A program made the translations under genes and the position numbers. The notes under the pieces are model-generated. The model had not been told where the DNA came from, searched no databases, and saw only the letters and a list, made by a program, of their open reading frames with translations. This document shows, piece after piece, positions 1 to 64,000 of a stretch of DNA of 64,000 bases. The DNA lies in contig CANJJI010000002.1 of the NCBI GenBank assembly GCA_947474545.1, forward strand, positions 3,623-67,622, read 5' to 3'. Numbering within the stretch: the stretch's first letter is position 1; the number at the start of each line of letters is the position of its first letter. Origin of the DNA: Beijerinckiaceae bacterium (GTDB lineage Bacteria; Pseudomonadota; Alphaproteobacteria; Rhizobiales; Beijerinckiaceae).

Positions 1-60
1 ACACCGATACCTATGGCTGCCACCTTCAGGCATCTTGTCACGCGGCGTCTATTCATATTC

Positions 61-80
61 AATCCAATCCAATCCAATCC
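61..80. repeat. (AATCC)x4 perfect tandem repeat upstream of the SDR-hpaB genes
   Basis: aatccaatccaatccaatcc at 61-80, about 60 nt before the ATG at 142. Confidence 0.85.
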
Positions 81-141
81 GGTCAAGCCTGCAGCTCGTA
101 AAAGAGGCAATAGGTGGCCACCTCCAGACTAAGAGGGCAAC

Positions 142-945
142 ATGGCTAAAGCGTCGAGAACTCCAGCAAAGCAAGCCGAGACAACCGATGGTTTTCATGA
201 TTTAGCCGCCGTCGTGACAGGTGCAGGCAGCGGCATGGGCCGCTCAACAGCAGTTGCATTGGCCCGCCGTGGACTCTCAGTTGCCGTACTCGACCGGAAT
301 AACGAAGCCGCAAAGGGAACAGCCAGCCTCATCACTGAAGGCGGCGGCAAAGGGCGCGCCTATAAGGTCGATGTATCCCGGTCCCGAGAAGTTGATCGCG
401 CTTTTGCTCGAATTTCAAAAGACCTCGGGCCGGTTGGTTATCTCGTCAACATCGCTGGCATCGACGAATTATGCCCTCTTGAGAAGATCACAGACGAAGC
501 CTGGTCACGGATGTTCTCTATCGCTGTGAACGGTTGTTTCTATTGCTGCAGAGCCGCCCTGCCAGGCATGATGGAGCGCGGATTCGGCTCCATCGTCAAC
601 ATGTCGTCCCTGCATGCCGTAAGAGGCCAGGCTGGACGCACACATTACGCAGCCTCCAAAGCCGCCATTATGGGATTGACCAAATCATTGGCCCGGGAAA
701 AGGCAGTGTATGGAATACGCGTCAATGGAGTCGCCCCCGGCCCCATCGATACGCCACTTTGGCGCTCTGGCCGGGGCGGTGGGACGCTCACGAAAGATAT
801 TGCCGAAAGGGTCAAGATCATACCACTTGGCCGCCTCGGGACTGCCGAAGAAATAGCGGAAATATTCGTCTTTCTTCTCAGTGACCGCGCGAGCTATATC
901 ACGGGGCAGATTGTAACAGCGGATGGCGGCGAAGTCATGCCGTGA
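142..945 (+). CDS. Short-chain dehydrogenase/reductase (FabG-like)
   Basis: TGAGSGMG Rossmann motif, NIAG, YAASK catalytic motif; RBS agaggg before ATG. Confidence 0.9.
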   Translation: MAKASRTPAKQAETTDGFHDLAAVVTGAGSGMGRSTAVALARRGLSVAVLDRNNEAAKGTASLITEGGGKGRAYKVDVSRSREVDRAFARISKDLGPVGYLVNIAGIDELCPLEKITDEAWSRMFSIAVNGCFYCCRAALPGMMERGFGSIVNMSSLHAVRGQAGRTHYAASKAAIMGLTKSLAREKAVYGIRVNGVAPGPIDTPLWRSGRGGGTLTKDIAERVKIIPLGRLGTAEEIAEIFVFLLSDRASYITGQIVTADGGEVMP

Positions 946-987
946 ACTGAACGCCGCGAACAAGTTCAAGCTTTTTGGAGCATCAAC

Positions 988-2454
988 ATGGGAATTCGCA
1001 CCGGCGCGCAGATCCTTGAAGGTTTGAGAGACGGCCGCCAGCTCTATATGGACGGCGCACTTGTCAAGGATGTGACGAAAGACCCCCGTCTCGCCGGCGG
1101 CGCACGCACGATGGCCCAATTGTTCGATATGCAGCACAAGGACAGCATCATCGACGAGATGACTTACATTTCGCCAAAGACCGGAAATCGTGTGGGCTTG
1201 TCCTATTTACAACCCAAAACGAGGGACGATATTGCCCGGCGCCGTAAGATGTATAGGCATTGGCATGATCATACTCTTGGGATGTTTGGCCGGGCGCCAG
1301 ACTTTGTAAATGTAATGCTCAGCAGTTTCGCATCCGGCGCCGGGGCGTTTGGCCCTTACGCAAATAATATGACCGCCTATTACGAGAAGGCGCGCGAGGA
1401 AGACCGCATCGCCACCCACTCCCTGACTAATCCACAGGTCGACCGCACTCATAACGTTGCAGCACAAGCGAAGGATCTCGCTGCCAAGGCTGTACGGGAG
1501 ACCGATGCGGGCGTCGTCATTCGCGGCGCGCGAATGCTTGCAACGCTTGGCGCTTATTCCGATGACCTCTTTGTAATGCCCGCGCCCTCCTATCCCCTGC
1601 CGAACACAGAGGAGGCCAAGGCTTTCGCAATTGGATTCTGGATTCCCGTTGCCACATCTGGCGTGAAACTGATCAATCGCCCCGGAATGATACAACCGGG
1701 CCTCGGCTCTTCTCATGACTATCCACTTTCATCGCGTTTTGACGAAAGCGACTGCATGATCATATTCGACGACGTTCTGGTGCCCTGGGAGAATATGCTG
1801 ATGTATCGGGACATCGAGATTTTCAACAGCATCTACCGGCGCGTTCACGCGATGGGCGCCATGGGACATCAGTTCTCAGTAAAGGACCTGTGCAAGGCCG
1901 AATTCATGATGAGCCTTGCCTTCACGCTCGTCCGCAGCACGAAAGTTGATGAATTCCTACATGTGCAAGGCATGATGACTGAGCTCATCAACAACATGGA
2001 AGTGCTGCATTCCTGTATTCTTGCTTCTGAATCACAGGCGGAGACGACAAGTGTTGGCGTGATGTCTCCTGCAATGGGACCACTCGGCGCAGTACGCTAT
2101 ATTTTTCCGGAAATGTTTCGCCGGTCTTGCGAGATCATTCAGATTGCCGGCGCTGGCGGTCTTGCTATGGTTCCATCCTATGCAGAAATGTCGGGGCCAC
2201 TGGCAGGAGATGTAAAAACCTATTATCAGGCTGCCGCGGCCGATTCAGATACGCGCATCAGGTTGTTCCGGCTCGCTGTAGATGCCGCCATGTCGAGCTT
2301 TTCAGGCCGCCAGCAACTTTACGAGCGCTATTTTGCTGGAGACCCCGTGCGCGGCGCAGGCAATCTCTACAACGCCTTTGACAAGGCTCCCTATGTCGCC
2401 CGCATAAATTCGCTGCTCGAACGTTTCAAGGCAGAAGACCAGGCCTGGAATTAA
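988..2454 (+). CDS. hpaB: 4-hydroxyphenylacetate 3-monooxygenase-family oxygenase component (group D flavin monooxygenase)
   Basis: N-terminal LEGLRDGRQLYMDG, GMFGRAPDF, HSLTNPQVDR, GARMLAT, PLSSRFDESD, RQQLYERYFAGDP match the HpaB family; substrate not established. Confidence 0.85.
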   Translation: MGIRTGAQILEGLRDGRQLYMDGALVKDVTKDPRLAGGARTMAQLFDMQHKDSIIDEMTYISPKTGNRVGLSYLQPKTRDDIARRRKMYRHWHDHTLGMFGRAPDFVNVMLSSFASGAGAFGPYANNMTAYYEKAREEDRIATHSLTNPQVDRTHNVAAQAKDLAAKAVRETDAGVVIRGARMLATLGAYSDDLFVMPAPSYPLPNTEEAKAFAIGFWIPVATSGVKLINRPGMIQPGLGSSHDYPLSSRFDESDCMIIFDDVLVPWENMLMYRDIEIFNSIYRRVHAMGAMGHQFSVKDLCKAEFMMSLAFTLVRSTKVDEFLHVQGMMTELINNMEVLHSCILASESQAETTSVGVMSPAMGPLGAVRYIFPEMFRRSCEIIQIAGAGGLAMVPSYAEMSGPLAGDVKTYYQAAAADSDTRIRLFRLAVDAAMSSFSGRQQLYERYFAGDPVRGAGNLYNAFDKAPYVARINSLLERFKAEDQAWN

Positions 2455-3236
2455 ATTTCGATATCGAGATTTCGTATCGAAATTCGCGCGCCTTGCCCAA
2501 ATCTGTCCTGCGTATTGTCGGGGATGAAACCCTTGATTAACGGGTAGTCATCCGCGCGTTCCTTATCATCGCAGAGATCATCCAGAAGCGTGAAAAGACC
2601 AATTCCCACACGCAAACTGTTCCACTTCACAGCGGGCCCTGACGTTCCAATTGGCGCACCGGCTCGATCTTGCCGGCTAATGACTTGCCGGTCGACGCTC
2701 CACTCGACGATATCGGCTTGCCGATCATAACGCGTTTCATATCGCCGCCACGCGCCTTGCTGTGTAGTTACAGGGGTCAGCAGCCGGCTGAAGGCCGGAT
2801 AATCTCCCAGTGCATCACGGGCAACCGGGAGGCGCTCATACAGCGGAGTAATCCTGTCGTTGCTTATGAAAAAATCAAACACCATTCCGGTCGTGGAATC
2901 GATCAGCACCAAGGCACCAGCTGCGAGCCTTGGATCACCGGCAGGAAGACCAAAAGGATTCGCAGCGGTGCCGAATGTCTCGACCGAGATTTCAGCGCGT
3001 ACAGTAAAGCCGTTGCTGCCGCCCAGATCAAAAAGCTGGCTCGTACTCGCCAGCGCTTTCACGTGGTTGTAATGCGAGCGCGTAAACTCGGGCAGATCAA
3101 GTGTGAGTGTATTGCTCGGCGCGCCGGGACAAAGCACACGCGTTGCCGGATCCCACAGATCGGCCGCCGGGTAGCGCCATTCCACAAACGTTTCGCGCGG
3201 CCAACCGGGCTTGGCAAAGTCGTCATAGATCATCAT
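2451..3236 (-). CDS. DUF6081-like protein of unknown function
   Basis: YDDF, NHVKAL, DPRLAAGAL, GMVFDFFISNDRITPLYERLP resemble DUF6081 as recalled; start moved to 3236 (GAGGGG RBS); last gene of the ABC operon. Confidence 0.6.
   Translation of the reverse strand: MMIYDDFAKPGWPRETFVEWRYPAADLWDPATRVLCPGAPSNTLTLDLPEFTRSHYNHVKALASTSQLFDLGGSNGFTVRAEISVETFGTAANPFGLPAGDPRLAAGALVLIDSTTGMVFDFFISNDRITPLYERLPVARDALGDYPAFSRLLTPVTTQQGAWRRYETRYDRQADIVEWSVDRQVISRQDRAGAPIGTSGPAVKWNSLRVGIGLFTLLDDLCDDKERADDYPLIKGFIPDNTQDRFGQGARISIRNLDIEI
2454..2484. terminator. Perfect 10-bp hairpin inside the 3' end of the DUF6081-like gene, just after the hpaB stop
   Basis: aatttcgata (2454-2463) / tatcgaaatt (2475-2484), 11-nt loop; the convergent stops overlap in TTAA (2451-2454). 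Confidence 0.45.
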
Positions 3237-3265
3237 GATCCCCCTCAGGATCAACGGAACCGCGA

Positions 3266-3976
3266 TTAAAAGCCCAGCAACAAATTGCTCAGACGATCTG
3301 ATGCCGCCAGCTCTTTCGCAGGTCCATCGAAAGTGACACGTCCATTGCCTAACACATAGGCGCGATCAGCAATTTCCAGGGCATGATGAGCTTCCTGTTC
3401 AACGACAAGCACAGAGGCGTTCAATGTCTTGGCAACATTCCCGATTGCCTCATACATCTTGTCGACCATAATCGGCGATAATCCGCCGGAAGGCTCATCC
3501 AGAATGATCAAGCGTGGCGCAGCGATCAACAAAGCTCCAAGTGAAAGCATTTGCCTCTCGCCGCCAGAGAGTGATCCCGCCCGTGAATGACGCCGTTCGT
3601 AGAGAGCGGGAAACAGTTCCTGCACCTGCTTTATGCGGCCTGGAATCTGACTCTGATCCTTCAGCGCAAACCCGCCAAGCGTAAGATTGTCGATCACACT
3701 CAGGCTGCGGAAGGATTCGCCGCCCTGCGGAGAATAACCAAGACCTGCAATCACCTTCGCCGAAGGTGCGCTATGGGTGATATCAGCTCCCGCAAACGAA
3801 ATTGTGCCTGACACGATAGGAAGCACGCCAAAAATTGCGCTCATCAAGGTGGACTTGCCGGCGCCATTGTGCCCGAGCACAGCGACAATTTCCCGTTCGC
3901 CGACAGTAAGATCGACGCCATGTATGACTTTTTTAGCGCCGTATCCGGCCTGCAAATTATTGACTTGCAGCAACAT
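3266..3976 (-). CDS. Branched-chain amino acid-type ABC transporter ATP-binding protein (LivF-like)
   Basis: GHNGAGKS Walker A, LSGGERQM signature, ILDEPS; start moved to MLLQV at 3976. Confidence 0.92.
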   Translation of the reverse strand: MLLQVNNLQAGYGAKKVIHGVDLTVGEREIVAVLGHNGAGKSTLMSAIFGVLPIVSGTISFAGADITHSAPSAKVIAGLGYSPQGGESFRSLSVIDNLTLGGFALKDQSQIPGRIKQVQELFPALYERRHSRAGSLSGGERQMLSLGALLIAAPRLIILDEPSGGLSPIMVDKMYEAIGNVAKTLNASVLVVEQEAHHALEIADRAYVLGNGRVTFDGPAKELAASDRLSNLLLGF

Positions 3977-4736
3977 GACGCTTCCCGAGATAAGCTTCGA
4001 CCATGCTGCGATGGCCACGCACTTCCGCCGGCGTTCCGCTGGCCACCGTCGTTCCTTGCATCATCAAGACGACTTTATCTGATATGGACATGACGACATC
4101 CATATTGTGTTCGATGAGCAGAATAGTCTTCCTCTCTTTAGTGACAAGGTTCTTCATCAATTCGACAAGTTTGCCGAATGTGCTGCGATCAAGGCCCACA
4201 GTCGGTTCGTCCAGCAGGACGATGCGCGGTTCACCGACAAGCGCGCGGGCGATACTGAGAAACCGTTGCTCACCAAAGGACAATGCGCTTGCCTCTTCTT
4301 TCGCACGCGCGAGCAGGCCAACGTCTTCCAGTATCCTTTCCGCGCGTTCGCGCGCAGCCTTCCATTGCGCGTTGACCTTCGCGCCACGCATTATCGCCCA
4401 GAATGGCGCCTCGCCTTTCTGGCGCACGCCGACCATGACATTATCCAGCACAGTCATTTCTTGAAAGACCCGCGGGTCCTGAAACGTACGGGCCATACCC
4501 AGGCGGTAAATATCATGCGGCTCCCTGCCTTCGATCGGTTGCCCGGCAAATGTAACTGTTCCAGAATCAGGTTTGAGAAAGCCGGAAACAATATTGAACG
4601 CCGTAGTCTTGCCGGCGCCATTAGGTCCAATAAGGCTCGTAATCGTATGTTCTTCAACTGTAAAAGAGGCGTTGTCGACCGCAGCCAGCCCCCCGAAGCG
4701 CTTGGAAATGCCGCTGACATCAAGAACGGCGGTCAT
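3957..4736 (-). CDS. LIV-type ABC transporter ATP-binding protein (LivG-like)
   Basis: FGGLAAV, GPNGAGKT, LSFGEQR, LLDEP, IEHNM. Confidence 0.92.
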   Translation of the reverse strand: MTAVLDVSGISKRFGGLAAVDNASFTVEEHTITSLIGPNGAGKTTAFNIVSGFLKPDSGTVTFAGQPIEGREPHDIYRLGMARTFQDPRVFQEMTVLDNVMVGVRQKGEAPFWAIMRGAKVNAQWKAARERAERILEDVGLLARAKEEASALSFGEQRFLSIARALVGEPRIVLLDEPTVGLDRSTFGKLVELMKNLVTKERKTILLIEHNMDVVMSISDKVVLMMQGTTVASGTPAEVRGHRSMVEAYLGKRHVAASQ

Positions 4737-5608
4737 GCGCGCAACCCAACTTTATTGCCAACCAGCCCCTGCGGTCTGAACATCATCAACAAGATCAGCA
4801 GCAGACCATACAATGCCTCCTGAATATGCCCGATATCCCAACCCTGACCACCGATGAACCTGAACAGTTCAGGAAACAGCATCAGCACTGCGGGCCCTAC
4901 AAATGCCCCGAGCAATGAACAATTGCCGCCAACGAACAACATCGCCCATAGCAGAATGATAGTTTGCAGACCATAGCCATCAGCAGAAACAAAGCGGAAG
5001 TAAAATGCGCCCATAGCGCCGCACAATGCGGCAAACCCACCGCCCAGCGCAAAAACGATAATCTTGGTACGCACTACATTGATGCCCAGCGACATAGCCA
5101 CAGACTCGTCATCACGAATGGCATGCAGCGCCGCCTTCATCGGCGATGAAGCAAAACGCCAATGAACAAAAAAGATAAATGCGGTCATGATCGCTATAAA
5201 ACCGAGCATGCCATAGCCACTTTGCACCTGATACGAGCCTATTGAAGGGCGCGGCACTCCGCGAATGCCGAAAGGCCCATTGGTGAGCCATTCCATGTTG
5301 ATGATGAGACTGGTGACAATGAGCGAAAAACCGAACAGGGCCAGAATGAAATAGTCGCCGCCCAGACGGAGGGTCGGCAAGCCTATCAGCACAGCGATAA
5401 AGGCACCCATTGCGAACGCCAGCACCATGGCGGTGAACCAATCCAGCCCAGCGTAAACCGTAAGAATAGCAGTTGTATAGGCGCCTATGCCATAAAATGA
5501 TGCATGTCCGAAACTGAGAATTCCGGCGTGACCAATGTTAAGGTCCAGCGAAACCGTCAGGCACGCATATATCATAACCATTATAAGTAGATGCTGAAGA
5601 TATTCCAC
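4733..5608 (-). CDS. LIV-type ABC transporter permease (LivM-like)
   Basis: LSFGHASFYGIGAY, LRLGGDYF, AIRDDESVAMSLGIN; hydrophobic; 4-nt overlap with livG. Confidence 0.9.
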   Translation of the reverse strand: MEYLQHLLIMVMIYACLTVSLDLNIGHAGILSFGHASFYGIGAYTTAILTVYAGLDWFTAMVLAFAMGAFIAVLIGLPTLRLGGDYFILALFGFSLIVTSLIINMEWLTNGPFGIRGVPRPSIGSYQVQSGYGMLGFIAIMTAFIFFVHWRFASSPMKAALHAIRDDESVAMSLGINVVRTKIIVFALGGGFAALCGAMGAFYFRFVSADGYGLQTIILLWAMLFVGGNCSLLGAFVGPAVLMLFPELFRFIGGQGWDIGHIQEALYGLLLILLMMFRPQGLVGNKVGLRA

Positions 5609-5623
5609 GATCGCGCCCTTTCC

Positions 5624-6502
5624 TTAGACGCGCCGCGTCGAAAGCATATGGCCAAACAGTCCGGCCGGGCGGAATAGGAGGAAGATCAGCAAGGCGCCAA
5701 AGACAACCACATCTTGCCAACGGCCGGATAATTGCCAGAGCGACAGATTTTGCAGTAGGCCAAGCAAAAAAGCCCCTGCAGCCGCCCCGGGTAAATAGCC
5801 CACCCCCCCAACGATGACCGCGACAAGCGACACAAACATCACAGGAAAACCCATTTCCGGCCGAACGCCCAGATCGTAGGCGATCAGAGACACGGCAAAA
5901 CCCGCAAGCAACGACCCTATGGCAAAGATCAACATGTACAGGCGTTCGACATTAACGCCCCGCACGACTGAAAGCTTTGGATTATCCGCCAGCGCCCGGA
6001 TGGCGCGTCCATATTTTGTGCGCGTCAAAAACAGATGAAGGATTGGAAAAACAACAATCACGATCGCAGCGGCTATAATATGCATGATCGTTAAGCTGAT
6101 TTCTCCAATATCGTATAACGGAAGTGGCCCCTGCCTAAGGTACAGAGTATCGGTTGTGAAAATCAAAGCAAATACGGCCTGACAGAGAGTCAGTGCGCCA
6201 ATAGAACCTATAAATAATGCCGCCTCGCTGCTTTTGCGCGCACGTAAAGGGCGGTAAACCAATAAATCTATCAGGACACCAAAAGCTGCCGCAGACGCAA
6301 GCGCCACAATCACCGCAACCGGCATCGGAAGATGCAACAATTTAACGGCGATATAGAGCGCATAACCGCCAGCCGTAAAAACAGCGCCATGCGCCATATG
6401 CAATATGCGCGTGCCATTGTAGATAATAGCGAAACCAACCGCAGTGAGCGCGTAGAGCGCTCCGGATGCCAAACCGTCTATGAACAACTGAAGGAGAAGC
6501 AT
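5624..6502 (-). CDS. LIV-type ABC transporter permease (LivH-like)
   Basis: GLASGALYALTAVGF, HMAHG, GRAIRALADNP, RPAGLFG. Confidence 0.9.
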   Translation of the reverse strand: MLLLQLFIDGLASGALYALTAVGFAIIYNGTRILHMAHGAVFTAGGYALYIAVKLLHLPMPVAVIVALASAAAFGVLIDLLVYRPLRARKSSEAALFIGSIGALTLCQAVFALIFTTDTLYLRQGPLPLYDIGEISLTIMHIIAAAIVIVVFPILHLFLTRTKYGRAIRALADNPKLSVVRGVNVERLYMLIFAIGSLLAGFAVSLIAYDLGVRPEMGFPVMFVSLVAVIVGGVGYLPGAAAGAFLLGLLQNLSLWQLSGRWQDVVVFGALLIFLLFRPAGLFGHMLSTRRV

Positions 6503-6574
6503 GGTGGGACTGCGGTTCTTAACGTAAGCGCGCTATATATGGCTCGCAGAGCTGGAAGCCCCACCAGCAATTGC

Positions 6575-6597
6575 GGCGTCCGCGCGGAGCGGACGCC
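6575..6597. terminator. GC-rich hairpin between SBP and permease genes (mRNA stabiliser or partial terminator)
   Basis: ggcgtccgc/gcggacgcc 9-bp stem, 5-nt loop. Confidence 0.5.
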
Positions 6598-6608
6598 GGC
6601 TCATCAGT

Positions 6609-7715
6609 TCATGGCGTATAATCCACGAATTCGCCTCCTTTAATAACTTTGAGGATGGGCGCAATAATCGGCTCGCCACTACCATCAAACTTGAATTCAC
6701 CAACTGTGCCTTTATACGTACCAAAACTGTAAATCGTGTCCCGGACCTTGGTAGAATCGTCTGTGCCTGCGCGCTTGATAGCTTCAAACAACAACATCGT
6801 CGCATCATAATTTTTGGCCGCATTGGCGTCAGGTTCATAGCCCATACCGGCTTTGAAGCGGGCAGCAAAAGCAGAATTTATATTGAGGGTCGTGTAGATC
6901 ACGCCCTCGGATATCCCACCGCCAATCGCCTTGATTTCACGGTCTTCCACAAGATGATTGGAAAATATGTGCTTCTGACGAAGTTGCGCCTCGCTGATTT
7001 GCTTCAACGCCAGCCCCATGATGCGCCCCTGTGAGGCGATGACATAGATGGCGTCAGGACGAGCAGCCCGCAGCTTGGTCAGTTGCCCCCGCATTTCCGT
7101 GTCCTGAGTCTTGAACGTCTCATCGCCAACAATCTTGCCCCCAAGCTTTTCAAAGGCAGCAGCAAACGAACGCACAGAAATACGAATCGCCTCGTTCTCT
7201 TCGCTCAGTATGACGGCCGTTTTCATTCCAAGTTTGTTCGCGGCGGATGCAATAACCGGCCCGGCTTTTTCAGCCGTAGGCGTCATGCGCACTGCCCAGC
7301 GGCTCTTGGTCAGATCCGGATGCTCCATCGACCCGGCGACGACAATAACCTTGTTTTCTTCGGCAACCGGCAATTGTGGAAGTGTCAACGGGGTAAACGC
7401 TGTAAACACCGCCATGATCTTGTCGACATTGATGAGCTTGGTCAGCGCGGCAACCGCGCCTGCACCATCAAAGCGCGTGTCTTCAACAGTAACCTTGACC
7501 TGCCGGCCAAGTATGCCACCCGCCGCGTTTATCTCGCGTGCTGCAAATTCGGTCGGCGCCACAAAGCTGCGTTTGACATATTCGCCGTTCTGCCCGCCCG
7601 TCGGCATAGCGACGCCAATCTTGATCGGCTCCTGCGCCTGTGAGAGCTGGCTGGTCAAAACAAGAGAAGCAGCGGCGATGATCACCCGCACGCAATTTGA
7701 TTTCACGGTTCGCAT
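6609..7715 (-). CDS. LIV-type ABC transporter substrate-binding protein
   Basis: Signal peptide ending SQAQ, IKIGV, VEDTRFD, LRAARPDAI, YDATMLL; start moved to MRTVK at 7715 (GGAGGG RBS). Confidence 0.9.
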   Translation of the reverse strand: MRTVKSNCVRVIIAAASLVLTSQLSQAQEPIKIGVAMPTGGQNGEYVKRSFVAPTEFAAREINAAGGILGRQVKVTVEDTRFDGAGAVAALTKLINVDKIMAVFTAFTPLTLPQLPVAEENKVIVVAGSMEHPDLTKSRWAVRMTPTAEKAGPVIASAANKLGMKTAVILSEENEAIRISVRSFAAAFEKLGGKIVGDETFKTQDTEMRGQLTKLRAARPDAIYVIASQGRIMGLALKQISEAQLRQKHIFSNHLVEDREIKAIGGGISEGVIYTTLNINSAFAARFKAGMGYEPDANAAKNYDATMLLFEAIKRAGTDDSTKVRDTIYSFGTYKGTVGEFKFDGSGEPIIAPILKVIKGGEFVDYTP

Positions 7716-7822
7716 GTTCCCTCCATACCAGCAGATTTTACGGATTAACCTAGCCTCTGTTCCCAAGGCCTATAATCTAAGTTTATGCCAGTCCGGGCGG
7801 GAGTCAAATGCAATCGGCTCCG

Positions 7823-8881
7823 TTACTTCGCAGCGGCCAGCACCTCAGGCTCATTCATCCCGGCGATCTCCGGCATGACCTCGGTGCGGAACAGTTCAAG
7901 CGAGCGCATTTGCTCCGTGTGCGTTAACGATCCGAATGCCAAAAGCAGAACAAGGTAATTATGCCCAAATCGCTGGGCCTGCGCCTTGAAAATTTGCTTC
8001 ACTGTAGTGGGCGATCCGACAACGAGCGTACCGCTCGCCTTTGCCTGTTCAAAATTGGGAGCTATGGAAATCGGCGGCATTGTGCCACGCACTTTCCATA
8101 GCCAGGCTAGGTTTTCGAACCATTTTTCATGTGCTGTTCGCGCAATCCGGTTAGCCTCCGCGTCGGTATCCGCAACGAACATTGATCGCATGATTCCGAT
8201 GATCGGCGCCGTTACAGGCGAACCAAAAGCTGTTCGCTCGCCCTCATACATATCCCATTTCACACGAAAATCGGTAATGATCTGTTCAACCCGGTCATCC
8301 GGCCCGAGAGTCACGCCATTCATGCCGTGTCTGGCGGCAAATTCCGGCCCGTAGCCTCCTCGCAACCCGTACCAGAAGGGTGGGTGGGGTTTTTGCAGCG
8401 GCGGAATGACAACCGGTACATCCTTGAACGTATAACGAGGCGACACATAGTCTACACGATCACGCGTGAACCCCTGATGTAATATATTAAAGTTATGTTC
8501 GAAGTCCTCCGCAGCATTCTTGATGTCATCGTTATAAGCGTCAAATTCAAAAGGTGAAATGCCCTTTCCAACGCCGACATCCAGCCGCCCATCACTCAGA
8601 TGGTCGAGCATGCATAATTCCTCGATCAATCGCATCGGATGATAAAGGGGCAACAAGGTCAGCAACGTCCCCAGTCGCATCTTTGTTGTTTCACGCGCAG
8701 CTGCGGCCAGAAATATGCTGGGTGACGGCGTCATCGAAAGTGGAGTGGCATGATGTTCAGAAAGGTGATATCCGTAAAAGCCTGCAGCTTCGAGGGCTTT
8801 GAGAAGATCCATCCGGTGGCTGTAAGTACGATGAATCGGCTCGTCGCCTTTTTCGATATAGTCGAAAACTCCGAATTTCAT
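7823..8881 (-). CDS. Luciferase-like (LLM) flavin-dependent monooxygenase
   Basis: MKFGVF, LSEHHATP, SPSPSIFLAAAA, GRLDVGVGKG, LVVGSP. Confidence 0.88.
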   Translation of the reverse strand: MKFGVFDYIEKGDEPIHRTYSHRMDLLKALEAAGFYGYHLSEHHATPLSMTPSPSIFLAAAARETTKMRLGTLLTLLPLYHPMRLIEELCMLDHLSDGRLDVGVGKGISPFEFDAYNDDIKNAAEDFEHNFNILHQGFTRDRVDYVSPRYTFKDVPVVIPPLQKPHPPFWYGLRGGYGPEFAARHGMNGVTLGPDDRVEQIITDFRVKWDMYEGERTAFGSPVTAPIIGIMRSMFVADTDAEANRIARTAHEKWFENLAWLWKVRGTMPPISIAPNFEQAKASGTLVVGSPTTVKQIFKAQAQRFGHNYLVLLLAFGSLTHTEQMRSLELFRTEVMPEIAGMNEPEVLAAAK

Positions 8882-8911
8882 GCCGTGCCTCCTGGACGAG
8901 TTTCAGGCGTT

Positions 8912-10063
8912 TCAGTAATTACGCAGAATTTCGCGCGCCAGAACCCAGCGCATCAACTCGACAGGTCCTTCGGTAATCATGAAACTGCGGGTATCGCGCC
9001 ACATTTTTGCGATCGGCATCTCGTTGGCAAGTCCCATACCGCCATGGATCTGCATACAGCGGTCAGCGACTCGAAATCCAAGTTCAGTGCCTGCAATCTT
9101 CGCCATATAGCTTTCATGGCGCGCTGCAGTGCCGGCATCTGTCCGGGCGGCCAACTGATAGACCATCAATTGTGTCATATGATGTTCCATATAGCTGTCA
9201 GCAATTTTGAATTGCACGGCTTGCCTGTCGGCGAGGAGCGAACCGAATGTGACGCGCTGCTTGGCGTAACTTGCTGCCATGTCCAGGCACCGCTTGGCCA
9301 CCCCTAGACCCCGGCAGGCCTGGTAAAGTCTTCCGCTGGTGATCCATGACTGGGCGGATTTCATCCCATCTCCCTCTTTGCCAATCAAATTTTCAGCGGG
9401 CACTTCCACATTATCGAAAGCGATTTCATAGGGCGCATCGCCCATCATGGTCTCGATCCTTCCGGTCAAAGTAATGCCCGGTGTCTTTGCATCTACGAGA
9501 AACATGCTGAGACCGCCGCGGCTTCCCTTGGTCCGATCAGTAGCTGCCACCAGCTGAAAGAAATCTGCGCTCCCCGCATTGGTGATCCAGCGCTTATAGC
9601 CATTGATGATGTATTTATCTCCCTTGCGCACCGCCGTGGTGCGCATCGATCCCGGATCGGATCCTGCATCCGGTTCCGATTGCGCAAAAGCTGTCACTTT
9701 CTCGCCGCGCAAAACAGGGAACAGATATTTTTCCTTCTGCTCGTCTGAGAGGGTAAACAGAATTGGGCGCAAGTCCGGCCCGAATACGAAAGGGCCACGC
9801 GGAGGCAATGCGATGGTCCGCGCCATCTCTTCCCACACCACAACCATGCCCAGCAGGCTGAGTCCCTGACCGCCATATTCCACAGGCACTTCCAGATGCC
9901 ACAGGCCAATATCCTTCGCCTTTTTTTCGAGTCGGACCCGTACATCGGGCTTCATATTCGGCCCGTCCATCGAGGTTCGCTCAATTGGAATTAGCTCGCG
10001 ATCAACAAAATCCGCGACCGTCTTCTTGAGCATCCGCAAATCTTCGGGAAGTTCCAGATCCAT
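8912..10063 (-). CDS. Acyl-CoA dehydrogenase
   Basis: AFAQSEPDAGSD, INGYKRWITNA, YAKQRVTFG, MQIHGGMG, ITEGPVE; start moved to MDLELP. Confidence 0.92.
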   Translation of the reverse strand: MDLELPEDLRMLKKTVADFVDRELIPIERTSMDGPNMKPDVRVRLEKKAKDIGLWHLEVPVEYGGQGLSLLGMVVVWEEMARTIALPPRGPFVFGPDLRPILFTLSDEQKEKYLFPVLRGEKVTAFAQSEPDAGSDPGSMRTTAVRKGDKYIINGYKRWITNAGSADFFQLVAATDRTKGSRGGLSMFLVDAKTPGITLTGRIETMMGDAPYEIAFDNVEVPAENLIGKEGDGMKSAQSWITSGRLYQACRGLGVAKRCLDMAASYAKQRVTFGSLLADRQAVQFKIADSYMEHHMTQLMVYQLAARTDAGTAARHESYMAKIAGTELGFRVADRCMQIHGGMGLANEMPIAKMWRDTRSFMITEGPVELMRWVLAREILRNY

Positions 10064-10109
10064 AGTCACGCCTCTTTCAAACACCCGAAATCGGAGTCAT
10101 TCTTATTGC

Positions 10110-11285
10110 TTAAATCACGGAAGCCGTGCGCAGCTTCTCGACCTCTGCTTCGCCATATCCCAATTCTGCCAAAACGCTCCCTGTATCCTGCCCCAAAGTA
10201 GGAGCAGCAATATAAGAACCATCATGACCGCCATCGATCCGCACAGGACGGCGGATGGTCAGCTGCTCGCCCATCGTGGGATGTTGCAGGGTACGGAAAA
10301 CTTCCAGATGTTTGACCTGCGGATCGTCTATGACTTCGGGAATATTGTGGATAGGCGCATAGGGCACATCCTGCGCTTCGAGCAGCGTCATCCAATCAGA
10401 ACGCGGTTTTTTCAGGAATACTTCCGCCAACACGCGCGTCAATTCGAGGAAGTTGTTGATCCGCAGGTCGCGTGTCTTGAACCGCTCATCGCCAGCCATA
10501 TCCGTTCGGCCGATTGCCGTCAGCATGCCTTCCCAAAATTTAGTTTGCGACGAGAGATGCACCGCCAGTAATTTGGAGTCGGCGCAACGAAAGGCAAAGG
10601 AATGGGAGCTGGCGACGCGGGTAATTGGATCGTTCTTGATCCCCATCAGCGTATGATTGGCAAACGGGTCAGGCATAAATGATATTGCTGCTTCCATCAT
10701 ATTGAGTTCAACACGCCGCCCCCGCCCCGTCTTTTCGCGTTCATAGAGTGCGCCAAGAATGCCGTAACATGCAAACATGCCCGTAGCATTGTCAGGAATC
10801 GTTGGCCCGCAGGTCTGCGGATGTTCGGGGTCCAGCAACAGACTTGATATACCGCTGAGTGCGAGGCCAACGCTGTCATAGGCAGGACGCGCGCTGTAAG
10901 GACCAGATGTTCCAAATCCTGTAATGGAGCAGTGAATGAGCCGCGAATTAAGAGCTTTCAGCGCATCATCGGTAAGTCCAAGCCTGTCCATCACGCCGGT
11001 CCGGAAATTCTCGATCAGAATATCGGCCCGCTCCAGAAGCTTATTCAGCGCCTCCAATCCCTCCGCTTTGCGCAGGTCCAGCGCCACACCGCGCTTGCCG
11101 CGATTATAGGCGGCAAAATGCGGGCTGTATTGTCCGCCGCGAAAACTGCGAAAGGGATCTCCCCCCTGAGGGTTTTCAATCTTGATGACCTCTGCGCCAA
11201 GATCAGCCAGCATCATGCCGGCGAGCGGGGCCGTGATCATCGTACTGAGTTCCACGACCCGCACGCCCTTGAGCACTTCGGTCAT
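10110..11285 (-). CDS. CaiB/BaiF family III CoA-transferase
   Basis: LKGVRVVEL, LADLGAEVIKIE, NRGKRGVALDL, ENFRTG, IPDNATG (catalytic Asp region). Confidence 0.92.
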   Translation of the reverse strand: MTEVLKGVRVVELSTMITAPLAGMMLADLGAEVIKIENPQGGDPFRSFRGGQYSPHFAAYNRGKRGVALDLRKAEGLEALNKLLERADILIENFRTGVMDRLGLTDDALKALNSRLIHCSITGFGTSGPYSARPAYDSVGLALSGISSLLLDPEHPQTCGPTIPDNATGMFACYGILGALYEREKTGRGRRVELNMMEAAISFMPDPFANHTLMGIKNDPITRVASSHSFAFRCADSKLLAVHLSSQTKFWEGMLTAIGRTDMAGDERFKTRDLRINNFLELTRVLAEVFLKKPRSDWMTLLEAQDVPYAPIHNIPEVIDDPQVKHLEVFRTLQHPTMGEQLTIRRPVRIDGGHDGSYIAAPTLGQDTGSVLAELGYGEAEVEKLRTASVI

Positions 11286-11297
11286 CGTACTAACCTG

Positions 11298-12062
11298 TCA
11301 ATTAATCGTCTGGCCGCCATCGACCAGAATCGACGCACCGTGAATAAAGCTGGCAGCATCTGACACAAGAAAGGCCGCTGCATTGCCAATTTCATCACAT
11401 TCGCCGAAGCGGCCAAGCATGACCTTTTGCAGTGTATGAGAAGCATCCGTACTCCCGGAATCGAAATAGCCTTTTACGCGCGGTGACAGTGTAGGCCCGG
11501 GACAGATCGAGTTCACACGCAAGCCCTTGATGCCGTAGTCAACAGCCAGCTGTCGCGTCAATGACACAACGGCGCCTTTGGCCGCGCAATAAACGGGCAT
11601 TTGAGGATTACCTATATGAGCGAAGGTCGATGCCACATTGAGAATAGACGGCTTATCCGACTTGAGCAGAAGTGGAATGAATTCACGGCACATGAAATAG
11701 ACGCTGTCGATATCCACAGCCATCAACTCACGCCATTTATCAGTCGTCAGCTCTGTGAGTGGCTTGATGAAATTATTGCCGGCATTGTTGACGATAGCCT
11801 TGGCGCGCCCCCATTTGCCCTCGACGAATTCCCTGAGCTTGATGACGTCGCTTTCTTTTGAAACATCCGCAGCGAAAGTCTCAGCCTTGCCTCCAGCTTG
11901 TTCTATCCCCGCCTTGACTTCATCCAGCGTATGCTGTCTGCGCGCCACAAGTACAACCGTCGCGCCAAGCTCGGCCACGGCTTCAGCGGTCGAGCGGCCT
12001 ATCCCCGTACCCGCACCTGTGACCACAACCACTTCGCCATTGAATTTCAATTGCTTGAGCAC
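11298..12062 (-). CDS. SDR family oxidoreductase
   Basis: TGAGTGIG, NNAG, YCAAKG; GTG start. Confidence 0.9.
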   Translation of the reverse strand: MLKQLKFNGEVVVVTGAGTGIGRSTAEAVAELGATVVLVARRQHTLDEVKAGIEQAGGKAETFAADVSKESDVIKLREFVEGKWGRAKAIVNNAGNNFIKPLTELTTDKWRELMAVDIDSVYFMCREFIPLLLKSDKPSILNVASTFAHIGNPQMPVYCAAKGAVVSLTRQLAVDYGIKGLRVNSICPGPTLSPRVKGYFDSGSTDASHTLQKVMLGRFGECDEIGNAAAFLVSDAASFIHGASILVDGGQTIN

Positions 12063-12145
12063 GACGTATCTCCCCGAATTTAAACCCGCCCTGGCACCGT
12101 AATGTTGCTGGAAAACAGCCTTCCCAGCAGTGCGGCACAGAAATC

Positions 12146-13333
12146 TTATTCCGCTGCTTTGGTTTGCATGCCAGCATATTGTTTGTCTGTCAGTCCCTGC
12201 AGCGCCGGCAGAACCTCACTGGCGAACAGACGGATATTCCGTTCCGTCAGATCGCGCGGGAGCGTACCAAATTGCATGAGGCACAACAGATTCTGGAACC
12301 CTAGCATACGATGGGTTTCCGTGAACTGCCTGCGCACCGTATCCGGGCTGCCACAAACAATAATCCCCGCCTCGATCAGTGAATCCACCGTGTGCTCCTG
12401 GCCGCTCACTGAACGCTTGTGGCTGCGCATATTGGCAAGCGACTTCGGCGAGAGATAGCCCGGCGGAAACAGCATTTCAAATGGAAGCCGCAAAAGCCGG
12501 TTAAACAAAACTTCGATATGCGGCTTGGCTTCGTCGCGCGCCTTCTGATCGGTATCCGAGATATAAACAGGCGTCGACCATCCAATCTGGTCGGAACTGG
12601 CCGTGTAACCATACATGCGTTCAGCGCATTCGCGATAATAGTTCAGGAACCGCATCACAGATTGCGTTGGGCTGTAGGCCTGCAGATAGGTATACTTGCG
12701 CGAGGGATGCGCCGCCCATTCGATGGTTTCTGTCGAGCCCGTTGAGGGCGCCCAGATCGGCGGATGCGGCTGTTGATAGGGGCGTGGCCACGTGTTGACA
12801 TATTCAAAATGATAGAACTTGCCTTCGAACGAAAATGGCCCAGGCCTTGTCCATGCCTGCACAACAAGATCATGCGCTTCCTGAAACCGCGCATGTGAGA
12901 ACGCAGGATTGTTGCCGGTGGAAAAATATTCGGCCCCAATGCCTCGCACCATTCCGGAAATCAGTCGACCGCCGGTGATATTGTCGATCATCGAATGTTC
13001 TTCCGCCAGATTGAGCGGGTGCTCGCGCAGGCCGAATGCATTGCCGAGAATAGCGAGCTTAGCGGTCTTTGTCCTGCGCGCAAGCGCCGCTGCGGTGACA
13101 ACCGGAGAAGGCATCAGGCCATAAGCATTCTGATGATGCTCGTTGACGGAAATACCATCAAAGCCAAGTTCCGCTGCTAGCTCCAGTTCATCCAGGTAGC
13201 GATTGTAAAGTTCATGCCCGACCTTCGGATCATAATAGGTATTAGGCAGAACTACCCAGGCGGCCCGATGCTTCTCCATGAAGTTCATGTCCAGATTGGC
13301 ATAGGGCATGAGATGGAACGTGAAGACTTTCAT
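12146..13333 (-). CDS. LLM flavin-dependent monooxygenase
   Basis: VNEHHQNAYG, PSPVVTAAAL, GGRLISGMVRG, PYQQPHPPIW, CGSPDTV. Confidence 0.88.
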   Translation of the reverse strand: MKVFTFHLMPYANLDMNFMEKHRAAWVVLPNTYYDPKVGHELYNRYLDELELAAELGFDGISVNEHHQNAYGLMPSPVVTAAALARRTKTAKLAILGNAFGLREHPLNLAEEHSMIDNITGGRLISGMVRGIGAEYFSTGNNPAFSHARFQEAHDLVVQAWTRPGPFSFEGKFYHFEYVNTWPRPYQQPHPPIWAPSTGSTETIEWAAHPSRKYTYLQAYSPTQSVMRFLNYYRECAERMYGYTASSDQIGWSTPVYISDTDQKARDEAKPHIEVLFNRLLRLPFEMLFPPGYLSPKSLANMRSHKRSVSGQEHTVDSLIEAGIIVCGSPDTVRRQFTETHRMLGFQNLLCLMQFGTLPRDLTERNIRLFASEVLPALQGLTDKQYAGMQTKAAE

Positions 13334-14109
13334 GAGCCTGTCCTCCGGATGAATTGCGAGATTTCCTGGGCGAATTTCTGAGGTTGTTCAATGTGCGCAA
13401 GATGAGCGCAATTAGCGATCGTCGCATGGGACGCGCCCGGAATCAGTTTCTTCAAGGCTTCCCCGTAGGCCGGAGGCAGAACACGATTTTCCTCACCCCA
13501 GACGATATGAACAGGTGCGTTGACTCGATGCAGCCAGCGATCGAGCTTCGGGTTACACAGCCGCGGCGACCACGAATACTTTGCAGCCGCGGCGCGATTA
13601 CGCTCATAGATGTCTTCAAGCTCACCCTCGCCACGAATACTTTTCATCCATTCAACGCCGCCGTTCCCCGCGAATAGCATTCTGATCATGTCTTCTTCCG
13701 AGCAGACGAAAAGATCGCCACGCGGAACGTCCTTCACCCGAATACCGGCGCTGTTGACCAGAGAGAGCGACTTGAACCTTTGACCCCAGTAAATCGCCAT
13801 TTCCAATGCGAGCCATCCGCCGATACATTGACCCACCACATGCACCCGCTCGAGCTTCAGCGCGTCCATGAGATCAAGATAGAACAGCGAGAGGTCATTG
13901 ATATCATCGACGCCATCGACGTTTTCGGAACGGCCGAAGCCAGGATGATCGGGCGCAATCACCTCGAAACTCTTCGCAAGTTCGTCAAGGCCTGGCTCGT
14001 GACCATTGCGCCCCTGCAATCCATGCAGAAACAGGACCGGTTCGCCCTTCCCCGCCCGCCAGATGTTGACCTTACTGCCGCGCAGGTCGATCACCGCGTT
14101 CTCAGCCAA
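13330..14109 (-). CDS. Alpha/beta-fold hydrolase with Cys at the nucleophile elbow
   Basis: LFLHG, PDHPGFG, GQCIGG in place of GxSxG, C-terminal AHLAH; ATGA overlap with the LLM gene. Confidence 0.85.
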   Translation of the reverse strand: MAENAVIDLRGSKVNIWRAGKGEPVLFLHGLQGRNGHEPGLDELAKSFEVIAPDHPGFGRSENVDGVDDINDLSLFYLDLMDALKLERVHVVGQCIGGWLALEMAIYWGQRFKSLSLVNSAGIRVKDVPRGDLFVCSEEDMIRMLFAGNGGVEWMKSIRGEGELEDIYERNRAAAAKYSWSPRLCNPKLDRWLHRVNAPVHIVWGEENRVLPPAYGEALKKLIPGASHATIANCAHLAHIEQPQKFAQEISQFIRRTGS

Positions 14110-14267
14110 TGTGTCTCTCCCTTAATCCCGGCGCACATATTTTCGCTTGGCGTCCGGACAACTTTTTCTTAGGTTCCTATCATTTTCTCATACTGTCAAT
14201 CATGACCGATTGCGCAAATGCGAAGCGGCAGCGCCTGCCGCTTCGCCCTTGTTTCACGCGAAACGGC

Positions 14268-15089
14268 TCAGCTGCCCGCTTTTTCGTGGCCCCCGAGTCC
14301 AGGACGATATTTTCCCTGCAGAAAGTCACCAATACCTTCGCTGCGCCATGAGCCTTTTTGCCTCAAGGTCAGTTGATCCGACTTTGCGGCGGAATAATTC
14401 ATCGCCGCCTCCGAACTCATTTCCAGCGAGAACTTGTAGCCGTCTTTGCACGCAGCCAGAGCATCCGGGTCCTTGCTGGCAATGTCGCTCGCCAGTTCCA
14501 TCACTTCACGTTTCAGATCAGCCAGCGGATAGGCTTCATTGATGAAACCGATTTCCTTGGCCCGATCACCTTTGAAGGGACGGCCCGTCATTGCATAAAA
14601 CAGAGCGTCTCGCGGACGAAGCAGATTAGCCATTGATTTGCTCACGCTGCCACCGGGATAATGTTTGAAATTGATTTCAGATAGGCCAAAGGTTGCTTCT
14701 TTTGCGGCAAAGGCCAGGTCGCAGCCTTCGACAATGGAGAACGCACCGCCAAAACAATAACCATTCACCATGGCGATCGTCGGCTTCGGATAATAGCGCA
14801 ACGTGCGATAACGCCATTCAGTGGCGATGCGAAATATGCGGTCGAATTCCGGCGGATTGTCCTCCAGTTCCATGAAAAATTGTTTCAGGTCCATCCCGGC
14901 GCAGAAAGATTCACCCGCCCCGGTGATCACCACCACGCGGGACGTTGGTTCGTAACGCAATTTTTCGAGCACCTCCGCCATCTCGATATGCAGCGTCGGA
15001 CTCATCGCGTTGCGTTTGTGCGGCCGGTTGAGCGTGACAGTTGCGATAGCATTTTCAATGCTGACGGTAACAGTGTTGGATTCGGCCAT
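14268..15089 (-). CDS. ech: p-hydroxycinnamoyl-CoA hydratase/lyase (HCHL/Ech)-like crotonase
   Basis: RNAMSPTL, AGMDLK, KPTIAMVNG.CFGG, FGLSEIN, AKSDQ, KYRPGL follow the HCHL subfamily pattern. Confidence 0.8.
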   Translation of the reverse strand: MAESNTVTVSIENAIATVTLNRPHKRNAMSPTLHIEMAEVLEKLRYEPTSRVVVITGAGESFCAGMDLKQFFMELEDNPPEFDRIFRIATEWRYRTLRYYPKPTIAMVNGYCFGGAFSIVEGCDLAFAAKEATFGLSEINFKHYPGGSVSKSMANLLRPRDALFYAMTGRPFKGDRAKEIGFINEAYPLADLKREVMELASDIASKDPDALAACKDGYKFSLEMSSEAAMNYSAAKSDQLTLRQKGSWRSEGIGDFLQGKYRPGLGGHEKAGS

Positions 15090-15146
15090 GGTTCTGTCTC
15101 ACTTTACTTGCTTGAGGTTGCGATTGAAGAATTCGTATGCCGTATT

Positions 15147-15968
15147 TCAGCCCCAGCCTGCCGGACTCCCGATGGCATCCGCTGGCGTTGATTGAAGCTT
15201 TTCGGCGCTCCATTCCGAAGCGATAATCCGGCGGCCCGTCACACCGTTCGAACGGCCGGACATAAGCCATGCGATAGGCGCCATCATCGCTTCCGGCTGC
15301 ACCAGCGTCGAACGATCGACAGCTTCCGTAAAAGGGATCATGCGCGTATTGGCTGCGCCGCCCGGTAACAGCGCGTTGACGGTCACTCCGGTATGAGCGA
15401 GATCCTTGGACCAGATAACTGTTGCGGACTCCAGCGCCGCCTTTGAAGGGCCATAGGGCGAGAAGCCATCCATCATCATCGTGTAATAGCTGGTGACGAT
15501 ATTGACTATCCTGCCCCACCCCTGTTTCTCCAACACCGGCGCAATCGCTTTGGCCATCAGGAAAGGACCGTTGATATTAACGTCGATGGATTGCTTCCAC
15601 GTCGAAGCATCCACTTCATAAAAGCGTTTACGCTGTCCGACGAGGACATTGCCTATGTTTTGCATGCCCAGACCGGCATTGTTTACCAGCCCATGCACGG
15701 CGCCAAAGTGTGCGATCGTCTTGTTCACAGCATTGCTGCATTGTTCAGGATTTGTAACATCACAATCCAGCGTCAACAGATTGGCGCTCAGATTTTCTTT
15801 CGAAGCAATCTCTTTCAGCTCCGCTATTTCCGCGGCGCTGACGGGCAGGTCTGCAACAGCCACCCGAACGCCGTGACGTAAAAGCGACAAGGTCATGGCC
15901 CGTCCAAGTCCACGCGCGCCGCCTGTGACGATGACAGCAATATTTTCTGGATCTTTAGCCGTACTCAT
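15147..15968 (-). CDS. SDR family oxidoreductase
   Basis: TGGARGLG, NNAG, YGPSKAA; start moved to MSTAK. Confidence 0.88.
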   Translation of the reverse strand: MSTAKDPENIAVIVTGGARGLGRAMTLSLLRHGVRVAVADLPVSAAEIAELKEIASKENLSANLLTLDCDVTNPEQCSNAVNKTIAHFGAVHGLVNNAGLGMQNIGNVLVGQRKRFYEVDASTWKQSIDVNINGPFLMAKAIAPVLEKQGWGRIVNIVTSYYTMMMDGFSPYGPSKAALESATVIWSKDLAHTGVTVNALLPGGAANTRMIPFTEAVDRSTLVQPEAMMAPIAWLMSGRSNGVTGRRIIASEWSAEKLQSTPADAIGSPAGWG

Positions 15969-16001
15969 TGCCCGCAACTCCCTGCTTTGTTGATGACCAA
16001 C

Positions 16002-16691
16002 CTACACGCCGAGAAACTTTGCTTTGGTTGCACTGTCCGCTGCCAGTTCTGCGGGTGTGCAGGAATGAACGATTGAACCCTTGTTCATTATGAACACGAC
16101 ATCGGCATATCGCAGAGCGAAATTGAGCTGCTGCTCAATCAGCAAAATTGACGTTCCAGCCTGTTTCAACGACTCTATGGTTCGCCCGAGCTCCCTGACA
16201 ATCATCGGCGCAAGGCCTTCCGTGGGTTCGTCCATGAGCAGCAGGCCCGGATTACCCACGAGCGCTCGTCCTGCGGCAAGCATCTGCTGTTCACCGCCGC
16301 TGAGTTTGCCCGCAAGACTGCGGATACGGCTGCGCAGATTGGGAAACAATTGCAGCACCTTGTCGAAGCTCCATTGTCCCTCACCGCGTGCCGTTACCTG
16401 CAGATTTTCACGGATCGTCAGTGATTTGAAGACCTGCCGTCCTTGCGGAACATAGCCGATGCCCGCCCGCGCGATCATATGGGCAGGCATACGGGTAATA
16501 TCCTGATCCCTGAAGACGATACGGCCGCTTCTGGCTGGTGTCAGTCCCATGATGGAGCGCGCGAGCGTAGACTTGCCGACCCCGTTGCGGCCAAGCAAGG
16601 CAACCACCTGCCCAGGCTTCACCTCAAGCGAAACGCCCTGCAATATATAGCTTTCGCCATAATAGGTGTGAACGTCCTGGATGTTCAGCAT
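16002..16691 (-). CDS. LIV-type ABC ATP-binding protein (LivF-like)
   Basis: GRNGVGKS, LSGGEQQM, MDEPTEGLAP; start moved to MLNIQ. Confidence 0.92.
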   Translation of the reverse strand: MLNIQDVHTYYGESYILQGVSLEVKPGQVVALLGRNGVGKSTLARSIMGLTPARSGRIVFRDQDITRMPAHMIARAGIGYVPQGRQVFKSLTIRENLQVTARGEGQWSFDKVLQLFPNLRSRIRSLAGKLSGGEQQMLAAGRALVGNPGLLLMDEPTEGLAPMIVRELGRTIESLKQAGTSILLIEQQLNFALRYADVVFIMNKGSIVHSCTPAELAADSATKAKFLGV

Positions 16692-16695
16692 GGCG

Positions 16696-17436
16696 CTAAT
16701 CCGCTCCAAGGTAGATTTCGGTGACTTTTGGATGATGGCGGATTTCTTCCGTAGTGCCTTCCGCGATGACACCGCCCTGATGCATGACTGTGATCTTGTC
16801 CGCCAGATCGAATGCTACATCCATATCGTGCTCGATCATGAGAATTGTCATGTCTTGGGGAAGGCTGTGCACCATGCCAACCACACGCACGACTTCGGCA
16901 GCTGACAGTCCCGCTGTCGGCTCATCAAGCAGCAAGACTTTCGGCTTGCCGGCCATAGCCAGGATCAGATCCACCTGCCGCTGTTGTCCATATGAAATCT
17001 CCCTCGCGGCGTGGTCGGCGATTTCGCTCAAGCCCCATTCATCTAGCAATGTGCCAGCACGGGCGAACAAATCCCGGTCAGCTCGGATGCGAGAAAACAT
17101 CGAGAATGCGCTTTTGCTCTGTGCCTGTAACGCAAGCACTATATTTTCCATAACGCTCAAACGCGGAAACAGGTTCGTAATCTGGAAGGTCCGCGCAAGG
17201 CCCAGACGTGCGCGCGCGTTGGCGCTAAGATTGGTGATGTCCTGCCCAAACAATGTAACGCGGCCACTTGAAACCGGAAACGCGCCTGACAACATATTGA
17301 ACATCGTCGTCTTACCGGCGCCATTCGGGCCGATGATGAGATGGCGCTCTCCTGGCTCCACCGTAAATGAAACATTCGACAGTGCTTGCACACCGCCAAA
17401 ATTCTTCGACACGGCTTCTGCAACTAGGGCGCTCAT
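16696..17436 (-). CDS. LIV-type ABC ATP-binding protein (LivG-like)
   Basis: FGGVQAL, GPNGAGKT, ISYGQQR, LLDEPTAG; start moved to MSALV (ATGA overlap with livM). Confidence 0.92.
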   Translation of the reverse strand: MSALVAEAVSKNFGGVQALSNVSFTVEPGERHLIIGPNGAGKTTMFNMLSGAFPVSSGRVTLFGQDITNLSANARARLGLARTFQITNLFPRLSVMENIVLALQAQSKSAFSMFSRIRADRDLFARAGTLLDEWGLSEIADHAAREISYGQQRQVDLILAMAGKPKVLLLDEPTAGLSAAEVVRVVGMVHSLPQDMTILMIEHDMDVAFDLADKITVMHQGGVIAEGTTEEIRHHPKVTEIYLGAD

Positions 17437-18392
17437 GAACTTGCCCTCTTGTCGCGATAGTCCCGGATCAATCCCGCAATCCCGTTGGGCGCAAAGAGCG
17501 CAACAATCAGATAGATGAACCCCATCAGCATGACCCATCGTTCCGTATAGGCGCTGATGAGGTTTTCAAAGAGAACGATAATGGCCGCTCCGAAGGCCGG
17601 TCCAATCAGGGTGCCTGCGCCGCCGAGAATGACCATTAGCAGCACTTCAGCCGAGCGGGCCACGTGGATATAATCGGGGCTGACGAAGCGATTGTAGTAG
17701 ACATACAGCACGCCAGCGAGCCCGGCGAACAAAGCGGCCATTACAAAAATCGAAAATTTGTAGAGCCAAACATTATATCCAAGCGCCAGCATCCGCGTTT
17801 CGCTTTCGCGTATGCCGCGCAGCGCATAGCCGAAAGGCGATGCGACGATGCGCACCATCAAGACGGCCGCAATCGCAGCAATAAGCAGAACGAAATAATA
17901 AAAATTGACGCCATCGGCCATGGATAAGCCGATACCCAAATCTGGCCGCGGCACGTTGGGAAGTCCGTCGTCTCCGCCCGTGAGCGAACGCCAGCCAAAA
18001 GCTATCCCCCACATCAATTGTGACAACGCCAGTGTAATCATCAGGAAGTAACTGCCGCGCGTACGAAGAGCGAGTAGACCAAAAAGCACGGCGGCAAGCC
18101 CGCTCATGATCAGACCCGCAGGCAGGGCGAGCCAAACATTCCAGCCCAGTTTCAACGCAAGGAGGCCCGTTGCGTAAGCTGACAAGCCGAAATAGGCCGC
18201 ATGGCCGAGCGAAGCCATACCGGTAAAACCGATCAGGAGATCAAGGCTCATTGCAAAGAGCGCGAAGATCATCATTTTGACTGCTAAACCCAAATAATAA
18301 GGTGCCAGAATTTTCGGCAGAACCAGCAGCAAGATCACTCCGGCGATCAACGCCATGAATATCCAGCGCGAATATGAGCTTCCAGTTATCAT
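17433..18392 (-). CDS. LIV-type ABC permease (LivM-like)
   Basis: SLGHAAYFG, YFLMITLA, GGDDGL, IRESETRM, VILGGAGT; start moved to MITGSS. Confidence 0.9.
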   Translation of the reverse strand: MITGSSYSRWIFMALIAGVILLLVLPKILAPYYLGLAVKMMIFALFAMSLDLLIGFTGMASLGHAAYFGLSAYATGLLALKLGWNVWLALPAGLIMSGLAAVLFGLLALRTRGSYFLMITLALSQLMWGIAFGWRSLTGGDDGLPNVPRPDLGIGLSMADGVNFYYFVLLIAAIAAVLMVRIVASPFGYALRGIRESETRMLALGYNVWLYKFSIFVMAALFAGLAGVLYVYYNRFVSPDYIHVARSAEVLLMVILGGAGTLIGPAFGAAIIVLFENLISAYTERWVMLMGFIYLIVALFAPNGIAGLIRDYRDKRASS

Positions 18393-18399
18393 CGCCGCC

Positions 18400-19260
18400 T
18401 CACTCCCGTCCGAACAGGCCGGTTGGCCGCACAGCAAGGATCAACGCCATTGGCGCGAAGATTGTAAACAGCGCAAACTCCGGGAAAAACACTTTGCCGA
18501 AATTGTCGAGCAGACCAACGATCAGCCCCCCGATCAATGCGCCCTTGAGACTCCCCAGCCCGCCGATAATGACGACCACAAACCCCAGCAACAACACTTC
18601 GAAATCAGCGCCCGGAAAAACGCCCATAATGGGACCGCCCATCACGCCGCCTAGCGCAGCCAGGAATGCGCCCAGCGCAAAAACAAGCGTGAACAGCAGC
18701 GAAACATTGATTCCAAGAGAACGCGCAATTTCTTCGTTGTCGACACCTGCGCGAATCATCGCCCCAATCCGTGTCCCATCCTGTATCCACCACAGCAGTA
18801 GAGCAACTACGAGACCGAAGCCGATGATAAACAGCCGGTAGGACGGATAGATGAAGCCTGCAATCTGCACTGATTGGCTGAACATCTCAGGTTTCGGCAC
18901 TGTCTCGGGATTCGAGCCCCAGATCAGCATCGCAAGATCGGAAAAGATGAAAAGAAAGCCAAACGTCAGCAGCGTCTGAGGCATTTCCTGCAAATGCAAA
19001 CGGCGCAACAGGAACCGCTCCATCAAAACGCCGATCACAACAATCGCAAGCGTCGCCACGAAAACCGCCAGCACGAAACTGCCGGTCTTCTGCACCACGA
19101 CAAGCCCAGCATAGCCTCCCAATAGATAGAACGAGCCATGCGCCAGATTCAATATCTTCATCAGGCCATAGATCAGCGAAAGTCCAGACGCCAGCAGGAA
19201 AAGTAGCATTCCAAAAGAAATGCCATTCAAGGTTTGAAGCACCCAGAAATTCATTCGCAT
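18400..19260 (-). CDS. LIV-type ABC permease (LivH-like)
   Basis: NGISFGMLLFLLASGLSLIYG, NLAHGSFY, IRAGVDN, RPTGLFG. Confidence 0.9.
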   Translation of the reverse strand: MRMNFWVLQTLNGISFGMLLFLLASGLSLIYGLMKILNLAHGSFYLLGGYAGLVVVQKTGSFVLAVFVATLAIVVIGVLMERFLLRRLHLQEMPQTLLTFGFLFIFSDLAMLIWGSNPETVPKPEMFSQSVQIAGFIYPSYRLFIIGFGLVVALLLWWIQDGTRIGAMIRAGVDNEEIARSLGINVSLLFTLVFALGAFLAALGGVMGGPIMGVFPGADFEVLLLGFVVVIIGGLGSLKGALIGGLIVGLLDNFGKVFFPEFALFTIFAPMALILAVRPTGLFGRE

Positions 19261-19298
19261 GCACCTTGTACGAATTCACTTGATCAGCGGATCAGACC

Positions 19299-19319
19299 CC
19301 ATGCACGCGCATTGCATGG
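19299..19319. terminator. Hairpin between SBP and permease genes
   Basis: ccatgca/tgcatgg 7-bp stem, 7-nt loop. Confidence 0.35.
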
Positions 19320-19367
19320 ACAGTTGACCGAAAAAATTCAGCTTCACGCTTCCGGGGCGTGATGCGA

Positions 19368-20549
19368 TCAAGGAAATGCGTCGTAAGGGTCCTTCACCTG
19401 CGCCTGGCGATCGCCGCAGCGATTGAAGAGTTTGCCGTCGGCGCCTTTTTCGACTTTCAACGTATAGAAATCACCGATCATGCCGCGGTTTGCATCGAAG
19501 CTGGCCATGCCCATGGGGCCATTGACCTGGACCTTGGCCAAGGCGTTGATGAAAGCTTCTTTATCCTCAGCTTTGCCATTGATGTCCTTTAGCGCCTGGA
19601 TCACCATTTTGGCGGCCATATAGCCCATATATTGGTAGGAACCAGGCAGAGCGTTGAATTTCGATTGATAAGCCTGCACGAACTTTTTGTTTTCGGGCGT
19701 ATCCAGCGAGCCGCAATAGGTGTAGGCGCTGAAAACCCCTTCCGCTTGGGGCGGCATTGCGCCGAGAATTTCCTCGCTGGTGAACGAGGCAATGCCGAAG
19801 AACGGCATTTTCTTGCTCAGGCCATATTCCACATATTGCTGAACGATCCGCGATGAATCCGCGCCCCACATGGCCGCAAAGACGCCGTCAGCTTTGGATG
19901 GATCCATTTTTGTAACATAGGGGGCGTAATCGGACGTACCGACATTGGGAAACATCGCATCAACGATATTCTCGGCCCCAAAGACCTTTTTAAGTCCTTC
20001 AAGCGCTTCATGACCTGGAGGGGCGTTCCAGCCGATTAGATAGACCTTTTTCCAGCCCATCTTCTTGGCCGCTTCGGCGGCTGCCATCGTGTATTGATAG
20101 GACGAAGGCACAAAACGGAAAATATAAGGGCTCTTCTGGCCGCGCGTCAGGCTGGCCAGAGCGACTGTGCTGATCCAAGGCATTTTCTGTTCGTGAACAT
20201 AGGGGGCCACCGCCGCCCCAATCGAGCTGACGAGCTCTGACAGCAGAAGGTGAACCTTGTCGCGCTCAACCAGCGCCTTGATCTTGGTCAGCCCCGTGTC
20301 AGGCCGCCCCGCGCTGTCCTCGAACAGCAGTTCGACCTTGCGGCCAGCGATCACATTATTTTCTTCATCGAACGCAAGCTTGATCGCATCGCGTTCGGGC
20401 CGGCCCTGTCCTGCGAGCGGACCCGTCAAAGGGAACATGACGCCTATTTTGATGGCATCCTGGCTGAATGCAGCCTGTGGCATCATTGCAGTTGAGGCAA
20501 CTACGGACACACCGAGCCCAAGCAGCATTGCAGCGTAAAATGATCGCAT
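19368..20549 (-). CDS. LIV-type ABC substrate-binding protein (resembles aromatic-acid-binding SBPs)
   Basis: Signal peptide, IKIGVMFPLTG, FEDSAG, YIFR, NKKFVQAY; start moved to MRSFY (GAGGGAGG RBS) because the ORF-track start lies inside the tRNA. Confidence 0.9.
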   Translation of the reverse strand: MRSFYAAMLLGLGVSVVASTAMMPQAAFSQDAIKIGVMFPLTGPLAGQGRPERDAIKLAFDEENNVIAGRKVELLFEDSAGRPDTGLTKIKALVERDKVHLLLSELVSSIGAAVAPYVHEQKMPWISTVALASLTRGQKSPYIFRFVPSSYQYTMAAAEAAKKMGWKKVYLIGWNAPPGHEALEGLKKVFGAENIVDAMFPNVGTSDYAPYVTKMDPSKADGVFAAMWGADSSRIVQQYVEYGLSKKMPFFGIASFTSEEILGAMPPQAEGVFSAYTYCGSLDTPENKKFVQAYQSKFNALPGSYQYMGYMAAKMVIQALKDINGKAEDKEAFINALAKVQVNGPMGMASFDANRGMIGDFYTLKVEKGADGKLFNRCGDRQAQVKDPYDAFP

Positions 20550-20630
20550 TGGTTTCCTCCCTCTCTTATTAATACGAATACTAGATGCCTTTTTCCAAAA
20601 AGCGCAAGCTCGATTCGAAACGGGAGGATT

Positions 20631-20706
20631 TGGTGGGCCGGGAGGGACTTGAACCCCCAACCAGACCGTTATGAGCGGCCGGCTCTAACCATTGAGCTAC
20701 CGGCCC
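20631..20706 (-). tRNA. tRNA with CAT anticodon, most likely tRNA-Ile2 (lysidine type)
   Basis: 76-nt cloverleaf GGGCCGG-TA-GCTC...GAGC-C-GGCCG-CTCATAA-CGGTC-...GGGGG-TTCAAGT-CCCTC-CCGGCCC-A-CCA. G1:C72 pair excludes the initiator; Ile2 versus elongator Met is inferred from resemblance to alphaproteobacterial Ile2 genes. Confidence 0.95.
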
Positions 20707-21141
20707 CGCAGCGCATCGCGCCGAAGGAGGAGGCTCGCAATACACTCAAATCCGCATCCGGCGCAATGCTTGATTGCAGGCAGGTTGCCCCGGAACCGGC
20801 GAGCTAGGGCGAAAAGGAGCCTGCAGCGATAAGGCGCTAGTTCCAGTAATCGGCCGCCAGGCCAAGGCCGGCAATCACCGGGCACATCAACAGCCCCACG
20901 GCAATAGCGATATTTCCTCCCCGGGCAGGCCAAAGGAACATTGTCAAGGCTGAGCCTTTACGCGGGAGCGGATCGGTTGGGGTGCTATGCATGCCTGAAT
21001 GCATAAAACTCGCGGGTTACTGAAGGGTTGCCGAACGGCAGCGGCCCGTAATATTGGCCCAAATGCCACAACTCCCGACATTTTAATTTGTCGGACTTTT
21101 GACCCATTGCCCTCGCGCTAGGGTATCGCCAAAGTCCGGTC

Positions 21142-22074
21142 ATGATTTGCTCGATTTTCCAGCGCTTCGCTCCTCTCACGCTCGCCGCTGCCCTTGCTGG
21201 CTGTGCTGGCGGCGTCGGCGAAATTGCCGAGCCCTCGGTTTTTACCGGCAATCATCCCTTCCCGGTACGAGAGACCAGCCCCGGCCATCACCTCCATGAT
21301 GTCCACGGAATCGATGTCGCAAAATACCAAGGCGAGATCGACTGGCCGGCAGTTAAAGCTGCCGGGATCGGTTTTGCCTTTATCAAGGCGACAGAGGGCG
21401 CCGATCGCATGGACGATCGTTTTCAACAGAACTGGGCGGCGGCAAGAGCTGCAGGCGTGCCCCGTGGCGCCTATCACTTCAATTACTGGTGCAGCCCCGT
21501 CGAGGCACAGATCGATGCCTTTAAGCGTGTTGTCCCGGTCGAGCATGACTCGCTGCCACCCGTACTCGATCTCGAATGGAATTTCGACAGCCCAACCTGC
21601 CCCCGCAAGGTGCCCAAAGATGTGGCGCTCGAAGCCATCCACAAATTCCTGCGCGCGATGGAAGCCCATTACCGCAAGCGCCCCATTGTTTATGTGGATA
21701 TCCCCTTCTACCGCGACGTGCTTTCAGGCGGCGAATTACATGATTATCCCGTCTGGGTGCGCTCGGTGGCGGCGCCGCCGCAGGTTCGTTACCCCAACCG
21801 CCGCTGGGCATTCTGGCAATATTCAGCGAAAGGGCGCGTGCCGGGCATCAGACCGCTGGTGGACAAAAACGTATTTGCCGGCTCGCGCGAAGAATGGCGG
21901 CGGCTGGTCGCGTCGAATTTCTCGCACAGGAATGCGCCAGCCGTGGCATCCCCTGCACCCGCTCAACCCGCCCCGGCTGCACAACCGGCCGTCCTGACTG
22001 CCAGCAGCACGCCCGGGGCGGCTACGCCCACCACAGATCAAGCCGAAGCGCCAATCGTCGAAGCTAGCCGATAG
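21142..22074 (+). CDS. GH25 muramidase (lysozyme), predicted lipoprotein with Pro/Ala-rich tail
   Basis: Lipobox LAGC, GIDVAKYQ, FIKATEG, GAYHF, VLDLE (DxE), FWQYS. Confidence 0.9.
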   Translation: MICSIFQRFAPLTLAAALAGCAGGVGEIAEPSVFTGNHPFPVRETSPGHHLHDVHGIDVAKYQGEIDWPAVKAAGIGFAFIKATEGADRMDDRFQQNWAAARAAGVPRGAYHFNYWCSPVEAQIDAFKRVVPVEHDSLPPVLDLEWNFDSPTCPRKVPKDVALEAIHKFLRAMEAHYRKRPIVYVDIPFYRDVLSGGELHDYPVWVRSVAAPPQVRYPNRRWAFWQYSAKGRVPGIRPLVDKNVFAGSREEWRRLVASNFSHRNAPAVASPAPAQPAPAAQPAVLTASSTPGAATPTTDQAEAPIVEASR

Positions 22075-22084
22075 TCGCAGGTGT

Positions 22085-22188
22085 TAGAGCGTTTGCAGGA
22101 AAAGTGGCATGCGGTTTTCCGTTCGAAAATGCGTGAAAACAAAAAGTTTGAGTAGCCTTTCGGTTCAATGTAACCGCAAGGCGCTCTA
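22085..22188. repeat. 104-bp Bru-RS-type Rhizobiales palindromic repeat
   Basis: Terminal inverted repeat TAGAGCG...CGCTCTA; internal aaaagtgg...gcggttttcc...aaaatgcg...aaaacaaaaag typical of this family as recalled; supplies the TAG stop of the Bug gene. Confidence 0.75.
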
Positions 22189-23166
22189 GCGCACCTGGAT
22201 CTTCGCGTCCTTGACGATCTTCTCGAACTTGACCCGGTCCGCACGATAGACCTTTTCGAATTCCTCCGGCGTGGAACCGATCGGCTCCAGTTCGTTCTCG
22301 GCAAACCGTTCTTTCATATCGGCAGATTCAACGCCCTTTTTCATCTCGCGCGCGAGTTTGTCGACAATGTCCTGCGGCGTGCCTTTGGGCAGGAAAAGCC
22401 CCATCCAACCCCGGTTTTCAAAGCCCTTGAGCCCCGCTTCATCAAGTGTCGGCACATTAGGGAGCGTGGGCGAACGCTTCAGCGTCGTAATGCCCAGCGC
22501 ACGCAGCGCACCAGCTTCAATATGGGGCTTGGTGATCGACGACGGCACCAAGGCAACTTGAAGATCATTGCGGAACAGCGACTGAAACAACTGGCCGTCA
22601 CCCTGGAAAGGCACCATCTGGATATCGGTGCCGGTCAATTGCTTGATGAGCTCCATGGTCAGATGAAGAGAATTGCCGATGCCCGTAGAACCATAATTCA
22701 AGACACCCGGTTTGGATTTGGCAAGCGCGACAAGCTCCTGAAAGTTCTGCGCAGGGACCTGCGGATTGACGACAAGCACCGTCGATGTCGCCGCGATCTG
22801 CGTCACACGTATAAAATCGTCGTCGGGGCTGTAGCTGAGTTTGGCATAGATTGCCGGCGCGATGGCGTGACCGTTGATATTGAACAGGATCGTGTAACCA
22901 TCGGGCGCAGCTTTTGCCACGGCATCGGCGCCGATATTACCACCCGCGCCGCCTTTGTTTTCGATGATGAAATTCTGCCCCAGCTGTTGCTGCAACTTGG
23001 CTGCAACCAGACGCGCGATCGAATCCGTCGCCCCACCAGCCGGATAGGGCACAACAACTTTCACCACGCGATTGGGCCAGGTATCAGCCCCCTGCGCGAA
23101 GGCCTGCGGGATGCAGAATGTAACCGCAGCAAAGGCTAACGAAAGGCCACGAACGAACTTGCGCAT
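22186..23166 (-). CDS. Bug/TctC tripartite tricarboxylate transporter substrate-binding protein
   Basis: WPNRVVKVVVPYPAGGATD, ENKGGAGG, APDGYTI, YGSTGIG, VPTLDEAG; start moved to MRKFV. Confidence 0.92.
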   Translation of the reverse strand: MRKFVRGLSLAFAAVTFCIPQAFAQGADTWPNRVVKVVVPYPAGGATDSIARLVAAKLQQQLGQNFIIENKGGAGGNIGADAVAKAAPDGYTILFNINGHAIAPAIYAKLSYSPDDDFIRVTQIAATSTVLVVNPQVPAQNFQELVALAKSKPGVLNYGSTGIGNSLHLTMELIKQLTGTDIQMVPFQGDGQLFQSLFRNDLQVALVPSSITKPHIEAGALRALGITTLKRSPTLPNVPTLDEAGLKGFENRGWMGLFLPKGTPQDIVDKLAREMKKGVESADMKERFAENELEPIGSTPEEFEKVYRADRVKFEKIVKDAKIQVR

Positions 23167-23248
23167 AGATTTCCTCCAGAGGGCGGCATGGGCCACGCGA
23201 TTGTTACCCCGTTTGTGGAATATTTTAGACGAGCTGTCGAGATGGCTC

Positions 23249-24385
23249 TCAAGCCAGCGCAGGCACACCATCGCTTTCCCGTAAACCCATTTTGTGCAGC
23301 CGCGGCAAAACTTCCTGTGCAAAATACGGCAGTTCCAGCAGATAGTTCAGGAATGAAAAGCCGATGCCATCAAATCCCGCCCCGTGCAGCCGGGCCAGCT
23401 CATCGGCGACATCATCGGGCGTGCCGATAATATCGAAGCCCGATTGCCCATGCACCAGCGCACGCCGCATTTTGTCATAACCGGCCGGATCATCTTCACG
23501 CTTAACATCCTTTAGCGCCAACATATATTCGGCAGCGCCCCAGTCGGCTGTTTCCTCTGTCCAGTAATGCCAATAATCCCTTGCTTCCTTGCGCGTTGGA
23601 CGGCAAACTACCTGGCCGACTGTATAAACGCCAGTATCCTTGCCCAGCGCTTTGCCCGCTGCTTTCACCGTCGAAACTTCCTGCGCAGCCTCTTTCAGAT
23701 CGGGGAATCGGATCGCGGTGAAAAATGCATCGCAATTACGTAACGCATAGGCACGGCCAAGAGGCGAAGCCCCCGCGTTCATCATAAGCGGGCGGCTGCC
23801 GCCATAAGGTTTTGGTTTCAGCCGCAGCCCGCGTAACTTGAGATGCTTGCCAATGAAGTCGAACTCTTCTTCCGGGCCCCACATACGCAATATCGCGTCG
23901 ATCCATTCCTGACCATATTCATAGCGCAATTCGTTCGTCGCCTTTTGCTCGACGCCGAACATATTAAACTCGCTTTCGTTCCAGCCGATCACAATATTCA
24001 GCGCAAAACGGCCACGTCCAATAAGATCGGCCGTTACGATTTCCTTGGCCGCAAGCACCGGATTAAACAGCGGCGCATGAACGGTTGCGAAAACGGTAAT
24101 GCGTTTGGTTCGCGCCAGTTGCCCGGTCGCCCAGGTGATAGTTTCCATCGTCGTGCCCTGGTGATCAGTCTCGCCTCGATAACCACGCCAGCGCCCGATG
24201 GGCAGCATAAAATCAATACCCACCTGATCGGCAAGTTCGACAAGCTTCTCCGAAGAATCCCAATCTGCCAGCCAGCGCTCCGGCGCCTTCGTCATGGCGC
24301 GCCCGTTCGAGCAGTTTGAGCCGAACAGCCCAAGCTTGAACTTGTTGCCATTGTACATGGCAATGCGATCCTGCATCGGCGTCAT
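23249..24385 (-). CDS. LLM flavin-dependent monooxygenase (RutA/SsuD-like clade)
   Basis: FKLGLFGSN, GIDFMLPIGRW, GRFALNIVIGW, NAGASPLG, IIGTPDDVA. Confidence 0.87.
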   Translation of the reverse strand: MTPMQDRIAMYNGNKFKLGLFGSNCSNGRAMTKAPERWLADWDSSEKLVELADQVGIDFMLPIGRWRGYRGETDHQGTTMETITWATGQLARTKRITVFATVHAPLFNPVLAAKEIVTADLIGRGRFALNIVIGWNESEFNMFGVEQKATNELRYEYGQEWIDAILRMWGPEEEFDFIGKHLKLRGLRLKPKPYGGSRPLMMNAGASPLGRAYALRNCDAFFTAIRFPDLKEAAQEVSTVKAAGKALGKDTGVYTVGQVVCRPTRKEARDYWHYWTEETADWGAAEYMLALKDVKREDDPAGYDKMRRALVHGQSGFDIIGTPDDVADELARLHGAGFDGIGFSFLNYLLELPYFAQEVLPRLHKMGLRESDGVPALA

Positions 24386-24434
24386 GAAGTCCTCCCGGAT
24401 TTTCTTTTGACCTTAATTGCAAATCCCGGAGCGT

Positions 24435-25406
24435 TCACTGCGGCACGATGCCCGCACCCTTGGCCGTCTTTTCCCAATAATTGAGCTGGGAATCGATCCA
24501 TTCGCGCATTTCCTGCGGGCTCGACCATTTCACGTCAACGCCGATCTTCTGCAGCCGTTCGGCCGCAGCAGGCGTCTTGAGATAGGCGACAATCGGCGCG
24601 TTAATTTTTTCGATGATGGCATCTGGTGTGCCGCCCGGCGCCAGAAGGCCCTGCCAGCCTACGAGATAAAAGCCCCTTGCTGTCTCAGCCACCGCCGGCA
24701 CATCAGGCAGACTTGGTAGACGTTGCGGCGTCAATATCCCAAGCGCCCTGATTTTACCGGCCTCAACCAGAGGGATTCCTGGCGCTAGATCGACAAACAT
24801 CATGTTGATCTCGCCGGACATGAGATCGGTCAAAGCGGGCGCAGCGCCGCGATAAGGCACGTGGCGCAAGGTGAAACCATTCTCCTTGGCAAAAACTTCG
24901 ACGCCCAAATGAGTCGGCGTGCCGATACCGGGCGAAGCATAATTCAAAGGTTGGGGGCTGCTCCTCGCCAGATCGATGAAGTCTTGCACAGTCTTCACTT
25001 TCAACTGCGGCGACACCACCATGATATTATAGGTATAGGCCATCAGGGTAACCGGCTTAAGATCGCGCCTCGTATCGTAAGGCACATTTTTCGACACAAA
25101 CGGCACGATGCCCAACGCTGTCGGCGCGAGCAGAAGAGTCTGGCCATCAGGGGCGGCCCGTGCGACGGATGTGTTGCCGATCACACCACCAGCGCCTGTG
25201 CGGTTCTCGACAATGACATTGGCCTTGTATTCATTCTGAAGAATTTCTGCCGCCAGCCGTCCAAGTATATCGGTCGTTCCCCCCGGCACAAATGGCACAA
25301 CGATCGTGACAGGCCCATTGGGCCATTGCTGCGCCTGTGCGGCCCCTGCCGCAATCGCAGAGCCCGCGAAAATTCCGGCAGCGAAAAGCCTTGCGAAAAT
25401 TGTCAT
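24435..25406 (-). CDS. Bug/TctC substrate-binding protein
   Basis: WPNGPVTIVVPFVPGGTTD, ENRTGAGG, YASPGIGT, VPYRGAAPA. Confidence 0.92.
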   Translation of the reverse strand: MTIFARLFAAGIFAGSAIAAGAAQAQQWPNGPVTIVVPFVPGGTTDILGRLAAEILQNEYKANVIVENRTGAGGVIGNTSVARAAPDGQTLLLAPTALGIVPFVSKNVPYDTRRDLKPVTLMAYTYNIMVVSPQLKVKTVQDFIDLARSSPQPLNYASPGIGTPTHLGVEVFAKENGFTLRHVPYRGAAPALTDLMSGEINMMFVDLAPGIPLVEAGKIRALGILTPQRLPSLPDVPAVAETARGFYLVGWQGLLAPGGTPDAIIEKINAPIVAYLKTPAAAERLQKIGVDVKWSSPQEMREWIDSQLNYWEKTAKGAGIVPQ

Positions 25407-25453
25407 GTTTCCCTCCCGTTTTTTATCTGGACAAAGCGCTCACCACTGGCCGG

Positions 25454-26431
25454 CTATTCCTGCCTGGGAATATTGGCGTCCTTGACCACGCGCGCGAACC
25501 GTTCTCGGTCGGCCCGCCAGACTTTTTCGAAGTCTTCTGGCGACGAGCCCACCGGCACAAGGTCCAGAGCCGCAAGACGGGATTTCATATCGGCAGATTC
25601 CAGTGCGCGGCGGCCCTCGGCCACAACACGATCAACAATCTCACCCGGCGTGCCGCGCGGTGCGAAAAGGCCCATCCAGCCCTGCAGATCGAAGTCTTTC
25701 ACACCTTGCTCTGCAAGAGTCGGCACCTCGGGCATGGTTGGCACACGTTGCAACGTGGAAACGCCAAGCGCCCGCACATTGCCTGATTCCATTTGCGGAC
25801 GTGCTGCCGGTGCAGGCACCACGGCCAGTTGCACGTCTCCGGTCAACATCGCCTGTAGCAACGGCGCATCTCCACGGAAAGGCACCATCACGATATCTGT
25901 GCCGGTCTCGCGCTTGAAGACTTCCATGGTCAGATGCAGCGAGTTTCCGATTCCCGATGAACCATAATTCAGCACGCCCGGCCTGGCCTTTGCCAGCGCC
26001 ACCAGCTCAGGTAAGGTCTTGACCTCCAGCTTGTTGCTGGAAATCAGCACGTTCGCCAGCGACACGAAATTGGTTACGCGGATAAAGTCCGCATCCGCAT
26101 CAAACGGCAGTTTGGCGTAAATGGAAGGCGAGATAGCCAGCCCGTTGACCGCGAAGAGGAAAGTATAGCCATCAGGCGGCGATTTCGCGACGGCGTCAGC
26201 CCCTGTATTACCACCCGCGCCAGCGCGGTTCTCGACGAGGACGGGTTGCTTCAACAGTTCCTGATATTTGGCGGCCATCAGCCGTGCCACGACATCTGTG
26301 GCTCCCCCCGGCGCGAAAGCCACAACCCATTTAATGGGCCGCGCGGGCCAATTGGCGGTCTGCGCCAGGGCTTGACTGGCGAATGTCGAAAAAGCGACGG
26401 CGGCAAGGGCTGCTGCTAGGCGAAGTCGCAT
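25454..26431 (-). CDS. Bug/TctC substrate-binding protein
   Basis: WPARPIKWVVAFAPGGATD, ENRAGAGG, PDGYTF, YGSSGIG. Confidence 0.92.
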   Translation of the reverse strand: MRLRLAAALAAVAFSTFASQALAQTANWPARPIKWVVAFAPGGATDVVARLMAAKYQELLKQPVLVENRAGAGGNTGADAVAKSPPDGYTFLFAVNGLAISPSIYAKLPFDADADFIRVTNFVSLANVLISSNKLEVKTLPELVALAKARPGVLNYGSSGIGNSLHLTMEVFKRETGTDIVMVPFRGDAPLLQAMLTGDVQLAVVPAPAARPQMESGNVRALGVSTLQRVPTMPEVPTLAEQGVKDFDLQGWMGLFAPRGTPGEIVDRVVAEGRRALESADMKSRLAALDLVPVGSSPEDFEKVWRADRERFARVVKDANIPRQE

Positions 26432-26490
26432 GAATTCCTCCCGTTTGTCCCAGTGTGCCGGGAAATGGAAGGTTTGTCATCCGTAGGCAG

Positions 26491-26745
26491 TTATTTCCCG
26501 GTGAGCTTGGCTTCCAGCTCTTCGATGCGCTTGGCCAGCTTTTCATTCTCGTCACGGGCGAGGATCGCCATTTCACGGACAGCTTCGAATTCTTCGCGCT
26601 TGACCACGTCCATGCCCGACAGGAGCCTTTCCATCTGGGTTTTGACGATTGTTTCGACCTCGCGCCTCGCCCCCTGGGCCATACCAGCGGCGTCTGTCAT
26701 CAGCTTGGCGAGATCATCGAGAATGCGCGGTCCGGACTGGGCCAT
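26491..26745 (-). CDS. ubiK: Accessory factor UbiK / BMFP family coiled-coil protein
   Basis: ILDDLAKLMTDAAG, MDVVKREEFEAVREMA, coiled-coil C-terminus; start moved to MAQSG. Confidence 0.8.
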   Translation of the reverse strand: MAQSGPRILDDLAKLMTDAAGMAQGARREVETIVKTQMERLLSGMDVVKREEFEAVREMAILARDENEKLAKRIEELEAKLTGK

Positions 26746-26894
26746 GGGACGTCTCCGTTTTGAGCCCCACACATGGCCCTGCGCGAGCAAAAGAGCAAGA
26801 CGCAGGCTGCTGTGGAACGTTGGCGTTATCGCATATTTTCTCTGGTGCAAAGGCTATGGTATAAGCCACCCAGGGAACCGCGCCGGGGATAACA

Positions 26895-27995
26895 ATGAAC
26901 GAACACGTCCGCCCACCACAATCCAGCAACCGCCTTCGCGTCATCGATTGCGACATTCATCCGCGTATTGATTCGCCGCTGGAAATGAAGCCCTTTATGG
27001 CGTCGCGTGCCTGGGACCTCTGGCAGACTTTTGGCACCCGCAACCGCCATGGCTTCGCCAAGGGACACCCCTATCCCAAATCCCAGCCCGACAATGGCAT
27101 GCGCCGCGATGCCTACCCGCCAGACGGAACCATGGCCGGATCCAGCCTTTCCTTCATGCAGCAACAATTGCTCGACCCCTATGACGTGGAATTCGGAGTC
27201 ATGAACCCGCTCTCTCCAAGTGGTCAGGGCGAGATGAACCCCGAACTATCTGCGTCCCTCGCTTGTGCCTCCAACGAATGGCAACTGGAAAAATGGGCGC
27301 GTCCGGAACCGCGCCTTAAAGCCTCCATTGTCGTACCCTACGAAGACCCTGCCGCTGCCGTCGCGGAAATCCGGCGCCGCGCGGGCGACAAGCATTTCTG
27401 CCAGGTGCTCATGATGAGCCGCACCAACGAAGCGCTGGGCCGCAAGAAATACTGGCCCATCTATGAGGCAGCGGTAGAAGCGGGCTTGCCGATCGGGATC
27501 CATGTCTTCGGCTACAGCGGTTGGGCCTCCACCAGCACAGGCTGGTGCTCCTATTATGTGGAAGAAATGACCGAGCACGCAGCCTCCTGCTCAGCCATGG
27601 TTACGTCCATGATCATGGAAGGCCTGTTCGAACATCTGCCGGAATTGAAAGTCGTGGTGATTGAATCCGGCTTTGCCTGGATTCCCTCGCTAGGCTGGCG
27701 GCTCGATAAAAACTGGAAGCGCCTGAAACAGGAAGTCCCGCATCTGCGCAAGGCGCCCTCCGAATATCTGCGCAAGCACATCTGGGTGACCACACAGCCG
27801 ATGGAAGAATCCGAGCGCCCGCGCGATGTTATGGACAATATGGACTGGATCGGCTGGGACAAAATCCTCTTCGCCAGCGATTATCCCCATTGGGATTTTG
27901 ACGATCCCTATTACGCCATTCCCCCCGTCTTCGGAGAGGAAAAACGCCAGATGATCTTTAATGGCAATGCGAAAAAAGTGTTTAACTTCGGATGA
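26895..27995 (+). CDS. Amidohydrolase-2 TIM-barrel metalloprotein; candidate dinuclear oxygenase subunit
   Basis: IDCDIHP, IGIHVFG, VIESG, FASDYPHWDFD. Confidence 0.8.
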   Translation: MNEHVRPPQSSNRLRVIDCDIHPRIDSPLEMKPFMASRAWDLWQTFGTRNRHGFAKGHPYPKSQPDNGMRRDAYPPDGTMAGSSLSFMQQQLLDPYDVEFGVMNPLSPSGQGEMNPELSASLACASNEWQLEKWARPEPRLKASIVVPYEDPAAAVAEIRRRAGDKHFCQVLMMSRTNEALGRKKYWPIYEAAVEAGLPIGIHVFGYSGWASTSTGWCSYYVEEMTEHAASCSAMVTSMIMEGLFEHLPELKVVVIESGFAWIPSLGWRLDKNWKRLKQEVPHLRKAPSEYLRKHIWVTTQPMEESERPRDVMDNMDWIGWDKILFASDYPHWDFDDPYYAIPPVFGEEKRQMIFNGNAKKVFNFG

Positions 27996-28005
27996 TGGGT
28001 GGGCT

Positions 28006-28095
28006 GTCATCCTGGTAAGTCGTCTAACGATTTATCGGGGATCGCTGGAAATAGACTCACAAAGATGCCGGAACGGCTACGCCGTCCGCGATGAT
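28006..28095. repeat. Degenerate REP-doublet element
   Basis: gtcatcctgg...cgatttatcggggatc start matches the copies at 45962, 48529 and 58875; lies between convergent genes. Confidence 0.6.
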
Positions 28096-28109
28096 ATACA
28101 ACGGCGACC

Positions 28110-28739
28110 TCACACCTTCCCGTAATCGGCAAATTTCTCAATCACCAGCTTCATCTCCGCAGCGCTGAGAATAACTGGCTTCAAGGCAGCCGCCAGAATA
28201 TCCAAATATTCGCTTGCCAGATTTTCCACCTCCTGCGCCAAGATCCAACCTGCTTCAAGCGAAGTCCCCAAAGCAATGACGCCATGATTAGCGAGCAGGC
28301 ACGCCTTGCGATCAGTTAGAGCCGCAACGGCATGATCAGCCAGTTCCTGCGTCCCGAAAGTGGCATAATCGGCACAGCGGATATCATGTCCGCCCGCAAT
28401 TGCGATCATGTAATGAAACGCCGGCAGTGCTTTTCGCGCGCAGGATAAAGCCGTCGCGCGCGGCGAATGATTGTGAATGATTGCACCAATTTCAGGCCGC
28501 GCGCGGTAAATCGAGGCGTGGAACCGCCATTCGGAAGACGGCCGGTGCTTGCCTTTCAGCACGTTTCCATCGAGATCGAGATGAACGAGATCGCCGGGTT
28601 TCAACCCGGCATAAGGCAGGCCAGCAGGTGTTACCAAGAATCCTTTGTCCGTGCGCTGCGAAACATTGCCGGACTTTGAAGGGGCAAAGCCGCGCCCGTC
28701 CATCGCGCAAGCGATGCGGATAATGTCTGCCGCGCTCAT
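28110..28739 (-). CDS. Class II aldolase (FucA-like), probable methylthioribulose-1-P/5-deoxyribulose-1-P aldolase of the DHAP shunt
   Basis: [33 protein letters not shown]; ATGA overlap with mtnA. Confidence 0.8.
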
Positions 28740-29818
28740 GCGGCTTGATCGGGAAAAAGGCTACGCAGCCCCTCGCCAGTCGCCGCGCATACGCCGCGTT
28801 CCGTAATGAACCCTGTAACAAGCCGTGCAGGCGTGACATCGAAAGCGGGATTTGCCGCGCTACTGCCCGGCGCGGCGATGCGGAAAGTCTCGATATGCCC
28901 CCCCTCTGTCATACCCGTCATATGCGTGACTTCGCGGCCATCCCGTTCCTCGATCGGAATCTCGTGCAAGCCATTCGCAATCGTCCAGTCGATCGTCGAT
29001 GATGGGAGCGCGACATAAAACGGCACACTATTGTCGCGCGCTGCAAGAGCTTTCAGATAGGTGCCGATCTTGTTGGCCACATCGCCATTGGCGGATACCC
29101 TGTCGGTGCCAACAATCACCAGATCAACTTGCCCCTGCTGCATGTAATGACCGCCGGCATTGTCCACAATGACAGTGTGCCGGACACCGTGGCCGCCCAA
29201 TTCAAACGCGGTCAGCGATGCGCCCTGATTGCGCGGACGGGTTTCATCAACCCATACGTGGATTTCGATGCCTTCATCATGAGCAAGATAGATGGGCGCG
29301 AGCGCCGTGCCATAGTCAACTGTCGCCAGCCAGCCTGCATTGCAATGGGTGAGTATATTGACTCGGCCCTTGCGCGCGGCAATTTCACGAATCAACGGCA
29401 GCCCATTGAGGCCGATGGCAGTGCACGTTTCGACATCCTCATCACAAATCCGTTGTGCCTCTAACGCTGCTGCCTCCGCCCGTGCATCCGGATCTAGGGG
29501 CCGCAGCACCCGCGCCACACGATCTAGCGCCCAGCGCAGATTGATCGCTGTTGGACGCGTGCCTGCAAGGTCACCTAAGGCTGTATCCAGCGCACTGTCC
29601 GATCCGTCCACGCACATGGCGAGCACCACGCCCCAGGCTGCGGTAGCTCCTATCAATGGTGCACCGCGCACAATCATGCTGCGGATAGCATGGGCAGCTT
29701 CATCGCTTGTGCGCAGCAGAACGGTCTCAAACGCAAACGGCAAGCGGGTCTGATCGATGACACGTACACCATCGGCATCAGGCCAGATCGTGCGATAATG
29801 CGTGCCGTTGATCTTCAT
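28736..29818 (-). CDS. mtnA: S-methyl-5-thioribose-1-phosphate isomerase
   Basis: [62 protein letters not shown]. Confidence 0.95.
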
Positions 29819-29821
29819 GAA

Positions 29822-30361
29822 CTAGTGCCCGTCAAAAGACATCAATGTTCTGACTGGTACGCCCAACGCTTCAATTTTCTTGGCCCCACCCAATTCTGGC
29901 AGATTGATCACGAAACAGGCCGCAACCACTTCCGCCCCGATGGATTGCAGCAATTTCACCGCCCCTTCAGCGGTGCCTCCCGTGGCGATAAGATCGTCCA
30001 CAAGGATAACGCGGTCGCCGTTAGCAACAGCATCGCTGTGCACTTCCATCTCATCCACGCCATATTCCAGCGAATAGGCTATGGAAACGGTCGTGTGCGG
30101 CAGCTTGCCCTTCTTGCGGATAGGAATGAAACCGGCGGACAATTGATGCGCTACGGCCCCACCCAGAATAAAACCCCGCGCTTCCATACCCGCCACCTTG
30201 TCGATCCGCCGGCCGGCCCAGGGCTGCACGAGTTCATCCACCGCGCGGCGAAACGCGCGGGGATTGCCAAGCAAGGTGGTGATGTCGCGAAACATGATTC
30301 CGGGCTTGGGATAGTCCGGAATGGTGCGAACAGTTTCTTCCAGTGACGTGAAATTTGGCAT
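29822..30361 (-). CDS. apt: Adenine phosphoribosyltransferase
   Basis: [41 protein letters not shown]. Confidence 0.96.
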
Positions 30362-30412
30362 TGTGAACCCGTATGGAGATTCTGTGACGGATTTCTGACG
30401 GCCCGGCCAGCA

Positions 30413-31387
30413 TCATCCCTGCAGGACAAACAAATCGTCGATCTTCACCTTCTTCTCGATCAGGAACTGGTCTTCGAGATATTGGTTCACAGCATCAAGC
30501 GTAGGCCGGTTGACCTCGACGCCATAGGGCCAGGGATCGCCGCCAAACACATCATCGATTTCGTCAAGATCCGCTGTCATCCATGGCAGCATGTAGCGCA
30601 ATGCGCCGATGTAGCGCATCTTTTCCAGAGCGTGATCTTTGGATTTCACGCAGGCATCGTAGAGGCTCTTGGCGATGAACGGGTGCTTTTCATAGACATC
30701 CCGCCGAATGGCGATCAGATGCATGATCGGGAAAATCTTTTTGGTGCGATAAAGATTTTTCTCGACCTCGCGATAATCAGGAAAGAGCCTGACGATGTCC
30801 GGGTTAGTCTTGATGGCATTGGGCAACGTCGTGCCAATAATCGCAGAAATATCGCCGCTTTCCAGGAGGTCGCCCAAGGTCTTGCCATCGGGTTTTTTCT
30901 CGATGCGCACAGGTTTCACCAGTGGCATGATCGTCGGATTACCGTGCGAACCCTCGCCATTGATGGAGCCCTGCACCCAGGTGATGCCTGAGAGATCTAC
31001 ACCATAATCGCGTTGCAAATGACCCTTGATGAAGATCGCCGCCGTCATCGTGTAGAGCGGCACGCCAATGCGTTTGCCCTCAAGATCCTTGACCGATTTG
31101 ATATGCTTGCGATTGATGGTGATCATACCGTGACGGAACACACGCGATGGAAACACGGGTATGGCGACAAAGGTCCGGTCGCCCTGCGCATAACGCTGGA
31201 TGAATTCGGAACAGGAGAATTCGGAGGCATCGAAGGCATTTCCCCCCGCCATCCGGTCAAAAATCTCGCGCGGGGAATCCACACGCACAAAATCAAGATC
31301 GATGCCTTCGGGCTTCACGTCTCCGGTGTAGAGCGCCAGCATGCGGTCATAAAGACCTGTCGCAAACGAGAGTTTCAGATTAGCCAT
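30413..31387 (-). CDS. 4,5-dihydroxyphthalate decarboxylase-family protein
   Basis: YDRMLAL..G.VKPEGIDL, FDASEFS, AIPVFPSRVFRH, FPIMHLIAIR, DPWPYGV. Confidence 0.7.
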   Translation of the reverse strand: MANLKLSFATGLYDRMLALYTGDVKPEGIDLDFVRVDSPREIFDRMAGGNAFDASEFSCSEFIQRYAQGDRTFVAIPVFPSRVFRHGMITINRKHIKSVKDLEGKRIGVPLYTMTAAIFIKGHLQRDYGVDLSGITWVQGSINGEGSHGNPTIMPLVKPVRIEKKPDGKTLGDLLESGDISAIIGTTLPNAIKTNPDIVRLFPDYREVEKNLYRTKKIFPIMHLIAIRRDVYEKHPFIAKSLYDACVKSKDHALEKMRYIGALRYMLPWMTADLDEIDDVFGGDPWPYGVEVNRPTLDAVNQYLEDQFLIEKKVKIDDLFVLQG

Positions 31388-31404
31388 ATTTCCTCCAAGT
31401 GTTC

Positions 31405-32319
31405 TCAGCCGCCAGTTACGACAGGCGCGATGGATTTGACAATGGAGGCGTCCAGCGCCTCGTAATCGTGATAGCCTATGGTCTGATAAAGTTCGGCCCG
31501 CGTCATCATGCGCTGGACCATGCCATGCGTTCCGCCATCGCTGCGAATCGCGGCGTAGAGATCGCGCTGGGCCTTTGCCGCGACGCGCAGTGCGCTGACT
31601 GGCCAGATCACCATTTTGTAGCCCATGTCCTGAAATTCGCCGGCCTTAAAGAACGGCGTACGCCCGAACTCCGTCATATTGGCCAGTAGCGGCGCGTCGA
31701 TGGCCTTGGCAAAAGCCCTGAACATTTTTTCATCTGTCAAGGCCTCCGGAAAAATAGCGTCTGCTCCGGCAGCAAGATATCTTTTGGCCCGGGCAATCGC
31801 CCCGTCCATGCCCTCGCTGGCGGCTGCATCTGTACGGGCGATGATATAGAGATGACGGCGGGCGCGGCGGGCCGCAGCAATCTTGGCCGCCATATCATCC
31901 GCGCTGGCGAGCTTTTTGTCGTTGAGATGTCCGCATTTCTTCGGCAGCAGCTGGTCCTCGATATGAACCGCCGCCGCGCCCGCGTCCTCGAAGGCACGCA
32001 CCATATGCATCACGTTCAACGCCTCGCCATAACCGGTGTCGCCATCCACCAGCACGGGCAACCCGGATGAGCGCGCTACCTGCCGGATGAAGAAGCAGGC
32101 GTCTTCCACGGTAATGATGCCAAGATCCGGCAGGCCCATGGAAGCGCTCATGGCCGCGCCTGAGAGGTAGAGCGCCGAAAATCCCTCAGCCTTCGCTTGC
32201 GCCGCAGCAAGCCCATTATGGGCGCCCGGCATTTGCAGGATTTCCGGCTGCACCAAAAGTGTCCGAAACCGTTCACCTGCAGGTGTATCGCTCGAATTCT
32301 GTCCTTCCAGATAGGTCAT
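31405..32319 (-). CDS. prpB: Methylisocitrate lyase (ICL/PEP-mutase family)
   Basis: LYLSGAA, DGDTGYG, IEDQ..PKKCGH, ARTDA, ANMTEFG. Confidence 0.8.
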   Translation of the reverse strand: MTYLEGQNSSDTPAGERFRTLLVQPEILQMPGAHNGLAAAQAKAEGFSALYLSGAAMSASMGLPDLGIITVEDACFFIRQVARSSGLPVLVDGDTGYGEALNVMHMVRAFEDAGAAAVHIEDQLLPKKCGHLNDKKLASADDMAAKIAAARRARRHLYIIARTDAAASEGMDGAIARAKRYLAAGADAIFPEALTDEKMFRAFAKAIDAPLLANMTEFGRTPFFKAGEFQDMGYKMVIWPVSALRVAAKAQRDLYAAIRSDGGTHGMVQRMMTRAELYQTIGYHDYEALDASIVKSIAPVVTGG

Positions 32320-32428
32320 CGTCCGATCCCCTCCCAGCCTGCGCGAATTCGCAACTTGTCACGGGTGAGGCTGCAATGGCAATGTCTGCCGGAAAACACC
32401 CGGGACCGGGACCAACAGGGAGGCAGCG

Positions 32429-33406
32429 ATGCCGGACGATGCATCAAAGGTAACGCCAGAGGATTTCAACCGGGCGGCCAATATGGACGAGCTGTTCGGC
32501 TTGCTCGACAAGATCGGTGTGAACAATGGCTGGGCCAAGAAAACGCCCTCGCTCTGGCCACTGCCGAACAAGGATTTCGTACCAGCCCATTGGCGCTACA
32601 CTCAGGCCAAAGCCGCGCTCGACGCCGCCGGACGCTTCGTCAATACCGAGCTGGCCGAACGGCGCAATCTCATCATGTACAACCCCATCGAAGGCAATGA
32701 TTATGCGACGGTGAAGACGCTGATCTCGGCCTATCAGATGGTCAAGGCGGGCGAGACAGCAAAATCGCATCGCCATTCTGCCAATGCTCTGCGCCTCGTG
32801 CTCGATTCCAAGCCGGACATGTTCACCATCGTCGACGGCAAGAAAATTCCCATGGAGCCCGGCGACGTACTGCTGACGCCCAACTGGTCCTGGCATGCCC
32901 ATGCCAACGAGAGCATTGCCGACGCCTATTGGATGGATGTTCTCGACGTGCCAACAGTGCACCTGCTGGGCCCCATGTTTTTTGAACATCATCCCGACGG
33001 GATCGAAAAGGCCGAAGAGATCGCTGACGATACGCCCATGCGCTTCCCCTGGAAAGTGACACAGGCCCGCCTCGACGCAGCGCCGGATGCCGCGCCGGGC
33101 CGCCGCGAGATTTCACTCGAACCTTTCATGGACACCACTGCGCTTGAAGTCATCCGGCTCGAGGCCGGCGCTTCCATGCAGGTCGAACCCAGCACTTTGA
33201 GCGCGATCTACGCGATCATGGATGGGACTGGCACAGCCGTCATTGATGGCAAGAGTTTCGATTGGGCCCGTGGTGACGCCCTCGCCGTGCCCGCATCCAC
33301 GCAACACGTGTGGACTGCCAAGGAGCGCTGCCACCTGCTACGCGCCAGCGACCGGCCCTTGCTTCAAAAGCTGAACTGGCTGAAACCAGTCCCGGTGAGG
33401 GCATGA
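32429..33406 (+). CDS. Gentisate 1,2-dioxygenase-family cupin (ring-cleavage dioxygenase)
   Basis: AERRNLIM.NP, YQMVKAGE, SHRHS, TPNWSWHAH, WMDVLDVP; second cupin domain lacks the HxH motif. Confidence 0.8.
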   Translation: MPDDASKVTPEDFNRAANMDELFGLLDKIGVNNGWAKKTPSLWPLPNKDFVPAHWRYTQAKAALDAAGRFVNTELAERRNLIMYNPIEGNDYATVKTLISAYQMVKAGETAKSHRHSANALRLVLDSKPDMFTIVDGKKIPMEPGDVLLTPNWSWHAHANESIADAYWMDVLDVPTVHLLGPMFFEHHPDGIEKAEEIADDTPMRFPWKVTQARLDAAPDAAPGRREISLEPFMDTTALEVIRLEAGASMQVEPSTLSAIYAIMDGTGTAVIDGKSFDWARGDALAVPASTQHVWTAKERCHLLRASDRPLLQKLNWLKPVPVRA

Positions 33407-33500
33407 GATTGGAGCGCGAACCTCCCGGTCCGCAGTTGACAAAGTAAGTGCGGACCAGAAGTCCACTCACCAACAAATCACACAAGAGGAAACGCATCAT

Positions 33501-34256
33501 ATGACTGGCAAGGATCAATCTGCACTCGACAAAGTCATCGGCGAACTCGTCGCCGCCAATCGTATTCTCGGCAATGAAGGCGTGTGCGACGCTTACGGCC
33601 ACATCAGCCATCGCCATCCCCATGACCCCACGAAATTCCTGCTGTCGCGTTCGCGCAGCCCCGAACTCGTGGAGCCGGAGGACATCATGACCTTCGACTT
33701 TCAGGGCAATCCTCAGGATGGCCGTACCGATCCCATGTATTACGAACGCTTCATTCACTGCGGCATCTACGAAGCCAATCCGGACGTGAATTGTGTCGTC
33801 CATTCCCATGCACGCGGTGTGCTGGCGTTCACAATTTCAGATGTAAAGCTGGTGCCCGTTGTACACACCGGCGCCTCCTGCGGATGCGAAATGCCGGTCT
33901 GGGATATCGAAGACAAGTTCGGCGCAACCAATCTTCTGGTCGCCAATGTGGATCAGGGCCGCGATCTCGCCAAGACATTGGGCAAGAACCGCGTCGCGCT
34001 GATGCGCGGCCACGGCTTTGCCGCTGCAGGCCGGACGCTTTCCGAAGCTCTGCGCATCTCCATTTATCTACCCCAGAACGCACAAACGCAGATGGAAGCC
34101 ATGTTGCTGGGCGGCAGGTTCAAGGCGCTGACCGCAGGCGAGATGGAAGTGCGCGCGGCCGCAGGCCCCGATGGCAGCGACATCGCCCGCGCCATGCAAT
34201 ACTGGGCGCGCCGCGCCAATTGCGAGCATTTCCTGACCTACAAGAAGAGCGTGTAA
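33501..34256 (+). CDS. Class II aldolase/adducin-fold protein resembling 3-hydroxy-2-methylpyridine-4,5-dicarboxylate decarboxylase
   Basis: ANRILGNEG..DAYGHIS, YERFIH..IY...PDV..VVHSH, LMRGHG align by eye to the M. loti Mlr6791 sequence as recalled. Confidence 0.65.
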   Translation: MTGKDQSALDKVIGELVAANRILGNEGVCDAYGHISHRHPHDPTKFLLSRSRSPELVEPEDIMTFDFQGNPQDGRTDPMYYERFIHCGIYEANPDVNCVVHSHARGVLAFTISDVKLVPVVHTGASCGCEMPVWDIEDKFGATNLLVANVDQGRDLAKTLGKNRVALMRGHGFAAAGRTLSEALRISIYLPQNAQTQMEAMLLGGRFKALTAGEMEVRAAAGPDGSDIARAMQYWARRANCEHFLTYKKSV

Positions 34257-34313
34257 GAAAAAATGGTTGCTCTCTCTGTATGCTGGGAGAACAACCCTTA
34301 CCGATTGGATGCT

Positions 34314-35333
34314 ATGATGCCCAAACAGATATATTGCTCTTTTCTCGCTATAACTCTGCTGGCGGCATCAGGCGTCTCGTCCCATGCGCAATCTATAGCC
34401 GATTTTTATCGTGGCAAAACCGCCACGATGATGATCGGCGTTAGCGCAGGTGGCGAATATGATTTGCAGGCACGGCTGATCGCCCGGCATATCGGCAAGT
34501 ATATTCCCGGAAACCCCACGTTCATCGCGCAGAACATGACAGGTGCAGGCGGCATCATCATGGCCTCCCACCTTTATGGAATTGCGCCGCAGGACGGATC
34601 AGTCGTGGGCGTTATCCAAAACGGATTTCCGGCGATGCAGGCGATCGGCAAGCGCAAGGTCGCATTTGAATCGGCCAGATTTCACTGGATTGGCTCCATC
34701 AATTCCACCGTGGAAACCATGGCGCTGTGGAAGACCGCCGGTGCGAAAAATGTCGACGAAGCCCGGCAAAAGGAAATCCCCATTGGTTCGGTCGGCAACG
34801 CCAACATCACCTATGGCTTTCCGATGCTGATGAACGAATTCGCAGGCACGAAATTCAAGATGGTGATCGGCTATCGCGGCGGCAACGACATCAACCTCGC
34901 CATGGAGCGCGGTGAAGTCGGCGGCCGCAACAACACCTGGTCGAGCTGGAAATCAACCCGCAGCGATTGGCTGAAGAACAAGGATATCTATATCCTCGCC
35001 TATGGCGGACCAACCCCGCCCGACATCGGCGATGTCCCTTCGCTGGAAAGCCTCGCCAAAACTGAAGAAGAACGCATGGTCATGCGGCTTGTCCTATCCG
35101 GCACCAATTTCGGCCGCCCCATGGTCGTGCCACCTGGCGTGCCGATGGATCGGGTCACCGCCATTCGCAAGGCTTTTCTCGACATGACGAAAGACCCTGC
35201 TTTCATCAAGGAAGCCGAGACGATGAAAATAGACATCGATCCGCAACGCGGCGAGGACATGGAAAAGATCATCCGCGAAATCATGGCTTACCCCGACAGC
35301 GTCAAGGCGCGTGCAGCCGATTTTGTGGAATGA
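34314..35333 (+). CDS. Bug/TctC-family substrate-binding protein (divergent clade)
   Basis: AQSIADFYRGKT, GGEYD..AR, NMTGAGG, GYRGGND..LAMERGEV, GRPMVVPPGVP; start moved to MMPKQ. Confidence 0.85.
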   Translation: MMPKQIYCSFLAITLLAASGVSSHAQSIADFYRGKTATMMIGVSAGGEYDLQARLIARHIGKYIPGNPTFIAQNMTGAGGIIMASHLYGIAPQDGSVVGVIQNGFPAMQAIGKRKVAFESARFHWIGSINSTVETMALWKTAGAKNVDEARQKEIPIGSVGNANITYGFPMLMNEFAGTKFKMVIGYRGGNDINLAMERGEVGGRNNTWSSWKSTRSDWLKNKDIYILAYGGPTPPDIGDVPSLESLAKTEEERMVMRLVLSGTNFGRPMVVPPGVPMDRVTAIRKAFLDMTKDPAFIKEAETMKIDIDPQRGEDMEKIIREIMAYPDSVKARAADFVE

Positions 35334-35355
35334 CTTGAGAACTGGAACAAGAATC

Positions 35356-36303
35356 ATGAAAGTTGTCGTTTATGCGCAAGGCGTGCGCTCGGAAGTCGTC
35401 AATCTGATCACCGGCTCAGGTCAGGGCGATATTATAGCCGCCAAGGCAACGGAAATTGAAGCCGCTCTCGCCGATGCCGATGGTCTGGTGTTGCAGGATT
35501 TTGTGTGGACACCGGAACTTCTGGCGATCACACAGAAGTCGCCCAAGCTGAAATGGATCCAGCTGCTCACCTCGGGCTACGACCGTATGACGCAATATGG
35601 CGTGCCCAGGGACGTCACCATCTGTAATGCGCGCGGGGCATTTTCCCATTCGGTCGCAGTCCATGCCGTTGGCCTTTATCTCGCGCTGCTGCGCGGCGTG
35701 CCAACGATTCTGACCCAACAAAAAGAAAGTTCCTGGCAACGCGATTTCGCCAATGTTCTGGCCGTGCCCGCTGAATCCAGTGTCGTCATTCTCGGCTTTG
35801 GCTCGATTGGTCAGGAGATCGCCCGATTGCTGAAACCCTTTGGCCCTCACATTACAGGCGTCACCCGTTCCGGTGCGCCACATGCGCTCGCTGACAAGAT
35901 GGTCAGGGCGTCAGAGGCTCAAGGCGCGCTGCAAAATGCCGACGCCATCTTTCTCTCCATGCCACTGGACGGCGCAACGCGCCATGCCATCGGGACCGAA
36001 CAGCTCAAGAGCTACAAGCGCAACGCTGTACTGATTAACGTCGGCCGCGGCGGATTGTGGGATCAGAACGCGCTCGCACAGGGCCTGCATGACGGCCTGA
36101 TTGCAGGTGCGGCAACCGACGTCACTGATCCCGAACCATTGCCTGCAGATCACCCCCTCTGGACCGCGCCCAATTTTATCCTCTCTCCGCATGTATCGGG
36201 GGCATCGGGCGAAGTTGGCTACAAATCCCAGGCCGGTATCGCAATCGACAATATCGCGCGTTACCGGCGCGGCGAAAAACTCGAGAACATCGTCACCGTG
36301 TAG
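35356..36303 (+). CDS. D-2-hydroxyacid dehydrogenase-family protein
   Basis: LGFGSIG, INVGRG, TDVTDPEPLP, LSPHVSG; start moved to MKVVV. Confidence 0.88.
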   Translation: MKVVVYAQGVRSEVVNLITGSGQGDIIAAKATEIEAALADADGLVLQDFVWTPELLAITQKSPKLKWIQLLTSGYDRMTQYGVPRDVTICNARGAFSHSVAVHAVGLYLALLRGVPTILTQQKESSWQRDFANVLAVPAESSVVILGFGSIGQEIARLLKPFGPHITGVTRSGAPHALADKMVRASEAQGALQNADAIFLSMPLDGATRHAIGTEQLKSYKRNAVLINVGRGGLWDQNALAQGLHDGLIAGAATDVTDPEPLPADHPLWTAPNFILSPHVSGASGEVGYKSQAGIAIDNIARYRRGEKLENIVTV

Positions 36304-36312
36304 AGACTGATC

Positions 36313-37497
36313 ATGCGCATCGCCAAACTCGAAACCTTTCACGCAGATGGCGGCTGGCGCGTCTGGTCGTTCCTGAAAATCACAACGGACGACAGCCTCA
36401 CCGGCTGGTGCGAATATAATGAAGGCTTTGGCGCCGGCGGCGTAACCGAGCTCATCGCAAAATTTACGCCCATCGTCACAGGCATGGACCCGCGCGCAGT
36501 GGGCCGCATCTCCACACAGTTGCGCGCCCTCACAAGACTCGCAACCGGCGGGCTTAACCATCAGGCCATTGCCGCAATCGAAAACGCCTGCCTCGACATC
36601 AAGGGCAAGGCCGCCGGTGTCCCGGTTTATGCATTGTTCGGCGGGCCTTTTCGCGAAAAGCTGCCGGTCTATTGGTCCCATTGCGCGAGCTTCCGCGTAT
36701 GGCGGCGAGACTTCTTCGAGCAAAAGCTTGGAATGAAACCGATCCGCACGCTCGACGATGTCAAGGCGCTGGGGCGCGAAGCCGTTGAGCGCGGATTTAC
36801 CGCCATCAAGACCAACCCGCTCAATCTCTGGCCCCATTCAAAGTCATTCAATTCAGGCTTCCGCATGGCACCTGACATGCTGGAACGCCACCCCAGCGAT
36901 TTCGCTATTTCCGAAATGCGCGAAGTGCTCGCCGCTTTTCGCGAAGGCGTAGGGCCGCACACCGGCATCATGTTCGATCTCAACTTCAACCAGCGCCCCG
37001 AAGGGTTTTTGCGCATTGCCCGGGCGCTTGAAGAATACAATCTGCAATGGCTGGAAATTGATATTCACGATGCCGATGCATTGGGATATATCCGCTCACA
37101 GGTAAAAACTCCCATCGCCTCGCTTGAAGCCGTGCACGGCATGGCCGCCTATCGCCCCTTCTTTGAAAAGCGCGCTGTTGATGTCGCTGTTGTCGACGTG
37201 CCCTGGAATGGTCTTTGGGAATCGACACGCATCGCAACATTGGCGGACGCCTATGAAGTCGATTGCGCGCCTCATAATTTTTATGGCGACCTCGCCAGCA
37301 TTATGAGCGCCCATTTCTGCGCCGCCATTCCGAACTTCCGCATCATGGAGCTGGAAGTCGACGATGTCCCGTGGAAGAGCGAATTCGTATCAGTGCCACC
37401 AGTCGTGGAGAAAGGCCTGTTCCATGTGCCAACCGGCCCAGGCTGGGGCACGGATGTGAACGAAGAAGCTTTGAAGAAATACGTGGTGAAGAAATAG
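36313..37497 (+). CDS. Mandelate racemase/muconate lactonizing (enolase superfamily) enzyme
   Basis: KITTDD..TGW.E, ACLDIKGK..GVPVY.LFGG, IKTN, MFDLN, WLE, APHN, PTGPGWG. Confidence 0.88.
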   Translation: MRIAKLETFHADGGWRVWSFLKITTDDSLTGWCEYNEGFGAGGVTELIAKFTPIVTGMDPRAVGRISTQLRALTRLATGGLNHQAIAAIENACLDIKGKAAGVPVYALFGGPFREKLPVYWSHCASFRVWRRDFFEQKLGMKPIRTLDDVKALGREAVERGFTAIKTNPLNLWPHSKSFNSGFRMAPDMLERHPSDFAISEMREVLAAFREGVGPHTGIMFDLNFNQRPEGFLRIARALEEYNLQWLEIDIHDADALGYIRSQVKTPIASLEAVHGMAAYRPFFEKRAVDVAVVDVPWNGLWESTRIATLADAYEVDCAPHNFYGDLASIMSAHFCAAIPNFRIMELEVDDVPWKSEFVSVPPVVEKGLFHVPTGPGWGTDVNEEALKKYVVKK

Positions 37498-37537
37498 ATA
37501 GTCCTCAACTAAGAGGGCGGCACACCGGAGACAGATC

Positions 37538-38536
37538 ATGATCAAGCTGGGCCTCTGGACACCTCTGCCGCACACCATCAGGCCGGAGCCTGAGATTGAT
37601 CTTGCGCTCAGCGATCTGAAGACGCGGGGCCAGGGGCTCGCCCAGGACCGTTCATTTCAGTTTGCGCTGAAAGCTGTAAAAGAAGCGGAGGATATGGGCT
37701 TTGACATTACGCTTGTTGCAGAGCGGCTCGTTGCAGCAGACCTCGAAGCCTGGGTCGTTTCCTCCGCACTGGCTGTCCTGACAGCCAAAATCGAGATCAT
37801 GACAGCCGTTCATCCCGGCATCATCAATCCGCAACTGGCAGCGAAAATGGGTGCGTCGCTGGATCGTCTGACAGGCGGGCGTTTTGCGATCAACGTGGTG
37901 CCGGGCCGCCGCACGCATGAGTTCGATCTCTATGGCAACGGCGGCTGGGTCGAAAAGGGCCAGGATCACTACAAGCGTGTGGACGAATTCATCCGTGTCT
38001 TGAAATCCATGTGGACCGAAGATGATTTCTCGTTTGATGGTCAGTTTTATCACGCCACAAAAGGCTCGATGCTGACCAAATCAATACGCGAACCTCACCC
38101 TCCTATCTATGCGGCCAGCGGCGCAGATGAAGGGATGGAAATCATCGCCCGCGAATGCGCTCTCTGGTTTGTTTCATATGGCGACGGCATCGATGCGTAT
38201 GAAGAAAATGTCGCCCATATTGCGCGTGATATAACCATCATGAAAACTCGGGCAGCACGGTACGATCGCGATATAGGTTTTGGTATATCGACGCTGATCG
38301 CCTGTTCGGATGACCCATCAGCGCTAATCGAAGATGCCCGGCGGTTTGCGCAGGATCCCCTGCACAATGTGCCCATCAAGGCGCTAGGCGCGGGTCTAAT
38401 CGGAACGCCGCAGCTCATAGCGGACCGCATACGCCGCTATGAGGATATGGGGATGAGCTTGCTGATGCTGCAATTCCATCCGTTCATGGATGGACTGCGC
38501 ACCTTTGCCGACCGCGTCATGCCGCTTCTGAAATAG
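37538..38536 (+). CDS. LLM flavin-dependent monooxygenase (SsuD-like)
   Basis: EDMGFD, IMTAVHPG, GGRFAINVV, PHPPIYAA, LIGTP. Confidence 0.87.
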   Translation: MIKLGLWTPLPHTIRPEPEIDLALSDLKTRGQGLAQDRSFQFALKAVKEAEDMGFDITLVAERLVAADLEAWVVSSALAVLTAKIEIMTAVHPGIINPQLAAKMGASLDRLTGGRFAINVVPGRRTHEFDLYGNGGWVEKGQDHYKRVDEFIRVLKSMWTEDDFSFDGQFYHATKGSMLTKSIREPHPPIYAASGADEGMEIIARECALWFVSYGDGIDAYEENVAHIARDITIMKTRAARYDRDIGFGISTLIACSDDPSALIEDARRFAQDPLHNVPIKALGAGLIGTPQLIADRIRRYEDMGMSLLMLQFHPFMDGLRTFADRVMPLLK

Positions 38537-38601
38537 AGCGTTTGCAGGACCATGGATTCCGGTTTTCCGTCCGCCAACTCGGATAAACCAAGTGCTATGG
38601 C

Positions 38602-38991
38602 TCAGGCCGCGGTTTTCAGCACATTCTCGATACTGGCCTTCAACGCTGACGGGCGCATCGGCTTGACGATCAACCGGACTGCGCCGAGGTCTTTGGCCGA
38701 ACTCATGACCTTCCAGTCGCCGTCCATCGTCAGGAAGACCACCGGTGGTGCCTCTTCGCCGAATTCTTCGCGCAAATGTTCGAGGAGCTCTGCGCCGCCC
38801 TTGGGCTGCATGTGCCAGTCTGACAGAACCCATGCGTATTTCCGGTCGCGAATTTTCGCCAGGGCCTCGTTGCCATCGCAAGCTTCGTCAACGTAGAAAA
38901 AGCCCAGTTGATTCAAGCAGCCCTTGATGACTTGACGCATGGAGGCCACGTCGTCGACGACGAGGATGACCTCGTCCCGCTTGTAGCTCAT
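38602..38991 (-). CDS. Stand-alone CheY-like receiver protein
   Basis: LVVDD, LSDWHMQPKGG phospho-acceptor, FLT, IVKP; 129 aa with no output domain. Confidence 0.88.
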   Translation of the reverse strand: MSYKRDEVILVVDDVASMRQVIKGCLNQLGFFYVDEACDGNEALAKIRDRKYAWVLSDWHMQPKGGAELLEHLREEFGEEAPPVVFLTMDGDWKVMSSAKDLGAVRLIVKPMRPSALKASIENVLKTAA

Positions 38992-39094
38992 GATATGGTT
39001 TCCCTTGCTTAACTTTTTACGCGTCCCGATACCGGCAATACGCGCAGATCGTGAAAGAGCTTATGAAATGAAAGGTAAAATTTGATATTTCCCT

Positions 39095-39122
39095 TACGGA
39101 AGCGACCTTGAGGCCGCTTCCG
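39095..39122. terminator. Hairpin between the hydrolase stop and the cheY-like gene
   Basis: acggaagcg/cgcttccgt 9-bp stem; coordinates approximate. Confidence 0.4.
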
Positions 39123-39186
39123 TCCCGCCATGGTTAATGTATCCTAACAATTGGCGGCAGGATAACAGCCTGTTTATGAATGAACA

Positions 39187-40035
39187 TCAGGCAGCCACCC
39201 CCTGTAATATGGTGTCGGCGATGCCATGGAACGCGTCAACCGCCTCCCACATCACCCAATGCCCGGCTCCTGAAATGATATGAGATTGTGTATCGGGACG
39301 CAGCCCATGCAACAATTCATGTTGGGCCGCAACGCTGGGCGTAGCCGTCGGATCTTGATCGCCCGATACGGCATACATTTTCAGATCGAGCCCCTTCAGG
39401 ATCGATGTATCCAAGGTATCAATAAAAGTAGGCACTCGCAGCCGCGCCTGATCGAGATCACTGCGATAGACCTGCAGAGTCAGATCATCGGCCGATTCCG
39501 GATGGGCCAACATCAGCGCCCCCAGATTGTTGCGAAGAATCGCGTCCCGTTCGGCGCGATCCTCCACACCGCGCCAGCGCTTGAGCCGGTCTTGCGGTGA
39601 ATACTGCATGATACCCACCAAATGCCCATGCACCAGCGTAAGACTGCGCGCTTGGGCTTTAGACGCCTTGATCACCCATGGCGCCATGAAAGATCCCAGT
39701 GAAAACCCCATGATATCGTAGGTCTTCGCAGGCCCCAGAACCTGATCCAGCCCCGAGCCCATAATGACTCCGAGCGTCGCGAAACTCACGGGCTGCCCTG
39801 GATCGTCAGAATCTCCGTAGCCGGGCATATCGGCTACAATGACCCGGCGAGATTGCGCGAAATGTTCGATGTTGCGAAGCCAATGTTTCCAGGAGCCGGA
39901 TCCTCCGTGCAACAGCACCAGCGGCTCACCCTCACCCCAGATGCGCCAGACCATAGTGCCTTCGCCACAGGGCGTTTCCACGCGGCGCGCCTTGCCTTCG
40001 ATGGCGGCGACAATGGCGGCTGGATTTTGCATCAT
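39187..40035 (-). CDS. Alpha/beta-fold hydrolase
   Basis: LLHGGSG, DMPGYGDS, GFSLG elbow, GAGHW; start moved to MMQNP. Confidence 0.85.
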   Translation of the reverse strand: MMQNPAAIVAAIEGKARRVETPCGEGTMVWRIWGEGEPLVLLHGGSGSWKHWLRNIEHFAQSRRVIVADMPGYGDSDDPGQPVSFATLGVIMGSGLDQVLGPAKTYDIMGFSLGSFMAPWVIKASKAQARSLTLVHGHLVGIMQYSPQDRLKRWRGVEDRAERDAILRNNLGALMLAHPESADDLTLQVYRSDLDQARLRVPTFIDTLDTSILKGLDLKMYAVSGDQDPTATPSVAAQHELLHGLRPDTQSHIISGAGHWVMWEAVDAFHGIADTILQGVAA

Positions 40036-40154
40036 GGGCAGCATCCCTTTCAGTTCAGTGAGGCAGGCGTGTTGACAGACATGGGACTCCGGCACTTCAC
40101 TGCAAAGGCTGGCGCAAGACCGGCCGGCTGCACGCCGCACACAGGGAGATTGCC

Positions 40155-41321
40155 ATGCTTACCAGCACTGACCGCATTGTCACAACCCATGCTGGCGCCT
40201 TGCCGCGTTCCGCAGAATTGCGGCAGCTCGTTTTTGCCCGCGCCGCCGGAAGCGCCCATGACTCTGCTGAACTCAAGGCAAAACTTGCTGCGGAAACCGC
40301 TGCCTCAGTAGACAAGCAATTGGCGATTGGCATTGATAGTATCAATGACGGCGAGGTAGGCAAGACCAATTTCACCAGCTACTGCGCCGAGCGCATCTCG
40401 GGCCATCAGGAACGGATTTATGTTCATGGCAAAAGTCCGCAACCCCTCAACATCGCGGCGCGCGATGCACGCAAATACAAGGCCTATTTTGAATCGGGCA
40501 AGGGTGGATTCGCCAATCTGAATCTACCCAGAGCCCAGAGCTTTTGCGTTGAACCCTTGCACTTCACCGGACAGGCGGCTCTGGCCGAAGACATCGCTCA
40601 TTTCAAAGCTGCGCTGACGGGCAAGAATGCGCCGGAAGCCTATTTGCCGGCCAATACGCCGGGCACAATGGAGCACTGGCTCTATAATGATTATTATAAA
40701 ACCACGGAAGAATTTCTGTTCGCTATCGCCGAATGCCTGCGCGAGGAATATGAAGCCATCGTGAATGCAGGCTTTCTGCTGCAAATTGACGATCCAGATC
40801 TGCCTGATGGCTGGCTGATGTTTACTGACATGACGGTTGCCGAATATCAGACATATGCGCGCCTGCGGATTGATGCGCTCAATCACGCCCTGCGTAATAT
40901 CCCGCCGGAAAAAGTTCGTCTGCACGTGTGCTGGGGTTCGTTTCATGGCCCGCACAATGAGGACATTCCCCTCAGGGATATTGCGAATTTGATCTTTTCC
41001 GTCCGCGCAAAAGCCTTCTCGATCGAAGCTTCGAATCCGGCGCATGAACATGAGTGGCGTGTATTTGAGGACGTAAGACTGCCCGAAGGCTCAGTCCTGA
41101 TACCTGGCGTTGTCGGACATTGCACAGACTTTATCGAGCATCCCGAATTGGTTGCGCAACGCATCGTCCGTTACGCCAATCTGGTGGGAAAAGAAAACGT
41201 GATTGCCGGCACCGATTGCGGCCTTGCGCCACGCGTGGGGCATCCCAGCATCGTCTGGGGCAAGCTGGAAGCGCTGGCCGCTGGTGCGAAGATTGCTACA
41301 ATGCAGCTGTGGGGGCGGTGA
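40155..41321 (+). CDS. Cobalamin-independent methionine synthase II family (single-barrel core-MetE-like) Zn protein
   Basis: QIDDP, LHVCWG (HxC), SIE, PGVV, TDCG Zn-ligand pattern; no N-terminal MetE barrel. Confidence 0.85.
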   Translation: MLTSTDRIVTTHAGALPRSAELRQLVFARAAGSAHDSAELKAKLAAETAASVDKQLAIGIDSINDGEVGKTNFTSYCAERISGHQERIYVHGKSPQPLNIAARDARKYKAYFESGKGGFANLNLPRAQSFCVEPLHFTGQAALAEDIAHFKAALTGKNAPEAYLPANTPGTMEHWLYNDYYKTTEEFLFAIAECLREEYEAIVNAGFLLQIDDPDLPDGWLMFTDMTVAEYQTYARLRIDALNHALRNIPPEKVRLHVCWGSFHGPHNEDIPLRDIANLIFSVRAKAFSIEASNPAHEHEWRVFEDVRLPEGSVLIPGVVGHCTDFIEHPELVAQRIVRYANLVGKENVIAGTDCGLAPRVGHPSIVWGKLEALAAGAKIATMQLWGR

Positions 41322-41434
41322 GGGGTAAACACTCAAAACATTGTTTTTGCGAATAAATAATGCCAGACTAAGGCTGCTTGTATAGAACGTGCTCTGCGTG
41401 CAGGCCCCCGGAGCATTAAGCAATGGAGAATGAC

Positions 41435-41716
41435 ATGGCGCTTAGCAGATTCATCATCGAACGTGATATCCCTGCAGTTGGAACATTTGACCGTGAGGCG
41501 CTCCGTGGCGCTGCCGCCAAGTCAAACTCTGTCCTGAAGGAACTCGGTCCCGATATTCAATGGGTCGAGAGCTATGTCGCTGACAACAAGACGTTCTGTG
41601 TGTACCTCGCAAAAGATGAAGCCATTATCAAGAAACATGCTGAAATCAGCGGATTTCCGGCGACAAAAATAACCGAAGTCAAAAAGATGATCGATCCGAC
41701 GACTGCAGCAGCTTAA
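41435..41716 (+). CDS. DUF4242 family protein
   Basis: FIIERDIP, IQWVESYV, KTFCVYLA, HAEISGFPA; start moved to MALSR. Confidence 0.85.
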   Translation: MALSRFIIERDIPAVGTFDREALRGAAAKSNSVLKELGPDIQWVESYVADNKTFCVYLAKDEAIIKKHAEISGFPATKITEVKKMIDPTTAAA

Positions 41717-41741
41717 CATAAAGACGCTTCAACATTCTCGG

Positions 41742-41773
41742 ATTATCGCGCCTTGTATTTCAGGCGCGATAAT
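41742..41773. terminator. Bidirectional intrinsic terminator
   Basis: attatcgcgcct/aggcgcgataat perfect 12-bp stem followed by ttttatt; between convergent genes. Confidence 0.75.
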
Positions 41774-41797
41774 TTTTATTAGATTTGTCTTCAGGCT

Positions 41798-42208
41798 TCA
41801 AATTTCAAGGACAACGTAATCATTTTCAACAGTCACCGGAAACGTCTCTGCCACAAGCTCTTCCGCCAATTCGCCGCCGTGCTCCACATGCACATCGTAA
41901 AGCCGCACACGCATCTTTTGTGGATCGCATTGCGAACGGCCCGTGCGCACGTCAAATTCCCAGCCGTGCCAGGGGCAGCGGATAATCTCGCCATCGCGCG
42001 TCCATTCATAGGCCCCAGGCTCTTTGGCGATCACCAGGCCCGTCAGCTTGCCTGCGCAGAGCGAGCCGCCTTCATGCGGGCAGCGGTCATTCAGCGCAAA
42101 AAATTCGCCACGCACGTTGAACACGGTTATCTTGCGCTCTTCGGCTTCCACCAGTCGGCGTGTGCCCGGCGGAAAATCGGCGACGGCGGCTACCACATGT
42201 TTAGCCAT
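41798..42208 (-). CDS. Rieske [2Fe-2S] ferredoxin
   Basis: CPH...CPWHGWEFD; start moved to MAKHV, 5 nt after the amidohydrolase stop. Confidence 0.9.
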   Translation of the reverse strand: MAKHVVAAVADFPPGTRRLVEAEERKITVFNVRGEFFALNDRCPHEGGSLCAGKLTGLVIAKEPGAYEWTRDGEIIRCPWHGWEFDVRTGRSQCDPQKMRVRLYDVHVEHGGELAEELVAETFPVTVENDYVVLEI

Positions 42209-42212
42209 GGCG

Positions 42213-43247
42213 TCAGCCTCCCAGCCGTGAATAGGTGGCCAGCGGATTATCACGCATGATTTTTTTATGCAGCGCCGTGGGTATGCCCTTGGGCATGACA
42301 TCGTCGCCATCAAACTGCCAGTGCGGAAAATCCGATGCGTAAAGCAGGAAATCATCCGACTGGATCTGGTCGATGACTTTCTCGATCACCGACAAATCTT
42401 CCGGCCCGTCCAGCGGCTGCACGGTCATGCGCACATGATCGCGGATAATGTCCCCAGGCGGCCTGTCGATCCAGGGGACTTCACGCCGCACGCCGCGCCA
42501 GAATTTTGACAATCGCCAGATGAAACCAGGCAGCCATGTCACTCCGGATTCAATCAGCACTACTTTCAGGCTGGGAAACTTGACGAACACGCCTTCAGTC
42601 ACAAGGCTTGCGAGTTGCGCCTGAAATCCGAGCGATTGCGCGGAATAATCCTCCACATAATATGTGGTCCAGCCTAGCGACGTCACGGGATGGCGATAGG
42701 ACGAGCCAGCATGTATGCCGATGGGCAGCCCGTGCTTTTCCGCGGCTCGAAAAATCGGCCAGAACTGCCGCTTGCCCAACGGCGCTTCGCCATTGGCGAG
42801 CACCAGCACCTGAACAAACTGGCGATTGGGCGCGAGCCGCTCGATCTCATCCACGCAGGCCTCGATATCCTGCAACGGCAGGATGATCGAGGACGCAAGC
42901 CGCGCGTCCTTCGCCAGCCATTCCTGCGCAATCCAGTCGTTGAGCGCGCGGGTGAAGGCAATCGCCATATCGGTATTGTGAACAAGCTGGACGCCGTAAT
43001 TGCAATTAAGGATCGCGCGCTCCGCGCCCCATTTGTCAAACACCTGCGAGGTCAGGCCAGCAAAATCCAGCCCTGCCTTTTTCAGATCGGGCCGCGCGGT
43101 CAGCGGTGAGTTCGGCGGATAGGAAATGGATTCCAGCGAGGCAATGCCGCGATCGACAACCTGCTCCTGCCAATTGGCGTCCAGCCAGGGCATGAGGACT
43201 TTCGTCCCGGGAACAGCGGGATGAACGTCGCAATCAATAGGCTTCAA
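42213..43247 (-). CDS. Amidohydrolase-2 TIM-barrel protein; candidate partner subunit of a dinuclear oxygenase
   Basis: IDCDVHP, IGIHAG, LIESG, YASDFPHWQFD; TTG start with GGGGAG RBS. Confidence 0.8.
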   Translation of the reverse strand: MKPIDCDVHPAVPGTKVLMPWLDANWQEQVVDRGIASLESISYPPNSPLTARPDLKKAGLDFAGLTSQVFDKWGAERAILNCNYGVQLVHNTDMAIAFTRALNDWIAQEWLAKDARLASSIILPLQDIEACVDEIERLAPNRQFVQVLVLANGEAPLGKRQFWPIFRAAEKHGLPIGIHAGSSYRHPVTSLGWTTYYVEDYSAQSLGFQAQLASLVTEGVFVKFPSLKVVLIESGVTWLPGFIWRLSKFWRGVRREVPWIDRPPGDIIRDHVRMTVQPLDGPEDLSVIEKVIDQIQSDDFLLYASDFPHWQFDGDDVMPKGIPTALHKKIMRDNPLATYSRLGG

Positions 43248-43286
43248 GGTTTCGGCTCCCCGGATGTTTTGTTGCGCGCACCATAA

Positions 43287-43700
43287 TGGAAACGCCCGGC
43301 AATGCCCAAGGCAGAAATGTCGCGGGGAGGTCTCTCAACCCGTGGTTCCCAAGCAGCAGAAATAACCTGCCTGACTGGAGCGCGGGCCTCTGGCCCGCTG
43401 TTGCAAAAGATGTGGAACTGGAGCGCCACGCTCCCTGCGCGAATAGCTCCGCCGTGCGCACGCACGCGAGACATGAGGGCCCCGGGACGCTGGTTCGCCG
43501 TGAATGGGGTAGTAGGGTGCTGGCTTGCCAGCGTCCCGTAGTTCCGGCTTTTTTCGGTTCCTGCCAAACCACTTGCCGCTGCAGTCATAGTGCTGGGCGT
43601 TGGGAATCCAGAAAGGCCCTTGCGTTCCTTTCCATCCTGGCAGGCCGCTCCGGGATGCTTGCTCCCGGTAAGAGCAAGTCGCAGAGGCCGTGCCCCGCCC
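43287..43700 (+). ncRNA. Candidate large structured RNA (unassigned)
   Basis: No credible ORF. Helices 43291-43301/43591-43601, 43309-43314/43367-43372, 43321-43326/43339-43344, 43382-43398, 43420-43434, 43483-43493/43528-43538, 43658-43678; the imperfect pairs I checked are G-U only on the + strand. Confidence 0.4.
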
Positions 43701-43749
43701 GCCAATATGACCGCTCATGATCGGCCCCTCATTGCGCAGGGATGAGCGC

Positions 43750-43778
43750 TTTTAGAACAACATAGGAACATTTGTCAA
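43750..43778 (-). promoter_or_regulatory. Sigma70-like promoter overlapped by an alphaproteobacterial LexA (SOS) box
   Basis: TTGACA (43778-43773), 17-nt spacer, CTAAAA (43755-43750); GAAC-aacatag-GAAC at 43755-43769 matches GTTC-N7-GTTC. Confidence 0.65.
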
Positions 43779-43897
43779 GAAGAATTTTCTACATATTATG
43801 AAATATTTCCTATCAAACGGGAGAATGGCCGGCCCCGCCCGTTGACTTGAACACCTCGCTGGATGAACGTTCGCTCGCAGACTTCAGGGAGGGAAAA

Positions 43898-44920
43898 TTG
43901 GTCAAAATTGCCAACATCATGCACGGCGCAGGCGCCGCGCTCGCCATTTCGCTGATCGCAGCCAATCCGCTCGCCGCCCAATCGGCCGCCTGGGACAATG
44001 TCGTCGCGGAAGCGAAAAAAGAGGGCAAGCTCACCATCTACAATGGCACCAATTATCGCGTGGTGCGCATGGTGGCGGCGGAATTCACCAAAAAATACGG
44101 CATCCGCGTCGATGTGCTGGACGCCCGCACCACCGAGATCCGCGAGCGCATCCGCGTCGAGCAGGCCACAAACCGCACCGTCGCGAGCCTGAGTTTCAGC
44201 GGCTGGACAACCCTGTCCACCCAGCAGGCCGAAGGCGTCTGGCGTAAAGTGGACGCAATTCCCAACGTCGCGAAATTGCAGGATCCCCTTAAATCCAATG
44301 GCATGCTTGTGCCCGCAGTCACTGGCAGTTTCGCCATCGCGATCAACACCAGTCTCGTCAAGCCGGAAGACGAACCCAAAAGCTGGCACGACCTTGCCGA
44401 CCCCAAATGGAAAGGCAAAATCCTCTCCGATGATCCACGCGCGGCCGGCGCAGGCAATGTCTGGTTTGAAGCGACCTACAATGCCTTCGGCCCGGGCTTT
44501 CATGAAAAGATCAACGCACAGGGTCCCGTGTTCAGCCGCGTGTTTCCTGAAAACCAGCGACGGCTGGCGCGTGGCGAATTTGCGCTTTACATTCCCTTCG
44601 CGATTTCCGAAATCGCGGGCCTGCGCGGCCTGCCCGTAAAAGCTATCATCCCCGTGGAAGGCGCGCCCTATGTCCCCTTTGCCTGGGGCATGCTGCACGA
44701 TGCGCCCGCGCCCAATGCAGGCCACCTCTTCATCAACTACAGCCTGGAGGACGAGGCGCAGGCCGTCTTCGCCAGCGAGGGCTTCACTCCCGCCATCCCC
44801 GCCGCCCGCGAAAAAGTACCCGCGGACGTCAAGCCGCTTGTCAACGCCAAACTGCTGGGTACAACCACGGTCGGCAAGCTCGATGAAATGGTGAAGGCCG
44901 CACAGGCTCTGTATAAATAA
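43898..44920 (+). CDS. Orphan ABC substrate-binding protein (Fe3+/polyamine/thiamine SBP-like family)
   Basis: AKKEGKLTIY, PKSWHDLADPKWKGKI, ARGE; TTG start after AGGGAGG RBS. Confidence 0.85.
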   Translation: MVKIANIMHGAGAALAISLIAANPLAAQSAAWDNVVAEAKKEGKLTIYNGTNYRVVRMVAAEFTKKYGIRVDVLDARTTEIRERIRVEQATNRTVASLSFSGWTTLSTQQAEGVWRKVDAIPNVAKLQDPLKSNGMLVPAVTGSFAIAINTSLVKPEDEPKSWHDLADPKWKGKILSDDPRAAGAGNVWFEATYNAFGPGFHEKINAQGPVFSRVFPENQRRLARGEFALYIPFAISEIAGLRGLPVKAIIPVEGAPYVPFAWGMLHDAPAPNAGHLFINYSLEDEAQAVFASEGFTPAIPAAREKVPADVKPLVNAKLLGTTTVGKLDEMVKAAQALYK

Positions 44921-44947
44921 ACAAGCTCTTGATGAGGAAACGCAGCA

Positions 44948-45946
44948 ATGATCGATATCTACACCCACATTTTTCCTGATAAATTCTATGAGGAACTCAC
45001 CAAGACCTCGCCGAAACTCGGCAATATCGGCCAGCGACTGCGCGGCGTGAAACCGCTGTTCGATCTCGATATCCGCTTTCGCGACATGGACAAGATCGGC
45101 CCGGACTACCGGCAGGTCATTTCGCTTCCCAACCCGCCCATCGAGGACATTGCCTCGCCTGCGGACGGCGCACGTCTCGCCATGGTCGCCAACGACGCCA
45201 TGGCCGAACTGTGTGCGAAGCATCCGGACCGTTTCCCCGCCTTTGCCGCCGCCTGCTGCATGACCGACGTGGACGCGTCTCTGAAAGAAATCGACCGCGC
45301 TATCAACCAGCTCGGCGCGCGCGGTGTGCAGACATTTACGAACATCAAGGGCAAACCGCTCGACCTGCCGGAATTCGAACCCTTCTTCGCGGCGATGGCC
45401 AGGCACGATCTACCCATCTGGATGCATCCGGCCCGCACCGCGGAAGATTTTGCCGATTACACCACCGAGAAAAAATCCCGTTACGAAATGTGGTGGTGTT
45501 TCGGCTGGCCCTATGAAACCTCTGTCGCCATGTCGCGTATCGTTTTCAATGGCACTTATGATCGCTATCCTAATCTCAGCATCATCACCCACCATTGCGG
45601 CGGCATGATCCCCTATTACGACGGCCGCGTTGGCCCCGGTCTCAATGTGCTGGGCTCACGCACCATGGATGAGGATTATTCTGGTGTGCTGAAAGGCCTG
45701 AGGAAGCCGCATCTGGAATATTTCAAGCAATTCTACGGCGACACCGCCATGTTTGGCGCCAGCAACGGCCTGCACAGCGGCTATAAATTCTTCGGCGCAG
45801 ACCACGTAGTTTTCTCCACGGATTCGCCGCTGGGACCGGTGGCTGAATCCCTGAAAGCCATCGACGCGCTGGAGCTTTCACCCGCAGACAAGAAGAAAGT
45901 GATGTCCGGCAATGCCGAGCGGATCTTGAAGCTGAAGGCAAGCTGA
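44948..45946 (+). CDS. Amidohydrolase-2 family protein (decarboxylase/hydratase-like clade)
   Basis: IDIYTHI, PIWMHP, WPYETS, THHCGGMIP, FSTDSP. Confidence 0.82.
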   Translation: MIDIYTHIFPDKFYEELTKTSPKLGNIGQRLRGVKPLFDLDIRFRDMDKIGPDYRQVISLPNPPIEDIASPADGARLAMVANDAMAELCAKHPDRFPAFAAACCMTDVDASLKEIDRAINQLGARGVQTFTNIKGKPLDLPEFEPFFAAMARHDLPIWMHPARTAEDFADYTTEKKSRYEMWWCFGWPYETSVAMSRIVFNGTYDRYPNLSIITHHCGGMIPYYDGRVGPGLNVLGSRTMDEDYSGVLKGLRKPHLEYFKQFYGDTAMFGASNGLHSGYKFFGADHVVFSTDSPLGPVAESLKAIDALELSPADKKKVMSGNAERILKLKAS

Positions 45947-45961
45947 GAGCGGTCAAATAAT

Positions 45962-46055
45962 GTCATCCCGGAAAATCGTGCAAGGATTTATCCGGGACCT
46001 CCCGCCGCATCCAACCCAACAATCCCGGCTCTGCGCTTTGCTTGGCCGGGATGAC
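45962..46055. repeat. REP-doublet (REPIN/BIME-like) element
   Basis: gtcatcccggaaaatcg...gatttatccgggac...cttggccgggatgac; terminal inverted repeat gtcatcccgg/ccgggatgac. Confidence 0.8.
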
Positions 46056-46180
46056 GTGGCAGGCCGGAAGGTCACATCCGGAACAACCGCAGTATTTCCG
46101 CCTGCCCGCCAACCATGCTAACCACACCTTGAAGCGCCCCACCGGCGCGCCAGCTTTGACTCATCTCCAAGGAGCCCGCC

Positions 46181-48520
46181 ATGAACGAAGTCGTAAACCC
46201 GCACAAGTCGCAGCAACATTCCCGCCCGTGGAATGGCCGATATGAAGACGCAGCGCTGGTCAGCGGCCTCGGGAAATTCACCGCCGATGTGCAAGATTCT
46301 GCGCTTTCGGCGTTTTTCGTGCGCTCCCCCCATGCCCGCGCCAAAATCAAAAGTATTGATGTGTCCGCAGCCAAGGCCGCTAGCGGCGTCGTCGCGGTGC
46401 TGACGGCCAAGGATATGGAAGCAGCAGGCCTCGGCTCGGTCTCCGGCTCTATCCCCTTCCCCGGCCGCGATGGCAAAATGCCCGTGAGCCCCTTCCGTCC
46501 GGCGCTGGCAGGCACGCTGGTGATGCATGTCGGCGAGGCCGTGGCGCTCGTCATTGCAAAGACCGCCCGCGCCGCCGAAGACGCCGGTGATCTCGTAAAT
46601 GTCGATTACGACGTGCTCGAACCCGTCATCGATCTGGACAAGGCCAAATCCGGCAACGTGCAATTGTGGCCTGACGCTCCCGGCAACCTGACACTCGATT
46701 GGACGTCGCCCACCGATCCTGATGGCGCGAAACGCAACGCAACGGATGCCGCCTTCAAGGCTGCAAAACATCATGTCGCCATCGACGTCATGAACCAGCG
46801 CATTTCCGCCGTTGCGATGGAGCCGCGCGCCGCGCTTGCAAGTTATGACAAGGACAGCGACAGCTACACTATCCACACCGGCACCCAGGGCACGATGGGC
46901 GTGAAAGCGCAAATCGCCATGGCCATGAAAGTGGACATGCCGAAAATCCGCGTGCTCTCGACAGATGTCGGTGGCGGCTTTGGCATGAAGGCTTCAATCT
47001 ATGCCGAATATCCGGCGTTGCTCGCTGCAGCCAAGATCACCGGCCAGAAGGTGCAATGGACCGCCACGCGCACGGAATCCTTCCTCACCGACAATCAGGC
47101 CCGCGATTCCCGCTGGCATGTCGAACTCGCGTTCGACGATGACGGCAAATTCCGCGCGTTGAAAATAGACGGCGACCAGAATGTCGGCGCCTACATGACC
47201 GGCGTGGCCGTGCTGATCCCCACCATTCACATCGCTGGCTGCATGCCGAGCGTCTATGACATCCCCAATGTTGTCGTGGATTCCCGCTGCTATTTCTCCA
47301 ACACTGTGCCCACCGGCCCCTATCGCGGCGCCGGCCGTCCAGAAGCGAACTTCCTGCTGGAACGCGTGATTGACGCTGCCGCGAAAAAGCTCGGCATGGA
47401 CCCGGCCGAAATTCGCATCCGCAATCTCATCCAGCCCTCGCAAATGCCCTATCCGACGACGCTCGGCCCTGCCTACGACAGCGGCGACTTCCCCATGATT
47501 TTTGAATCGGCAATGAAAGCTGCCGATTACAAGGGCTTTGCCGCCCGCAAGGAAGCCTCGAAAAAGAATGGCAAGTTGCGCGGCATCGGCGTCTGCGGCT
47601 TCCTGGAAATTTCGGGTGGCCATTATCATGAGCCCGCGCGCCTGCTCTTCAAGGGCGGCAAGATCGAAGTCGGCATCGGCCCCGTGCCACAGGGACAGGG
47701 CCATATCACCGTCTTCAAGCAGATGGTGTCCAAGCGCCTTGGTATTTCCGACGATCAGATCGAAGTCCAATTCGGCGACAGTGCGAAGGATGTTCCCGGC
47801 TTTGGCGCGGTGGCTTCCCGCACGGCGATGCTGACCGGCAGCGCCGTCGCTATCGGCGTCGATAAGATGCTCGAAAAAGCCTATGCGGTGGCGCAAACCC
47901 TGCTGCAGGCTGGTGAAGGCGAAGTCAGCTATCACGATGGCCTCTTCGAGCGCAAAGGCACGGGGCAGACGATTGGCTTGTTCGATGTCGCCGCCCGTGC
48001 GGAAGAAATGAAAAAACAGGGCGCAATAGCGGAAAGCCTCGACACCGAATCAAACGCCGATACGGGCCCCTCCTTCCCCAACGGCTGTCACATTGCCGAA
48101 GTGGAGATTGATCCCGGCACCGGTGAGACTGTCGTTGTCGCCTATACCGCCGTTGGCGATACCGGCATTGTTCTCAACGAGCGTATCGTCGAAGGACAGG
48201 TGCAGGGTGGCGTCGTGCAGGGCATTGGTCAGGCGCTGGGCGAATACAGCCAGTACGACAACGACAGCGGCCAGTCTGTCGCAGCCAGTTTCATGGATTA
48301 CACCATGCCGCGCGCCCACAACGTGCCGATGCTGAACGTCATCCACCACCCCGTGCCCTGCAAGACAAACTATGTCGGAGCCAAAGGCACTGGGGAAGCC
48401 GGCACAACCGCCGCGCCGCCGGTCATTGTCAGCGCAGTAGAAAACGCGATTTCAGACAAATTCCTGAACCTGCAGATGCCCGTGACGCCGCAGAAAGTGT
48501 GGAAAGCGTTGCAGGGCTGA
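46181..48520 (+). CDS. Xanthine dehydrogenase/CoxL-family molybdopterin large subunit (form II-like)
   Basis: VRSPHARA, DVGGGFGMK, PYRGAGRPEA, GQGH, FPNGCH.AEVEID, KGTGEAG. Confidence 0.9.
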   Translation: MNEVVNPHKSQQHSRPWNGRYEDAALVSGLGKFTADVQDSALSAFFVRSPHARAKIKSIDVSAAKAASGVVAVLTAKDMEAAGLGSVSGSIPFPGRDGKMPVSPFRPALAGTLVMHVGEAVALVIAKTARAAEDAGDLVNVDYDVLEPVIDLDKAKSGNVQLWPDAPGNLTLDWTSPTDPDGAKRNATDAAFKAAKHHVAIDVMNQRISAVAMEPRAALASYDKDSDSYTIHTGTQGTMGVKAQIAMAMKVDMPKIRVLSTDVGGGFGMKASIYAEYPALLAAAKITGQKVQWTATRTESFLTDNQARDSRWHVELAFDDDGKFRALKIDGDQNVGAYMTGVAVLIPTIHIAGCMPSVYDIPNVVVDSRCYFSNTVPTGPYRGAGRPEANFLLERVIDAAAKKLGMDPAEIRIRNLIQPSQMPYPTTLGPAYDSGDFPMIFESAMKAADYKGFAARKEASKKNGKLRGIGVCGFLEISGGHYHEPARLLFKGGKIEVGIGPVPQGQGHITVFKQMVSKRLGISDDQIEVQFGDSAKDVPGFGAVASRTAMLTGSAVAIGVDKMLEKAYAVAQTLLQAGEGEVSYHDGLFERKGTGQTIGLFDVAARAEEMKKQGAIAESLDTESNADTGPSFPNGCHIAEVEIDPGTGETVVVAYTAVGDTGIVLNERIVEGQVQGGVVQGIGQALGEYSQYDNDSGQSVAASFMDYTMPRAHNVPMLNVIHHPVPCKTNYVGAKGTGEAGTTAAPPVIVSAVENAISDKFLNLQMPVTPQKVWKALQG

Positions 48521-48528
48521 GAAGGCTG

Positions 48529-48631
48529 GTCATCCCGGAAAATCGCGCAGCGATTTATCCGGGACCTTTTTGTTATCGCAAGATGCGGCAGACGGTCCCG
48601 GATAAAATGCTTCGCATTTTTCCGGGATGAC
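48529..48631. repeat. REP-doublet element
   Basis: gtcatcccggaaaatcgcgcagcgatttatccgggac...gtcccggataaaatgc...ttttccgggatgac; between convergent genes. Confidence 0.85.
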
Positions 48632-48637
48632 GGCCCG

Positions 48638-50245
48638 CTACTTCCGCATCAGGTGATAACTCAAATCTCCCGGATTGGTCAGGTCAGGCACCGTCCAGCC
48701 GTTGAGATCATATTCGCTCATGCATTGCTCGGCGAAACCCTTGAAGCGATCAGCATCGCCCGACGCCATCGCCCCGAACAGACAATAGCGGCGAATTTCT
48801 TCGGTTGAGCCCCCGTAGTTGATTTCATAAAGCTCATGCCGCCCGCCAAATTCCGTACCGAGCGTATCCCACAACAGCTTCATCAACTTCACGCGTTCTT
48901 CAGCCTTGTAGCCATTGGAGCCGCGCAGATATTTGTCGAGATAGGGTCTGATTTCTTCATTCTGGAAATCGCGCGCATGAGAATTAAGATAAATCAGGCC
49001 CGAAGCCACAGTCTGCTCGATGATATATTTCACCTTGGTGTAGGCCATGGTGGCGATGATGTGATAGGCGCTGCCCGGATTCATATTCGGCAGAACAAAA
49101 TCTTTGATCCACGGTTTGGGATCCCTGACCATCGCATCGCTCAACGCCCAGAACAGATTGCGCCAGGCGATGACCTCTCCAACATTCGCCTGCACCCCGC
49201 GAAAATCCTTCGTGCCTGAGGCTTCCACCGCCTTGAGCAACAACCCGGCAATAAAGTCGAGTTTGACAGCCAGACGTGTGCACCCATGCACGACAAAGCG
49301 TGGCAGAAAACCCGTGCGCGGGAAGAAATTATTCGCCTTCTCCACATCGCCATAAACAAACACGTTCTCCCAGGGGATGAGCACCTTGTCCATGATGAAA
49401 ACCGCGTCATTTTCATCGACGCGGCTCGACAGCGGATAATCGAAAGGCGAGCCCATTGCAGTAGATGTCATCTCATAGGATGTGCGGCAGATGAATTTTA
49501 CGCCAGGCGCATTGGTCGGCACCATGAACACGGTGGCGAATTTCTTGTCCTGCACAGGCAGCAGGCCGTGATGCGCAACAAAGGTGTAATTGGTCAGCAC
49601 AGAACCCGTCGCGACCACCTTTGCGCCAGATACAATGAGGCCAGCATCGGTCTCGCGTTCCACATGGCAACAGACATCCGACACTTCATTCGGCGGCTTA
49701 TCGCGATCAACCGGTGGATGAATGATCGCGTGATTCACGAAAGGAACGCGCTCCTGGCTATATTTATACCAGCGCTTCGCATTGGCTTCATAAGGTGCAT
49801 AGAATTCGGAATTCGCGCCAAGCGTCGCCAGAAACGCGGCCTTGTAATCGGGCGCGCGGCCCATCCAGCCATAGGAAATCTTCGCCCATTCGGCGATCGC
49901 GTTACGGCTGGCGAGCAAATCCTCCATCGACTTGGGCGCCTTGAAAAAGGCATGGGTCATGCCGCCCGAGCCGGTGTCCGTCGGCACCATGATCCCCTTG
50001 GATTTCTCCGGATCATGCATCGCGTCGTAAAGACGCGCGACCATGCGGGCCGTGTTGCGGAAGGCCGGATGAACAGTGACATCGGCGACCTTCTCGCCAT
50101 AGATATAAACACAGCGTCCATCGCGCAGCGAAGCCAGATATTCATCGCCGGTTTGTGGCTTTGTGTGGGAGCCTTGTCCGGTGCTTGCCGGCAACGTGTT
50201 GAAAGCTGCACGGGCGGCGAGATCGGCGTCTGAAAGTTCTGTCAT
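48638..50245 (-). CDS. hpaB: HpaB/PheA1-type two-component flavin monooxygenase, oxygenase component
   Basis: [62 protein letters not shown]. Confidence 0.88.
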
Positions 50246-50392
50246 AGATTTCTCCCCTTATTCCAAAAAACCAACTTCATTCTGCGGAGCGCCTGCAAGG
50301 TCCGTCTCGAAAGATGGGCAACACGTACCAACCCCGCCTTCACTATTGTCGCGCGCCGTTTCCGCACTACCCGAATTCGAGCATGATGCCCA

Positions 50393-51907
50393 CTATTGCG
50401 CCACGTGAACAATCCTGAGCTGCGGCAGGCCCCAACAGGAAACGCCCATGTCACGGGCCATCGCAGCCAGTCCCTCGGTTTCTATATATCCCTTGTAGCT
50501 GTAGCAGGGAAAATTGAGCCCGTCCCGATGGAGGTTCGCCCGCACCAGCAAGGCCGTCCCGCCTACAGAATCGACCTGTGTCAGCGGCTGCGCCTCAAAA
50601 CTGTCGAGATAACGCCGTCCCGCGCCTTCCGGTGGCTGATGCAGGCCATCCAGCATGTAACGGGGGTTTAAAGTGTCGCTTTCGCGCCGCTCAAAACAGA
50701 AAGTGTTCAAGTCAAATGTCGCCCCGTTTGGAAGCACGCAGTGCGGCACAACGATATCCTTGCCTGTCTCCAGCAAGGCCTTCAGTAGATTCCCCGGATA
50801 TGTCTCCAGATCCCCGTCGAGCCAGAGCACCCATTCCTCTTCACGCAGCGCGTTCATCAGCAATCTGTTGCGCGCCCGTGCGATTGCGGCGCGCCTGACC
50901 AATTGAATTTCAGGCTTCCATCGGGGTTCCGGGAGAATGATCCCCTGATTCCATTGGGTCAAAACAATGCGATGAAATCGCGAATCATGAAGTTGAGCGA
51001 TGGACTGGAGCGCGTCGAATGTTCCGTCTGTGCTATCCCCTTCAAGAATGCCAAGGCTCAATTTCTCCGGCGGATAATCCAGCCGTTCAAGCAGATCAAA
51101 ATATCTGGTGAGATGCTGCTTGCAATTCTTCATGGGGGTAAGAACAAGCACCTCAGGCAAAGCATCATTCTGCGGGGCGAGTGTTATGGCCGAAGTTTTC
51201 GCCCCCAGCGCCAGGTCTCCGGACGCCTCGGCCCGGAACCAGTTTCCTTCCCAATAATGGCACCCGAAAGCCTGCCTTGTCTTTGAAGTAAAAAAATCAA
51301 CATCCAGATGTCTGCCTTCCCAGCATTCATCCTTGTCGAGAGGATAAAGCACGTCCTGCGCCAATATGCTGATGTCCCTGGACGGGAAACTGTCAAGCGC
51401 CCGGGTAAAAGCGAACGGCCCGGTTCTATCCAGCACGTCCGTCGATTGGCGGCTCTTCCTTAATTGGCTGAACAAATGCGTCCAGAACGGATGCAGTTTC
51501 TCAGAGGCTATGAAGGCATTGCATACTATCCGGGAGAGGCCGGACTGCGTGAATGCAATCACTTTTGCAGAATGCGATTCTGGTTCAAGGCCTGCCACGA
51601 ATCGCTTTCCCTCGAGCAATTCATCGACAGGCCTCAGGCATTCATAGTCGAGGTCCGCGTAGATACCGCCAAACCTGTACAAGATCAGATATCGCGCCAG
51701 ATCGACACGGCAGATTGAATCTGCATACCCATGGTAGATGGTGGACCATTCCGGAAACGACGAAGCAAGCAGACCTTCTATGAGTTCGTCGGTCCACAAC
51801 CTGTATTCGTAACCCCGATTATGGCGGCGCCAGCTATCGCGCACGTCCTGCTGCCTTGGCTTCAGCTGCTCATTTTTCCAGATCTGATGAATTATTTTCG
51901 GTATCAT
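50393..51907 (-). CDS. Two-domain glycosyltransferase: GT32 (OCH1-like) fused to Anp1/Mnn9 (GT62)-like domain
   Basis: N-terminal IPKIIHQIWK, RVDLARYLILYRFGGIYADLD, TGPFAFT; C-terminal VLVLTPMKN, LDYP, RR..IARARN.LL, WVLWLDGD, DIVVPHC, FDLN, DSVGGTALLV, IETEGLA.MA. Confidence 0.75.
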   Translation of the reverse strand: MIPKIIHQIWKNEQLKPRQQDVRDSWRRHNRGYEYRLWTDELIEGLLASSFPEWSTIYHGYADSICRVDLARYLILYRFGGIYADLDYECLRPVDELLEGKRFVAGLEPESHSAKVIAFTQSGLSRIVCNAFIASEKLHPFWTHLFSQLRKSRQSTDVLDRTGPFAFTRALDSFPSRDISILAQDVLYPLDKDECWEGRHLDVDFFTSKTRQAFGCHYWEGNWFRAEASGDLALGAKTSAITLAPQNDALPEVLVLTPMKNCKQHLTRYFDLLERLDYPPEKLSLGILEGDSTDGTFDALQSIAQLHDSRFHRIVLTQWNQGIILPEPRWKPEIQLVRRAAIARARNRLLMNALREEEWVLWLDGDLETYPGNLLKALLETGKDIVVPHCVLPNGATFDLNTFCFERRESDTLNPRYMLDGLHQPPEGAGRRYLDSFEAQPLTQVDSVGGTALLVRANLHRDGLNFPCYSYKGYIETEGLAAMARDMGVSCWGLPQLRIVHVAQ

Positions 51908-51996
51908 TCAGACGGCCCGGAATTGAAGCATTGGCTTGGGCTTCACCCCGTGGATCAACCAGAAGGCAGCGATCCCCCGGGATGAGAAAACCGCCC

Positions 51997-52770
51997 CTAA
52001 CGCATCACACTTCCGCCATCGCACACCAGCGTCTGCCCGGTCATGAAATCGCTGTCGGGCGAGCAGAGGAAGGCCATGGTGCCGACCAGGTCGGACGGAA
52101 CCTGTTCGCGCTTGAAAGCGCGTGTGTTCATGGTCGCTTCTGCGCCACGCCCGGTAAGGAAGCCAGCGGCGACGACGCCTTCGCTCATGGTCAGGCCCGG
52201 CGCGATGGCGTTCACGTTGATCCCGAACTCGCCAAGCTCGCGGGCAAGGCAGCGCGTGAAAGCGACAATCGCACCCTTCGAAGAAACATAGTGGGTGATG
52301 CCCACCTGTCCCTTGAACACCGTGCCGGAAGCAATATTGACGATCTTGCCGCTCTTTTGCTTGATCATATGTGGCGCGATGGCTTTGGAAATCAGGAAGG
52401 GGCCGCGCACATTCACAGCCATCACCTTGTCCCATTCGTCTTCCTCGATTTCCCAGAATGGGCGAGTCTTCAAATTGGCAAACAAGGCCGCGTTATTGAC
52501 CAGGCCATCGATCTTGCCGTGACGGTTCAAGGTGTCGTCGACCAGATCCTGCACCGATTGCGCATCGGTGACGTCCGCCTTCATGAAATTCGCCTTGCCG
52601 GAATTGGAAATACGGTGGGCTGTGCCAGTTCCGTCCAGCACGTCGGCGATGACGACTTTCGCCCCCTCCGAGCAAAGCCGTTCGGAAAAGGCCGCGCCGA
52701 TGCCGCGCGCGCCGCCTGTCACGATGATGACCTTGTCTTCGAGCCTCCCGCTACGTTCCGGTCCTGCCAT
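51997..52770 (-). CDS. SDR family oxidoreductase
   Basis: TGGARGIG, NNAA, YVSSKG; start moved to MAGPE. Confidence 0.9.
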   Translation of the reverse strand: MAGPERSGRLEDKVIIVTGGARGIGAAFSERLCSEGAKVVIADVLDGTGTAHRISNSGKANFMKADVTDAQSVQDLVDDTLNRHGKIDGLVNNAALFANLKTRPFWEIEEDEWDKVMAVNVRGPFLISKAIAPHMIKQKSGKIVNIASGTVFKGQVGITHYVSSKGAIVAFTRCLARELGEFGINVNAIAPGLTMSEGVVAAGFLTGRGAEATMNTRAFKREQVPSDLVGTMAFLCSPDSDFMTGQTLVCDGGSVMR

Positions 52771-52889
52771 GCTTTCCTCCCCTGATTTTGATTGGCCGCT
52801 GTAATGTGCAGTCTGTCGTCTGGAATAATGGCATAACCCGGCCAATTGCCGGGCGTCTATAGCACAGAGCGTGCCTCAAGCTGAAAGGT

Positions 52890-52978
52890 GTCGTCCCGGA
52901 CGCCAAAGGCGATCCGGGATCGTAATGTTATTGGCCACTCCCGATACCGGATAATCCCTGCGCGATTTCCAGGATGAC
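52890..52978. repeat. REP-doublet element (reverse orientation)
   Basis: 3' end ccggataatccctgcgcgatttccaggatgac is the reverse complement of the REP core; 5' end gtcgtcccgg. Confidence 0.7.
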
Positions 52979-53113
52979 AAACCCCGCCAAAATCCGCGGC
53001 CCACAGCTTGCGCACAATGCCCCAGCCCGGCTAAAGAGATGCCGGGCGGGCGGCATGATGCCCGATTGAACCGGCACTCCGCCTCGCAAACCATTTCGGG
53101 AGAGAAGCAGCCC

Positions 53114-53599
53114 ATGGAAGTCAAACTTACAGTGAACGGCAAGCCGGTCACGGCAACAGTCGAACCCCGCACACTCCTTGTGGAGCTGATCCGCGAACAG
53201 CTGCGCCTTACCGGCACGCACGTTGGCTGCGACACAACCCAGTGCGGCTGCTGCGTCATCCATTTAAATGGCGAAGCCGTGAAGTCCTGCACCATCCTGG
53301 CCGCCCAATGCAACGGCAAGGACGTCTTGACCATCGAGGGCCTTGCCAAGCCGGACGGCACGCTGCACCCCATGCAGGCAGCATTCCGTGAGCATCACGG
53401 GTTGCAATGCGGGTTCTGCACACCGGGCATGGTGATGATGGGCGTCGATATCGCCCGCCGCTTGCCGGGAGCTGATGAAAAGACTGTCCGTCAGGAGCTG
53501 GAAGGCAATATCTGCCGCTGCACCGGCTATCAGGGCATCGTTCAGGCCATTCTCTCCGTGGTGAACCCCGCAGCTGTGAAGGATCATCATCATGCGTAA
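53114..53599 (+). CDS. CoxS/CutS-like 2x[2Fe-2S] small subunit
   Basis: GCDTTQCGCC, QCGFCTPG, GNICRCTGY; start moved to MEVKL. Confidence 0.92.
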   Translation: MEVKLTVNGKPVTATVEPRTLLVELIREQLRLTGTHVGCDTTQCGCCVIHLNGEAVKSCTILAAQCNGKDVLTIEGLAKPDGTLHPMQAAFREHHGLQCGFCTPGMVMMGVDIARRLPGADEKTVRQELEGNICRCTGYQGIVQAILSVVNPAAVKDHHHA

Positions 53600-54383
53600 T
53601 TTCGAATATCACATTGCCACTGATGTGAACGCGGCTGCAGCCTTGCTGAAAGCCAAGGAAGACGGCAAGCTGATGGCGGGCGGCATGACCTTGCTGCCGA
53701 CCCTGAAACAGCGCCTCGCCGCCCCGTCCGATGTCATCGACATCGGCTCGATCAGCGCACTCAAGGGCATCAGGAAAGATGGCGACAGCATCGTCATAGG
53801 CGCGATGACCCGGCATTTCGACGTCGCCCATTCCGATGTGGTGAAATCCGCTATTCCGGCGCTGGCCTCGCTGGCAGGCCAGATCGGCGATCCCGCTGTG
53901 CGCCACCGCGGCACCATCGGCGGCTCCATCGCCAACGCAGATCCCGCCGCTGATTATCCCGGCGGCTGCATGGGCCTCGGCGCAACCATCGTCACCAACA
54001 AGCGCCAGATCAAGGCCGATGATTTCTTCACCGGCCTGTTCGAAACCGCGCTTGAGAGCGACGAGATCGTCACCGAAGTGCGCTTCCCCATTCCCCAGAA
54101 AGCCGCCTATCAGAAGTTCCGCCATCCCGCGTCCGGCTATGCCGTTGTTGGTGTAATGGTCGCGAAATTCGCTGATGGCGTGCGCGTAGGCGTGACCGGT
54201 TCTGGCCCGAATGCCTTCCGCGCCAAGGATTTTGAAGCCGCGCTATCAAAAGATTTTTCCGCCAAGGCGATTGAGAACGTGAACCTCAAGGCCGATGGTC
54301 TGCTGAGCGACATTCACTTCAGCGCCGAATATCGCGCCCATGTGACAGGTGTGCTGGCGCGCCGGGCTGTTGCTGCGGCCTGA
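53592..54383 (+). CDS. CoxM/CutM-like FAD-binding medium subunit
   Basis: AGGMTLLP.LKQRLA, VRHRGTIGGS, SDIHFSAEYR. Confidence 0.92.
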   Translation: MRNFEYHIATDVNAAAALLKAKEDGKLMAGGMTLLPTLKQRLAAPSDVIDIGSISALKGIRKDGDSIVIGAMTRHFDVAHSDVVKSAIPALASLAGQIGDPAVRHRGTIGGSIANADPAADYPGGCMGLGATIVTNKRQIKADDFFTGLFETALESDEIVTEVRFPIPQKAAYQKFRHPASGYAVVGVMVAKFADGVRVGVTGSGPNAFRAKDFEAALSKDFSAKAIENVNLKADGLLSDIHFSAEYRAHVTGVLARRAVAAA

Positions 54384-54489
54384 GGGTGGGGAAACCCGGC
54401 TCTATCGACTCCTCGCATCGCAAATCCTATCATCCTCCCCAAGCGGGAGGATGTTTGCTTTTTGGCCCCTCCGCATGAGGGAGGTGAAC

Positions 54490-55521
54490 ATGGCGCATAC
54501 AATGCGACGATCCGCACTGGCTATCGCTTTCGGGCTCGCGGTTTCCCCGGCCCTCGCCCAGGACATCGACCCCGGCCTGATCGAGCGCGCGAAAAAAGAG
54601 GGACAGCTCGTCTACTACACCGATCTCATCATCAACCAGATCGTCATCCCGCTCGAAAATGCCTTTGAGAAGAAATACGGCATCAAGGTTCGCTACACCC
54701 GCGCTGACAGCGATGGCAATGCATTGAAGCTGATTACCGAACACAAGGCCGGGAAGATACAGGGCGACGTTTTCTCCATGGCGACCGGCTTCCAGTCCAT
54801 GGTCAGGGCTGGTATCGTGCGGAAAGTGGACTTGAAGAATGCGCCTGCGCTGCAGCCACAATTTCGCGATCCAGATGGTTTTTGGGTCTCCTCGAATTAT
54901 TACGTGATGACCCCTGCGGTGAACAGCGATCTGGTGCCCGAAGCTGATCGCCCCCGGACATTCGACGACCTGCTCCACCCCCGCTGGCGCGGCAAGATCG
55001 CGTGGAAGCCGAACGATATGTCGGGCGCGCCGGGCTTCATCGGCAATGTCCTCGTCACCATGGGGGAAGAGCGAGGTCTCGCCTATCTCGAAAAGCTGCG
55101 CGCACAGCAGATCGTCAGCCTGCCCGGCAGCGCCCGCGCAGTGCTCGACCGGTCCATTGCTGGCGAATATCCGCTGGTCCTGCAAATCTTCAATCACCAT
55201 GCGGCCATCAGCGCCAAGAAAGGCGCGCCCGCGCAATGGATCAAGATGGAGCCAGCGACCGTGGTCACCGAATTGCTCGGCCTCACCAATAATTCGCCAA
55301 ACCCCAACGCAGCGCAACTCTTTGTCGAGTTTATGATTTCGCGTGAAGGCCAGGACCTGTTCCAGAAGGCCGGTTATTTCCCTACCCGCATGGACCTTCA
55401 CTCGGAATTCCCCGAGCTTGAGCCCAGCACCGGCAAGTTCAAGGCCAATGTGATCGGCCCGAAGGATGTCGACGAGAGCTACCCGAAATGGGCCGACCTC
55501 TATGCTAAGATGTTCCGCTGA
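54490..55521 (+). CDS. Orphan ABC substrate-binding protein (same broad family as 43898)
   Basis: AKKEGQLVYY, FEKKYGI, DLLHPRWRGKI, AGEY; start moved to MAHTM (GGAGG RBS). Confidence 0.85.
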   Translation: MAHTMRRSALAIAFGLAVSPALAQDIDPGLIERAKKEGQLVYYTDLIINQIVIPLENAFEKKYGIKVRYTRADSDGNALKLITEHKAGKIQGDVFSMATGFQSMVRAGIVRKVDLKNAPALQPQFRDPDGFWVSSNYYVMTPAVNSDLVPEADRPRTFDDLLHPRWRGKIAWKPNDMSGAPGFIGNVLVTMGEERGLAYLEKLRAQQIVSLPGSARAVLDRSIAGEYPLVLQIFNHHAAISAKKGAPAQWIKMEPATVVTELLGLTNNSPNPNAAQLFVEFMISREGQDLFQKAGYFPTRMDLHSEFPELEPSTGKFKANVIGPKDVDESYPKWADLYAKMFR

Positions 55522-55576
55522 ATGATACAGCATAAAGTCGCTTGCCATCCCGTGCGCGCCCCGCAATAGAGACGCC

Positions 55577-56539
55577 ATGACAAACATTCTCGTGGTCCTC
55601 GCTCTGCCCGAACCTGTCCGCAACGTCTACGCAACGCGGTTGCGCGAGACTTTTCCGGACGTGCATTTTGATGTTGTGGAACACAACACAAAGGCCGGGC
55701 CTTTTCTCGGCAAGGCCGAAGCCGTCATCGCGTTCGGCGTGATGCTGTCGAACGAAATCTTCGCCAAAGGCAAGAATATCCGCTGGGTGCAGGCGATGGG
55801 CTCGGGGGTCGATGGCATCGTCGATCAGCCCGCGTATACGGACGCTATCGCAGTCTGCAACATGCAGGGTCTGCACGGCGCGCCCTGCGCGGAAGCCGCG
55901 CTCGCCTCCATGCTGGGCCTTGCGCGTTATATGCCGCGTGTCATCGGCAATCAGCACAAGTCCCATTGGGAGCGCTTTCCCGTGCGTCTGCTTGATGGCA
56001 AGACCGCAGTGCTGATTGGCCTCGGTGTCATTGCTGAAGCGCTCGCGCCGCGCTGCAAGGCCATGGGCATGCGTGTGATCGGGGTCAGCGGTGCGCCGCG
56101 CACCCTCCCCGGCTTTGATGAAGTGCGGCCGCGCAGCCAGATGATGCAGAGCGTACGCGACGCCGACCACCTTATTTTGCTCGCGCCATCTACCAAAGAG
56201 AACCATCATCTCGTCAATGCAGAAATGCTGGCGGCCATGAAGCCCTCGGCTTTTCTCATCAACATTGCCCGTGGCGATGTCGTCGATGAAACCGCATTGA
56301 TCGAAACGCTCAAGGCGAAAAAGATCGCCGGAGCAGGCCTTGATGTTTTTGATCAGGAGCCGCTGCCGCCAGATCACGTGTTGTGGACACTGGACAATGT
56401 TCTGATCACGCCGCATCTGGCCGGCTTTCACGACGAATATCCTCAGCGAGCCATGCCGATTCTGCTGCACAATGTTCAGAAATTTCTCGACGGCGACTTC
56501 GCCGCAATGATCAACATCGTCAACCCCGGAAAGGTCTAG
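55577..56539 (+). CDS. D-2-hydroxyacid dehydrogenase-family protein
   Basis: GLGVIA, INIARGDVVDE, GLDVFDQEPLP, ITPHLAG. Confidence 0.9.
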   Translation: MTNILVVLALPEPVRNVYATRLRETFPDVHFDVVEHNTKAGPFLGKAEAVIAFGVMLSNEIFAKGKNIRWVQAMGSGVDGIVDQPAYTDAIAVCNMQGLHGAPCAEAALASMLGLARYMPRVIGNQHKSHWERFPVRLLDGKTAVLIGLGVIAEALAPRCKAMGMRVIGVSGAPRTLPGFDEVRPRSQMMQSVRDADHLILLAPSTKENHHLVNAEMLAAMKPSAFLINIARGDVVDETALIETLKAKKIAGAGLDVFDQEPLPPDHVLWTLDNVLITPHLAGFHDEYPQRAMPILLHNVQKFLDGDFAAMINIVNPGKV

Positions 56540-56543
56540 AACA

Positions 56544-57743
56544 ATGGCTGTTGCACTCTCCGAACGCCTCAATACGCCCATTTCGACAGCAGAGCTCGAA
56601 CGCCGCTGGGCGGCAGTGCGCAAGGGCATGGCCGAGCGCGGCATCGACGTGCTCGTCATGCAGAACAACAATGATTTCATGGGCGGCGCAGTGAAATATT
56701 TCACAGATATGCCGGCCACCAATGGCTATCCGGTGACGCTGATCTTCCCCAAGGACGATGATATGACCATCATCGGTCAGGGCCCGTTCAATCACGACCG
56801 TCCCGTGCCGAAAGAAGGCAATGGCATGCTGCGCGGCGTGAAGCGCCAGCTGGGCGTGCCAAGCTATCACACAGCCCATTACACCGGCGAATATGACGCA
56901 GAGCTCGCCGTGAAGGCGCTTGCGGGGCACAAGGGCGCCAAGATCGGACTGCTGGCCGTGGCCTCGATCCCGCACATGTTCGTCGAATATCTCAAGAAGA
57001 ATGCACCCACCAATGAAGGCTTCGTCAACGCCTCCGACTTCGTCGACGAAATCCGCGCTCTGAAGAGCCCAGAAGAACTCAAGCTGATGCGCGAGACGGC
57101 CAAACTGCAGGATGAACAGATGCAGGCCGCCTTTGCAGCGGTAAAACCCGGCATGACCGATCAGGCCGTGAAGGCAGCAGCCCTGCATTACGGCACGGTG
57201 CGCGGCAGCGAACAGGGCTGGTACATGTGCGCTTCCGGCCCCGTGGGCACAGCGGCTGTCATGGGTCCTCCCCATCAGCAGGCGCGCGTTATCAAGGCGG
57301 GCGACCAGTTCACATTGCTGGCAGAAAACGCCGGCGCCGGCGGCATGTACACCGAACTTGGCCGAACCTGCGTGCTCGGCAAGGCCAGCCAGGAAATGCA
57401 CGACGAATTCGCCTTCGTCATGGAAGCGCGCGCGCACACGCTGAAAATGCTGAAGCCCGGCGCCTCCTGCAAGGACATCTGGGAAAGCCACAACGAATTC
57501 ATGCGCAAGCATGGCAAGCCCGAGGAAACCCGGCTCTATTGCCATTCCCAGGGCTATGACATGGTGGAGCGTCCGCTCGTCCGCTTCGATGAAACCATGC
57601 CGCTGCAAGCCAATATGTGCCTGGCTGTTCACCCGACCTATGTGACCTCGACAACTTATAGCTGGGCCTGCGACAATTTCATTCTTACAGAGACCGGCTG
57701 CGAACGCATTCACGCGTTTCCGGAGAAGATTACGGAACTGTGA
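56544..57743 (+). CDS. M24 (pita-bread) fold protein with non-canonical metal ligands; creatinase/Xaa-Pro peptidase-like
   Basis: ELERRW, IRALKSPEEL, TELGRT, CHSQG, AVHP. Confidence 0.75.
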   Translation: MAVALSERLNTPISTAELERRWAAVRKGMAERGIDVLVMQNNNDFMGGAVKYFTDMPATNGYPVTLIFPKDDDMTIIGQGPFNHDRPVPKEGNGMLRGVKRQLGVPSYHTAHYTGEYDAELAVKALAGHKGAKIGLLAVASIPHMFVEYLKKNAPTNEGFVNASDFVDEIRALKSPEELKLMRETAKLQDEQMQAAFAAVKPGMTDQAVKAAALHYGTVRGSEQGWYMCASGPVGTAAVMGPPHQQARVIKAGDQFTLLAENAGAGGMYTELGRTCVLGKASQEMHDEFAFVMEARAHTLKMLKPGASCKDIWESHNEFMRKHGKPEETRLYCHSQGYDMVERPLVRFDETMPLQANMCLAVHPTYVTSTTYSWACDNFILTETGCERIHAFPEKITEL

Positions 57744-57745
57744 GC

Positions 57746-57783
57746 GCGCAAAACTCCCGGCTGGCTCAACATGCGAGCCGGGA
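57746..57783. terminator. Hairpin after the M24-like gene
   Basis: tcccggct/agccggga stem; coordinates approximate. Confidence 0.35.
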
Positions 57784-57798
57784 TCATATCGAGGCAAC

Positions 57799-58845
57799 AT
57801 GACACGCGCCAAACTCCCCCACACATTTGAAGAATTCACCGAAGGGGCGGCCTATGAATATGGCGCGCACGAAGTCACGCGCGAGGAAATCATCGAATTT
57901 GCCAGCGAGTTCGATCCGCAGCCCTTTCATCTCGACGACGAAGCTGGAAAGAATTCTCTGCTTGGCGGGCTAGCCGCATCCGGGTGGCATACGGCAGGGA
58001 TTGCGATGCGTATGCATGCAGACAATCTTCTCCGCAGCGATATTTTTATGGGCTCTCCGGGCATAGCAGAACTGAACTGGATGAAAGCCGTATATCCCGG
58101 CGATATTCTGAGCGTCCAGGCACTGGCAAAATCGGTCAGGGTTTCACAATCCCGCCCCGGCCTCGGCATTATCGAATTTGAATTCACGCTGCTCAACCAG
58201 CATGGCGAACGCAAAATGGTCAATCGCGGCAGCACATTTGTCGCGACGAAGGACATGGATCGCACAACGCCTTTGACTGCCGTTGTTCCGCCGCCATCCG
58301 ATAACAGCCAACCCGCGCCGATGGGCCGCAACGATCCCGCAGCCTTGCCGGACAATCACTACCTGTTATCAGGTTATTGGGATGACGTGCCGCTCGGCGA
58401 TACCTGTGACATGGGCACACACACATTCGAATCGGCTGATATCATCCGCTATGCCCGCAAATATGATCCGCAGCGTTTTCACATCGACGAAGCCGCCGCA
58501 AAGGCTGGCCCTTTCGGCGCGTTGACAGCATCGGGCTGGCATACGGCGGCAGGCGGCATGCGCAGGCTTGTGCTGTCGCGCAAGCCTTATTTTGATGAAG
58601 CACGCAAGCGTGGCCTACCTCTCGCGGACAAGGGGCCGTCACCGGGATTTCGGGATCTCAAATGGACCAAGCCTGTTTATGCCGGCGACACATTGCGCTT
58701 CACTTCAACGCCTGTGAACAAGCGAAAGACATCCCGCGAAGGCTGGGGCATTCTGTTTACGCGTGTTGAAGGACAAAATCAGCGCGGCGAAAAACCGTTT
58801 GAATATGTCAGCGCGAGTTTTTGGCCTTTGCGGAAAAAGAACTAA
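57799..58845 (+). CDS. Tandem MaoC (double hot-dog) dehydratase-family protein
   Basis: Two repeats: FDPQPFHLD..ASGWHT and YDPQRFHID..ASGWHT. Confidence 0.88.
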   Translation: MTRAKLPHTFEEFTEGAAYEYGAHEVTREEIIEFASEFDPQPFHLDDEAGKNSLLGGLAASGWHTAGIAMRMHADNLLRSDIFMGSPGIAELNWMKAVYPGDILSVQALAKSVRVSQSRPGLGIIEFEFTLLNQHGERKMVNRGSTFVATKDMDRTTPLTAVVPPPSDNSQPAPMGRNDPAALPDNHYLLSGYWDDVPLGDTCDMGTHTFESADIIRYARKYDPQRFHIDEAAAKAGPFGALTASGWHTAAGGMRRLVLSRKPYFDEARKRGLPLADKGPSPGFRDLKWTKPVYAGDTLRFTSTPVNKRKTSREGWGILFTRVEGQNQRGEKPFEYVSASFWPLRKKN

Positions 58846-58874
58846 CCGAACAAGTCATCTCATGTGATTGTGGT

Positions 58875-58966
58875 GTCATCCCGAAAATGCGGAAGCATTT
58901 ATCCGGGATCGTGCGCCGCAAATCATAAAACGATCCCGGCTCTGCGCGTCGCTTGGCCGGGGTGAC
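58875..58966. repeat. REP-doublet element
   Basis: gtcatcccgaaaatgc...gcatttatccgggatc...gatcccggctctgcg...cttggccggggtgac; between convergent genes. Confidence 0.8.
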
Positions 58967-59012
58967 ATCAGCTGACTTGGTGCGACTGTGCCAAATCAGG
59001 TGCATCACGCCC

Positions 59013-60815
59013 CTACCCCTCGAATTGCTTTATCTCCTGCATGAACAGCCGCGAAAACTCCTGCAACTTCGCGGCCCCGACGCCATGCACGTCCGCAAAT
59101 GCGGCGCGTGTGCGCGGTGCTTTGGCGGCCATATCAATCAAGGTGCGATCAGAAAATATCACGTAGGCCGGCACGTTTCGCTCGCTCGCCAGGGAGCGGC
59201 GCAGGTTTTTCAATCGCGCCAGCAAGGCCTCTTGCTGTGGATCCATAATGTCATCAGATGCGGCAGGAGCCACGCGATCACGCCGCGATTTAGAACCGAT
59301 CATATCGCGGCGATAACGGAATTCCGCCTCGCCGTTCATCAAGGCGCGGCCTTTGTCTGCGATAGATAATCCGCCAAATCCGCCGGAATCCAGATGCAGA
59401 AATCCCGCGCCTACCATTTGCCGGATCAAGGATTGCCATTCCGTGCGCGGCCTGCCTGTGCCCGCGGCAAAGGAAGGCAATTCATCGTGCCGCAACGCGA
59501 CGGCCCGGTCATTGGCCTTGCCGGTGAGAATATCAACAATATGCATCGCCCCAAAACGTTCATCTGTCTGCCGCACCGCCTCGCAGATGCGCTTTGCCTC
59601 CGTGCTGCCGTCAACAGTCGCCACCGGATTGAGGCAGACATCACAATTGCCGCAGGGCTCGGAGCTTTCACCGAAATAGGCCAGCAAAGACATGCGGCGG
59701 CAAGCCGGCGCTTCGCAAAACGCAACGAGCGCATCCAGCCGTTTGTGTTCGCGGCGTTTGTGCTCATCACTGGCGTCGCTCTCATCGATGAATCCGCGGC
59801 GCATGCGAATATCGCCAAAGCCAAACACCATATGCGCGGCAGCAGACCCGCCATCACGGCCCGCGCGGCCGATCTCCTGATAATAGGCGTCGAGAGACGA
59901 CGGCAGATCGGCATGAAACACGAAGCGCACATCAGGCTTGTCGATGCCCATGCCAAAGGCAATCGTCGCGCAGACGATCACGCCTTTCTCTGCCATGAAC
60001 ATTTCCTGCGTCTGGGCGCGGCGCTCGGGCGATAACCCCGCATGATAGGGAACCGCTCTGTACTTCAGCTTGCACAGCAGCTCCGCATATTCCTCCGTGC
60101 TCTTGCGCGAGAGCGAATAGACAATGCCGCTCTGTCCGCGATGGCCCGCCAGAAAAGCTTCCAGTTGTTTTCCGGTGCTTTTCTTCGGCTCTACCGTAAG
60201 GCTGATGTTGGGCCTGTCAAATCCGGAGACATAGACATCGGCCTTACCGCCAAACAATTTCGCCACGATATCCGCACGCGCAGCGTGGTCCGCCGTCGCG
60301 GTGAATGCGCCGATGGGCACACCGGGAAAAGCGTCGCGCAACCCATGCAGCATCTCGTATTCCGGCCGGAAAGATGCGCCCCATTGGGAAATGCAATGGG
60401 CTTCGTCCACCGCGAACAAACGCACGTCCAGCCTTTGCAGCGCGATGATCATGCGCTCGGTCATCAGCCGCTCCGGCGCCAGATAGAGGATGCGCACCTC
60501 GCCCGCCGCAACGCGCCGCCAGATGTCCACATTGGCTTCGCGCGAGGCTGCCGAATTAATGGTTTCTGCCGCAACGCCAGCCAGTTTCAGCGCCGCCACC
60601 TGATCCTGCATCAGCGCTACAAGCGGCGACACGACAATCGCAAGACCGCCCTTCACCAGCGCGGGAACCTGATAGCACAGCGATTTGCCCGAGCCTGTCG
60701 GCATCACCGCCAGCACATGCCTGTCGCCAATCAGACAATCGACAATGCCTTCCTGCCCCGGACGAAAACTGTCGAAGCCGAATGTGTCGCGCAGGACGTC
60801 TGTTTTGGAGAGCAT
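59013..60815 (-). CDS. recQ: ATP-dependent DNA helicase RecQ
   Basis: MPTGSGKSLCYQ, VDEAHCISQWG, ATIAFGMGIDKPDVR, YYQEIGRAGRDG, RQC Cys cluster, HRDC (VPAYVIFSDRTL). Confidence 0.97.
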   Translation of the reverse strand: MLSKTDVLRDTFGFDSFRPGQEGIVDCLIGDRHVLAVMPTGSGKSLCYQVPALVKGGLAIVVSPLVALMQDQVAALKLAGVAAETINSAASREANVDIWRRVAAGEVRILYLAPERLMTERMIIALQRLDVRLFAVDEAHCISQWGASFRPEYEMLHGLRDAFPGVPIGAFTATADHAARADIVAKLFGGKADVYVSGFDRPNISLTVEPKKSTGKQLEAFLAGHRGQSGIVYSLSRKSTEEYAELLCKLKYRAVPYHAGLSPERRAQTQEMFMAEKGVIVCATIAFGMGIDKPDVRFVFHADLPSSLDAYYQEIGRAGRDGGSAAAHMVFGFGDIRMRRGFIDESDASDEHKRREHKRLDALVAFCEAPACRRMSLLAYFGESSEPCGNCDVCLNPVATVDGSTEAKRICEAVRQTDERFGAMHIVDILTGKANDRAVALRHDELPSFAAGTGRPRTEWQSLIRQMVGAGFLHLDSGGFGGLSIADKGRALMNGEAEFRYRRDMIGSKSRRDRVAPAASDDIMDPQQEALLARLKNLRRSLASERNVPAYVIFSDRTLIDMAAKAPRTRAAFADVHGVGAAKLQEFSRLFMQEIKQFEG

Positions 60816-60821
60816 GCCGAT

Positions 60822-61697
60822 TTATGCGCCCGCGACCCGCTTCATGATCGGCCCCAGCTTTTTCACAAGTTCGGGATCACGCACGGACGGCGCTGTCATC
60901 ACGGCGACATCGAGCGCGCAGTCTGATCCGATCGGGCAGGCTTCGTGCTCAGCGGGGAACTCGCGCAGCACATGCGCCACAACTTGTGCTGCCTTTTGCG
61001 CATTGCTGTGCATGATCGCGATGACAGAGGCGACATCGACATTGTCATGCAGCGGATGCCAGCAATCAAAATCCGTCACCATGGCGATGGTCGCGTAGGA
61101 TATTTCCGCCTCGCGCGCGAGCTTGGCCTCCGGCATCGCCGTCATGCCGATCACATCATAGCCAAGGGCTTTGTACGTCGTCGATTCGGCCAGCGAGGAA
61201 AACTGCGGTCCTTCCATGCACAGATATGTGCCGCCGCGTTTCATGGTCACCTTCTCGGCCCGGCCCGCCGCCTCGATCCGGTCTGCAAGACGCGGCGAAA
61301 CCGGATGCGCCATGGAGACATGCGCGACACAACCTTTCCCGAAAAAGCTCGCCGGGCGCAGATAGGTGCGGTCCACGAACTGATCTACCAGCACAAACAT
61401 GCCCGGCGGCAGGTCTTCGCGAAACGATCCGCAGGCCGAAACGGATATAATGTCCGTCACACCTGCATTTTTCAGCGCCCATATATTGGCGCGGTAATTG
61501 ATATCCGACGGCGAATAGATATGGCCTCTGCCATGGCGAGGCAGAAACACCGCCTGCGTCTTGCCGATACGGCCAAAGCGCAGGGAATCGGAGGGCTCAC
61601 CATAGGGCGTATCCACTTTTTCTTCGCGCAGGTCTTCCAGCCCCGGCAGGTCATAAACGCCGGAACCGCCGACAATGCCCACAATCGCCTTCGTCAT
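60822..61697 (-). CDS. mtnP: S-methyl-5'-thioadenosine phosphorylase
   Basis: GIVGGSG, FLPRHG, INYRANI, MEGPQFS, IGMT..PEAKLARE, VTDFDCW; start moved to MTKAI. Confidence 0.95.
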   Translation of the reverse strand: MTKAIVGIVGGSGVYDLPGLEDLREEKVDTPYGEPSDSLRFGRIGKTQAVFLPRHGRGHIYSPSDINYRANIWALKNAGVTDIISVSACGSFREDLPPGMFVLVDQFVDRTYLRPASFFGKGCVAHVSMAHPVSPRLADRIEAAGRAEKVTMKRGGTYLCMEGPQFSSLAESTTYKALGYDVIGMTAMPEAKLAREAEISYATIAMVTDFDCWHPLHDNVDVASVIAIMHSNAQKAAQVVAHVLREFPAEHEACPIGSDCALDVAVMTAPSVRDPELVKKLGPIMKRVAGA

Positions 61698-61848
61698 GTT
61701 GTCCTCATCGAATCTGTGCGCGGACCATAGCCTTCGCCCTGCCCCCGGCCAAATCACGGCGCGATAAAGCGCGGCTCCCCCTTACGTGATTTGCCGGGCG
61801 ATGATTCCCGCCCTAGTTTCTCCCCATATCCTCAAGGGAGTAGAAGCC

Positions 61849-62808
61849 ATGAACATAATTCGCCGCCGCGGTTGGGAGATTCCCGAGTGCGAAGCCACGC
61901 CCGAAGCCTGGTTTTTCAACCGCCGGGAGATGCTGAAAGCAGCAGGCCTTGCAGGGGCCAGCATGTTGTTGCCTTCCCTTGCCGCCGCACAGGAGGCCGA
62001 TCCCTCCGCCAGCCTTTATCCCGCCAAACGCAACGAGACCTACAAGCTCGACCGCGCAATCACCGAGGAACGCTTCAACGCTCGCTATAACAATTTTTAT
62101 GAATTCGGCGGCGACAAGGATATCTACACGCTCGCACAGGCCCTGAAGACGCGGCCGTGGATGATCAAGATCGACGGCATGGTCGAAAAGCCATTCGAAA
62201 TCGGCATTGACGATCTGCTCAAACAGGTGCAGCTGGAAGAGCGGACCTATCGCCTGCGCTGTGTGGAAGCCTGGGGCATGACCATCCCCTGGACCGGCTT
62301 TCCCATGAAGCGCATTCTCGACATCGCCAAGCCAACCTCCTCAGCGAAATACGTTGTCATGCAGACCTTCCGCGATCCCAAGATTGCGCCGGGCCAGCGC
62401 CAGGCCTGGTATCCCTGGCCTTATACGGAAGGCTGCACCATAGCCGAAGCCGCCAACGATCTCGCCTTCATGGTGACGGGCGCCTATGGCAAGCCCGCCG
62501 CCAAACAACACGGCGCCCCCATACGCCTGCACATGCCCTGGAAATACGGTTTCAAGGCGGTCAAATCTATCCAGCGCATCACCTTCACCGACCAGCGCCC
62601 CAAAACATTCTGGGAAGCCCTGCAGGCGCAGGAATATGGTTTTTGGGCCAATGTGAACCCGGAGGTCGATCACCCCCGCTGGAGCCAGGCAACCGAAACA
62701 GTTCTCGGCGAAGGCAAGCGTGTGCCCACCCTGATGTGGAACGGCTACGGCGAATTTGTCGCCGATCTCTACAAGGGCATGGAGAAGAGCGAGAAGCTGT
62801 TTATGTGA
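61849..62808 (+). CDS. msrP: Protein-methionine-sulfoxide reductase catalytic subunit (Mo, Tat-exported)
   Basis: NRREMLK Tat motif, YNNFYEFG, RLRCVEAW, PWKYGFK, YGFWANVNP..HPRWSQ; start moved to MNIIR. Confidence 0.93.
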   Translation: MNIIRRRGWEIPECEATPEAWFFNRREMLKAAGLAGASMLLPSLAAAQEADPSASLYPAKRNETYKLDRAITEERFNARYNNFYEFGGDKDIYTLAQALKTRPWMIKIDGMVEKPFEIGIDDLLKQVQLEERTYRLRCVEAWGMTIPWTGFPMKRILDIAKPTSSAKYVVMQTFRDPKIAPGQRQAWYPWPYTEGCTIAEAANDLAFMVTGAYGKPAAKQHGAPIRLHMPWKYGFKAVKSIQRITFTDQRPKTFWEALQAQEYGFWANVNPEVDHPRWSQATETVLGEGKRVPTLMWNGYGEFVADLYKGMEKSEKLFM

Positions 62809-63034
62809 GGGGGGAACAAGCTCACAACGCCGCTCAACCTGGTAAAGGTTTTCCTCATCCTGAAGAGCTCGAGCAGCGAGCGTATCGAAAGGCCGGGCAC
62901 AAGCGCGCAAACCGGTTTCTTTGTCCTTCGATACACCGCCTCCCGCCGCTACTCTGGATGAAGCAACCTTCCCCCAATTGCCCACCTCCCCGGCTTGCAC
63001 TAATCTCCGGCAATCATCCTACGGAGGGAAACTC

Positions 63035-64000
63035 ATGTTCACGCGCCGCGATCTCTTGCGCACGGCTACCGCTTCGGCGCTGCTGCCTGCAGCCCCAACC
63101 ATCTTGCGGGCGCAGGAGGAGAAATATCCATCGCGCGTAATCAAGGCGATCTGCATGTTTCCGCCGGGTACGGGCGCGGACATCCTGGTGCGCTGGTATG
63201 CGGACAAGATTGCAAAAATTTCCGGCGGCAGCGTCATCGTTGAAAATCGGCCAGGCGCTTTCGGCAATATCGCGACAGAAGCGGTCGCGCGTTCCAAGCC
63301 CGATGGCTACACGATCTATATCGCGCCGACCTCCTCGGTGCTGGCGGTAGCGCCGCATATTTTCAAACAGCTGGCCTATGATCCCGTCGAGAGCTTTGAT
63401 CATATCACCACGATTTCACGCGTCGCCTTCATGTTCTGCGTCGATGCCAAAGGCCCGTTCAAGACCATGGCTGACCTCACTCAATTTTTGCGTGAGAAAG
63501 GCGACGCCGCCAATTATGGTGGCTCGGCCAATACAGGTATTGTGGGCGCGGAAATTTACAAAAAGGCAATGGGTCTCAAAACAGTGCATATCAATTATCG
63601 CACGCCACAGGCCGGTTTTACCGATCTTTATGGCGGGCAGATCGCCTTTTACACGACCGATTACGGAACCGCCGCCGCGCCGATTCAACAGGGATTGATG
63701 CGCCCGCTGGTGATGACATCAGCCGAGCGCATGAAGGCGACGCCCGATGTGCCCGGCGCGCGGGAATCCGGCATTCCCGGCCTCGACCTCATTGCCTGGT
63801 GGGCCGTGCATACGCCACGCGGCACGCCGGAACCTATCAAGAAACAGCTGCAAAGCTGGTTCAACCAGCTGACTGCCGACCCGGAAACCGCAAAATTTCT
63901 GGCGACTGTCGGCGCTGATCCGCTGCAAGGCGACAAGCTCGACGTGAAAGATATGCTGCTCAAGGAGATCAAGGCTTGGGAGAGCTATGTGGCCCTCACC
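63035..64000 (+). CDS. Bug/TctC substrate-binding protein with Tat-type signal; runs off the window end
   Basis: Hand-translated (absent from the ORF track): MFTRRDLL...YPSRVIKAICMFPPGTGAD...ENRPGAFG...KPDGYTIY; GGAGGG RBS. Confidence 0.88.
   Translation, partial: MFTRRDLLRTATASALLPAAPTILRAQEEKYPSRVIKAICMFPPGTGADILVRWYADKIAKISGGSVIVENRPGAFGNIATEAVARSKPDGYTIYIAPTSSVLAVAPHIFKQLAYDPVESFDHITTISRVAFMFCVDAKGPFKTMADLTQFLREKGDAANYGGSANTGIVGAEIYKKAMGLKTVHINYRTPQAGFTDLYGGQIAFYTTDYGTAAAPIQQGLMRPLVMTSAERMKATPDVPGARESGIPGLDLIAWWAVHTPRGTPEPIKKQLQSWFNQLTADPETAKFLATVGADPLQGDKLDVKDMLLKEIKAWESYVALT

Follow-up and report, generated by a model that had tools for sequence, protein, structure and literature searches.

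The PhtD and PhtC types of decarboxylase are alternatives in known pathways, belonging to the Gram-negative and the Gram-positive routes of o-phthalate degradation, respectively. Both PhtD (also Pht5 or OphC; PDB 9jp7) and PhtC (3,4-dihydroxyphthalate 2-decarboxylase; NF053537) strip one carboxyl from a hydroxylated ortho-dicarboxylate. Mlr6791 is the 3-hydroxy-2-methylpyridine-4,5-dicarboxylate 4-decarboxylase of vitamin B6 degradation in Mesorhizobium loti. The bicupin fold is common to the ring-cleaving dioxygenases of the gentisate pathway (mhb, nag, and hbz clusters), which includes a maleylpyruvate/fumarylpyruvate hydrolase, and to the salicylate 1,2-dioxygenase of Pseudaminobacter salicylatoxidans (PDB 2phd, 3nst). 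PrpB is the lyase of the methylcitrate cycle, and 2,3-dimethylmalate lyase acts in nicotinate fermentation. AibH1H2/AibG is a three-component Mn/Fe monooxygenase of Rhodococcus wratislaviensis (PMC7782822, PMC10401708), comparable to other amidohydrolase-related dinuclear oxygenases (PMC10811679).

Relatives of these enzymes lie together in a divergent catabolic locus within the window, by which we mean the whole stretch of 64,000 nucleotides analyzed (Table 1); the host is a freshwater soil-type bacterium. The cluster is composed of two separately conserved modules and an apparently recruited PrpB. Judging by sequence comparison, we give a probability of about 0.55 to the reading that module 1 would degrade a hydroxylated aromatic di- or tricarboxylic acid, most likely a benzenoid or pyridine acid with two or three carboxyls, and that module 2 would serve oxygenase-linked hydroxy-acid processing. 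The literature that we searched yielded no pathway matching this one.

The eight genes listed in a preliminary description of this DNA have the coordinates and identities given there: the ORF limits are exact, profile and structure matches agree, and the outermost ORFs (30413-31387, minus strand, and 37538-38536, plus strand) coincide exactly with the limits of the cluster. Its observation that the cluster lacks maleylpyruvate isomerase, fumarylpyruvate (FAH) hydrolase, prpC, and prpD extends to the whole of 24-43 kb, where we found none of these. The intergenic gaps of the plus-strand genes are short (-23 to 94 nt). In the 109 bp that separate prpB from the cupin gene, no sigma-70 consensus promoter was found, and scanning for promoters and terminators produced no signal exceeding shuffled controls. 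The apt-mtnA-aldolase trio does not belong to the pathway; it is missing at that position in L026, L027, and L029.

Table 1. Features of the locus and of the adjoining parts of the window.
Feature	Position	Strand	Basis
AibH2-like catalytic subunit of an amidohydrolase-related dinuclear oxygenase, module 2, beyond 30413-38536	26895..27995	+	PDB 6m1w_B
apt-mtnA-aldolase trio (DHAP-shunt type), downstream of the PhtD-like gene	28110..30361	-	Pfam Pribosyltran, IF-2B, Aldolase_II
PhtD-like (4,5-dihydroxyphthalate decarboxylase family) cytoplasmic decarboxylase, module 1	30413..31387	-	PDB 9jp7
PrpB-type 2-methylisocitrate lyase, divergent from the cupin gene, module 1	31405..32319	-	TIGR02317
Divergent prpB/cupin intergenic region, 109 bp, presumed shared control region	32320..32428	.	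direct reading
Gentisate/salicylate 1,2-dioxygenase-like Fe(II) bicupin, uncharacterized subfamily, module 1 anchor	32429..33406	+	TIGR02272, PDB
Mlr6791 (HMPDdc)-like class II aldolase-fold (adducin-fold) decarboxylase, module 1	33501..34256	+	PDB 2z7b
Divergent Bug/TctC-like periplasmic binding protein	34263..35333	+	signal peptide, weak PDB matches
D-isomer-specific 2-hydroxyacid dehydrogenase, module 2	35311..36303	+	PF02826 at 1.2e-48
Enolase-superfamily protein, acid-sugar dehydratase-like subgroup, module 2	36313..37497	+	PDB 2oo6
SsuD/SfnG-like luciferase-like flavin monooxygenase (LLM), final gene of the plus-strand run	37538..38536	+	PF00296, PDB 3rao
Rieske ferredoxin, module 2, beyond 30413-38536	41798..42355	-	Pfam Rieske
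AibH1-like subunit, module 2, beyond 30413-38536	42213..43247	-	Pfam Amidohydro_2

In a synteny survey of about 100 loci, module 1, i.e., PrpB divergent from the cupin, the Mlr6791-like (adducin-fold) protein, and the Bug protein, together with the PhtD-like protein, was kept in relatives with 65-85% cupin identity. The order of oxygenase subunit, PhtD-like, and PrpB genes, followed divergently by cupin, adducin-fold, Bug, dehydrogenase, and enolase genes, recurs in L025, L026, L027, L029, and L066 (~65-85% cupin identity). This recurrence argues against a chance arrangement, the complete eight-gene order being confined to close relatives that are not mutually independent. Within 6 kb of the cupin gene, 26 alphaproteobacterial loci encode an adducin-fold protein (16), a Mo hydroxylase (11), an FAD monooxygenase (9), or a PhtD-like protein (8), and 29 Burkholderiales loci an FAH hydrolase (27), an FAD monooxygenase (25), or a Bug protein (24). 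The cupin, Mlr6791-like, and PhtD-like genes co-travel in alpha- and betaproteobacteria, often beside genes of a molybdenum hydroxylase, a large FAD monooxygenase, and Bug proteins. To this extent the proposal of an undescribed (hetero)aromatic dicarboxylate pathway in the preliminary description is supported, while the dehydrogenase, the enolase, and perhaps the LLM have to be moved from it to a second module. The linkage of cupin and adducin-fold genes that it singled out for a neighborhood check was found in both classes, but in only 3 of the 29 betaproteobacterial loci. In other lineages the cupin subfamily is accompanied by molybdenum hydroxylases, a PRK06126-type FAD monooxygenase, and an FAH hydrolase. 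This pattern points to a pathway that resembles the gentisate route but is so far undescribed, with a hydroxylated (hetero)aromatic polycarboxylate as its substrate. Because the FAD monooxygenase and FAH are missing from the window, the pathway would be incomplete or different here.

Both decarboxylase types of the o-phthalate pathways co-occur at this locus, with one gene per fold; neither a phthalate dioxygenase nor a dihydrodiol dehydrogenase is encoded near the cluster. The PhtD-like protein matches the solved 4,5-dihydroxyphthalate decarboxylase 9jp7 over residues 2-320 (E 5.8e-58), no signal peptide was found in it, and in 13 loci an ortholog (58-76% identity) neighbors the gene of a cupin or of an adducin-fold protein. 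Among solved structures, the adducin-fold protein is best matched by Mlr6791 (2z7b, E 5.3e-47), as the preliminary description had suggested, and the metal-ligand motifs (E..H, HxH, and H) are conserved between the two. The PhtC model gave only 77.6 bits (cut-off 200). The remaining genes of vitamin B6 degradation are all absent from the neighborhood. Since the genome encodes at least eight Mlr6791-like proteins, this one is unlikely to share the substrate of Mlr6791. In several separate settings the two decarboxylase genes lie next to each other; one of these is contig C24 of the same genome, where the pair is beside a Mo hydroxylase gene.

The cupin, a bicupin with matches to PDB 3bu7, 2d40, and 3nst, retains in its N-terminal part the 3-His iron site of salicylate/gentisate dioxygenases and, in alignment with these enzymes, the Gln, Arg, His, and Asp residues that contact the substrate, and H114, H116, H156, Q103, R122, H158, and D170 are invariant among 10 orthologs. 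It is nevertheless shorter (325 aa), aligns well with gentisate dioxygenases in its N-terminal half only, and scored 168.6 bits with the gentisate 1,2-dioxygenase model TIGR02272, far under the cut-off of 442.1. Two ORFs elsewhere in the genome pass this model, so the cupin is not the plain gentisate dioxygenase of this bacterium. None of its 1696 database relatives at E<=1e-50 is specifically named. Its Burkholderiales orthologs resemble those of gentisate clusters in being accompanied by an FAD monooxygenase and an FAH hydrolase, while the cupin subfamily differs in its added partners, namely the two decarboxylases, Mo hydroxylases, and PrpB.

PrpB, earlier called prpB-like, is not a distant enzyme but is closely related to true methylisocitrate lyases, with the KKCGH motif, 417 bits with the prpB equivalog model TIGR02317 (cut-off 354.4), and 68-74% identity to the lyases of true prpDCB operons. 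In the tree, cupin-linked copies fall just outside the prp-operon clade, and PrpB sits on short branches. Searches of the 96%-complete genome recovered no PrpC, PrpD, or PrpF, and this is its single prpB-grade ORF; the best PrpD match reached 62 bits (cut-off 458), and the one citrate synthase is under the type II cut-off. PrpB therefore appears to have been recruited from the propionate pathway and to work outside the methylcitrate cycle. Seven loci have prpB paired divergently with the gene of the putative ring-cleaving cupin; among them, L032 and L033 have no enolase gene. A lyase of the PrpB family would close a ring-degradation pathway here, as 2,3-dimethylmalate lyase does in nicotinate fermentation.

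Module 2 consists of the dehydrogenase and the enolase-type protein (E 1.6e-101 with 2oo6), the LLM (PF00296 at 1.2e-46; 3rao at 4.8e-45) being assigned by position alone. AibH1H2-type oxygenase and Rieske genes flank the cluster on both sides, and the module is conserved elsewhere beside such genes without the cupin. In L110-L112, enolase orthologs (62-67% identity) lie beside the genes of both oxygenase subunits, the Rieske ferredoxin (AibH2-like, 49-61%; AibH1-like and Rieske, 53-63%), and a dehydrogenase; the dehydrogenase relatives that adjoin the enolase in L111 and L112 have 39-40% identity. The LLM is retained in L025 only, with a 63% relative near L033. The oxygenase shares with AibH1H2/AibG two Amidohydro_2 subunits and a small Rieske ferredoxin, and its catalytic subunit matches 6m1w_B (E 7.2e-81). 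Unlike in that system, its subunit genes are 14 kb apart in the window and its partners are the enolase-superfamily protein, the 2-hydroxyacid dehydrogenase, and Bug proteins, with no Aib pathway genes. A dehydration of the ring-cleavage product, as first envisaged, is unsupported, since the dehydrogenase and enolase fall in this second module.

We propose that the Bug-like protein would hand the acid to one of the seven TctA-type transporters of the genome. The PhtD-like enzyme may then take off a carboxyl para to a ring hydroxyl and the Mlr6791-like metal enzyme one ortho to a hydroxyl, sequentially on a tricarboxylate or each on alternative isomers, to yield an acid of the salicylate or gentisate type. 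The ring of this acid would be cleaved by the Fe(II) bicupin between the carboxyl-bearing and hydroxyl-bearing carbons, and the recruited PrpB might split a 2-methylisocitrate-like product by retro-aldol cleavage into pyruvate and a dicarboxylate. Module 2 (dehydrogenase, enolase-type dehydratase, AibH1H2-type oxygenase, and Rieske ferredoxin, perhaps with the LLM) could perform aliphatic C-H hydroxylation and subsequent hydroxy-acid processing, either tailoring a side chain or fragment of the module 1 substrate or serving a neighboring pathway. Against this route, two decarboxylations of a dicarboxylate would lose the carboxylate that the conserved Arg122 of the cupin presumably binds, and no chemically simple series of steps would turn a gentisate-type cleavage product into 2-methylisocitrate.

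Alternatively, the pair of cupin and adducin-fold protein, the PhtD-like protein, PrpB, and the dehydrogenase-enolase-LLM set might each serve a separate substrate and be mere neighbors in a catabolic island of this lineage. Enolase orthologs without a cupin, PrpB orthologs (65-75% identity) without one, chiefly in prp operons, the rarity of adducin-fold or PhtD-like genes at Burkholderiales cupin loci (3/29), and the DHAP-shunt operon inside the stretch all favor this; with at least eight Mlr6791-like and at least nine PhtD-like paralogs in the genome, part of the linkage could be general clustering of catabolic genes. We regard it as unlikely, if to be taken seriously, because PrpB, cupin, adducin-fold, Bug, and PhtD-like genes stay linked despite rearrangements in seven loci with varied accessory genes, plus-strand genes overlap or nearly touch, and in L026, L027, and L029 the PhtD-like gene has the AibH2-like gene as its immediate neighbor. 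That PrpB is a housekeeping lyase for propionate metabolism with no tie to its neighbors fits its model score, identity, and short branches, yet is very improbable given the missing cycle enzymes and the pairing with the cupin gene.

Known 3-hydroxybenzoate 6-hydroxylases are of ~400 aa, whereas the monooxygenase associated with the cupin subfamily is a 540-aa PRK06126-type protein of uncharacterized function. This speaks against an ordinary pathway in which the decarboxylases would turn 4- and 3-hydroxyphthalate into 3-hydroxybenzoate, a hydroxylase encoded elsewhere would form gentisate, and the cupin would be a divergent gentisate 1,2-dioxygenase with its hydrolase genes elsewhere. The order of FAD monooxygenase, FAH, cupin, and Bug in Burkholderiales is that of a typical gentisate cluster, the active-site residues agree, and FAH and PRK06126-type paralogs exist elsewhere in the genome. 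Such a pathway is nonetheless unlikely in view of the TIGR02272 scores; in addition, the Mo hydroxylases by the cupin in 11 of the 26 alphaproteobacterial loci, of the XDH family, better fit an N-heteroaromatic substrate, and PrpB is left unexplained. It is quite improbable that the adducin-fold protein is a metal-dependent decarboxylase/aldolase replacing FAH on the ring-fission product, instead of acting on the aromatic substrate. FAH and adducin-fold genes near the cupin are almost exclusive (0 vs. 16 in the 26 alphaproteobacterial and 27 vs. 3 in the 29 betaproteobacterial loci), which is weak evidence because it tracks phylogeny; the closest characterized relative is an aromatic decarboxylase, and cupin, FAH, and adducin-fold genes are consecutive on contig C12 of the same genome, with both of the latter also in L087 and L094.

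The binding protein of module 1 carries a signal peptide, MMPKQIYCSFLAITLLAASGVSSHAQS, and the true start of its gene is probably near 34314, ahead of this peptide. Its matches to Bug27 (2dvz, 2.6e-6), TphC (8hka, 4.6e-6), and AdpC are weak (E 2.6e-6 to 9e-3), and no Pfam match, including TctC at 1e-3, was obtained, which places it in a divergent Bug-like class. Orthologs with 54-79% identity are encoded in L025, L026, L029, L032, L033, and L066.

Judging from its sequences and gene neighborhoods, the group comprising the PhtD-like decarboxylase gene, the PrpB gene and the divergently transcribed cupin, Mlr6791-like (adducin-fold) and Bug-like genes (module 1) seems to encode a gentisate-type pathway, so far undescribed, that acts on a hydroxylated polycarboxylate of aromatic or pyridine type. 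The interval 30413-38536 is filled exactly by eight genes in the ORF list of the window, and the gene identities proposed in the preliminary description were each borne out by Pfam, NCBIfam, and PDB sequence searches. The host assembly (4.8 Mb, 96% complete) belongs with related records that are metagenome-assembled freshwater Hyphomicrobiales or Beijerinckiaceae-like genomes.

Genes of the interval 30413-38536 and the sequence evidence for their assignment
Feature	Position (nt)	Strand	Evidence
PhtD-like decarboxylase	30413-31387	-	9jp7, E 5.8e-58; no signal peptide
PrpB	31405-32319	-	prpB equivalog model TIGR02317, 417 bits (cut-off 354.4); KKCGH
Bicupin	32429-33406	+	gentisate 1,2-dioxygenase model TIGR02272, 168.6 bits (cut-off 442.1)
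Mlr6791-like protein	33501-34256	+	2z7b, E 5.3e-47; metal-ligand motifs align
Divergent Bug-like binding protein	34263-35333	+	signal peptide; weak Bug27, TphC, AdpC matches
D-2-hydroxyacid dehydrogenase	35311-36303		sixth of eight genes, directly 5' of the enolase gene
Enolase-superfamily protein	36313-37497		seventh of eight genes; 2oo6, E 1.6e-101
SsuD/SfnG-like luciferase-like monooxygenase (LLM)	37538-38536		last of eight genes

The gaps between the plus-strand genes are short (-23 to 94 nt), and this tight spacing argues for their probable co-transcription, which is not in itself proof of a shared substrate. When 27.9-40.3 kb was scanned for promoters and terminators, sites were no more numerous than in shuffled sequence, and the operon ends stayed undefined. 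The minus-strand run goes on into an apt-mtnA-class II aldolase trio of the DHAP-shunt type (28110-30361), which lies between the PhtD-like and AibH2-like genes both in the window and in L025, a related locus from another genome. Because it is missing from that place in three other loci of the same kind (L026, L027, and L029), we take the trio as a separate unit, one that seems to have been inserted among the catabolic genes.

The cupin does not reach the equivalog cut-off for gentisate 1,2-dioxygenase, while two other ORFs of the same genome pass it (464.6 and 450 bits). As a bicupin it carries, in its N-terminal barrel, an HxH...H site for Fe(II) as well as the conserved Gln, Arg, His, and Asp substrate contacts: H114, H116, and H156 align with the iron ligands of 3nst, 2d40, and 3bu7, and these three together with Q103, R122, H158, and D170 are invariant in an alignment of 10 orthologues. 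In salicylate dioxygenase, the residues aligned with the latter four contact the substrate. Conservation of the iron site and of these contacts makes it most likely that the ring of an ortho-hydroxy aromatic acid is cleaved next to a carboxyl group. The preliminary description had remarked that maleylpyruvate isomerase and fumarylpyruvate hydrolase are missing, and our search agreed, finding neither the isomerase nor an acylpyruvate (FAH) hydrolase in 24-43 kb of the window. The cupin has ~1700 relatives in the database at E<=1e-50, which carry generic names only and include no characterized member; the subfamily occurs commonly among Hyphomicrobiales and Burkholderiales of freshwaters and humic lakes.

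PrpB exceeds its equivalog cut-off, retains the catalytic K-K/R-C-G-H signature and the DGDTGYG motif, and is the only ORF of its genome to score above the prpB cut-off. The absence of prpC and prpD, noted earlier for the cluster, extends to the genome: PrpD was not found (best 62 bits vs 458), PrpF gave no match, and the sole citrate synthase scored 325.7 bits on the type II model, below its cut-off of 421.3. This 96%-complete genome thus shows no evident methylcitrate cycle. We searched 300 genomes of the order for PrpB and fetched and mapped 20 loci. The relatives at 68-74% identity sit mostly in prpD-prpC-prpB operons, with PrpD and/or citrate synthase within 4 kb in 11 of 15 and both in 10, and none of these relatives lies near the cupin. 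In a maximum-likelihood tree the operon-linked PrpBs formed a clade (100/99), which seven cupin-linked PrpBs adjoin from outside on short branches. Because of these short branches next to true PrpBs, we rejected the view that it is a remote member of the family whose chemistry is new. We read the window PrpB as a genuine methylisocitrate-lyase lineage recruited beside the cupin, with its chemistry, retro-aldol cleavage to pyruvate and a dicarboxylate, probably little changed. As a side observation, the PrpB matches (63-64% identity) of four genomes of one genus in the same order (G032, G135, G176, and G213) all contain one in-frame TAA within the aligned stretch; either the break is conserved or the start point of the match has produced an artefact.

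Starting from the cupin orthologue alignment, we retrieved 80 loci of species-representative genomes and mapped 33 query proteins onto them by tblastn. The window order, AibH2-like, PhtD-like, and PrpB divergent from cupin, adducin-fold, Bug-like, dehydrogenase, and enolase, recurs whole or in part in five loci (L025, L026, L027, L029, and L066) at cupin identities of ~65-85%. Two further loci, L032 and L033 (the latter from Terripilifer ovatus H3SJ34-1), have PrpB divergent from the cupin together with adducin-fold, Bug-like, and PhtD-like genes, and L033 additionally has an FAD monooxygenase. A second arrangement consists of molybdenum (Mo) hydroxylase L/S/M subunits, cupin, a 540-aa FAD monooxygenase, adducin-fold, and PhtD-like genes (L028, L031, L034, L036, and L039; the similar L035 stops just past the cupin). 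The window has a Mo hydroxylase large subunit of its own (46181-48520), which was rejected as the counterpart of this partner, being absent from the best nine own-genome matches; the best match lies on another contig, C73 (59%). In a third arrangement, a thiamine-diphosphate enzyme is divergent from a cupin and adducin-fold pair. This enzyme belongs to NCBIfam PRK08266 ("hypothetical protein", 647 bits) and was seen in L038, L040, L045, L046, L051-L055, and L057, often adjoined by a distant PEP-mutase/ICL-family gene (~30% to PrpB).

The set usually seen in Burkholderiales, where cupin identity is 42-55%, runs FAD monooxygenase, FAH hydrolase, cupin, and Bug, sometimes with Bug, adducin-fold, and PhtD-like genes upstream; some loci have a gene for a PrpD-family protein immediately after the cupin. 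The cupin-linked FAD monooxygenase is NCBIfam PRK06126, also labeled "hypothetical protein". This cluster is widespread (L065-L104), often has a GntR regulator, and is exemplified by Advenella kashmirensis W13003 (L072) and Hydrogenophaga laconesensis (L079); it is apparently uncharacterized. We counted partners within 6 kb of the cupin in loci flanked by 4 kb or more on each side; these loci are interrelated, so the counts serve to describe the pattern rather than to test it statistically. The alphaproteobacterial partners were adducin-fold (16/26), Mo hydroxylase (11/26), FAD monooxygenase (9/26), and PhtD-like (8/26) genes. In Betaproteobacteria, FAH (27/29), FAD monooxygenase (25/29), and Bug (24/29) predominated, with PrpD-like (7/29), adducin-fold (3/29), and PhtD-like (3/29) genes as minor partners.

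Similarity of the PhtD-like protein to 9jp7 is full-length (residues 2-320), and its lack of a signal peptide fits a cytoplasmic location like that of PhtD. Its neighbors in 24-43 kb include no Rieske oxygenase large subunit, such as a phthalate 4,5-dioxygenase would have, and no dihydrodiol dehydrogenase. In the Mlr6791-like protein, the ER..IH, HxH, and GHG motifs holding the metal ligands of HMPDdc (Mlr6791) align with 2z7b, and the score on the PhtC equivalog NF053537 was 77.6 bits vs a cut-off of 200. No vitamin B6 pathway gene family was found among the cluster neighbors in the window. The genome holds at least eight Mlr6791-like and at least nine PhtD-like genes. On contig C24 (L107:5100-10300), a Mo hydroxylase large subunit, PhtD-like (52%), Mlr6791-like (50%), and divergent Bug-like (36%) genes stand in one row with no cupin among them, so the two decarboxylase genes also make up a unit together with a Mo hydroxylase.

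The product of 34263-35333 has a signal peptide, no Pfam match (PF03401 included) at E<=1e-3 and weak phmmer matches to Bug27, TphC, AdpC, and a TctC (E 2.6e-6 to 9e-3), so we regard it as a divergent Bug-like binding protein. Candidate TctA/TctB partners exist in the genome, which has seven TctA genes, none of them within the window. Orphan binding-protein genes are the usual case for Bug proteins. At least nine genes of the divergent type, missed by Pfam TctC at E 1e-3, occur in the genome, an expansion specific to this alphaproteobacterial lineage. Immediately upstream of the cluster are two TctC-family genes of the standard kind (24435-26431).

The dehydrogenase and enolase appear to have other associates. 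Enolase orthologues (62-67% identity) were examined in their contig context in four places, three of which have a pair of Amidohydro_2 genes alongside, together with a small Rieske gene; the 2-hydroxyacid dehydrogenase also adjoins in two of these three, and none has a cupin. By tblastn, these oxygenase genes are orthologues (49-63% identity) of 26895-27995, 42213-43247, and 41798-42355 of the window, and the two Amidohydro_2 subunits and the Rieske gene are contiguous in L110-L112. The product of 26895-27995 matches AibH2 (6m1w_B) at E 7.2e-81, and the Rieske and second Amidohydro_2 genes lie at 41798-43247, a set that identifies a putative AibH1H2-type dinuclear oxygenase. AibH2 is the catalytic subunit of a Mn/Fe aliphatic C-H hydroxylase (PMC7782822; PMC10401708; PMC10811679). 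Since the enolase orthologues sit with the oxygenase genes, we place the dehydrogenase and enolase with this oxygenase (module 2), whose genes bracket module 1 in both the window and L025. Among the other loci, L025 alone retains the LLM (there is a 63% relative near L033), so we place it in module 2 by position only.

In the pathway that we propose for module 1, the substrate would be taken up via the Bug-like protein, the PhtD-like enzyme would remove a carboxyl para to a hydroxyl and the Mlr6791/PhtC-like enzyme one ortho to a hydroxyl, the cupin would open the ring, and PrpB would make the last C-C cleavage, a role that would fall to the FAH hydrolase in Burkholderiales. We rank low the idea that the adducin-fold protein stands in for the FAH hydrolase, because both genes occur together on contig C12 and in L087 and L094. 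The C12 cluster (L106:5400-12000), paralogous to that of the window, contains FAD monooxygenase, cupin (26%), FAH, and Mlr6791-like (40%) genes and shows that the two proteins can coexist in one cluster. As to the substrate, the frequent Mo hydroxylase partners favor an N-heteroaromatic compound in some lineages, and the order FAD monooxygenase, FAH, cupin favors a benzenoid, gentisate-like one.

Module 2 may tailor an aliphatic part of the same compound or serve a separate pathway. A bolder reading is an aerobic ring-degradation route that keeps the C7 ortho-dicarboxylate skeleton of an (aza)phthalate such as pyridine-2,3- or -3,4-dicarboxylate and ends in a 2-methylisocitrate-like tricarboxylate, which PrpB would split to pyruvate and succinate; the AibH-type oxygenase, 2-hydroxyacid dehydrogenase, and enolase-type dehydratase would replace PrpC, PrpD, and aconitase. 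This would be a methylcitrate-cycle ending without the methylcitrate cycle, and we consider it improbable as a whole. Among known systems, the dipicolinate dip cluster was rejected as a match for the locus, its first step being a monooxygenase for which the molybdenum cofactor is not needed. The literature searched on pyridine dicarboxylate, quinolinate, hydroxyphthalate, hydroxyisophthalate, and PhtD describes no pathway with this gene set.

The locus is not of an entirely new category, since its proteins all have close relatives of solved structure, known folds, and plausible classes of reaction. What is new is the combination: both phthalate-type decarboxylase folds together, an anchor from a divergent gentisate-dioxygenase-like subfamily, and recruitment of a PrpB where the genome lacks both PrpC and PrpD, all tied to an AibH-type oxygenase module. 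The companions of the cupin subfamily come from enzyme families that are known to break down phthalate, vitamin B6, and N-heterocycles. If the cupin substrate were found, several large unnamed families would gain a function at once (the PRK06126 monooxygenases, the swarms of PhtD-like and Mlr6791-like paralogues, and the divergent Bug proteins), and it could become clear how bacteria in natural waters exploit aromatic matter rich in carboxyl groups. Concrete, testable leads are the recruited PrpB and the AibH-type oxygenase link.

An enolase paralogue (47%) was also seen on contig C107 of the same genome (L105:15-9187), where the large- and small-subunit genes of a pyrogallol-transhydroxylase-like molybdopterin enzyme come first, then the 450-bit ORF that passes TIGR02272, and after it this paralogue and the genes for a binding protein and an ADP-forming CoA ligase. 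This order hints that the enolase group may be linked to ring-cleavage products.

Follow-up and report, generated by a model that had tools for sequence, protein, structure and literature searches.

Three genes in the 64,000-nucleotide stretch of Beijerinckiaceae DNA analysed here (the window, meaning the whole stretch) are likely to encode an AibH1H2-type hydroxylase. The auxiliary subunit would be specified by the AibH1-type ARO gene at 42213..43247 on the minus strand (344 aa; PF04909 Amidohydro_2), the electron carrier by the Rieske [2Fe-2S] ferredoxin gene at 41798..42208, also on the minus strand (136 aa; PF00355, 4.2e-17), and the catalytic subunit, predicted to be dinuclear, by the AibH2-type gene at 26895..27995 on the plus strand (366 aa; PF04909). 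An earlier note on this DNA had already claimed that the first two genes supply the partner subunit and the electron carrier of such an enzyme. The claim is upheld by reciprocal best matches, by the tree and the structural model, by an acid missing from the last metal motif and by gene linkage, from which we infer the heteromer. The direct observations are the fold, the motifs, the grouping with AibH1 and the fact that relatives keep the three genes linked.

The open reading frame of the 42213 gene starts with TTG, preceded by GGGGAG, and ends with a TGA stop at 42215..42213. Its product matches PF04909 Amidohydro_2 in Pfam over residues 4-339 (2.6e-35) and has the TIM-barrel fold of the superfamily of amidohydrolase-related dinuclear oxygenases (AROs). 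The superfamily is defined by a PF04909 TIM barrel, by D-x-H in beta strand 1 near the N terminus and by a C-terminal D-x-P-H-x-[D/E] motif (Liu et al. 2026, PMC13154177). The best sequence match in the PDB is AibH1 (6m1w_A; 2.4e-77, 263.8 bits, 37% identity), followed at lower scores by 8SM7 (231 bits) and AibH2 (187.5 bits). In a Foldseek search with the AlphaFold2 model of the protein (pLDDT 79.7, pTM 0.85), AibH1 chains occupied ranks 1-3 with a TM of 0.90 and ARO structures were among the matches. A neighbour-joining tree placed the clade of the 42213 protein together with AibH1 in 100/100 bootstraps. None of the NCBIfam models put a name to either ARO-type protein of the window.

The N-terminal D-x-H motif is present as D7-V8-H9 and is invariant across 28 aligned homologs. 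The C-terminal motif is S-D306-F-P-H309-W-Q311-F, and the earlier reading of the last metal motif as DFPHWQ rather than DYPHWD was correct. The D-x-P-H-x-[D/E] pattern is therefore lacking in the 42213 protein, as it is in AibH1 (DYPHKH), which places the former outside the canonical catalytic AROs; since the terminal acid is absent, the motif census (~17,000 sequences) would miss it. By motif, then, the 42213 protein is an AibH1-type, non-canonical member of the superfamily. Residues D7, H9, H179, E233, D306 and H309 align with AibH1 Asp24, His26, His201, Glu255, Asp328 and His331, and none of these six primary ligand positions varies among homologs that are 63-96% identical. The five ligands of Site 0 (D7, H9, H179, E233, D306) are thus kept, and what is absent is the acid of the AibH2 Asp342 type: Gln311 aligns with Asp342 in AibH2 and with a His in AibH1. 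Gln occupies this position in 118/120 of the closest homologs, the nearest clusters at 50% identity carry His, Gln or Asn, and the canonical DYPHWDF is restricted to more distant clusters. The published residues of the AibH1-AibH2 contact (K282, Y287) were also mapped, with a guessed numbering offset, and an invariant lysine, K248, was seen at the likely position; given the guess, we base no conclusion on it.

These motifs bear on whether the 42213 protein could itself be a working oxygenase (a homo-oligomer whose site for one or two metals is modified) or a redox-active subunit for electron entry, served directly by the Rieske ferredoxin translated with it, the 26895 protein being a separate ARO and not its obligate partner, a proposal which we consider rather unlikely. 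It draws on the invariance of the six primary ligands and on the glutamine, as a water on the metal could still receive a hydrogen bond from Gln311. It also draws on the retention in the 42213 clade of Trp at gamma4 (W310) and Phe at gamma5 (F312), positions at which aromatics have been tied to docking of the Rieske protein and to a cofactor of low potential (Liu et al., PMC13154177); the motif of AibH1 is DYPHKHH. The kept aromatics, unlike AibH1, and the hydrogen-bonding capacity of Gln311 count to that extent against an auxiliary role. However, loss of the acid (to His, Gln or Asn) is common to AibH1 and the whole surrounding superclade. The acid is conserved only in binuclear enzymes, and its loss was given as the explanation for the one-metal, non-catalytic state of AibH1 (Hibi et al., PMC7782822). 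In the same system, AibH1, AibG and AibF without AibH2 yielded no product, and activity in vivo needed AibH1, AibH2, AibG and AibF together (Hibi et al., PMC7782822). The D342A substitution in AibH2 also diminishes activity. The occluded Site 0 of AibH1 seems to serve a structural purpose, and the role of the AibH1 subunit has been described as elusive.

A second alternative is that the 42213 protein is an ordinary non-redox decarboxylase, hydratase or hydrolase of PF04909 and that the Rieske protein serves some other oxygenase. PF04909 is common to decarboxylases, a decarboxylase-like PF04909 gene lies near the operon (44948-45946), and the strict ARO motif is not found. Nevertheless, matches of the 42213 protein to decarboxylases reach only 1e-9 to 1e-13, against 1e-77 to AibH1. 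Characterised decarboxylases and hydrolases of the amidohydrolase fold reportedly lack the N-terminal D-x-H motif, which is invariant here. In addition, no Rieske-type oxygenase alpha subunit is encoded in the neighbourhood of the operon, and the Rieske neighbour is conserved in 75/80 related loci. This alternative is accordingly very improbable.

The product of the 41798 gene was matched by the Pfam families Rieske, Rieske_2 and Rieske_4, and its translation contains the cluster motif C43-P-H45 ... C78-P-W-H81. In the PDB it comes closest to the ferredoxin components of the biphenyl, carbazole and toluene dioxygenases. The earlier statement that an amidohydrolase-fold gene lies upstream of a Rieske gene holds for both families (PF04909, PF00355), with a corrected gap of 4 nt instead of 5, the Rieske ATG at 42208 lying 4 nt past the stop of the 42213 gene. 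The GGGAGG Shine-Dalgarno sequence of the Rieske gene is located inside the 3' end of the 42213 gene, and this position together with the 4-nt gap makes translational coupling of the two genes probable. It is proposed that they form a two-gene operon. In the literature, AROs are recognised by a Rieske ferredoxin paired with a PF04909 protein. A search for RNA runs containing the locus found none; the sequence occurred only in DNA runs of lake-water metagenomes.

The existence of the third protein, which the earlier note had pointed to at 26895, was confirmed, and its motifs are complete (D-I-H and D-Y-P-H-W-D-F). Its best PDB match is AibH2 (6m1w_B; 7.2e-81, 275.4 bits, against 177.8 bits for AibH1), and in the neighbour-joining tree its clade groups with AibH2 in 58/100 bootstraps. 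A tblastn search of the window showed that H1-like, H2-like and Rieske genes each occur in it exactly once. The gamma residues of the AibH2-type subunit are Ile at gamma1, Asn at gamma2 and Trp at gamma4, and these three positions are the published criteria for Mn-dependent AROs. On their account, a low-potential dinuclear cofactor of the Mn/Fe type is predicted in the 26895 protein.

The 26895 gene lies 13.8 kb from the Rieske gene, on the opposite strand, and appears monocistronic. This distance counts against a common enzyme and would also fit the idea that the AibH1-type/Rieske pair is a non-functional remnant, left behind after the AibH2-type gene moved away. Such decay is hardly credible, as both frames of the pair are intact and have good ribosome-binding sites, the ligand positions have stayed invariant across the homologs, and the same split H1-Rieske arrangement persists in five further loci (L009-L013) at 71-85% identity. 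The preferred reading as one AibH1H2-type hydroxylase is further supported by the nearest relatives of the window's H1, H2 and Rieske proteins, each of which is found in a single locus (L089), where the three genes abut.

In 75 of the 80 related loci, a Rieske gene follows the homologous ARO-type gene immediately or is one gene removed from it, so the adjacency of AibH1-type and Rieske genes exceeds chance. H2-type orthologs adjoin the H1-type and Rieske genes in about half of the loci, and they do so in three independent arrangements, which argues against an AibH1-type protein acting as an oxygenase of its own. The order H1-H2-Rieske occurs in 33 loci and the order H2-H1-Rieske in one (L014); in four (L089 and L092-L094) the H2 gene converges on Rieske-H1. 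In L095, the H1-H2-Rieske operon consists of these three genes alone and is surrounded by housekeeping genes. An SHMT-like gene (cf. aibC) is peculiar to the clade with the order H1-H2-Rieske, where it lies 3-4 kb downstream. The distance matrices of H1 and H2 correlate at r = 0.89 in a mirror-tree comparison, a value that shared species phylogeny alone would give as well; it reflects orthology and co-inheritance, not physical interaction. Three long database proteins (P0137, P0229, P0151) were considered as natural H1-H2 fusions of the Rosetta-stone kind and rejected, because they are chimeras in which either one half has no C-terminal motif or the other half has no N-terminal D-x-H; most likely they are artefacts of assembly or gene calling.

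The remaining loci weigh on the other side. In 42/80 the H1-Rieske genes have no H2-type gene within 10 kb, which counts against the reading as a heteromeric hydroxylase. Most of these loci belong to one large Xanthobacteraceae clade, with hydantoinase A/B genes downstream, where the pair sits inside a catabolic operon of its own. Moreover, it is the H1-type and not the H2-type gene to which the Rieske gene is coupled in the window, in L089 and in L092-L094. The H2-less loci, together with the docking aromatics, leave room for an independent or electron-entry role of the AibH1-type subunit, and its status as an obligate partner is not proven family-wide, given a large sister clade in which a nearby AibH2-like gene is missing. 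Likewise, the kept gamma4 and gamma5 residues, the coupling of the Rieske gene to the H1-type gene and the H2-less Xanthobacteraceae clade would allow the Gln-type AibH1-like proteins to be Rieske-docking subunits that relay electrons to the catalytic subunit, or to act alone as oxygenases whose metal site is modified, which we regard as doubtful. On the other hand, a locus that appears H2-less could have its H2-type gene at a distance, as the window itself illustrates.

On its upstream side, the operon faces a divergent gene for a periplasmic solute-binding protein (SBP) at 43898..44920 on the plus strand, matched by the Pfam families SBP_bac_8/6/11/1. Its similarity to the NCBIfam model for PhnS, a 2-aminoethylphosphonate binding protein, is weak (55 bits, far below the cutoff), and its gene has no permease or ATPase gene as a neighbour. 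An SBP of this kind (56% identity), likewise divergent, borders the compact H2/Rieske/H1 module in L092-L094, and L009 has one too; the SBP of the window may be an uptake receptor for the substrate of the hydroxylase. The roughly 650 bp between the two transcription units (43248..43897) presumably hold the promoters and control elements of both the AibH1-type/Rieske operon and the SBP gene. Scans for terminators and promoters at the operon gave matches at the consensus level only, among them one sigma-70-like site on the plus strand at 43772-43799, and Rfam returned no family match for the operon and the 650-bp upstream region.

Besides the SBP, the surroundings of the operon encode the decarboxylase-like PF04909 protein, a subunit of a MoCo hydroxylase, an alpha/beta hydrolase and a MetE-like protein, and the aib catabolic set (aibD1, aibE, aibC, aibT) is absent there. 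PicB, of the four-component 6-hydroxypicolinate monooxygenase, was considered as an ARO that could explain the MoCo hydroxylase and decarboxylase neighbours and was rejected, since it is a classical Rieske ring-hydroxylating oxygenase. Pfam searches of most window ORFs of at least 200 aa found no NADH:ferredoxin oxidoreductase of the AibF type (FMN/[2Fe-2S]), and none appeared among the genes called on the source contig. The only [2Fe-2S]/FAD pair is of the CoxS/CoxM type (53114-54383) and is part of a molybdenum hydroxylase. A ferredoxin reductase gene is also absent from the compact modules L092-L095. The lack of a reductase in the window counts against a complete hydroxylase system there, and because none was found, an NAD(P)H:ferredoxin reductase would have to be supplied from elsewhere.

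From these data we infer not only the assembly but also the metal content, the electron flow and the oxygenase chemistry of the proposed enzyme. In this model, the 42213 protein is an AibH1-type ARO paralog in which the buried site has kept its five ligands, the motif His is present too, and Gln311 would replace the second-sphere Asp that organises a further metal, exposed to solvent. If it behaves like AibH1, the protein should be non-catalytic and bind a single metal. It would pair with the 26895 protein in an (alpha-beta)2 hydroxylase, in which the Rieske ferredoxin would reduce the predicted Mn/Fe-type dinuclear cofactor of the AibH2-type subunit. The reduced cofactor could then activate O2 for the C-H hydroxylation of a small molecule, possibly one that the divergent SBP imports.

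The window genes belong to the already known AibH1H2-type family and are a fairly ordinary new member of it. Their wider interest lies in the AibH1-type subunits, which, in Hyphomicrobiales at least, make up a wide and conserved clade in which the second-sphere acid is always missing (Gln, His or Asn) and linkage to AibH2-type and Rieske genes is usual. Such proteins are invisible to a count of the superfamily based on D-x-P-H-x-[D/E], and databases call them "amidohydrolase". Proteins of the 42213 type, distant from AibH1 at 37% identity, provide a second system in which the role of the auxiliary subunit can be probed, and AibH1-type/Rieske genes are predicted to mark a hydroxylation step, dependent on O2, in alphaproteobacteria of freshwater and soil. 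For annotation, the window suggests that a catalytic partner may sit many kilobases away. Should the docking or stand-alone role prove true, the enigmatic AibH1 class would gain a function, and the published ARO motif would be overlooking a whole functional branch.

The closest known system is the 2-aminoisobutyrate monooxygenase AibH1H2 of Rhodococcus wratislaviensis, with AibH1 as alpha' subunit, AibG as Rieske protein and AibF as reductase (PDB 6M1W, 8FUL-8FUO), the sole heteromeric ARO mentioned in the ARO literature cited here. The 42213 protein shares with AibH1 its fold and clade, the kept Site-0 ligands and the missing Asp342-type acid. As in the Aib system, its gene is accompanied by those for an AibH2-type paralog and a small Rieske ferredoxin, and the order H1-H2-Rieske of 33 relatives is that of aibH1-aibH2-aibG. 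It differs from AibH1 in having Gln where AibH1 has His at the position of the missing acid, and W and F at gamma4 and gamma5, where AibH1 has K and H. Unlike the Aib locus, the window has its AibH2-type gene 13.8 kb off on the other strand, and its operon lacks a nearby AibF-type reductase, amino-acid permease and aib catabolic genes. The host here is an alphaproteobacterium (from a lineage of freshwater Hyphomicrobiales MAGs), whereas that of AibH1H2 is an actinobacterium. The homomeric low-potential AROs SfbO (8SM6), D3EI84 (8SM7), B6JH23 (8SM8) and W7L2Y2 (8SM9) resemble the 42213 protein at 32-34% identity, and SfbO-type AROs have in common with it the PF04909 TIM barrel, D-x-H, a hydrophobic gamma1 (Val), aromatic gamma4 and gamma5 and an adjacent Rieske gene. 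Those four, however, are catalytic homo-oligomers with a complete D-x-P-H-x-D, whereas the 42213 protein has Gln and groups outside them with AibH1. The high-potential diiron AROs PtmU3 (6OMP) and DitZ (8UYR) share the superfamily fold and general ligand set, but they are remote in sequence (1e-13 and 1e-8; TM 0.78), so that of the AibH1H2/PtmU3 type suggested at the outset the likeness to AibH1 stands and that to PtmU3 is distant. They also have a hydrophilic gamma1 and no Rieske partner and are single-subunit enzymes of natural-product and diterpenoid pathways.

Two genes occupy 41798-43247 of the window, in the same direction on the minus strand. The first (42213-43247; 344 aa) encodes a protein matching Pfam PF04909 (Amidohydro_2; 2.6e-35) over its whole length, and the second (41798-42208; 136 aa) matches the Pfam Rieske families (4.2e-17); the amidohydrolase-fold and Rieske ferredoxin gene pair seen in the earlier note is confirmed. 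The only correction concerns the gap between them, which is 4 nt instead of 5 nt: the TGA stop of the first ORF lies at 42215-42213 and the Rieske ATG, four bases on, at 42208. The first ORF starts with TTG, nine bases downstream of GGGGAG, and GGGAGG precedes the Rieske ATG within the 3' end of the first gene. The Rieske protein contains the cluster motif C43-P-H45 and C78-P-W-H81, and among solved structures it best matches soluble ferredoxins that belong to the biphenyl, carbazole, and toluene dioxygenases. Upstream of the pair, the divergent intergenic region (43248-43897, ~650 bp) is unusually long; it gave no Rfam match and one consensus-level promoter site only.

Among all PDB sequences, the 42213 protein scores highest against AibH1 (6M1W/8FUL, chain A; 2.4e-77, 263.8 bits), the alpha' subunit of the 2-aminoisobutyrate hydroxylase from Rhodococcus wratislaviensis. 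Behind it come two homomeric oxygenases, 8SM7 (231 bits) and SfbO (8SM6; 214 bits), and then AibH2 (187.5 bits). PtmU3, also named in the earlier note, appears far down the list (1e-13), as do decarboxylases (1e-9 to 1e-13). The ranking obtained for a second protein of this type in the window (26895-27995, plus strand; 366 aa) is a mirror image, with AibH2 at the top (7.2e-81, 275.4 bits) and AibH1 last among the oxygenases (177.8 bits). In a neighbour-joining tree rooted on the window's decarboxylase-like PF04909 protein, AibH1 joins the 42213 clade in 100/100 bootstraps and AibH2 joins the 26895 clade in 58/100; SfbO, 8SM7, 8SM8, and 8SM9 are placed outside. The AlphaFold2 model of the 42213 protein (28 homologs; mean pLDDT 79.7, pTM 0.85) has AibH1 chains as its three top structural matches (TM 0.90), with homomeric oxygenases and AibH2 behind.

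Two motifs define the amidohydrolase-related dinuclear oxygenases (AROs): D-x-H towards the N-terminus and D-x-P-H-x-[D/E] towards the C-terminus, where the final acid binds the second, solvent-exposed metal or hydrogen-bonds to water on it (Liu et al., 2026, PMC13154177). This acid is conserved in binuclear enzymes only; AibH1 retains Asp24, His26, His201, Glu255, Asp328, and His331, lacks the equivalent of AibH2 Asp342, and holds one metal (Hibi et al., 2021, PMC7782822). Access to that metal site, Site 0, is sterically blocked and its role is probably structural; the D342A substitution in AibH2 diminished activity (Powell et al., 2023, PMC10401708). AibH1 is non-catalytic but essential, since strains without any one of AibH1, AibH2, the Rieske ferredoxin AibG, or the reductase AibF formed no product (Hibi et al., 2021, PMC7782822). 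The 42213 protein, with D7-V-H9 near its N-terminus and S-D306-F-P-H309-W-Q311-F near its C-terminus, confirms the DFPHWQ reading of the earlier note and departs from the strict ARO motif just as AibH1 does. By alignment, its ligand positions are D7, H9, H179, E233, D306, and H309, and Gln311 takes the place of the acid. Gln311 is not a one-off mutation, because 118 of the 120 closest homologs (63-96% identity) share it, the ligands being invariant, and cluster representatives agree: the nearest at 50% identity (38-49% identical to the protein) read DYPHWHY, DFPHDHG, DHPHWQF, DHPHAHH, DLPHRHG, and similar, and canonical DYPHWDF occurs in more distant matches only. As such His-, Gln-, and Asn-type motifs recur, acid-less AibH1-type proteins form, as judged from sequence, a broad clade with the 42213 protein in a Gln-bearing branch. 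The nearest divergent AibH1-like representatives at 50% identity (P0241-P0300) have His, Gln, Asn, or Arg for the last acid, and their gamma4 residue is mostly non-aromatic; besides the branch of the window protein, few keep Trp there.

The window holds exactly one AibH1-type (H1), one AibH2-type (H2), and one Rieske gene, the H2 gene being on the opposite strand, apparently monocistronic, with its end 13.8 kb from the Rieske gene. The positions of the three genes were compared across 80 related loci of species-representative genomes, which are without exception Hyphomicrobiales MAGs (Beijerinckiaceae, Xanthobacteraceae, and others). In 33 of the 80, H1-H2-Rieske run in one direction, which is the order aibH1-aibH2-aibG; one locus (L014) has H2-H1-Rieske, and 42 have H1-Rieske only. 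The H2-type protein carries DYPHWD in 35/35 cases, and the acid is missing from every H1-type protein. Within the clade of the window itself, on a Logan contig (L089; H1 73%, H2 77%, and Rieske 70% identical to the window), H2 converges on Rieske-H1 across a 30-nt gap; L092-L094 (H2 69%, H1 64%) show the same compact module with a divergent solute-binding protein, amid housekeeping genes, and L095 is a bare H1-H2-Rieske operon with alaS and recA on either side. Since L089 holds the nearest relative of each of the three window proteins, the 26895 gene is the ortholog of the gene abutting H1-Rieske there. That the linkage has survived at least three independent rearrangements speaks for a functional unit; the gene for the predicted catalytic subunit is simply relocated ~14 kb away in the window's lineage, and L090 (H2 83%) shares its new neighbourhood. 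Together with the PDB matches, tree, fold, and motif, this linkage supports the earlier proposal that the 42213 protein is the partner subunit, and the Rieske protein the electron carrier, of a two-subunit AibH1H2-type hydroxylase. Three database proteins, P0137 (624 aa), P0229 (561 aa), and P0151 (475 aa), join AibH1-like and AibH2-like halves or duplicate an internal segment; they were rejected as true fusions, one metal-motif set being missing, and are most likely assembly or gene-calling chimeras. In 21 loci of the H1-H2-Rieske clade (L025, L031-L034, L036, L082-L088, and others), the operon is followed at a distance of 3-4.5 kb by a gene resembling serine hydroxymethyltransferase (SHMT). 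This gene is reminiscent of aibC, which encodes an SHMT-like decarboxylase in the aib cluster of Rhodococcus, and an amino-acid substrate may be used in that clade.

Most of the 42 H1-Rieske-only loci fall into a single Xanthobacteraceae clade instead of being scattered, and within 10 kb they have no H2-type gene. As the window itself illustrates, the partner can be distant. At gamma4 and gamma5 the window clade has retained Trp310 and Phe312, unlike AibH1 (DYPHKHH); these positions are connected with a low-potential site and with pi-stacking against the Rieske ferredoxin (Liu et al., PMC13154177). It is with the H1-type gene, not the H2-type gene, that the Rieske gene is coupled. The Gln-type subunit could therefore be the site of electron entry or even an independent catalyst, an alternative that we regard as unlikely. 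In that clade (~33 loci; L019, L024, L027-L030, L035, L037, L039-L049, and others), UbiD-like and FAD-monooxygenase genes precede the AibH1-like/Rieske pair, and hydantoinase/oxoprolinase A and B genes follow it.

For the preferred two-subunit enzyme, the mechanism is drawn entirely from family knowledge. The 42213 and 26895 proteins would, by homology, form an (alpha-beta)2 hydroxylase, with the dinuclear cofactor residing in the 26895 subunit; Ile at gamma1, Asn at gamma2 (aligned with Thr of SfbO), and Trp at gamma4 place this subunit, by published criteria, in the low-potential, Mn-using ARO class. The 42213 subunit would hold one buried metal and steady its partner's active-site loop, and the ferredoxin would supply electrons singly for O2 activation and C-H hydroxylation. 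No gene for a ferredoxin reductase turned up in the window, where most ORFs of 200 aa or more were screened with Pfam, or in the relatives' compact modules, so the reductase must be encoded elsewhere; the window's sole FAD/[2Fe-2S] pair (53114-54383, plus strand) is the CoxM/CoxS-like part of a molybdenum hydroxylase. The large MoCo subunit of this xanthine/CO-dehydrogenase-family enzyme (46181-48520, plus strand) lies 4.6 kb from these two, which makes the enzyme a second multisubunit one with dispersed genes in the window. The large subunit is a conserved neighbour in the window's clade, along with a periplasmic binding protein (weakly similar to PhnS, 55 bits, far below cutoff), a decarboxylase-like PF04909 protein, and an alpha/beta hydrolase. 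These neighbours hint, no more, that a small polar or N-heteroaromatic carboxylate is broken down; the lineage comes from a lake-water metagenome. The decarboxylase-like protein (44948-45946, plus strand; 332 aa), the window's third PF04909 protein and of the non-redox kind, has as best solved relatives 3IJ6 (uncharacterised) and the 5-carboxyvanillate decarboxylase LigW. In L009-L013 and L089 its gene keeps synteny with that of the AibH1-type protein, so the two may share a pathway.

Between the Rieske and alpha/beta hydrolase genes lie, on the plus strand, genes for an SCO4226-like (nickel-responsive) small protein (41423-41716) and a MetE-like protein of the cobalamin-independent methionine synthase family (40155-41321); they look like an insertion, because both are absent from the closest relative, L009. 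A 504-aa glycosyltransferase (50393-51907, minus strand) has a DXD sugar-binding region and an Anp1 domain (1.7e-43); the Anp1 family is familiar from mannan polymerase of yeast, and its presence in a bacterium is unusual. The window also encodes two HpaB-family flavin monooxygenases (988-2454, plus; 48638-50245, minus), four luciferase-like monooxygenases (7823-8881, 12146-13333, 23249-24385, and 37538-38536), and several TctC-type and branched-chain-type binding proteins, a density of oxygenase and binding-protein genes suggestive of a catabolic island in the genome of a freshwater member of the Hyphomicrobiales.

The combination of a Rieske ferredoxin and a PF04909 protein has been in print as a criterion for discovering AROs since 2024, and the present system is therefore recognized as one of a known kind. 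What is modestly new is that conserved AibH1-type subunits abound in Alphaproteobacteria and were missed by the motif-based census; the ARO literature cited here mentions no heteromeric ARO besides AibH1H2. Compared with AibH1H2 and AibG, the window's proteins belong to the same clades and would work in the same way. The differences are another residue in place of the acid, docking aromatics that are retained, a split arrangement of the genes, a gene set without a dedicated reductase or aib pathway genes, and a host of a different phylum.

Follow-up and report, generated by a model that had tools for sequence, protein, structure and literature searches.

The window analysed here is a 64-kb stretch of a contig from a Beijerinckiaceae bacterium. 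It contains an intergenic region of 650 nt between an amidohydrolase/Rieske operon of the aromatic-compound type (end of the amidohydrolase gene nearest the insert at 43247) and a solute-binding-protein (SBP) gene, which starts with TTG at 43898 and encodes 340 amino acids according to the gene call of the source contig. Relatives with the same gene layout have only 191–248 nt at this position. The window carries a lineage-specific insertion of 508 bp (43328..43835, no strand assigned), which separates the promoter of the amidohydrolase operon from the promoter of the SBP gene. In a 96%-related lineage, the alignment to the window reaches 43327 (locus L083) and resumes at 43836 (loci L088/L089), and unrelated repeats occupy the same intergenic spot. 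No target duplication is found at the ends of the insert.

The two divergent promoters are recognisable outside the inserted DNA. The amidohydrolase operon is preceded by TTGGGC-N18-TATGGT (43280..43309, minus strand), with hexamers that are conserved and a spacer that varies in L001, L084, L086 and L083, all of which are devoid of the insert. Directly before the insertion point lies the motif GAAATGTCGCG (43314..43324, no strand assigned), a candidate operator common to the window, L001, L083, L086, L091 and L093. On the other side, the native −35-like TTGACT of the SBP gene (43841..43846, plus strand) is conserved in L088/L089, L001, L086, L091 and L093. The insert itself contains a sigma-70-like promoter, TTGTCA-N16-TATTAT (43772..43799, plus strand), which reads towards the SBP gene, has 10 matches out of 12 and is the sole site passing the promoter scan between 43100 and 44000. 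Its −35 overlaps, on the opposite strand, the −35 of a structured RNA element copy (43438..43780, minus strand; covariance model R1), which consists of a promoter and a predicted transcribed body of about 300 nt. The insert is 165 bp longer than this conserved core. The inserted DNA 3′ of the core (43328..43437, minus strand) comprises 110 nt of GC-rich hairpins and shows no similarity to other copies of the element or to other sequences searched; a sequence scan downstream of the core found no convincing intrinsic terminator. The idea of an extended 5′ leader, or of a riboswitch belonging to the amidohydrolase gene, was considered and rejected, because that gene has its own conserved promoter downstream of the insert.

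The original prediction had found no resemblance to a protein family and no match to RNase P RNA, tmRNA, 6S RNA, SRP RNA or a riboswitch in this region, and both statements hold. Rfam 15, whose models also cover HEARO and group II introns, returned only a tRNA elsewhere in the window at the gathering score, while a permissive threshold gave only chance matches in the region (E ≥ 0.7), and ARAGORN found nothing. The six frames of the region gave nothing credible against Pfam, NCBIfam and PHROGs, their codon log-odds are all negative and in the lowest 1% of the window, and the codon-position GC is flat across the region. Its translations have no homologue among 5.8 billion proteins and gave only spurious summed matches to a tandem-repeat protein among 1.8 billion representatives. 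Scans of genomes, metagenomes and viral sequences with degenerate back-translations of two frames found nothing. The same holds for tblastn comparisons of the region with the ORFs of its neighbours, in which a decayed gene was sought, and with genes behind similar SOS promoters. Two further ideas, a decayed regulator gene located between the operons and a remnant of the MDW-family SOS gene, were rejected.

One reading frame considered is an ORF of 127 amino acids on the minus strand (43718-43335), which would represent an orphan or decayed protein gene. It is preceded by a visible GAGGGG ribosome-binding site and begins 36 nt after the LexA-type box described below, which falls within the 30–46 nt that separate box and start codon in alphaproteobacterial loci. 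Its GC content at codon positions 1/2/3, however, is 0.60/0.66/0.63, compared with about 0.62/0.43/0.70 in real genes, and its codon log-odds are negative. No homologue was found in the genome, metagenome and viral scans or in the family libraries, no gene behind similar promoters matches the window, and indels break every frame among the copies of the element. A protein gene at this position is thus very improbable.

Copies of the element

At least seven further copies of about 335 nt are present in the 85%-related metagenome-assembled genome ErkenSummer_bin-4723; the seven known ones (hereafter Erken copies) lie at unrelated loci on seven contigs. They were located with a pattern that matched the 11-bp stem exactly and left the loop free; this pattern demanded the stem, so that the sample is biased and the invariance of the stem is partly due to the pattern. 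The family is known from eight copies, several of them closely related, in two genomes. The Erken copies align over about 340 nt, and blastn between L155 and the window copy gives 73% identity over 300 nt. The window copy matches all 335 positions of R1 with 236.7 bits (E ~1e-65), being itself one of the eight sequences from which the model was built, and the seven Erken copies score 315–366 bits. R1 detects this single copy within the 64-kb window and no further copies among about 160 other loci that were fetched. A pattern of the conserved linker had no match in viral contigs, and neither the window copy nor an Erken copy had a blastn match among plasmids and phages. The Erken copies likewise have no Rfam match over 54 kb at E ≤ 1, and one of them, searched at E ≤ 10, gave only chance matches.

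The presence of more than one copy in a single genome, at unrelated loci and with unrelated flanks, characterises the element as a dispersed repeat. Six of the eight copies have a same-strand gene 80–200 nt downstream; the L148 copy is oriented towards the 3′ end of a gene that runs convergently and fits a leader role poorly. No shared protein was found in the 8-kb loci of the seven Erken copies or in the 11 kb around the window copy, and the 8-kb loci around the copies contain no nuclease or transposase gene. End-to-end local alignment scores equal the shuffled null in all eight copies, which speaks against terminal inverted repeats, and the flanks of the eight copies share no target-site duplication, with boundaries that are known to within a few nucleotides. 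A MITE of the terminal-inverted-repeat type was rejected for these two reasons.

The conserved fold and its strand

RNAalifold predicts for the minus strand of the eight copies a common fold of 11 helices with 88–89 pairs. Compensatory, two-sided changes occur at 23 of 89 pairs (shuffles, 11.4±2.2; slid partners, 3–8), and 92.9% of the cells are paired (shuffles, 87.3±0.6; slid partners, 35–43%), values reached by none of 500 shuffles, with the fold derived from the same eight related sequences on which the pairs were counted. The window copy keeps 70 of 88 consensus pairs, 16 of them via changes on both sides, and 23 of its 41 changed pairs are still canonical, compared with an expectation of 14.9±2.7 (P = 0.0016).

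On the minus strand of the window copy, the fold starts with P1 (43740-43731 / 43701-43692), of which five of nine pairs form and which encloses the 5-bp helix P2 (43726-43722 / 43713-43709, within 43709..43726; 35 of 35 cells paired in the other copies). P3 is the closing helix (43691-43687 / 43452-43448), with its 3′ arm within 43448..43465. P4 (43648..43686) forms 15 of 16 pairs, seven of which are altered at both positions relative to the Erken majority with pairing retained. P5 and P6 (43647-43637 / 43567-43555; P6 with 7/7 pairs) close a domain at 43555..43647 that harbours P7 (43633-43610, 7/8 pairs, capped by a GCAA tetraloop), P8 and P9 (43599-43580). P10 is a long hairpin (43477..43545, 17/21 pairs) with a C/U-rich terminal loop, and P11 (43465-43462 / 43457-43454) completes the fold. 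Across the family, P9 is hypervariable yet paired, except in the window copy, where only two of its eight pairs form and the helix is lost.

A large structured non-coding RNA had been predicted for the plus strand. The non-coding and structured character and the lack of an Rfam match are retained, while the RNA lies on the opposite strand and consists mostly of different helices. Read on the minus strand, the family fold contains 96 G·U cells and 16 A·C cells, and RNAalifold yields −109 kcal/mol with 89 pairs for the minus strand versus −77 kcal/mol with 70 pairs for the plus strand. When the window sequence is folded singly, the minus strand is better than dinucleotide-shuffled controls, with z-scores of −2.5 for 43250-43790 and −3.4 for 43328-43750 (the latter reached by one of 46 control segments taken from the window), whereas the plus strand, with z-scores of −0.8 to −1.0, shows no advantage over its shuffles. 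Among dinucleotide shuffles, 6.4% contain a perfect inverted repeat of at least 11 nt. The single-sequence signals are mostly at chance level, and the structured non-coding nature of the region is demonstrated solely via the seven homologous copies.

The helices named in the original prediction exist in the sequence, and two of them find a place in the fold. The perfect 11-bp stem 43483-43493/43528-43538 is part of P10. The hairpins 43650-43668 and 43658-43678 are both present and overlap as proposed, and only the latter is placed, as the tip of P4. The pair 43522-43530/43638-43646, proposed as an alternative to the 11-bp stem, has eight Watson-Crick pairs and one G·T, but the family fold pairs 43637-43647 with 43555-43567. 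The 11-bp long-range helix 43291-43301/43591-43601 (10 Watson-Crick pairs and one G·T) likewise exists outside the conserved fold; it was rejected as a 300-nt closing helix because its arms are split between the conserved promoter of the amidohydrolase operon and the insert. The original prediction saw G-U in the imperfect pairs only when they are read on the plus strand; this is correct for these two long-range pairs, both outside the fold, whereas the family bias is towards the minus strand. CATAAT (43282-43287), taken as a start signal before the 5′ arm, is present as well, but it overlaps the reverse complement of the amidohydrolase −10 (ACCATA, 43280-43285) outside the inserted DNA.

A plus-strand RNA of about 450 nt that starts after CATAAT and is closed by 43291-43301/43591-43601 could thus draw on helices that exist, two of them with G·T pairs valid on the plus strand only, and on a weak hairpin followed by TTTT at 43727-43753. 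This reading is nevertheless highly improbable: the folding z-score is −0.8, with 51 of 300 shuffles equally good, CATAAT and the 5′ arm are outside the insert and present in relatives that are devoid of the 3′ arm, no plus-strand promoter passes the scan there, and the family fold and its G·U bias belong to the minus strand. A plus-strand terminator at the T-run 43551-43556 was also rejected; on the RNA strand this run corresponds to a conserved A-rich linker.

The window copy is the most eroded of the eight, with P9 lost, P1 half lost and a weaker −10, and may be decaying. It could also be regarded as a decaying, non-functional DNA-level repeat of the REP/MITE type, with palindromes that would act, if they do so at all, at the level of DNA and an apparent RNA fold that is a by-product. 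The unrelated repeats at the same intergenic spot in the sister lineage, a separate REP-like family in the window, the single copy in 64 kb, and the missing helices together with a score 80–130 bits below the Erken copies would all be in line with such a repeat. However, 23 pairs carry compensatory changes, and the excess of G·U over A·C (96 to 16) is an asymmetry not expected of double-stranded DNA palindromes. A multi-branch fold with a GNRA-capped hairpin rather than simple palindromes, the promoter at a fixed, conserved position in all copies, the lack of terminal inverted repeats, and the 16 pairs kept in the window copy via two-sided changes argue in the same direction, which makes a DNA-level repeat improbable. 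The eight copies probably represent a family of structured RNA elements, encoded here on the minus strand and equipped with their own promoter. A diverged copy of this dispersed element would have arrived between the divergent promoters within the 508-bp insertion.

The element promoter and its LexA-type box

The minus-strand promoter TTGACA-N17-CTAAAA pointing into the region, which the original prediction had noticed, corresponds to the promoter of the element itself, found at a conserved position in each of the eight copies. The −35 TTGACA (43773..43778, minus strand) contains a TTGAC that is invariant in 8/8 copies. The −10 CTAAAA (43750..43755, minus strand) aligns with (C/T)TATAT in the seven other copies, and across the family a spacer of about 17 nt precedes a CTATAT-like −10. 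Each copy would be transcribed from TTGACA-N17-CTATAT, and the window copy from its CTAAAA variant, with a transcription start predicted from the promoter sequence near 43743.

The GAAC-N7-GAAC reported for the promoter spacer is also present. Read on the minus strand, it is the direct repeat GTTC-N7-GTTC (43755..43769), located inside the 17-nt spacer and overlapping the promoter as in alphaproteobacterial LexA-type promoters. GTTC-N7-GTTC between −35 and −10 is the consensus of alphaproteobacterial SOS promoters (PMC3091678, PMC12700426). The window has a single bare GAAC-N7-GAAC, compared with 1.46 expected by chance. Genomes matched the extended motif GAAC-N7-GAACATTTGTCAAG at 50 sites, of which 46 are alphaproteobacterial, and these loci precede an HhH-GPD gene, a PIF1-like helicase gene or an uncharacterised family. 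A 25-nt block, CTTGACAAATGTTC-N7-GTTC, is common to the window and the 46 alphaproteobacterial loci, and L115 is identical to the window block at 25 of 25 positions. The window differs from these SOS loci in its −10, CTAAAA instead of their T-rich CTwTTT consensus, and in the lack of a repair gene downstream of the promoter. As CTTGACAAAT also forms the usual surroundings of the −35 within the element family, only the eight bases of the box are extra, and the box is absent from the aligned promoters of all seven Erken copies. On these sequence grounds, SOS (LexA) control of the window copy is possible but unproven. That LexA binds the box and the copy is switched on by DNA damage is conceivable, with the chances somewhat below even.

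The location of the box had suggested a DNA-damage-controlled type I toxin–antitoxin system or a convergent sense/antisense pair. As in tisB/istR-1 and dinQ/agrB of E. coli, a LexA-type operator adjoins a non-coding structured region, here within a promoter spacer, and a second promoter-like site exists on the other strand, though it points away from the region. In contrast to the E. coli systems, the window is devoid of a toxin ORF, and its operator is the alphaproteobacterial direct repeat that the seven homologous copies lack. No hydrophobic small ORF was found: the best 15-residue Kyte-Doolittle mean is 1.5, in an ORF without a ribosome-binding site, and no frame is conserved or coding-like. 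The promoter scan also found no convergent promoter. The toxin proposal was consequently abandoned, and a system of either type is considered extremely unlikely.

Possible functions and related systems

For the RNA element family, action in cis is the most likely option, if still a tentative one: each copy would act as a portable promoter joined to a structured 5′ leader, with transcription continuing into the gene that follows. The lack of an intrinsic terminator and the location of six of eight copies upstream of a same-strand gene favour such a role. In the case of the window copy, the downstream target would be the amidohydrolase/Rieske operon. The insertion shows how the element can rewire a locus, as two divergent promoters are now 0.5 kb apart and a new promoter, possibly responsive to DNA damage, is placed upstream of an operon of the aromatic-compound type.

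A trans-acting regulatory RNA with C/U-rich loops is a less probable, though possible, alternative. Multi-copy 'sibling' RNAs are known from Alphaproteobacteria, such as AbcR1/2 (PMC5461406) and the cuckoo/CcsR family (PMC4615179). The element resembles them in that a genome has multiple paralogues, all behind promoters of their own, and in C/U-rich loops, such as CAUCCCUAUUCC of P10, which from their sequence could pair with ribosome-binding sites. The sibling RNAs, however, have units of about 50–120 nt with intrinsic terminators at their ends, while the element comprises about 300 nt and is without a terminator or Rfam match.

Promoter-carrying intergenic repeats include MITEs, the Correia elements of Neisseria and ERIC (PMC10969869, PMC3184786). 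Like these, the element is non-coding, dispersed and intergenic, can bring a promoter next to a gene, and gives rise to a folded RNA, which in this case is a prediction. It differs from them in the lack of terminal inverted repeats and of a recognisable target duplication, in a length that is two to three times greater, and in a multi-branch fold with compensatory changes and a G·U bias in place of a single palindrome.

The RNA might also be needed for the spread of the element itself, or serve a protein that is encoded elsewhere, both of which are rather unlikely. A comparison with HEARO RNA (Rfam RF02033), since identified as the omega-RNA that guides IscB, is of relevance here. Guide RNAs of this IS200/IS605 type go with a TnpB, IscB or TnpA gene in at least some copies. 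HEARO and the element are alike in a length of about 300 nt, a covarying fold of many helices, dispersed copies and the lack of an obvious link to flanking genes. The element differs in that it matches no Rfam model in sequence or structure, has no nuclease or transposase in its 8-kb loci, and would be transcribed from an internal start behind its own conserved promoter.

Large bacterial RNAs of about 300 nt with many helices are rare, and several of them later proved to be ribozymes or guide RNAs. The element combines covariation support, its own conserved promoter and several copies per genome, and it lacks a match in Rfam, terminal repeats and a linked protein gene. There is an outside chance that it represents a class of large bacterial RNA not seen before: an RNA gene of about 300 nt and 11 helices, with its own promoter, that multiplies within genomes in the absence of terminal repeats or a linked protein gene. 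If so, its spread would depend on the fold, with the RNA acting either as a ribozyme or as the guide or template of an enzyme whose gene lies elsewhere; alternatively, the RNA would serve a complex function in trans. P9 could be a specificity determinant, and the window copy a variant under LexA control. The covariance model R1, which now exists for the family, can be run on full databases.

A lineage-specific non-coding insertion

A 650-nt gap (43248-43897) separates two divergent genes. On one side, on the minus strand, lies an Amidohydro_2 gene (42213-43247) that starts with TTG behind a GGAG ribosome-binding site and is followed by a Rieske gene; on the other lies an SBP_bac_8 solute-binding-protein (SBP) gene, whose real start is the TTG at 43898. 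The annotation of the source metagenome contig (ENA ERZ27277814, 68 kb) contains no gene call within the gap, and its G+C content is 62-63%, compared to 56% for the genome. The region is non-coding. Each of the six frames has a negative codon log-odds value, within the lowest 1% of the window, G+C by codon position is flat, and, as originally predicted, no credible protein family emerged when all six frames were compared with Pfam, NCBIfam and PHROGs. Nothing among 5.8 billion proteins matches the region's translations, and scans of genome, metagenome and viral collections for them were negative too; blastn against plasmids and phages gave no relative, and a full HMMER scan returned only weak summed matches to one tandem-repeat protein. 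The ORFs of neighbouring loci do not match the region either; together with the missing translation matches and the negative codon log-odds, this speaks against a decayed protein gene. A small hydrophobic ORF of the toxin type is absent from the region, and the proposed analogy to LexA-controlled type I toxin-antitoxin pairs therefore fails.

Relatives of the amidohydrolase share 96, 91, 87, 85, 85 and 82% identity, and in four relatives that share the divergent gene order the gap measures 222, 231, 248 and 191 nt. In the 96% lineage, locus L083 follows the window at 93% DNA identity up to 43327 and then continues into unrelated tandem repeats, where its contig ends, while the alignment with L088 and L089, from the other side, resumes only at 43836. 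Since relatives align only outside these bounds and have shorter gaps, the 508 bp at 43328-43835 are specific to the window's lineage. The space between the amidohydrolase and SBP promoters is an insertion hot spot.

Window and relatives have in common the block 43269-43325, with a minus-strand promoter (TTGGGC-N18-TATGGT) of conserved hexamers and variable spacer, and a TTGAC(T/A) box ahead of the SBP gene. The motif GAA(A/T)TGTCGCG (43314-43324), located between both promoters and kept in five related loci (L001, L083, L086, L091 and L093), could be the operator of a local regulator; inserted DNA separates it from the SBP promoter.

At the equivalent intergenic spot, the 96% lineage carries an unrelated ~250-nt repeat in tandem (L083 1-489; L088 1-160; L089 1-210) with CCCCTCCCC...GGGGAGGGG hairpins, within which the contigs break. 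A separate, REP-like palindromic intergenic family, GGTCATCCCGGAAAATCGC...GCGATTTATCCGGGAC, is found in the window at 48529-48564 and 48595-48631 (an inverted pair), 45961-45997, 58874-58918, 28004-28094 and 52888-52979, and also in this sister MAG (L083/L088/L089) and in loci L155 and L163 of the MAG ErkenSummer_bin-4723.

A multi-copy element with its own promoter

When the 11-bp stem was searched exactly but its loop left free (CGGGACGCTGG-N26-42-CCAGCGTCCCG), 23 loci were returned, seven of them on separate contigs of ErkenSummer_bin-4723, the 85% relative from which L001 also derives. These seven Erken copies align to window positions 43438-43780 across ~340 nt (with 73% identity along 300 nt for L155), and their flanks are mutually unrelated. 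Further copies were found neither in ~160 other loci nor in viral contigs or plasmids. The copies' neighbourhoods have no protein family in common, and terminal inverted repeats or a visible target duplication are missing from the element. The shared part starts exactly at the TTGAC box, followed ~17 nt on by (C/T)TATAT (CTAAAA in the window), so the predicted minus-strand promoter TTGACA-N17-CTAAAA, directed into the region, is the element's own. This promoter falls below the filter of a sigma-70-like scan, which passed only one site, TTGTCA-N16-TATTAT on the plus strand (43772-43799), towards the SBP gene.

A same-strand gene lies 80-200 nt downstream in 6/8 copies, including the window copy and L163; the L148 copy points at the 3' end of a convergent gene, and the remaining case is unclear (6/7, one-sided p ~0.06). 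Read from their N-termini, these genes presumably encode a topoisomerase IV/gyrase A-like protein (L153), an MFS transporter (L151), a metallopeptidase-like protein (L147) and a Rieske oxygenase (L155). Because of this arrangement, and because neither a scan nor sequence inspection revealed an intrinsic terminator after the fold, a portable promoter with a structured leader is weakly favoured; the element may instead be a trans-acting RNA or an RNA serving its own spread. The surroundings of the L163 copy are syntenic with window 57396-61290; the copy itself sits inside 2.8 kb absent from the window (L163 3318-6199 versus window 57740-57814) that also contain a gene encoding 334 aa and a REP-like element and are flanked by syntenic sequence (RecQ-like gene, 74% DNA identity). 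As this difference is larger than the element, it provides no clean empty site to define the element's ends.

Even with permissive thresholds, neither the window region nor the Erken copies match an Rfam 15 family, and the element includes no tRNA or tmRNA. Judged by Rfam 15 and the present searches, it constitutes a new RNA family. The window's only Rfam match at gathering score is a tRNA gene (20634-20706, minus strand).

The conserved fold and its strand

Read from the element promoter, RNAalifold predicted 89 pairs in 11 helices (P1-P11; -109 kcal/mol) with compensatory changes in 23 pairs. In the MAFFT alignment, 92.9% of cells are paired (87.3±0.6 in shuffles) and 23 pairs are changed on both sides (11.4±2.2 in shuffles), values each reached by 0/500 shuffles, although the eight sequences include several close relatives, were selected via the P10 stem and themselves yielded the structure. 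Sliding the partners by 1-3 columns lowers these values to 35-43% of cells and to 3-8 pairs, respectively. P7 and P9 are clear cases of such changes: P7 ends in an invariant GCAA tetraloop and its pairs alternate between UA, AU and CG, and the P9 stem reads ACCGCC/GGCGTT, GGGCC/GGTTC, GAGCC/GGCTC or GAACC/GGTTC depending on the copy. The prediction of an unassigned large structured RNA is thus borne out, but not its plus-strand reading: since G·U cells exceed A·C cells (96 versus 16) and the opposite strand folds worse (70 pairs, -77 kcal/mol), the modelled fold is assigned to the window's minus strand.

All helices, CATAAT, the promoter and the LexA motif are present where originally placed; on their own, they carry little evidential weight. 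Of the dinucleotide shuffles, 6.4% contain a perfect inverted repeat of at least 11 nt, and the folding energy of the plus strand is unremarkable (z -0.8; 51/300 shuffles equally good). Only the minus strand folds better than its shuffles, with z -2.5 for the span originally considered (43250-43790) and -3.4 for 43328-43750; 46 control segments of the window average -0.49 (sd 1.22), one being at or below -3.4. The lowest z-score (-4.7) belongs to control segment 38800-39222, minus strand, which has no Rfam match at gathering score and spans the intergenic 38992-39186 between a CheY-like and an alpha/beta-hydrolase gene.

Two of the predicted helices recur in the family fold, the perfect 11-bp stem (43483-43493/43528-43538) as the P10 core and the hairpin 43658-43678 as the P4 tip, but most do not, including the hairpin 43650-43668 and the pair 43522-43530/43638-43646. 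The helix closing ~300 nt (43291-43301/43591-43601) is likewise missing, its 5' arm being located in the amidohydrolase promoter spacer, outside the insert, and CATAAT (43282-43287), originally placed just before that helix, overlaps the reverse complement of that promoter's -10; the 5' end first suggested does not hold either.

The covariance model R1, built from eight copies including that of the window, scores the window copy at 236.7 bits across all 335 positions and the Erken copies at 315-366 bits. Aligned by the model, the window copy retains 70/88 pairs, with P2, P4 (15/16), P5, P6, P7, P10 (17/21) and P11 intact, P9 lost and P1 half lost. Relative to the Erken majority, 16 pairs are changed on both sides yet still paired, and 23/41 changed pairs are still canonical (14.9±2.7 expected, P = 0.0016, in an alignment that leans towards structure).

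The LexA-type box of the window copy

The bare LexA motif occurs once in the window (1.46 expected). The extended form GAAC-N7-GAACATTTGTCAAG has 50 matches in species-representative genomes, 46 of them alphaproteobacterial, which on the opposite strand read CTTGACAAATGTTC-N7-GTTC followed by T/A-rich sequence, with a start codon 30-46 nt downstream at many loci. Among the genes behind it are those for HhH-GPD repair proteins, for AAA_30/PIF1-like helicases and for an uncharacterised 190-230-aa family starting MDW/MDF. The GTTC-N7-GTTC consensus is already published (PMC3091678, PMC12700426). Because the extended motif recurs at such alphaproteobacterial loci, the window site resembles real SOS promoters, and it is identical to that of locus L115 at 25/25 positions. 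The alignment is confined to the promoter, and proteins downstream of similar SOS promoters have no match in the window. Within the element family, the proposed GAAC-N7-GAAC box is confined to the window copy, the promoter spacers of the Erken copies being unrelated, and some of the 18 bases matching SOS promoters (CTTGACAAAT) merely reflect the family's usual -35 context. DNA-damage control would be, at most, a putative property of the window copy alone.

The MDW/MDF family, with the start MDW/MDF-(E/D)-R-(A/V)-I-E, finds no match in Pfam or NCBIfam and lies 30-46 nt behind CTTGACAAATGTTC-N7-GTTC at L115 (1854-2540, minus strand), L100, L102, L110, L113 and ~15 more loci from the motif search, with several copies in Neomegalonema MAGs; it likely represents an undescribed SOS gene. 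Another element, ~215 nt long, is present four times in the Stellaceae MAG DASZLY01 (L109, L111, L123 and L134), with unrelated flanks. It combines the LexA-box promoter CTTGACAAATGTTC-N7-GTTC with ~190 nt of conserved non-coding sequence lacking an Rfam match, and may be either a multi-copy RNA driven by the SOS response or a mobile element.
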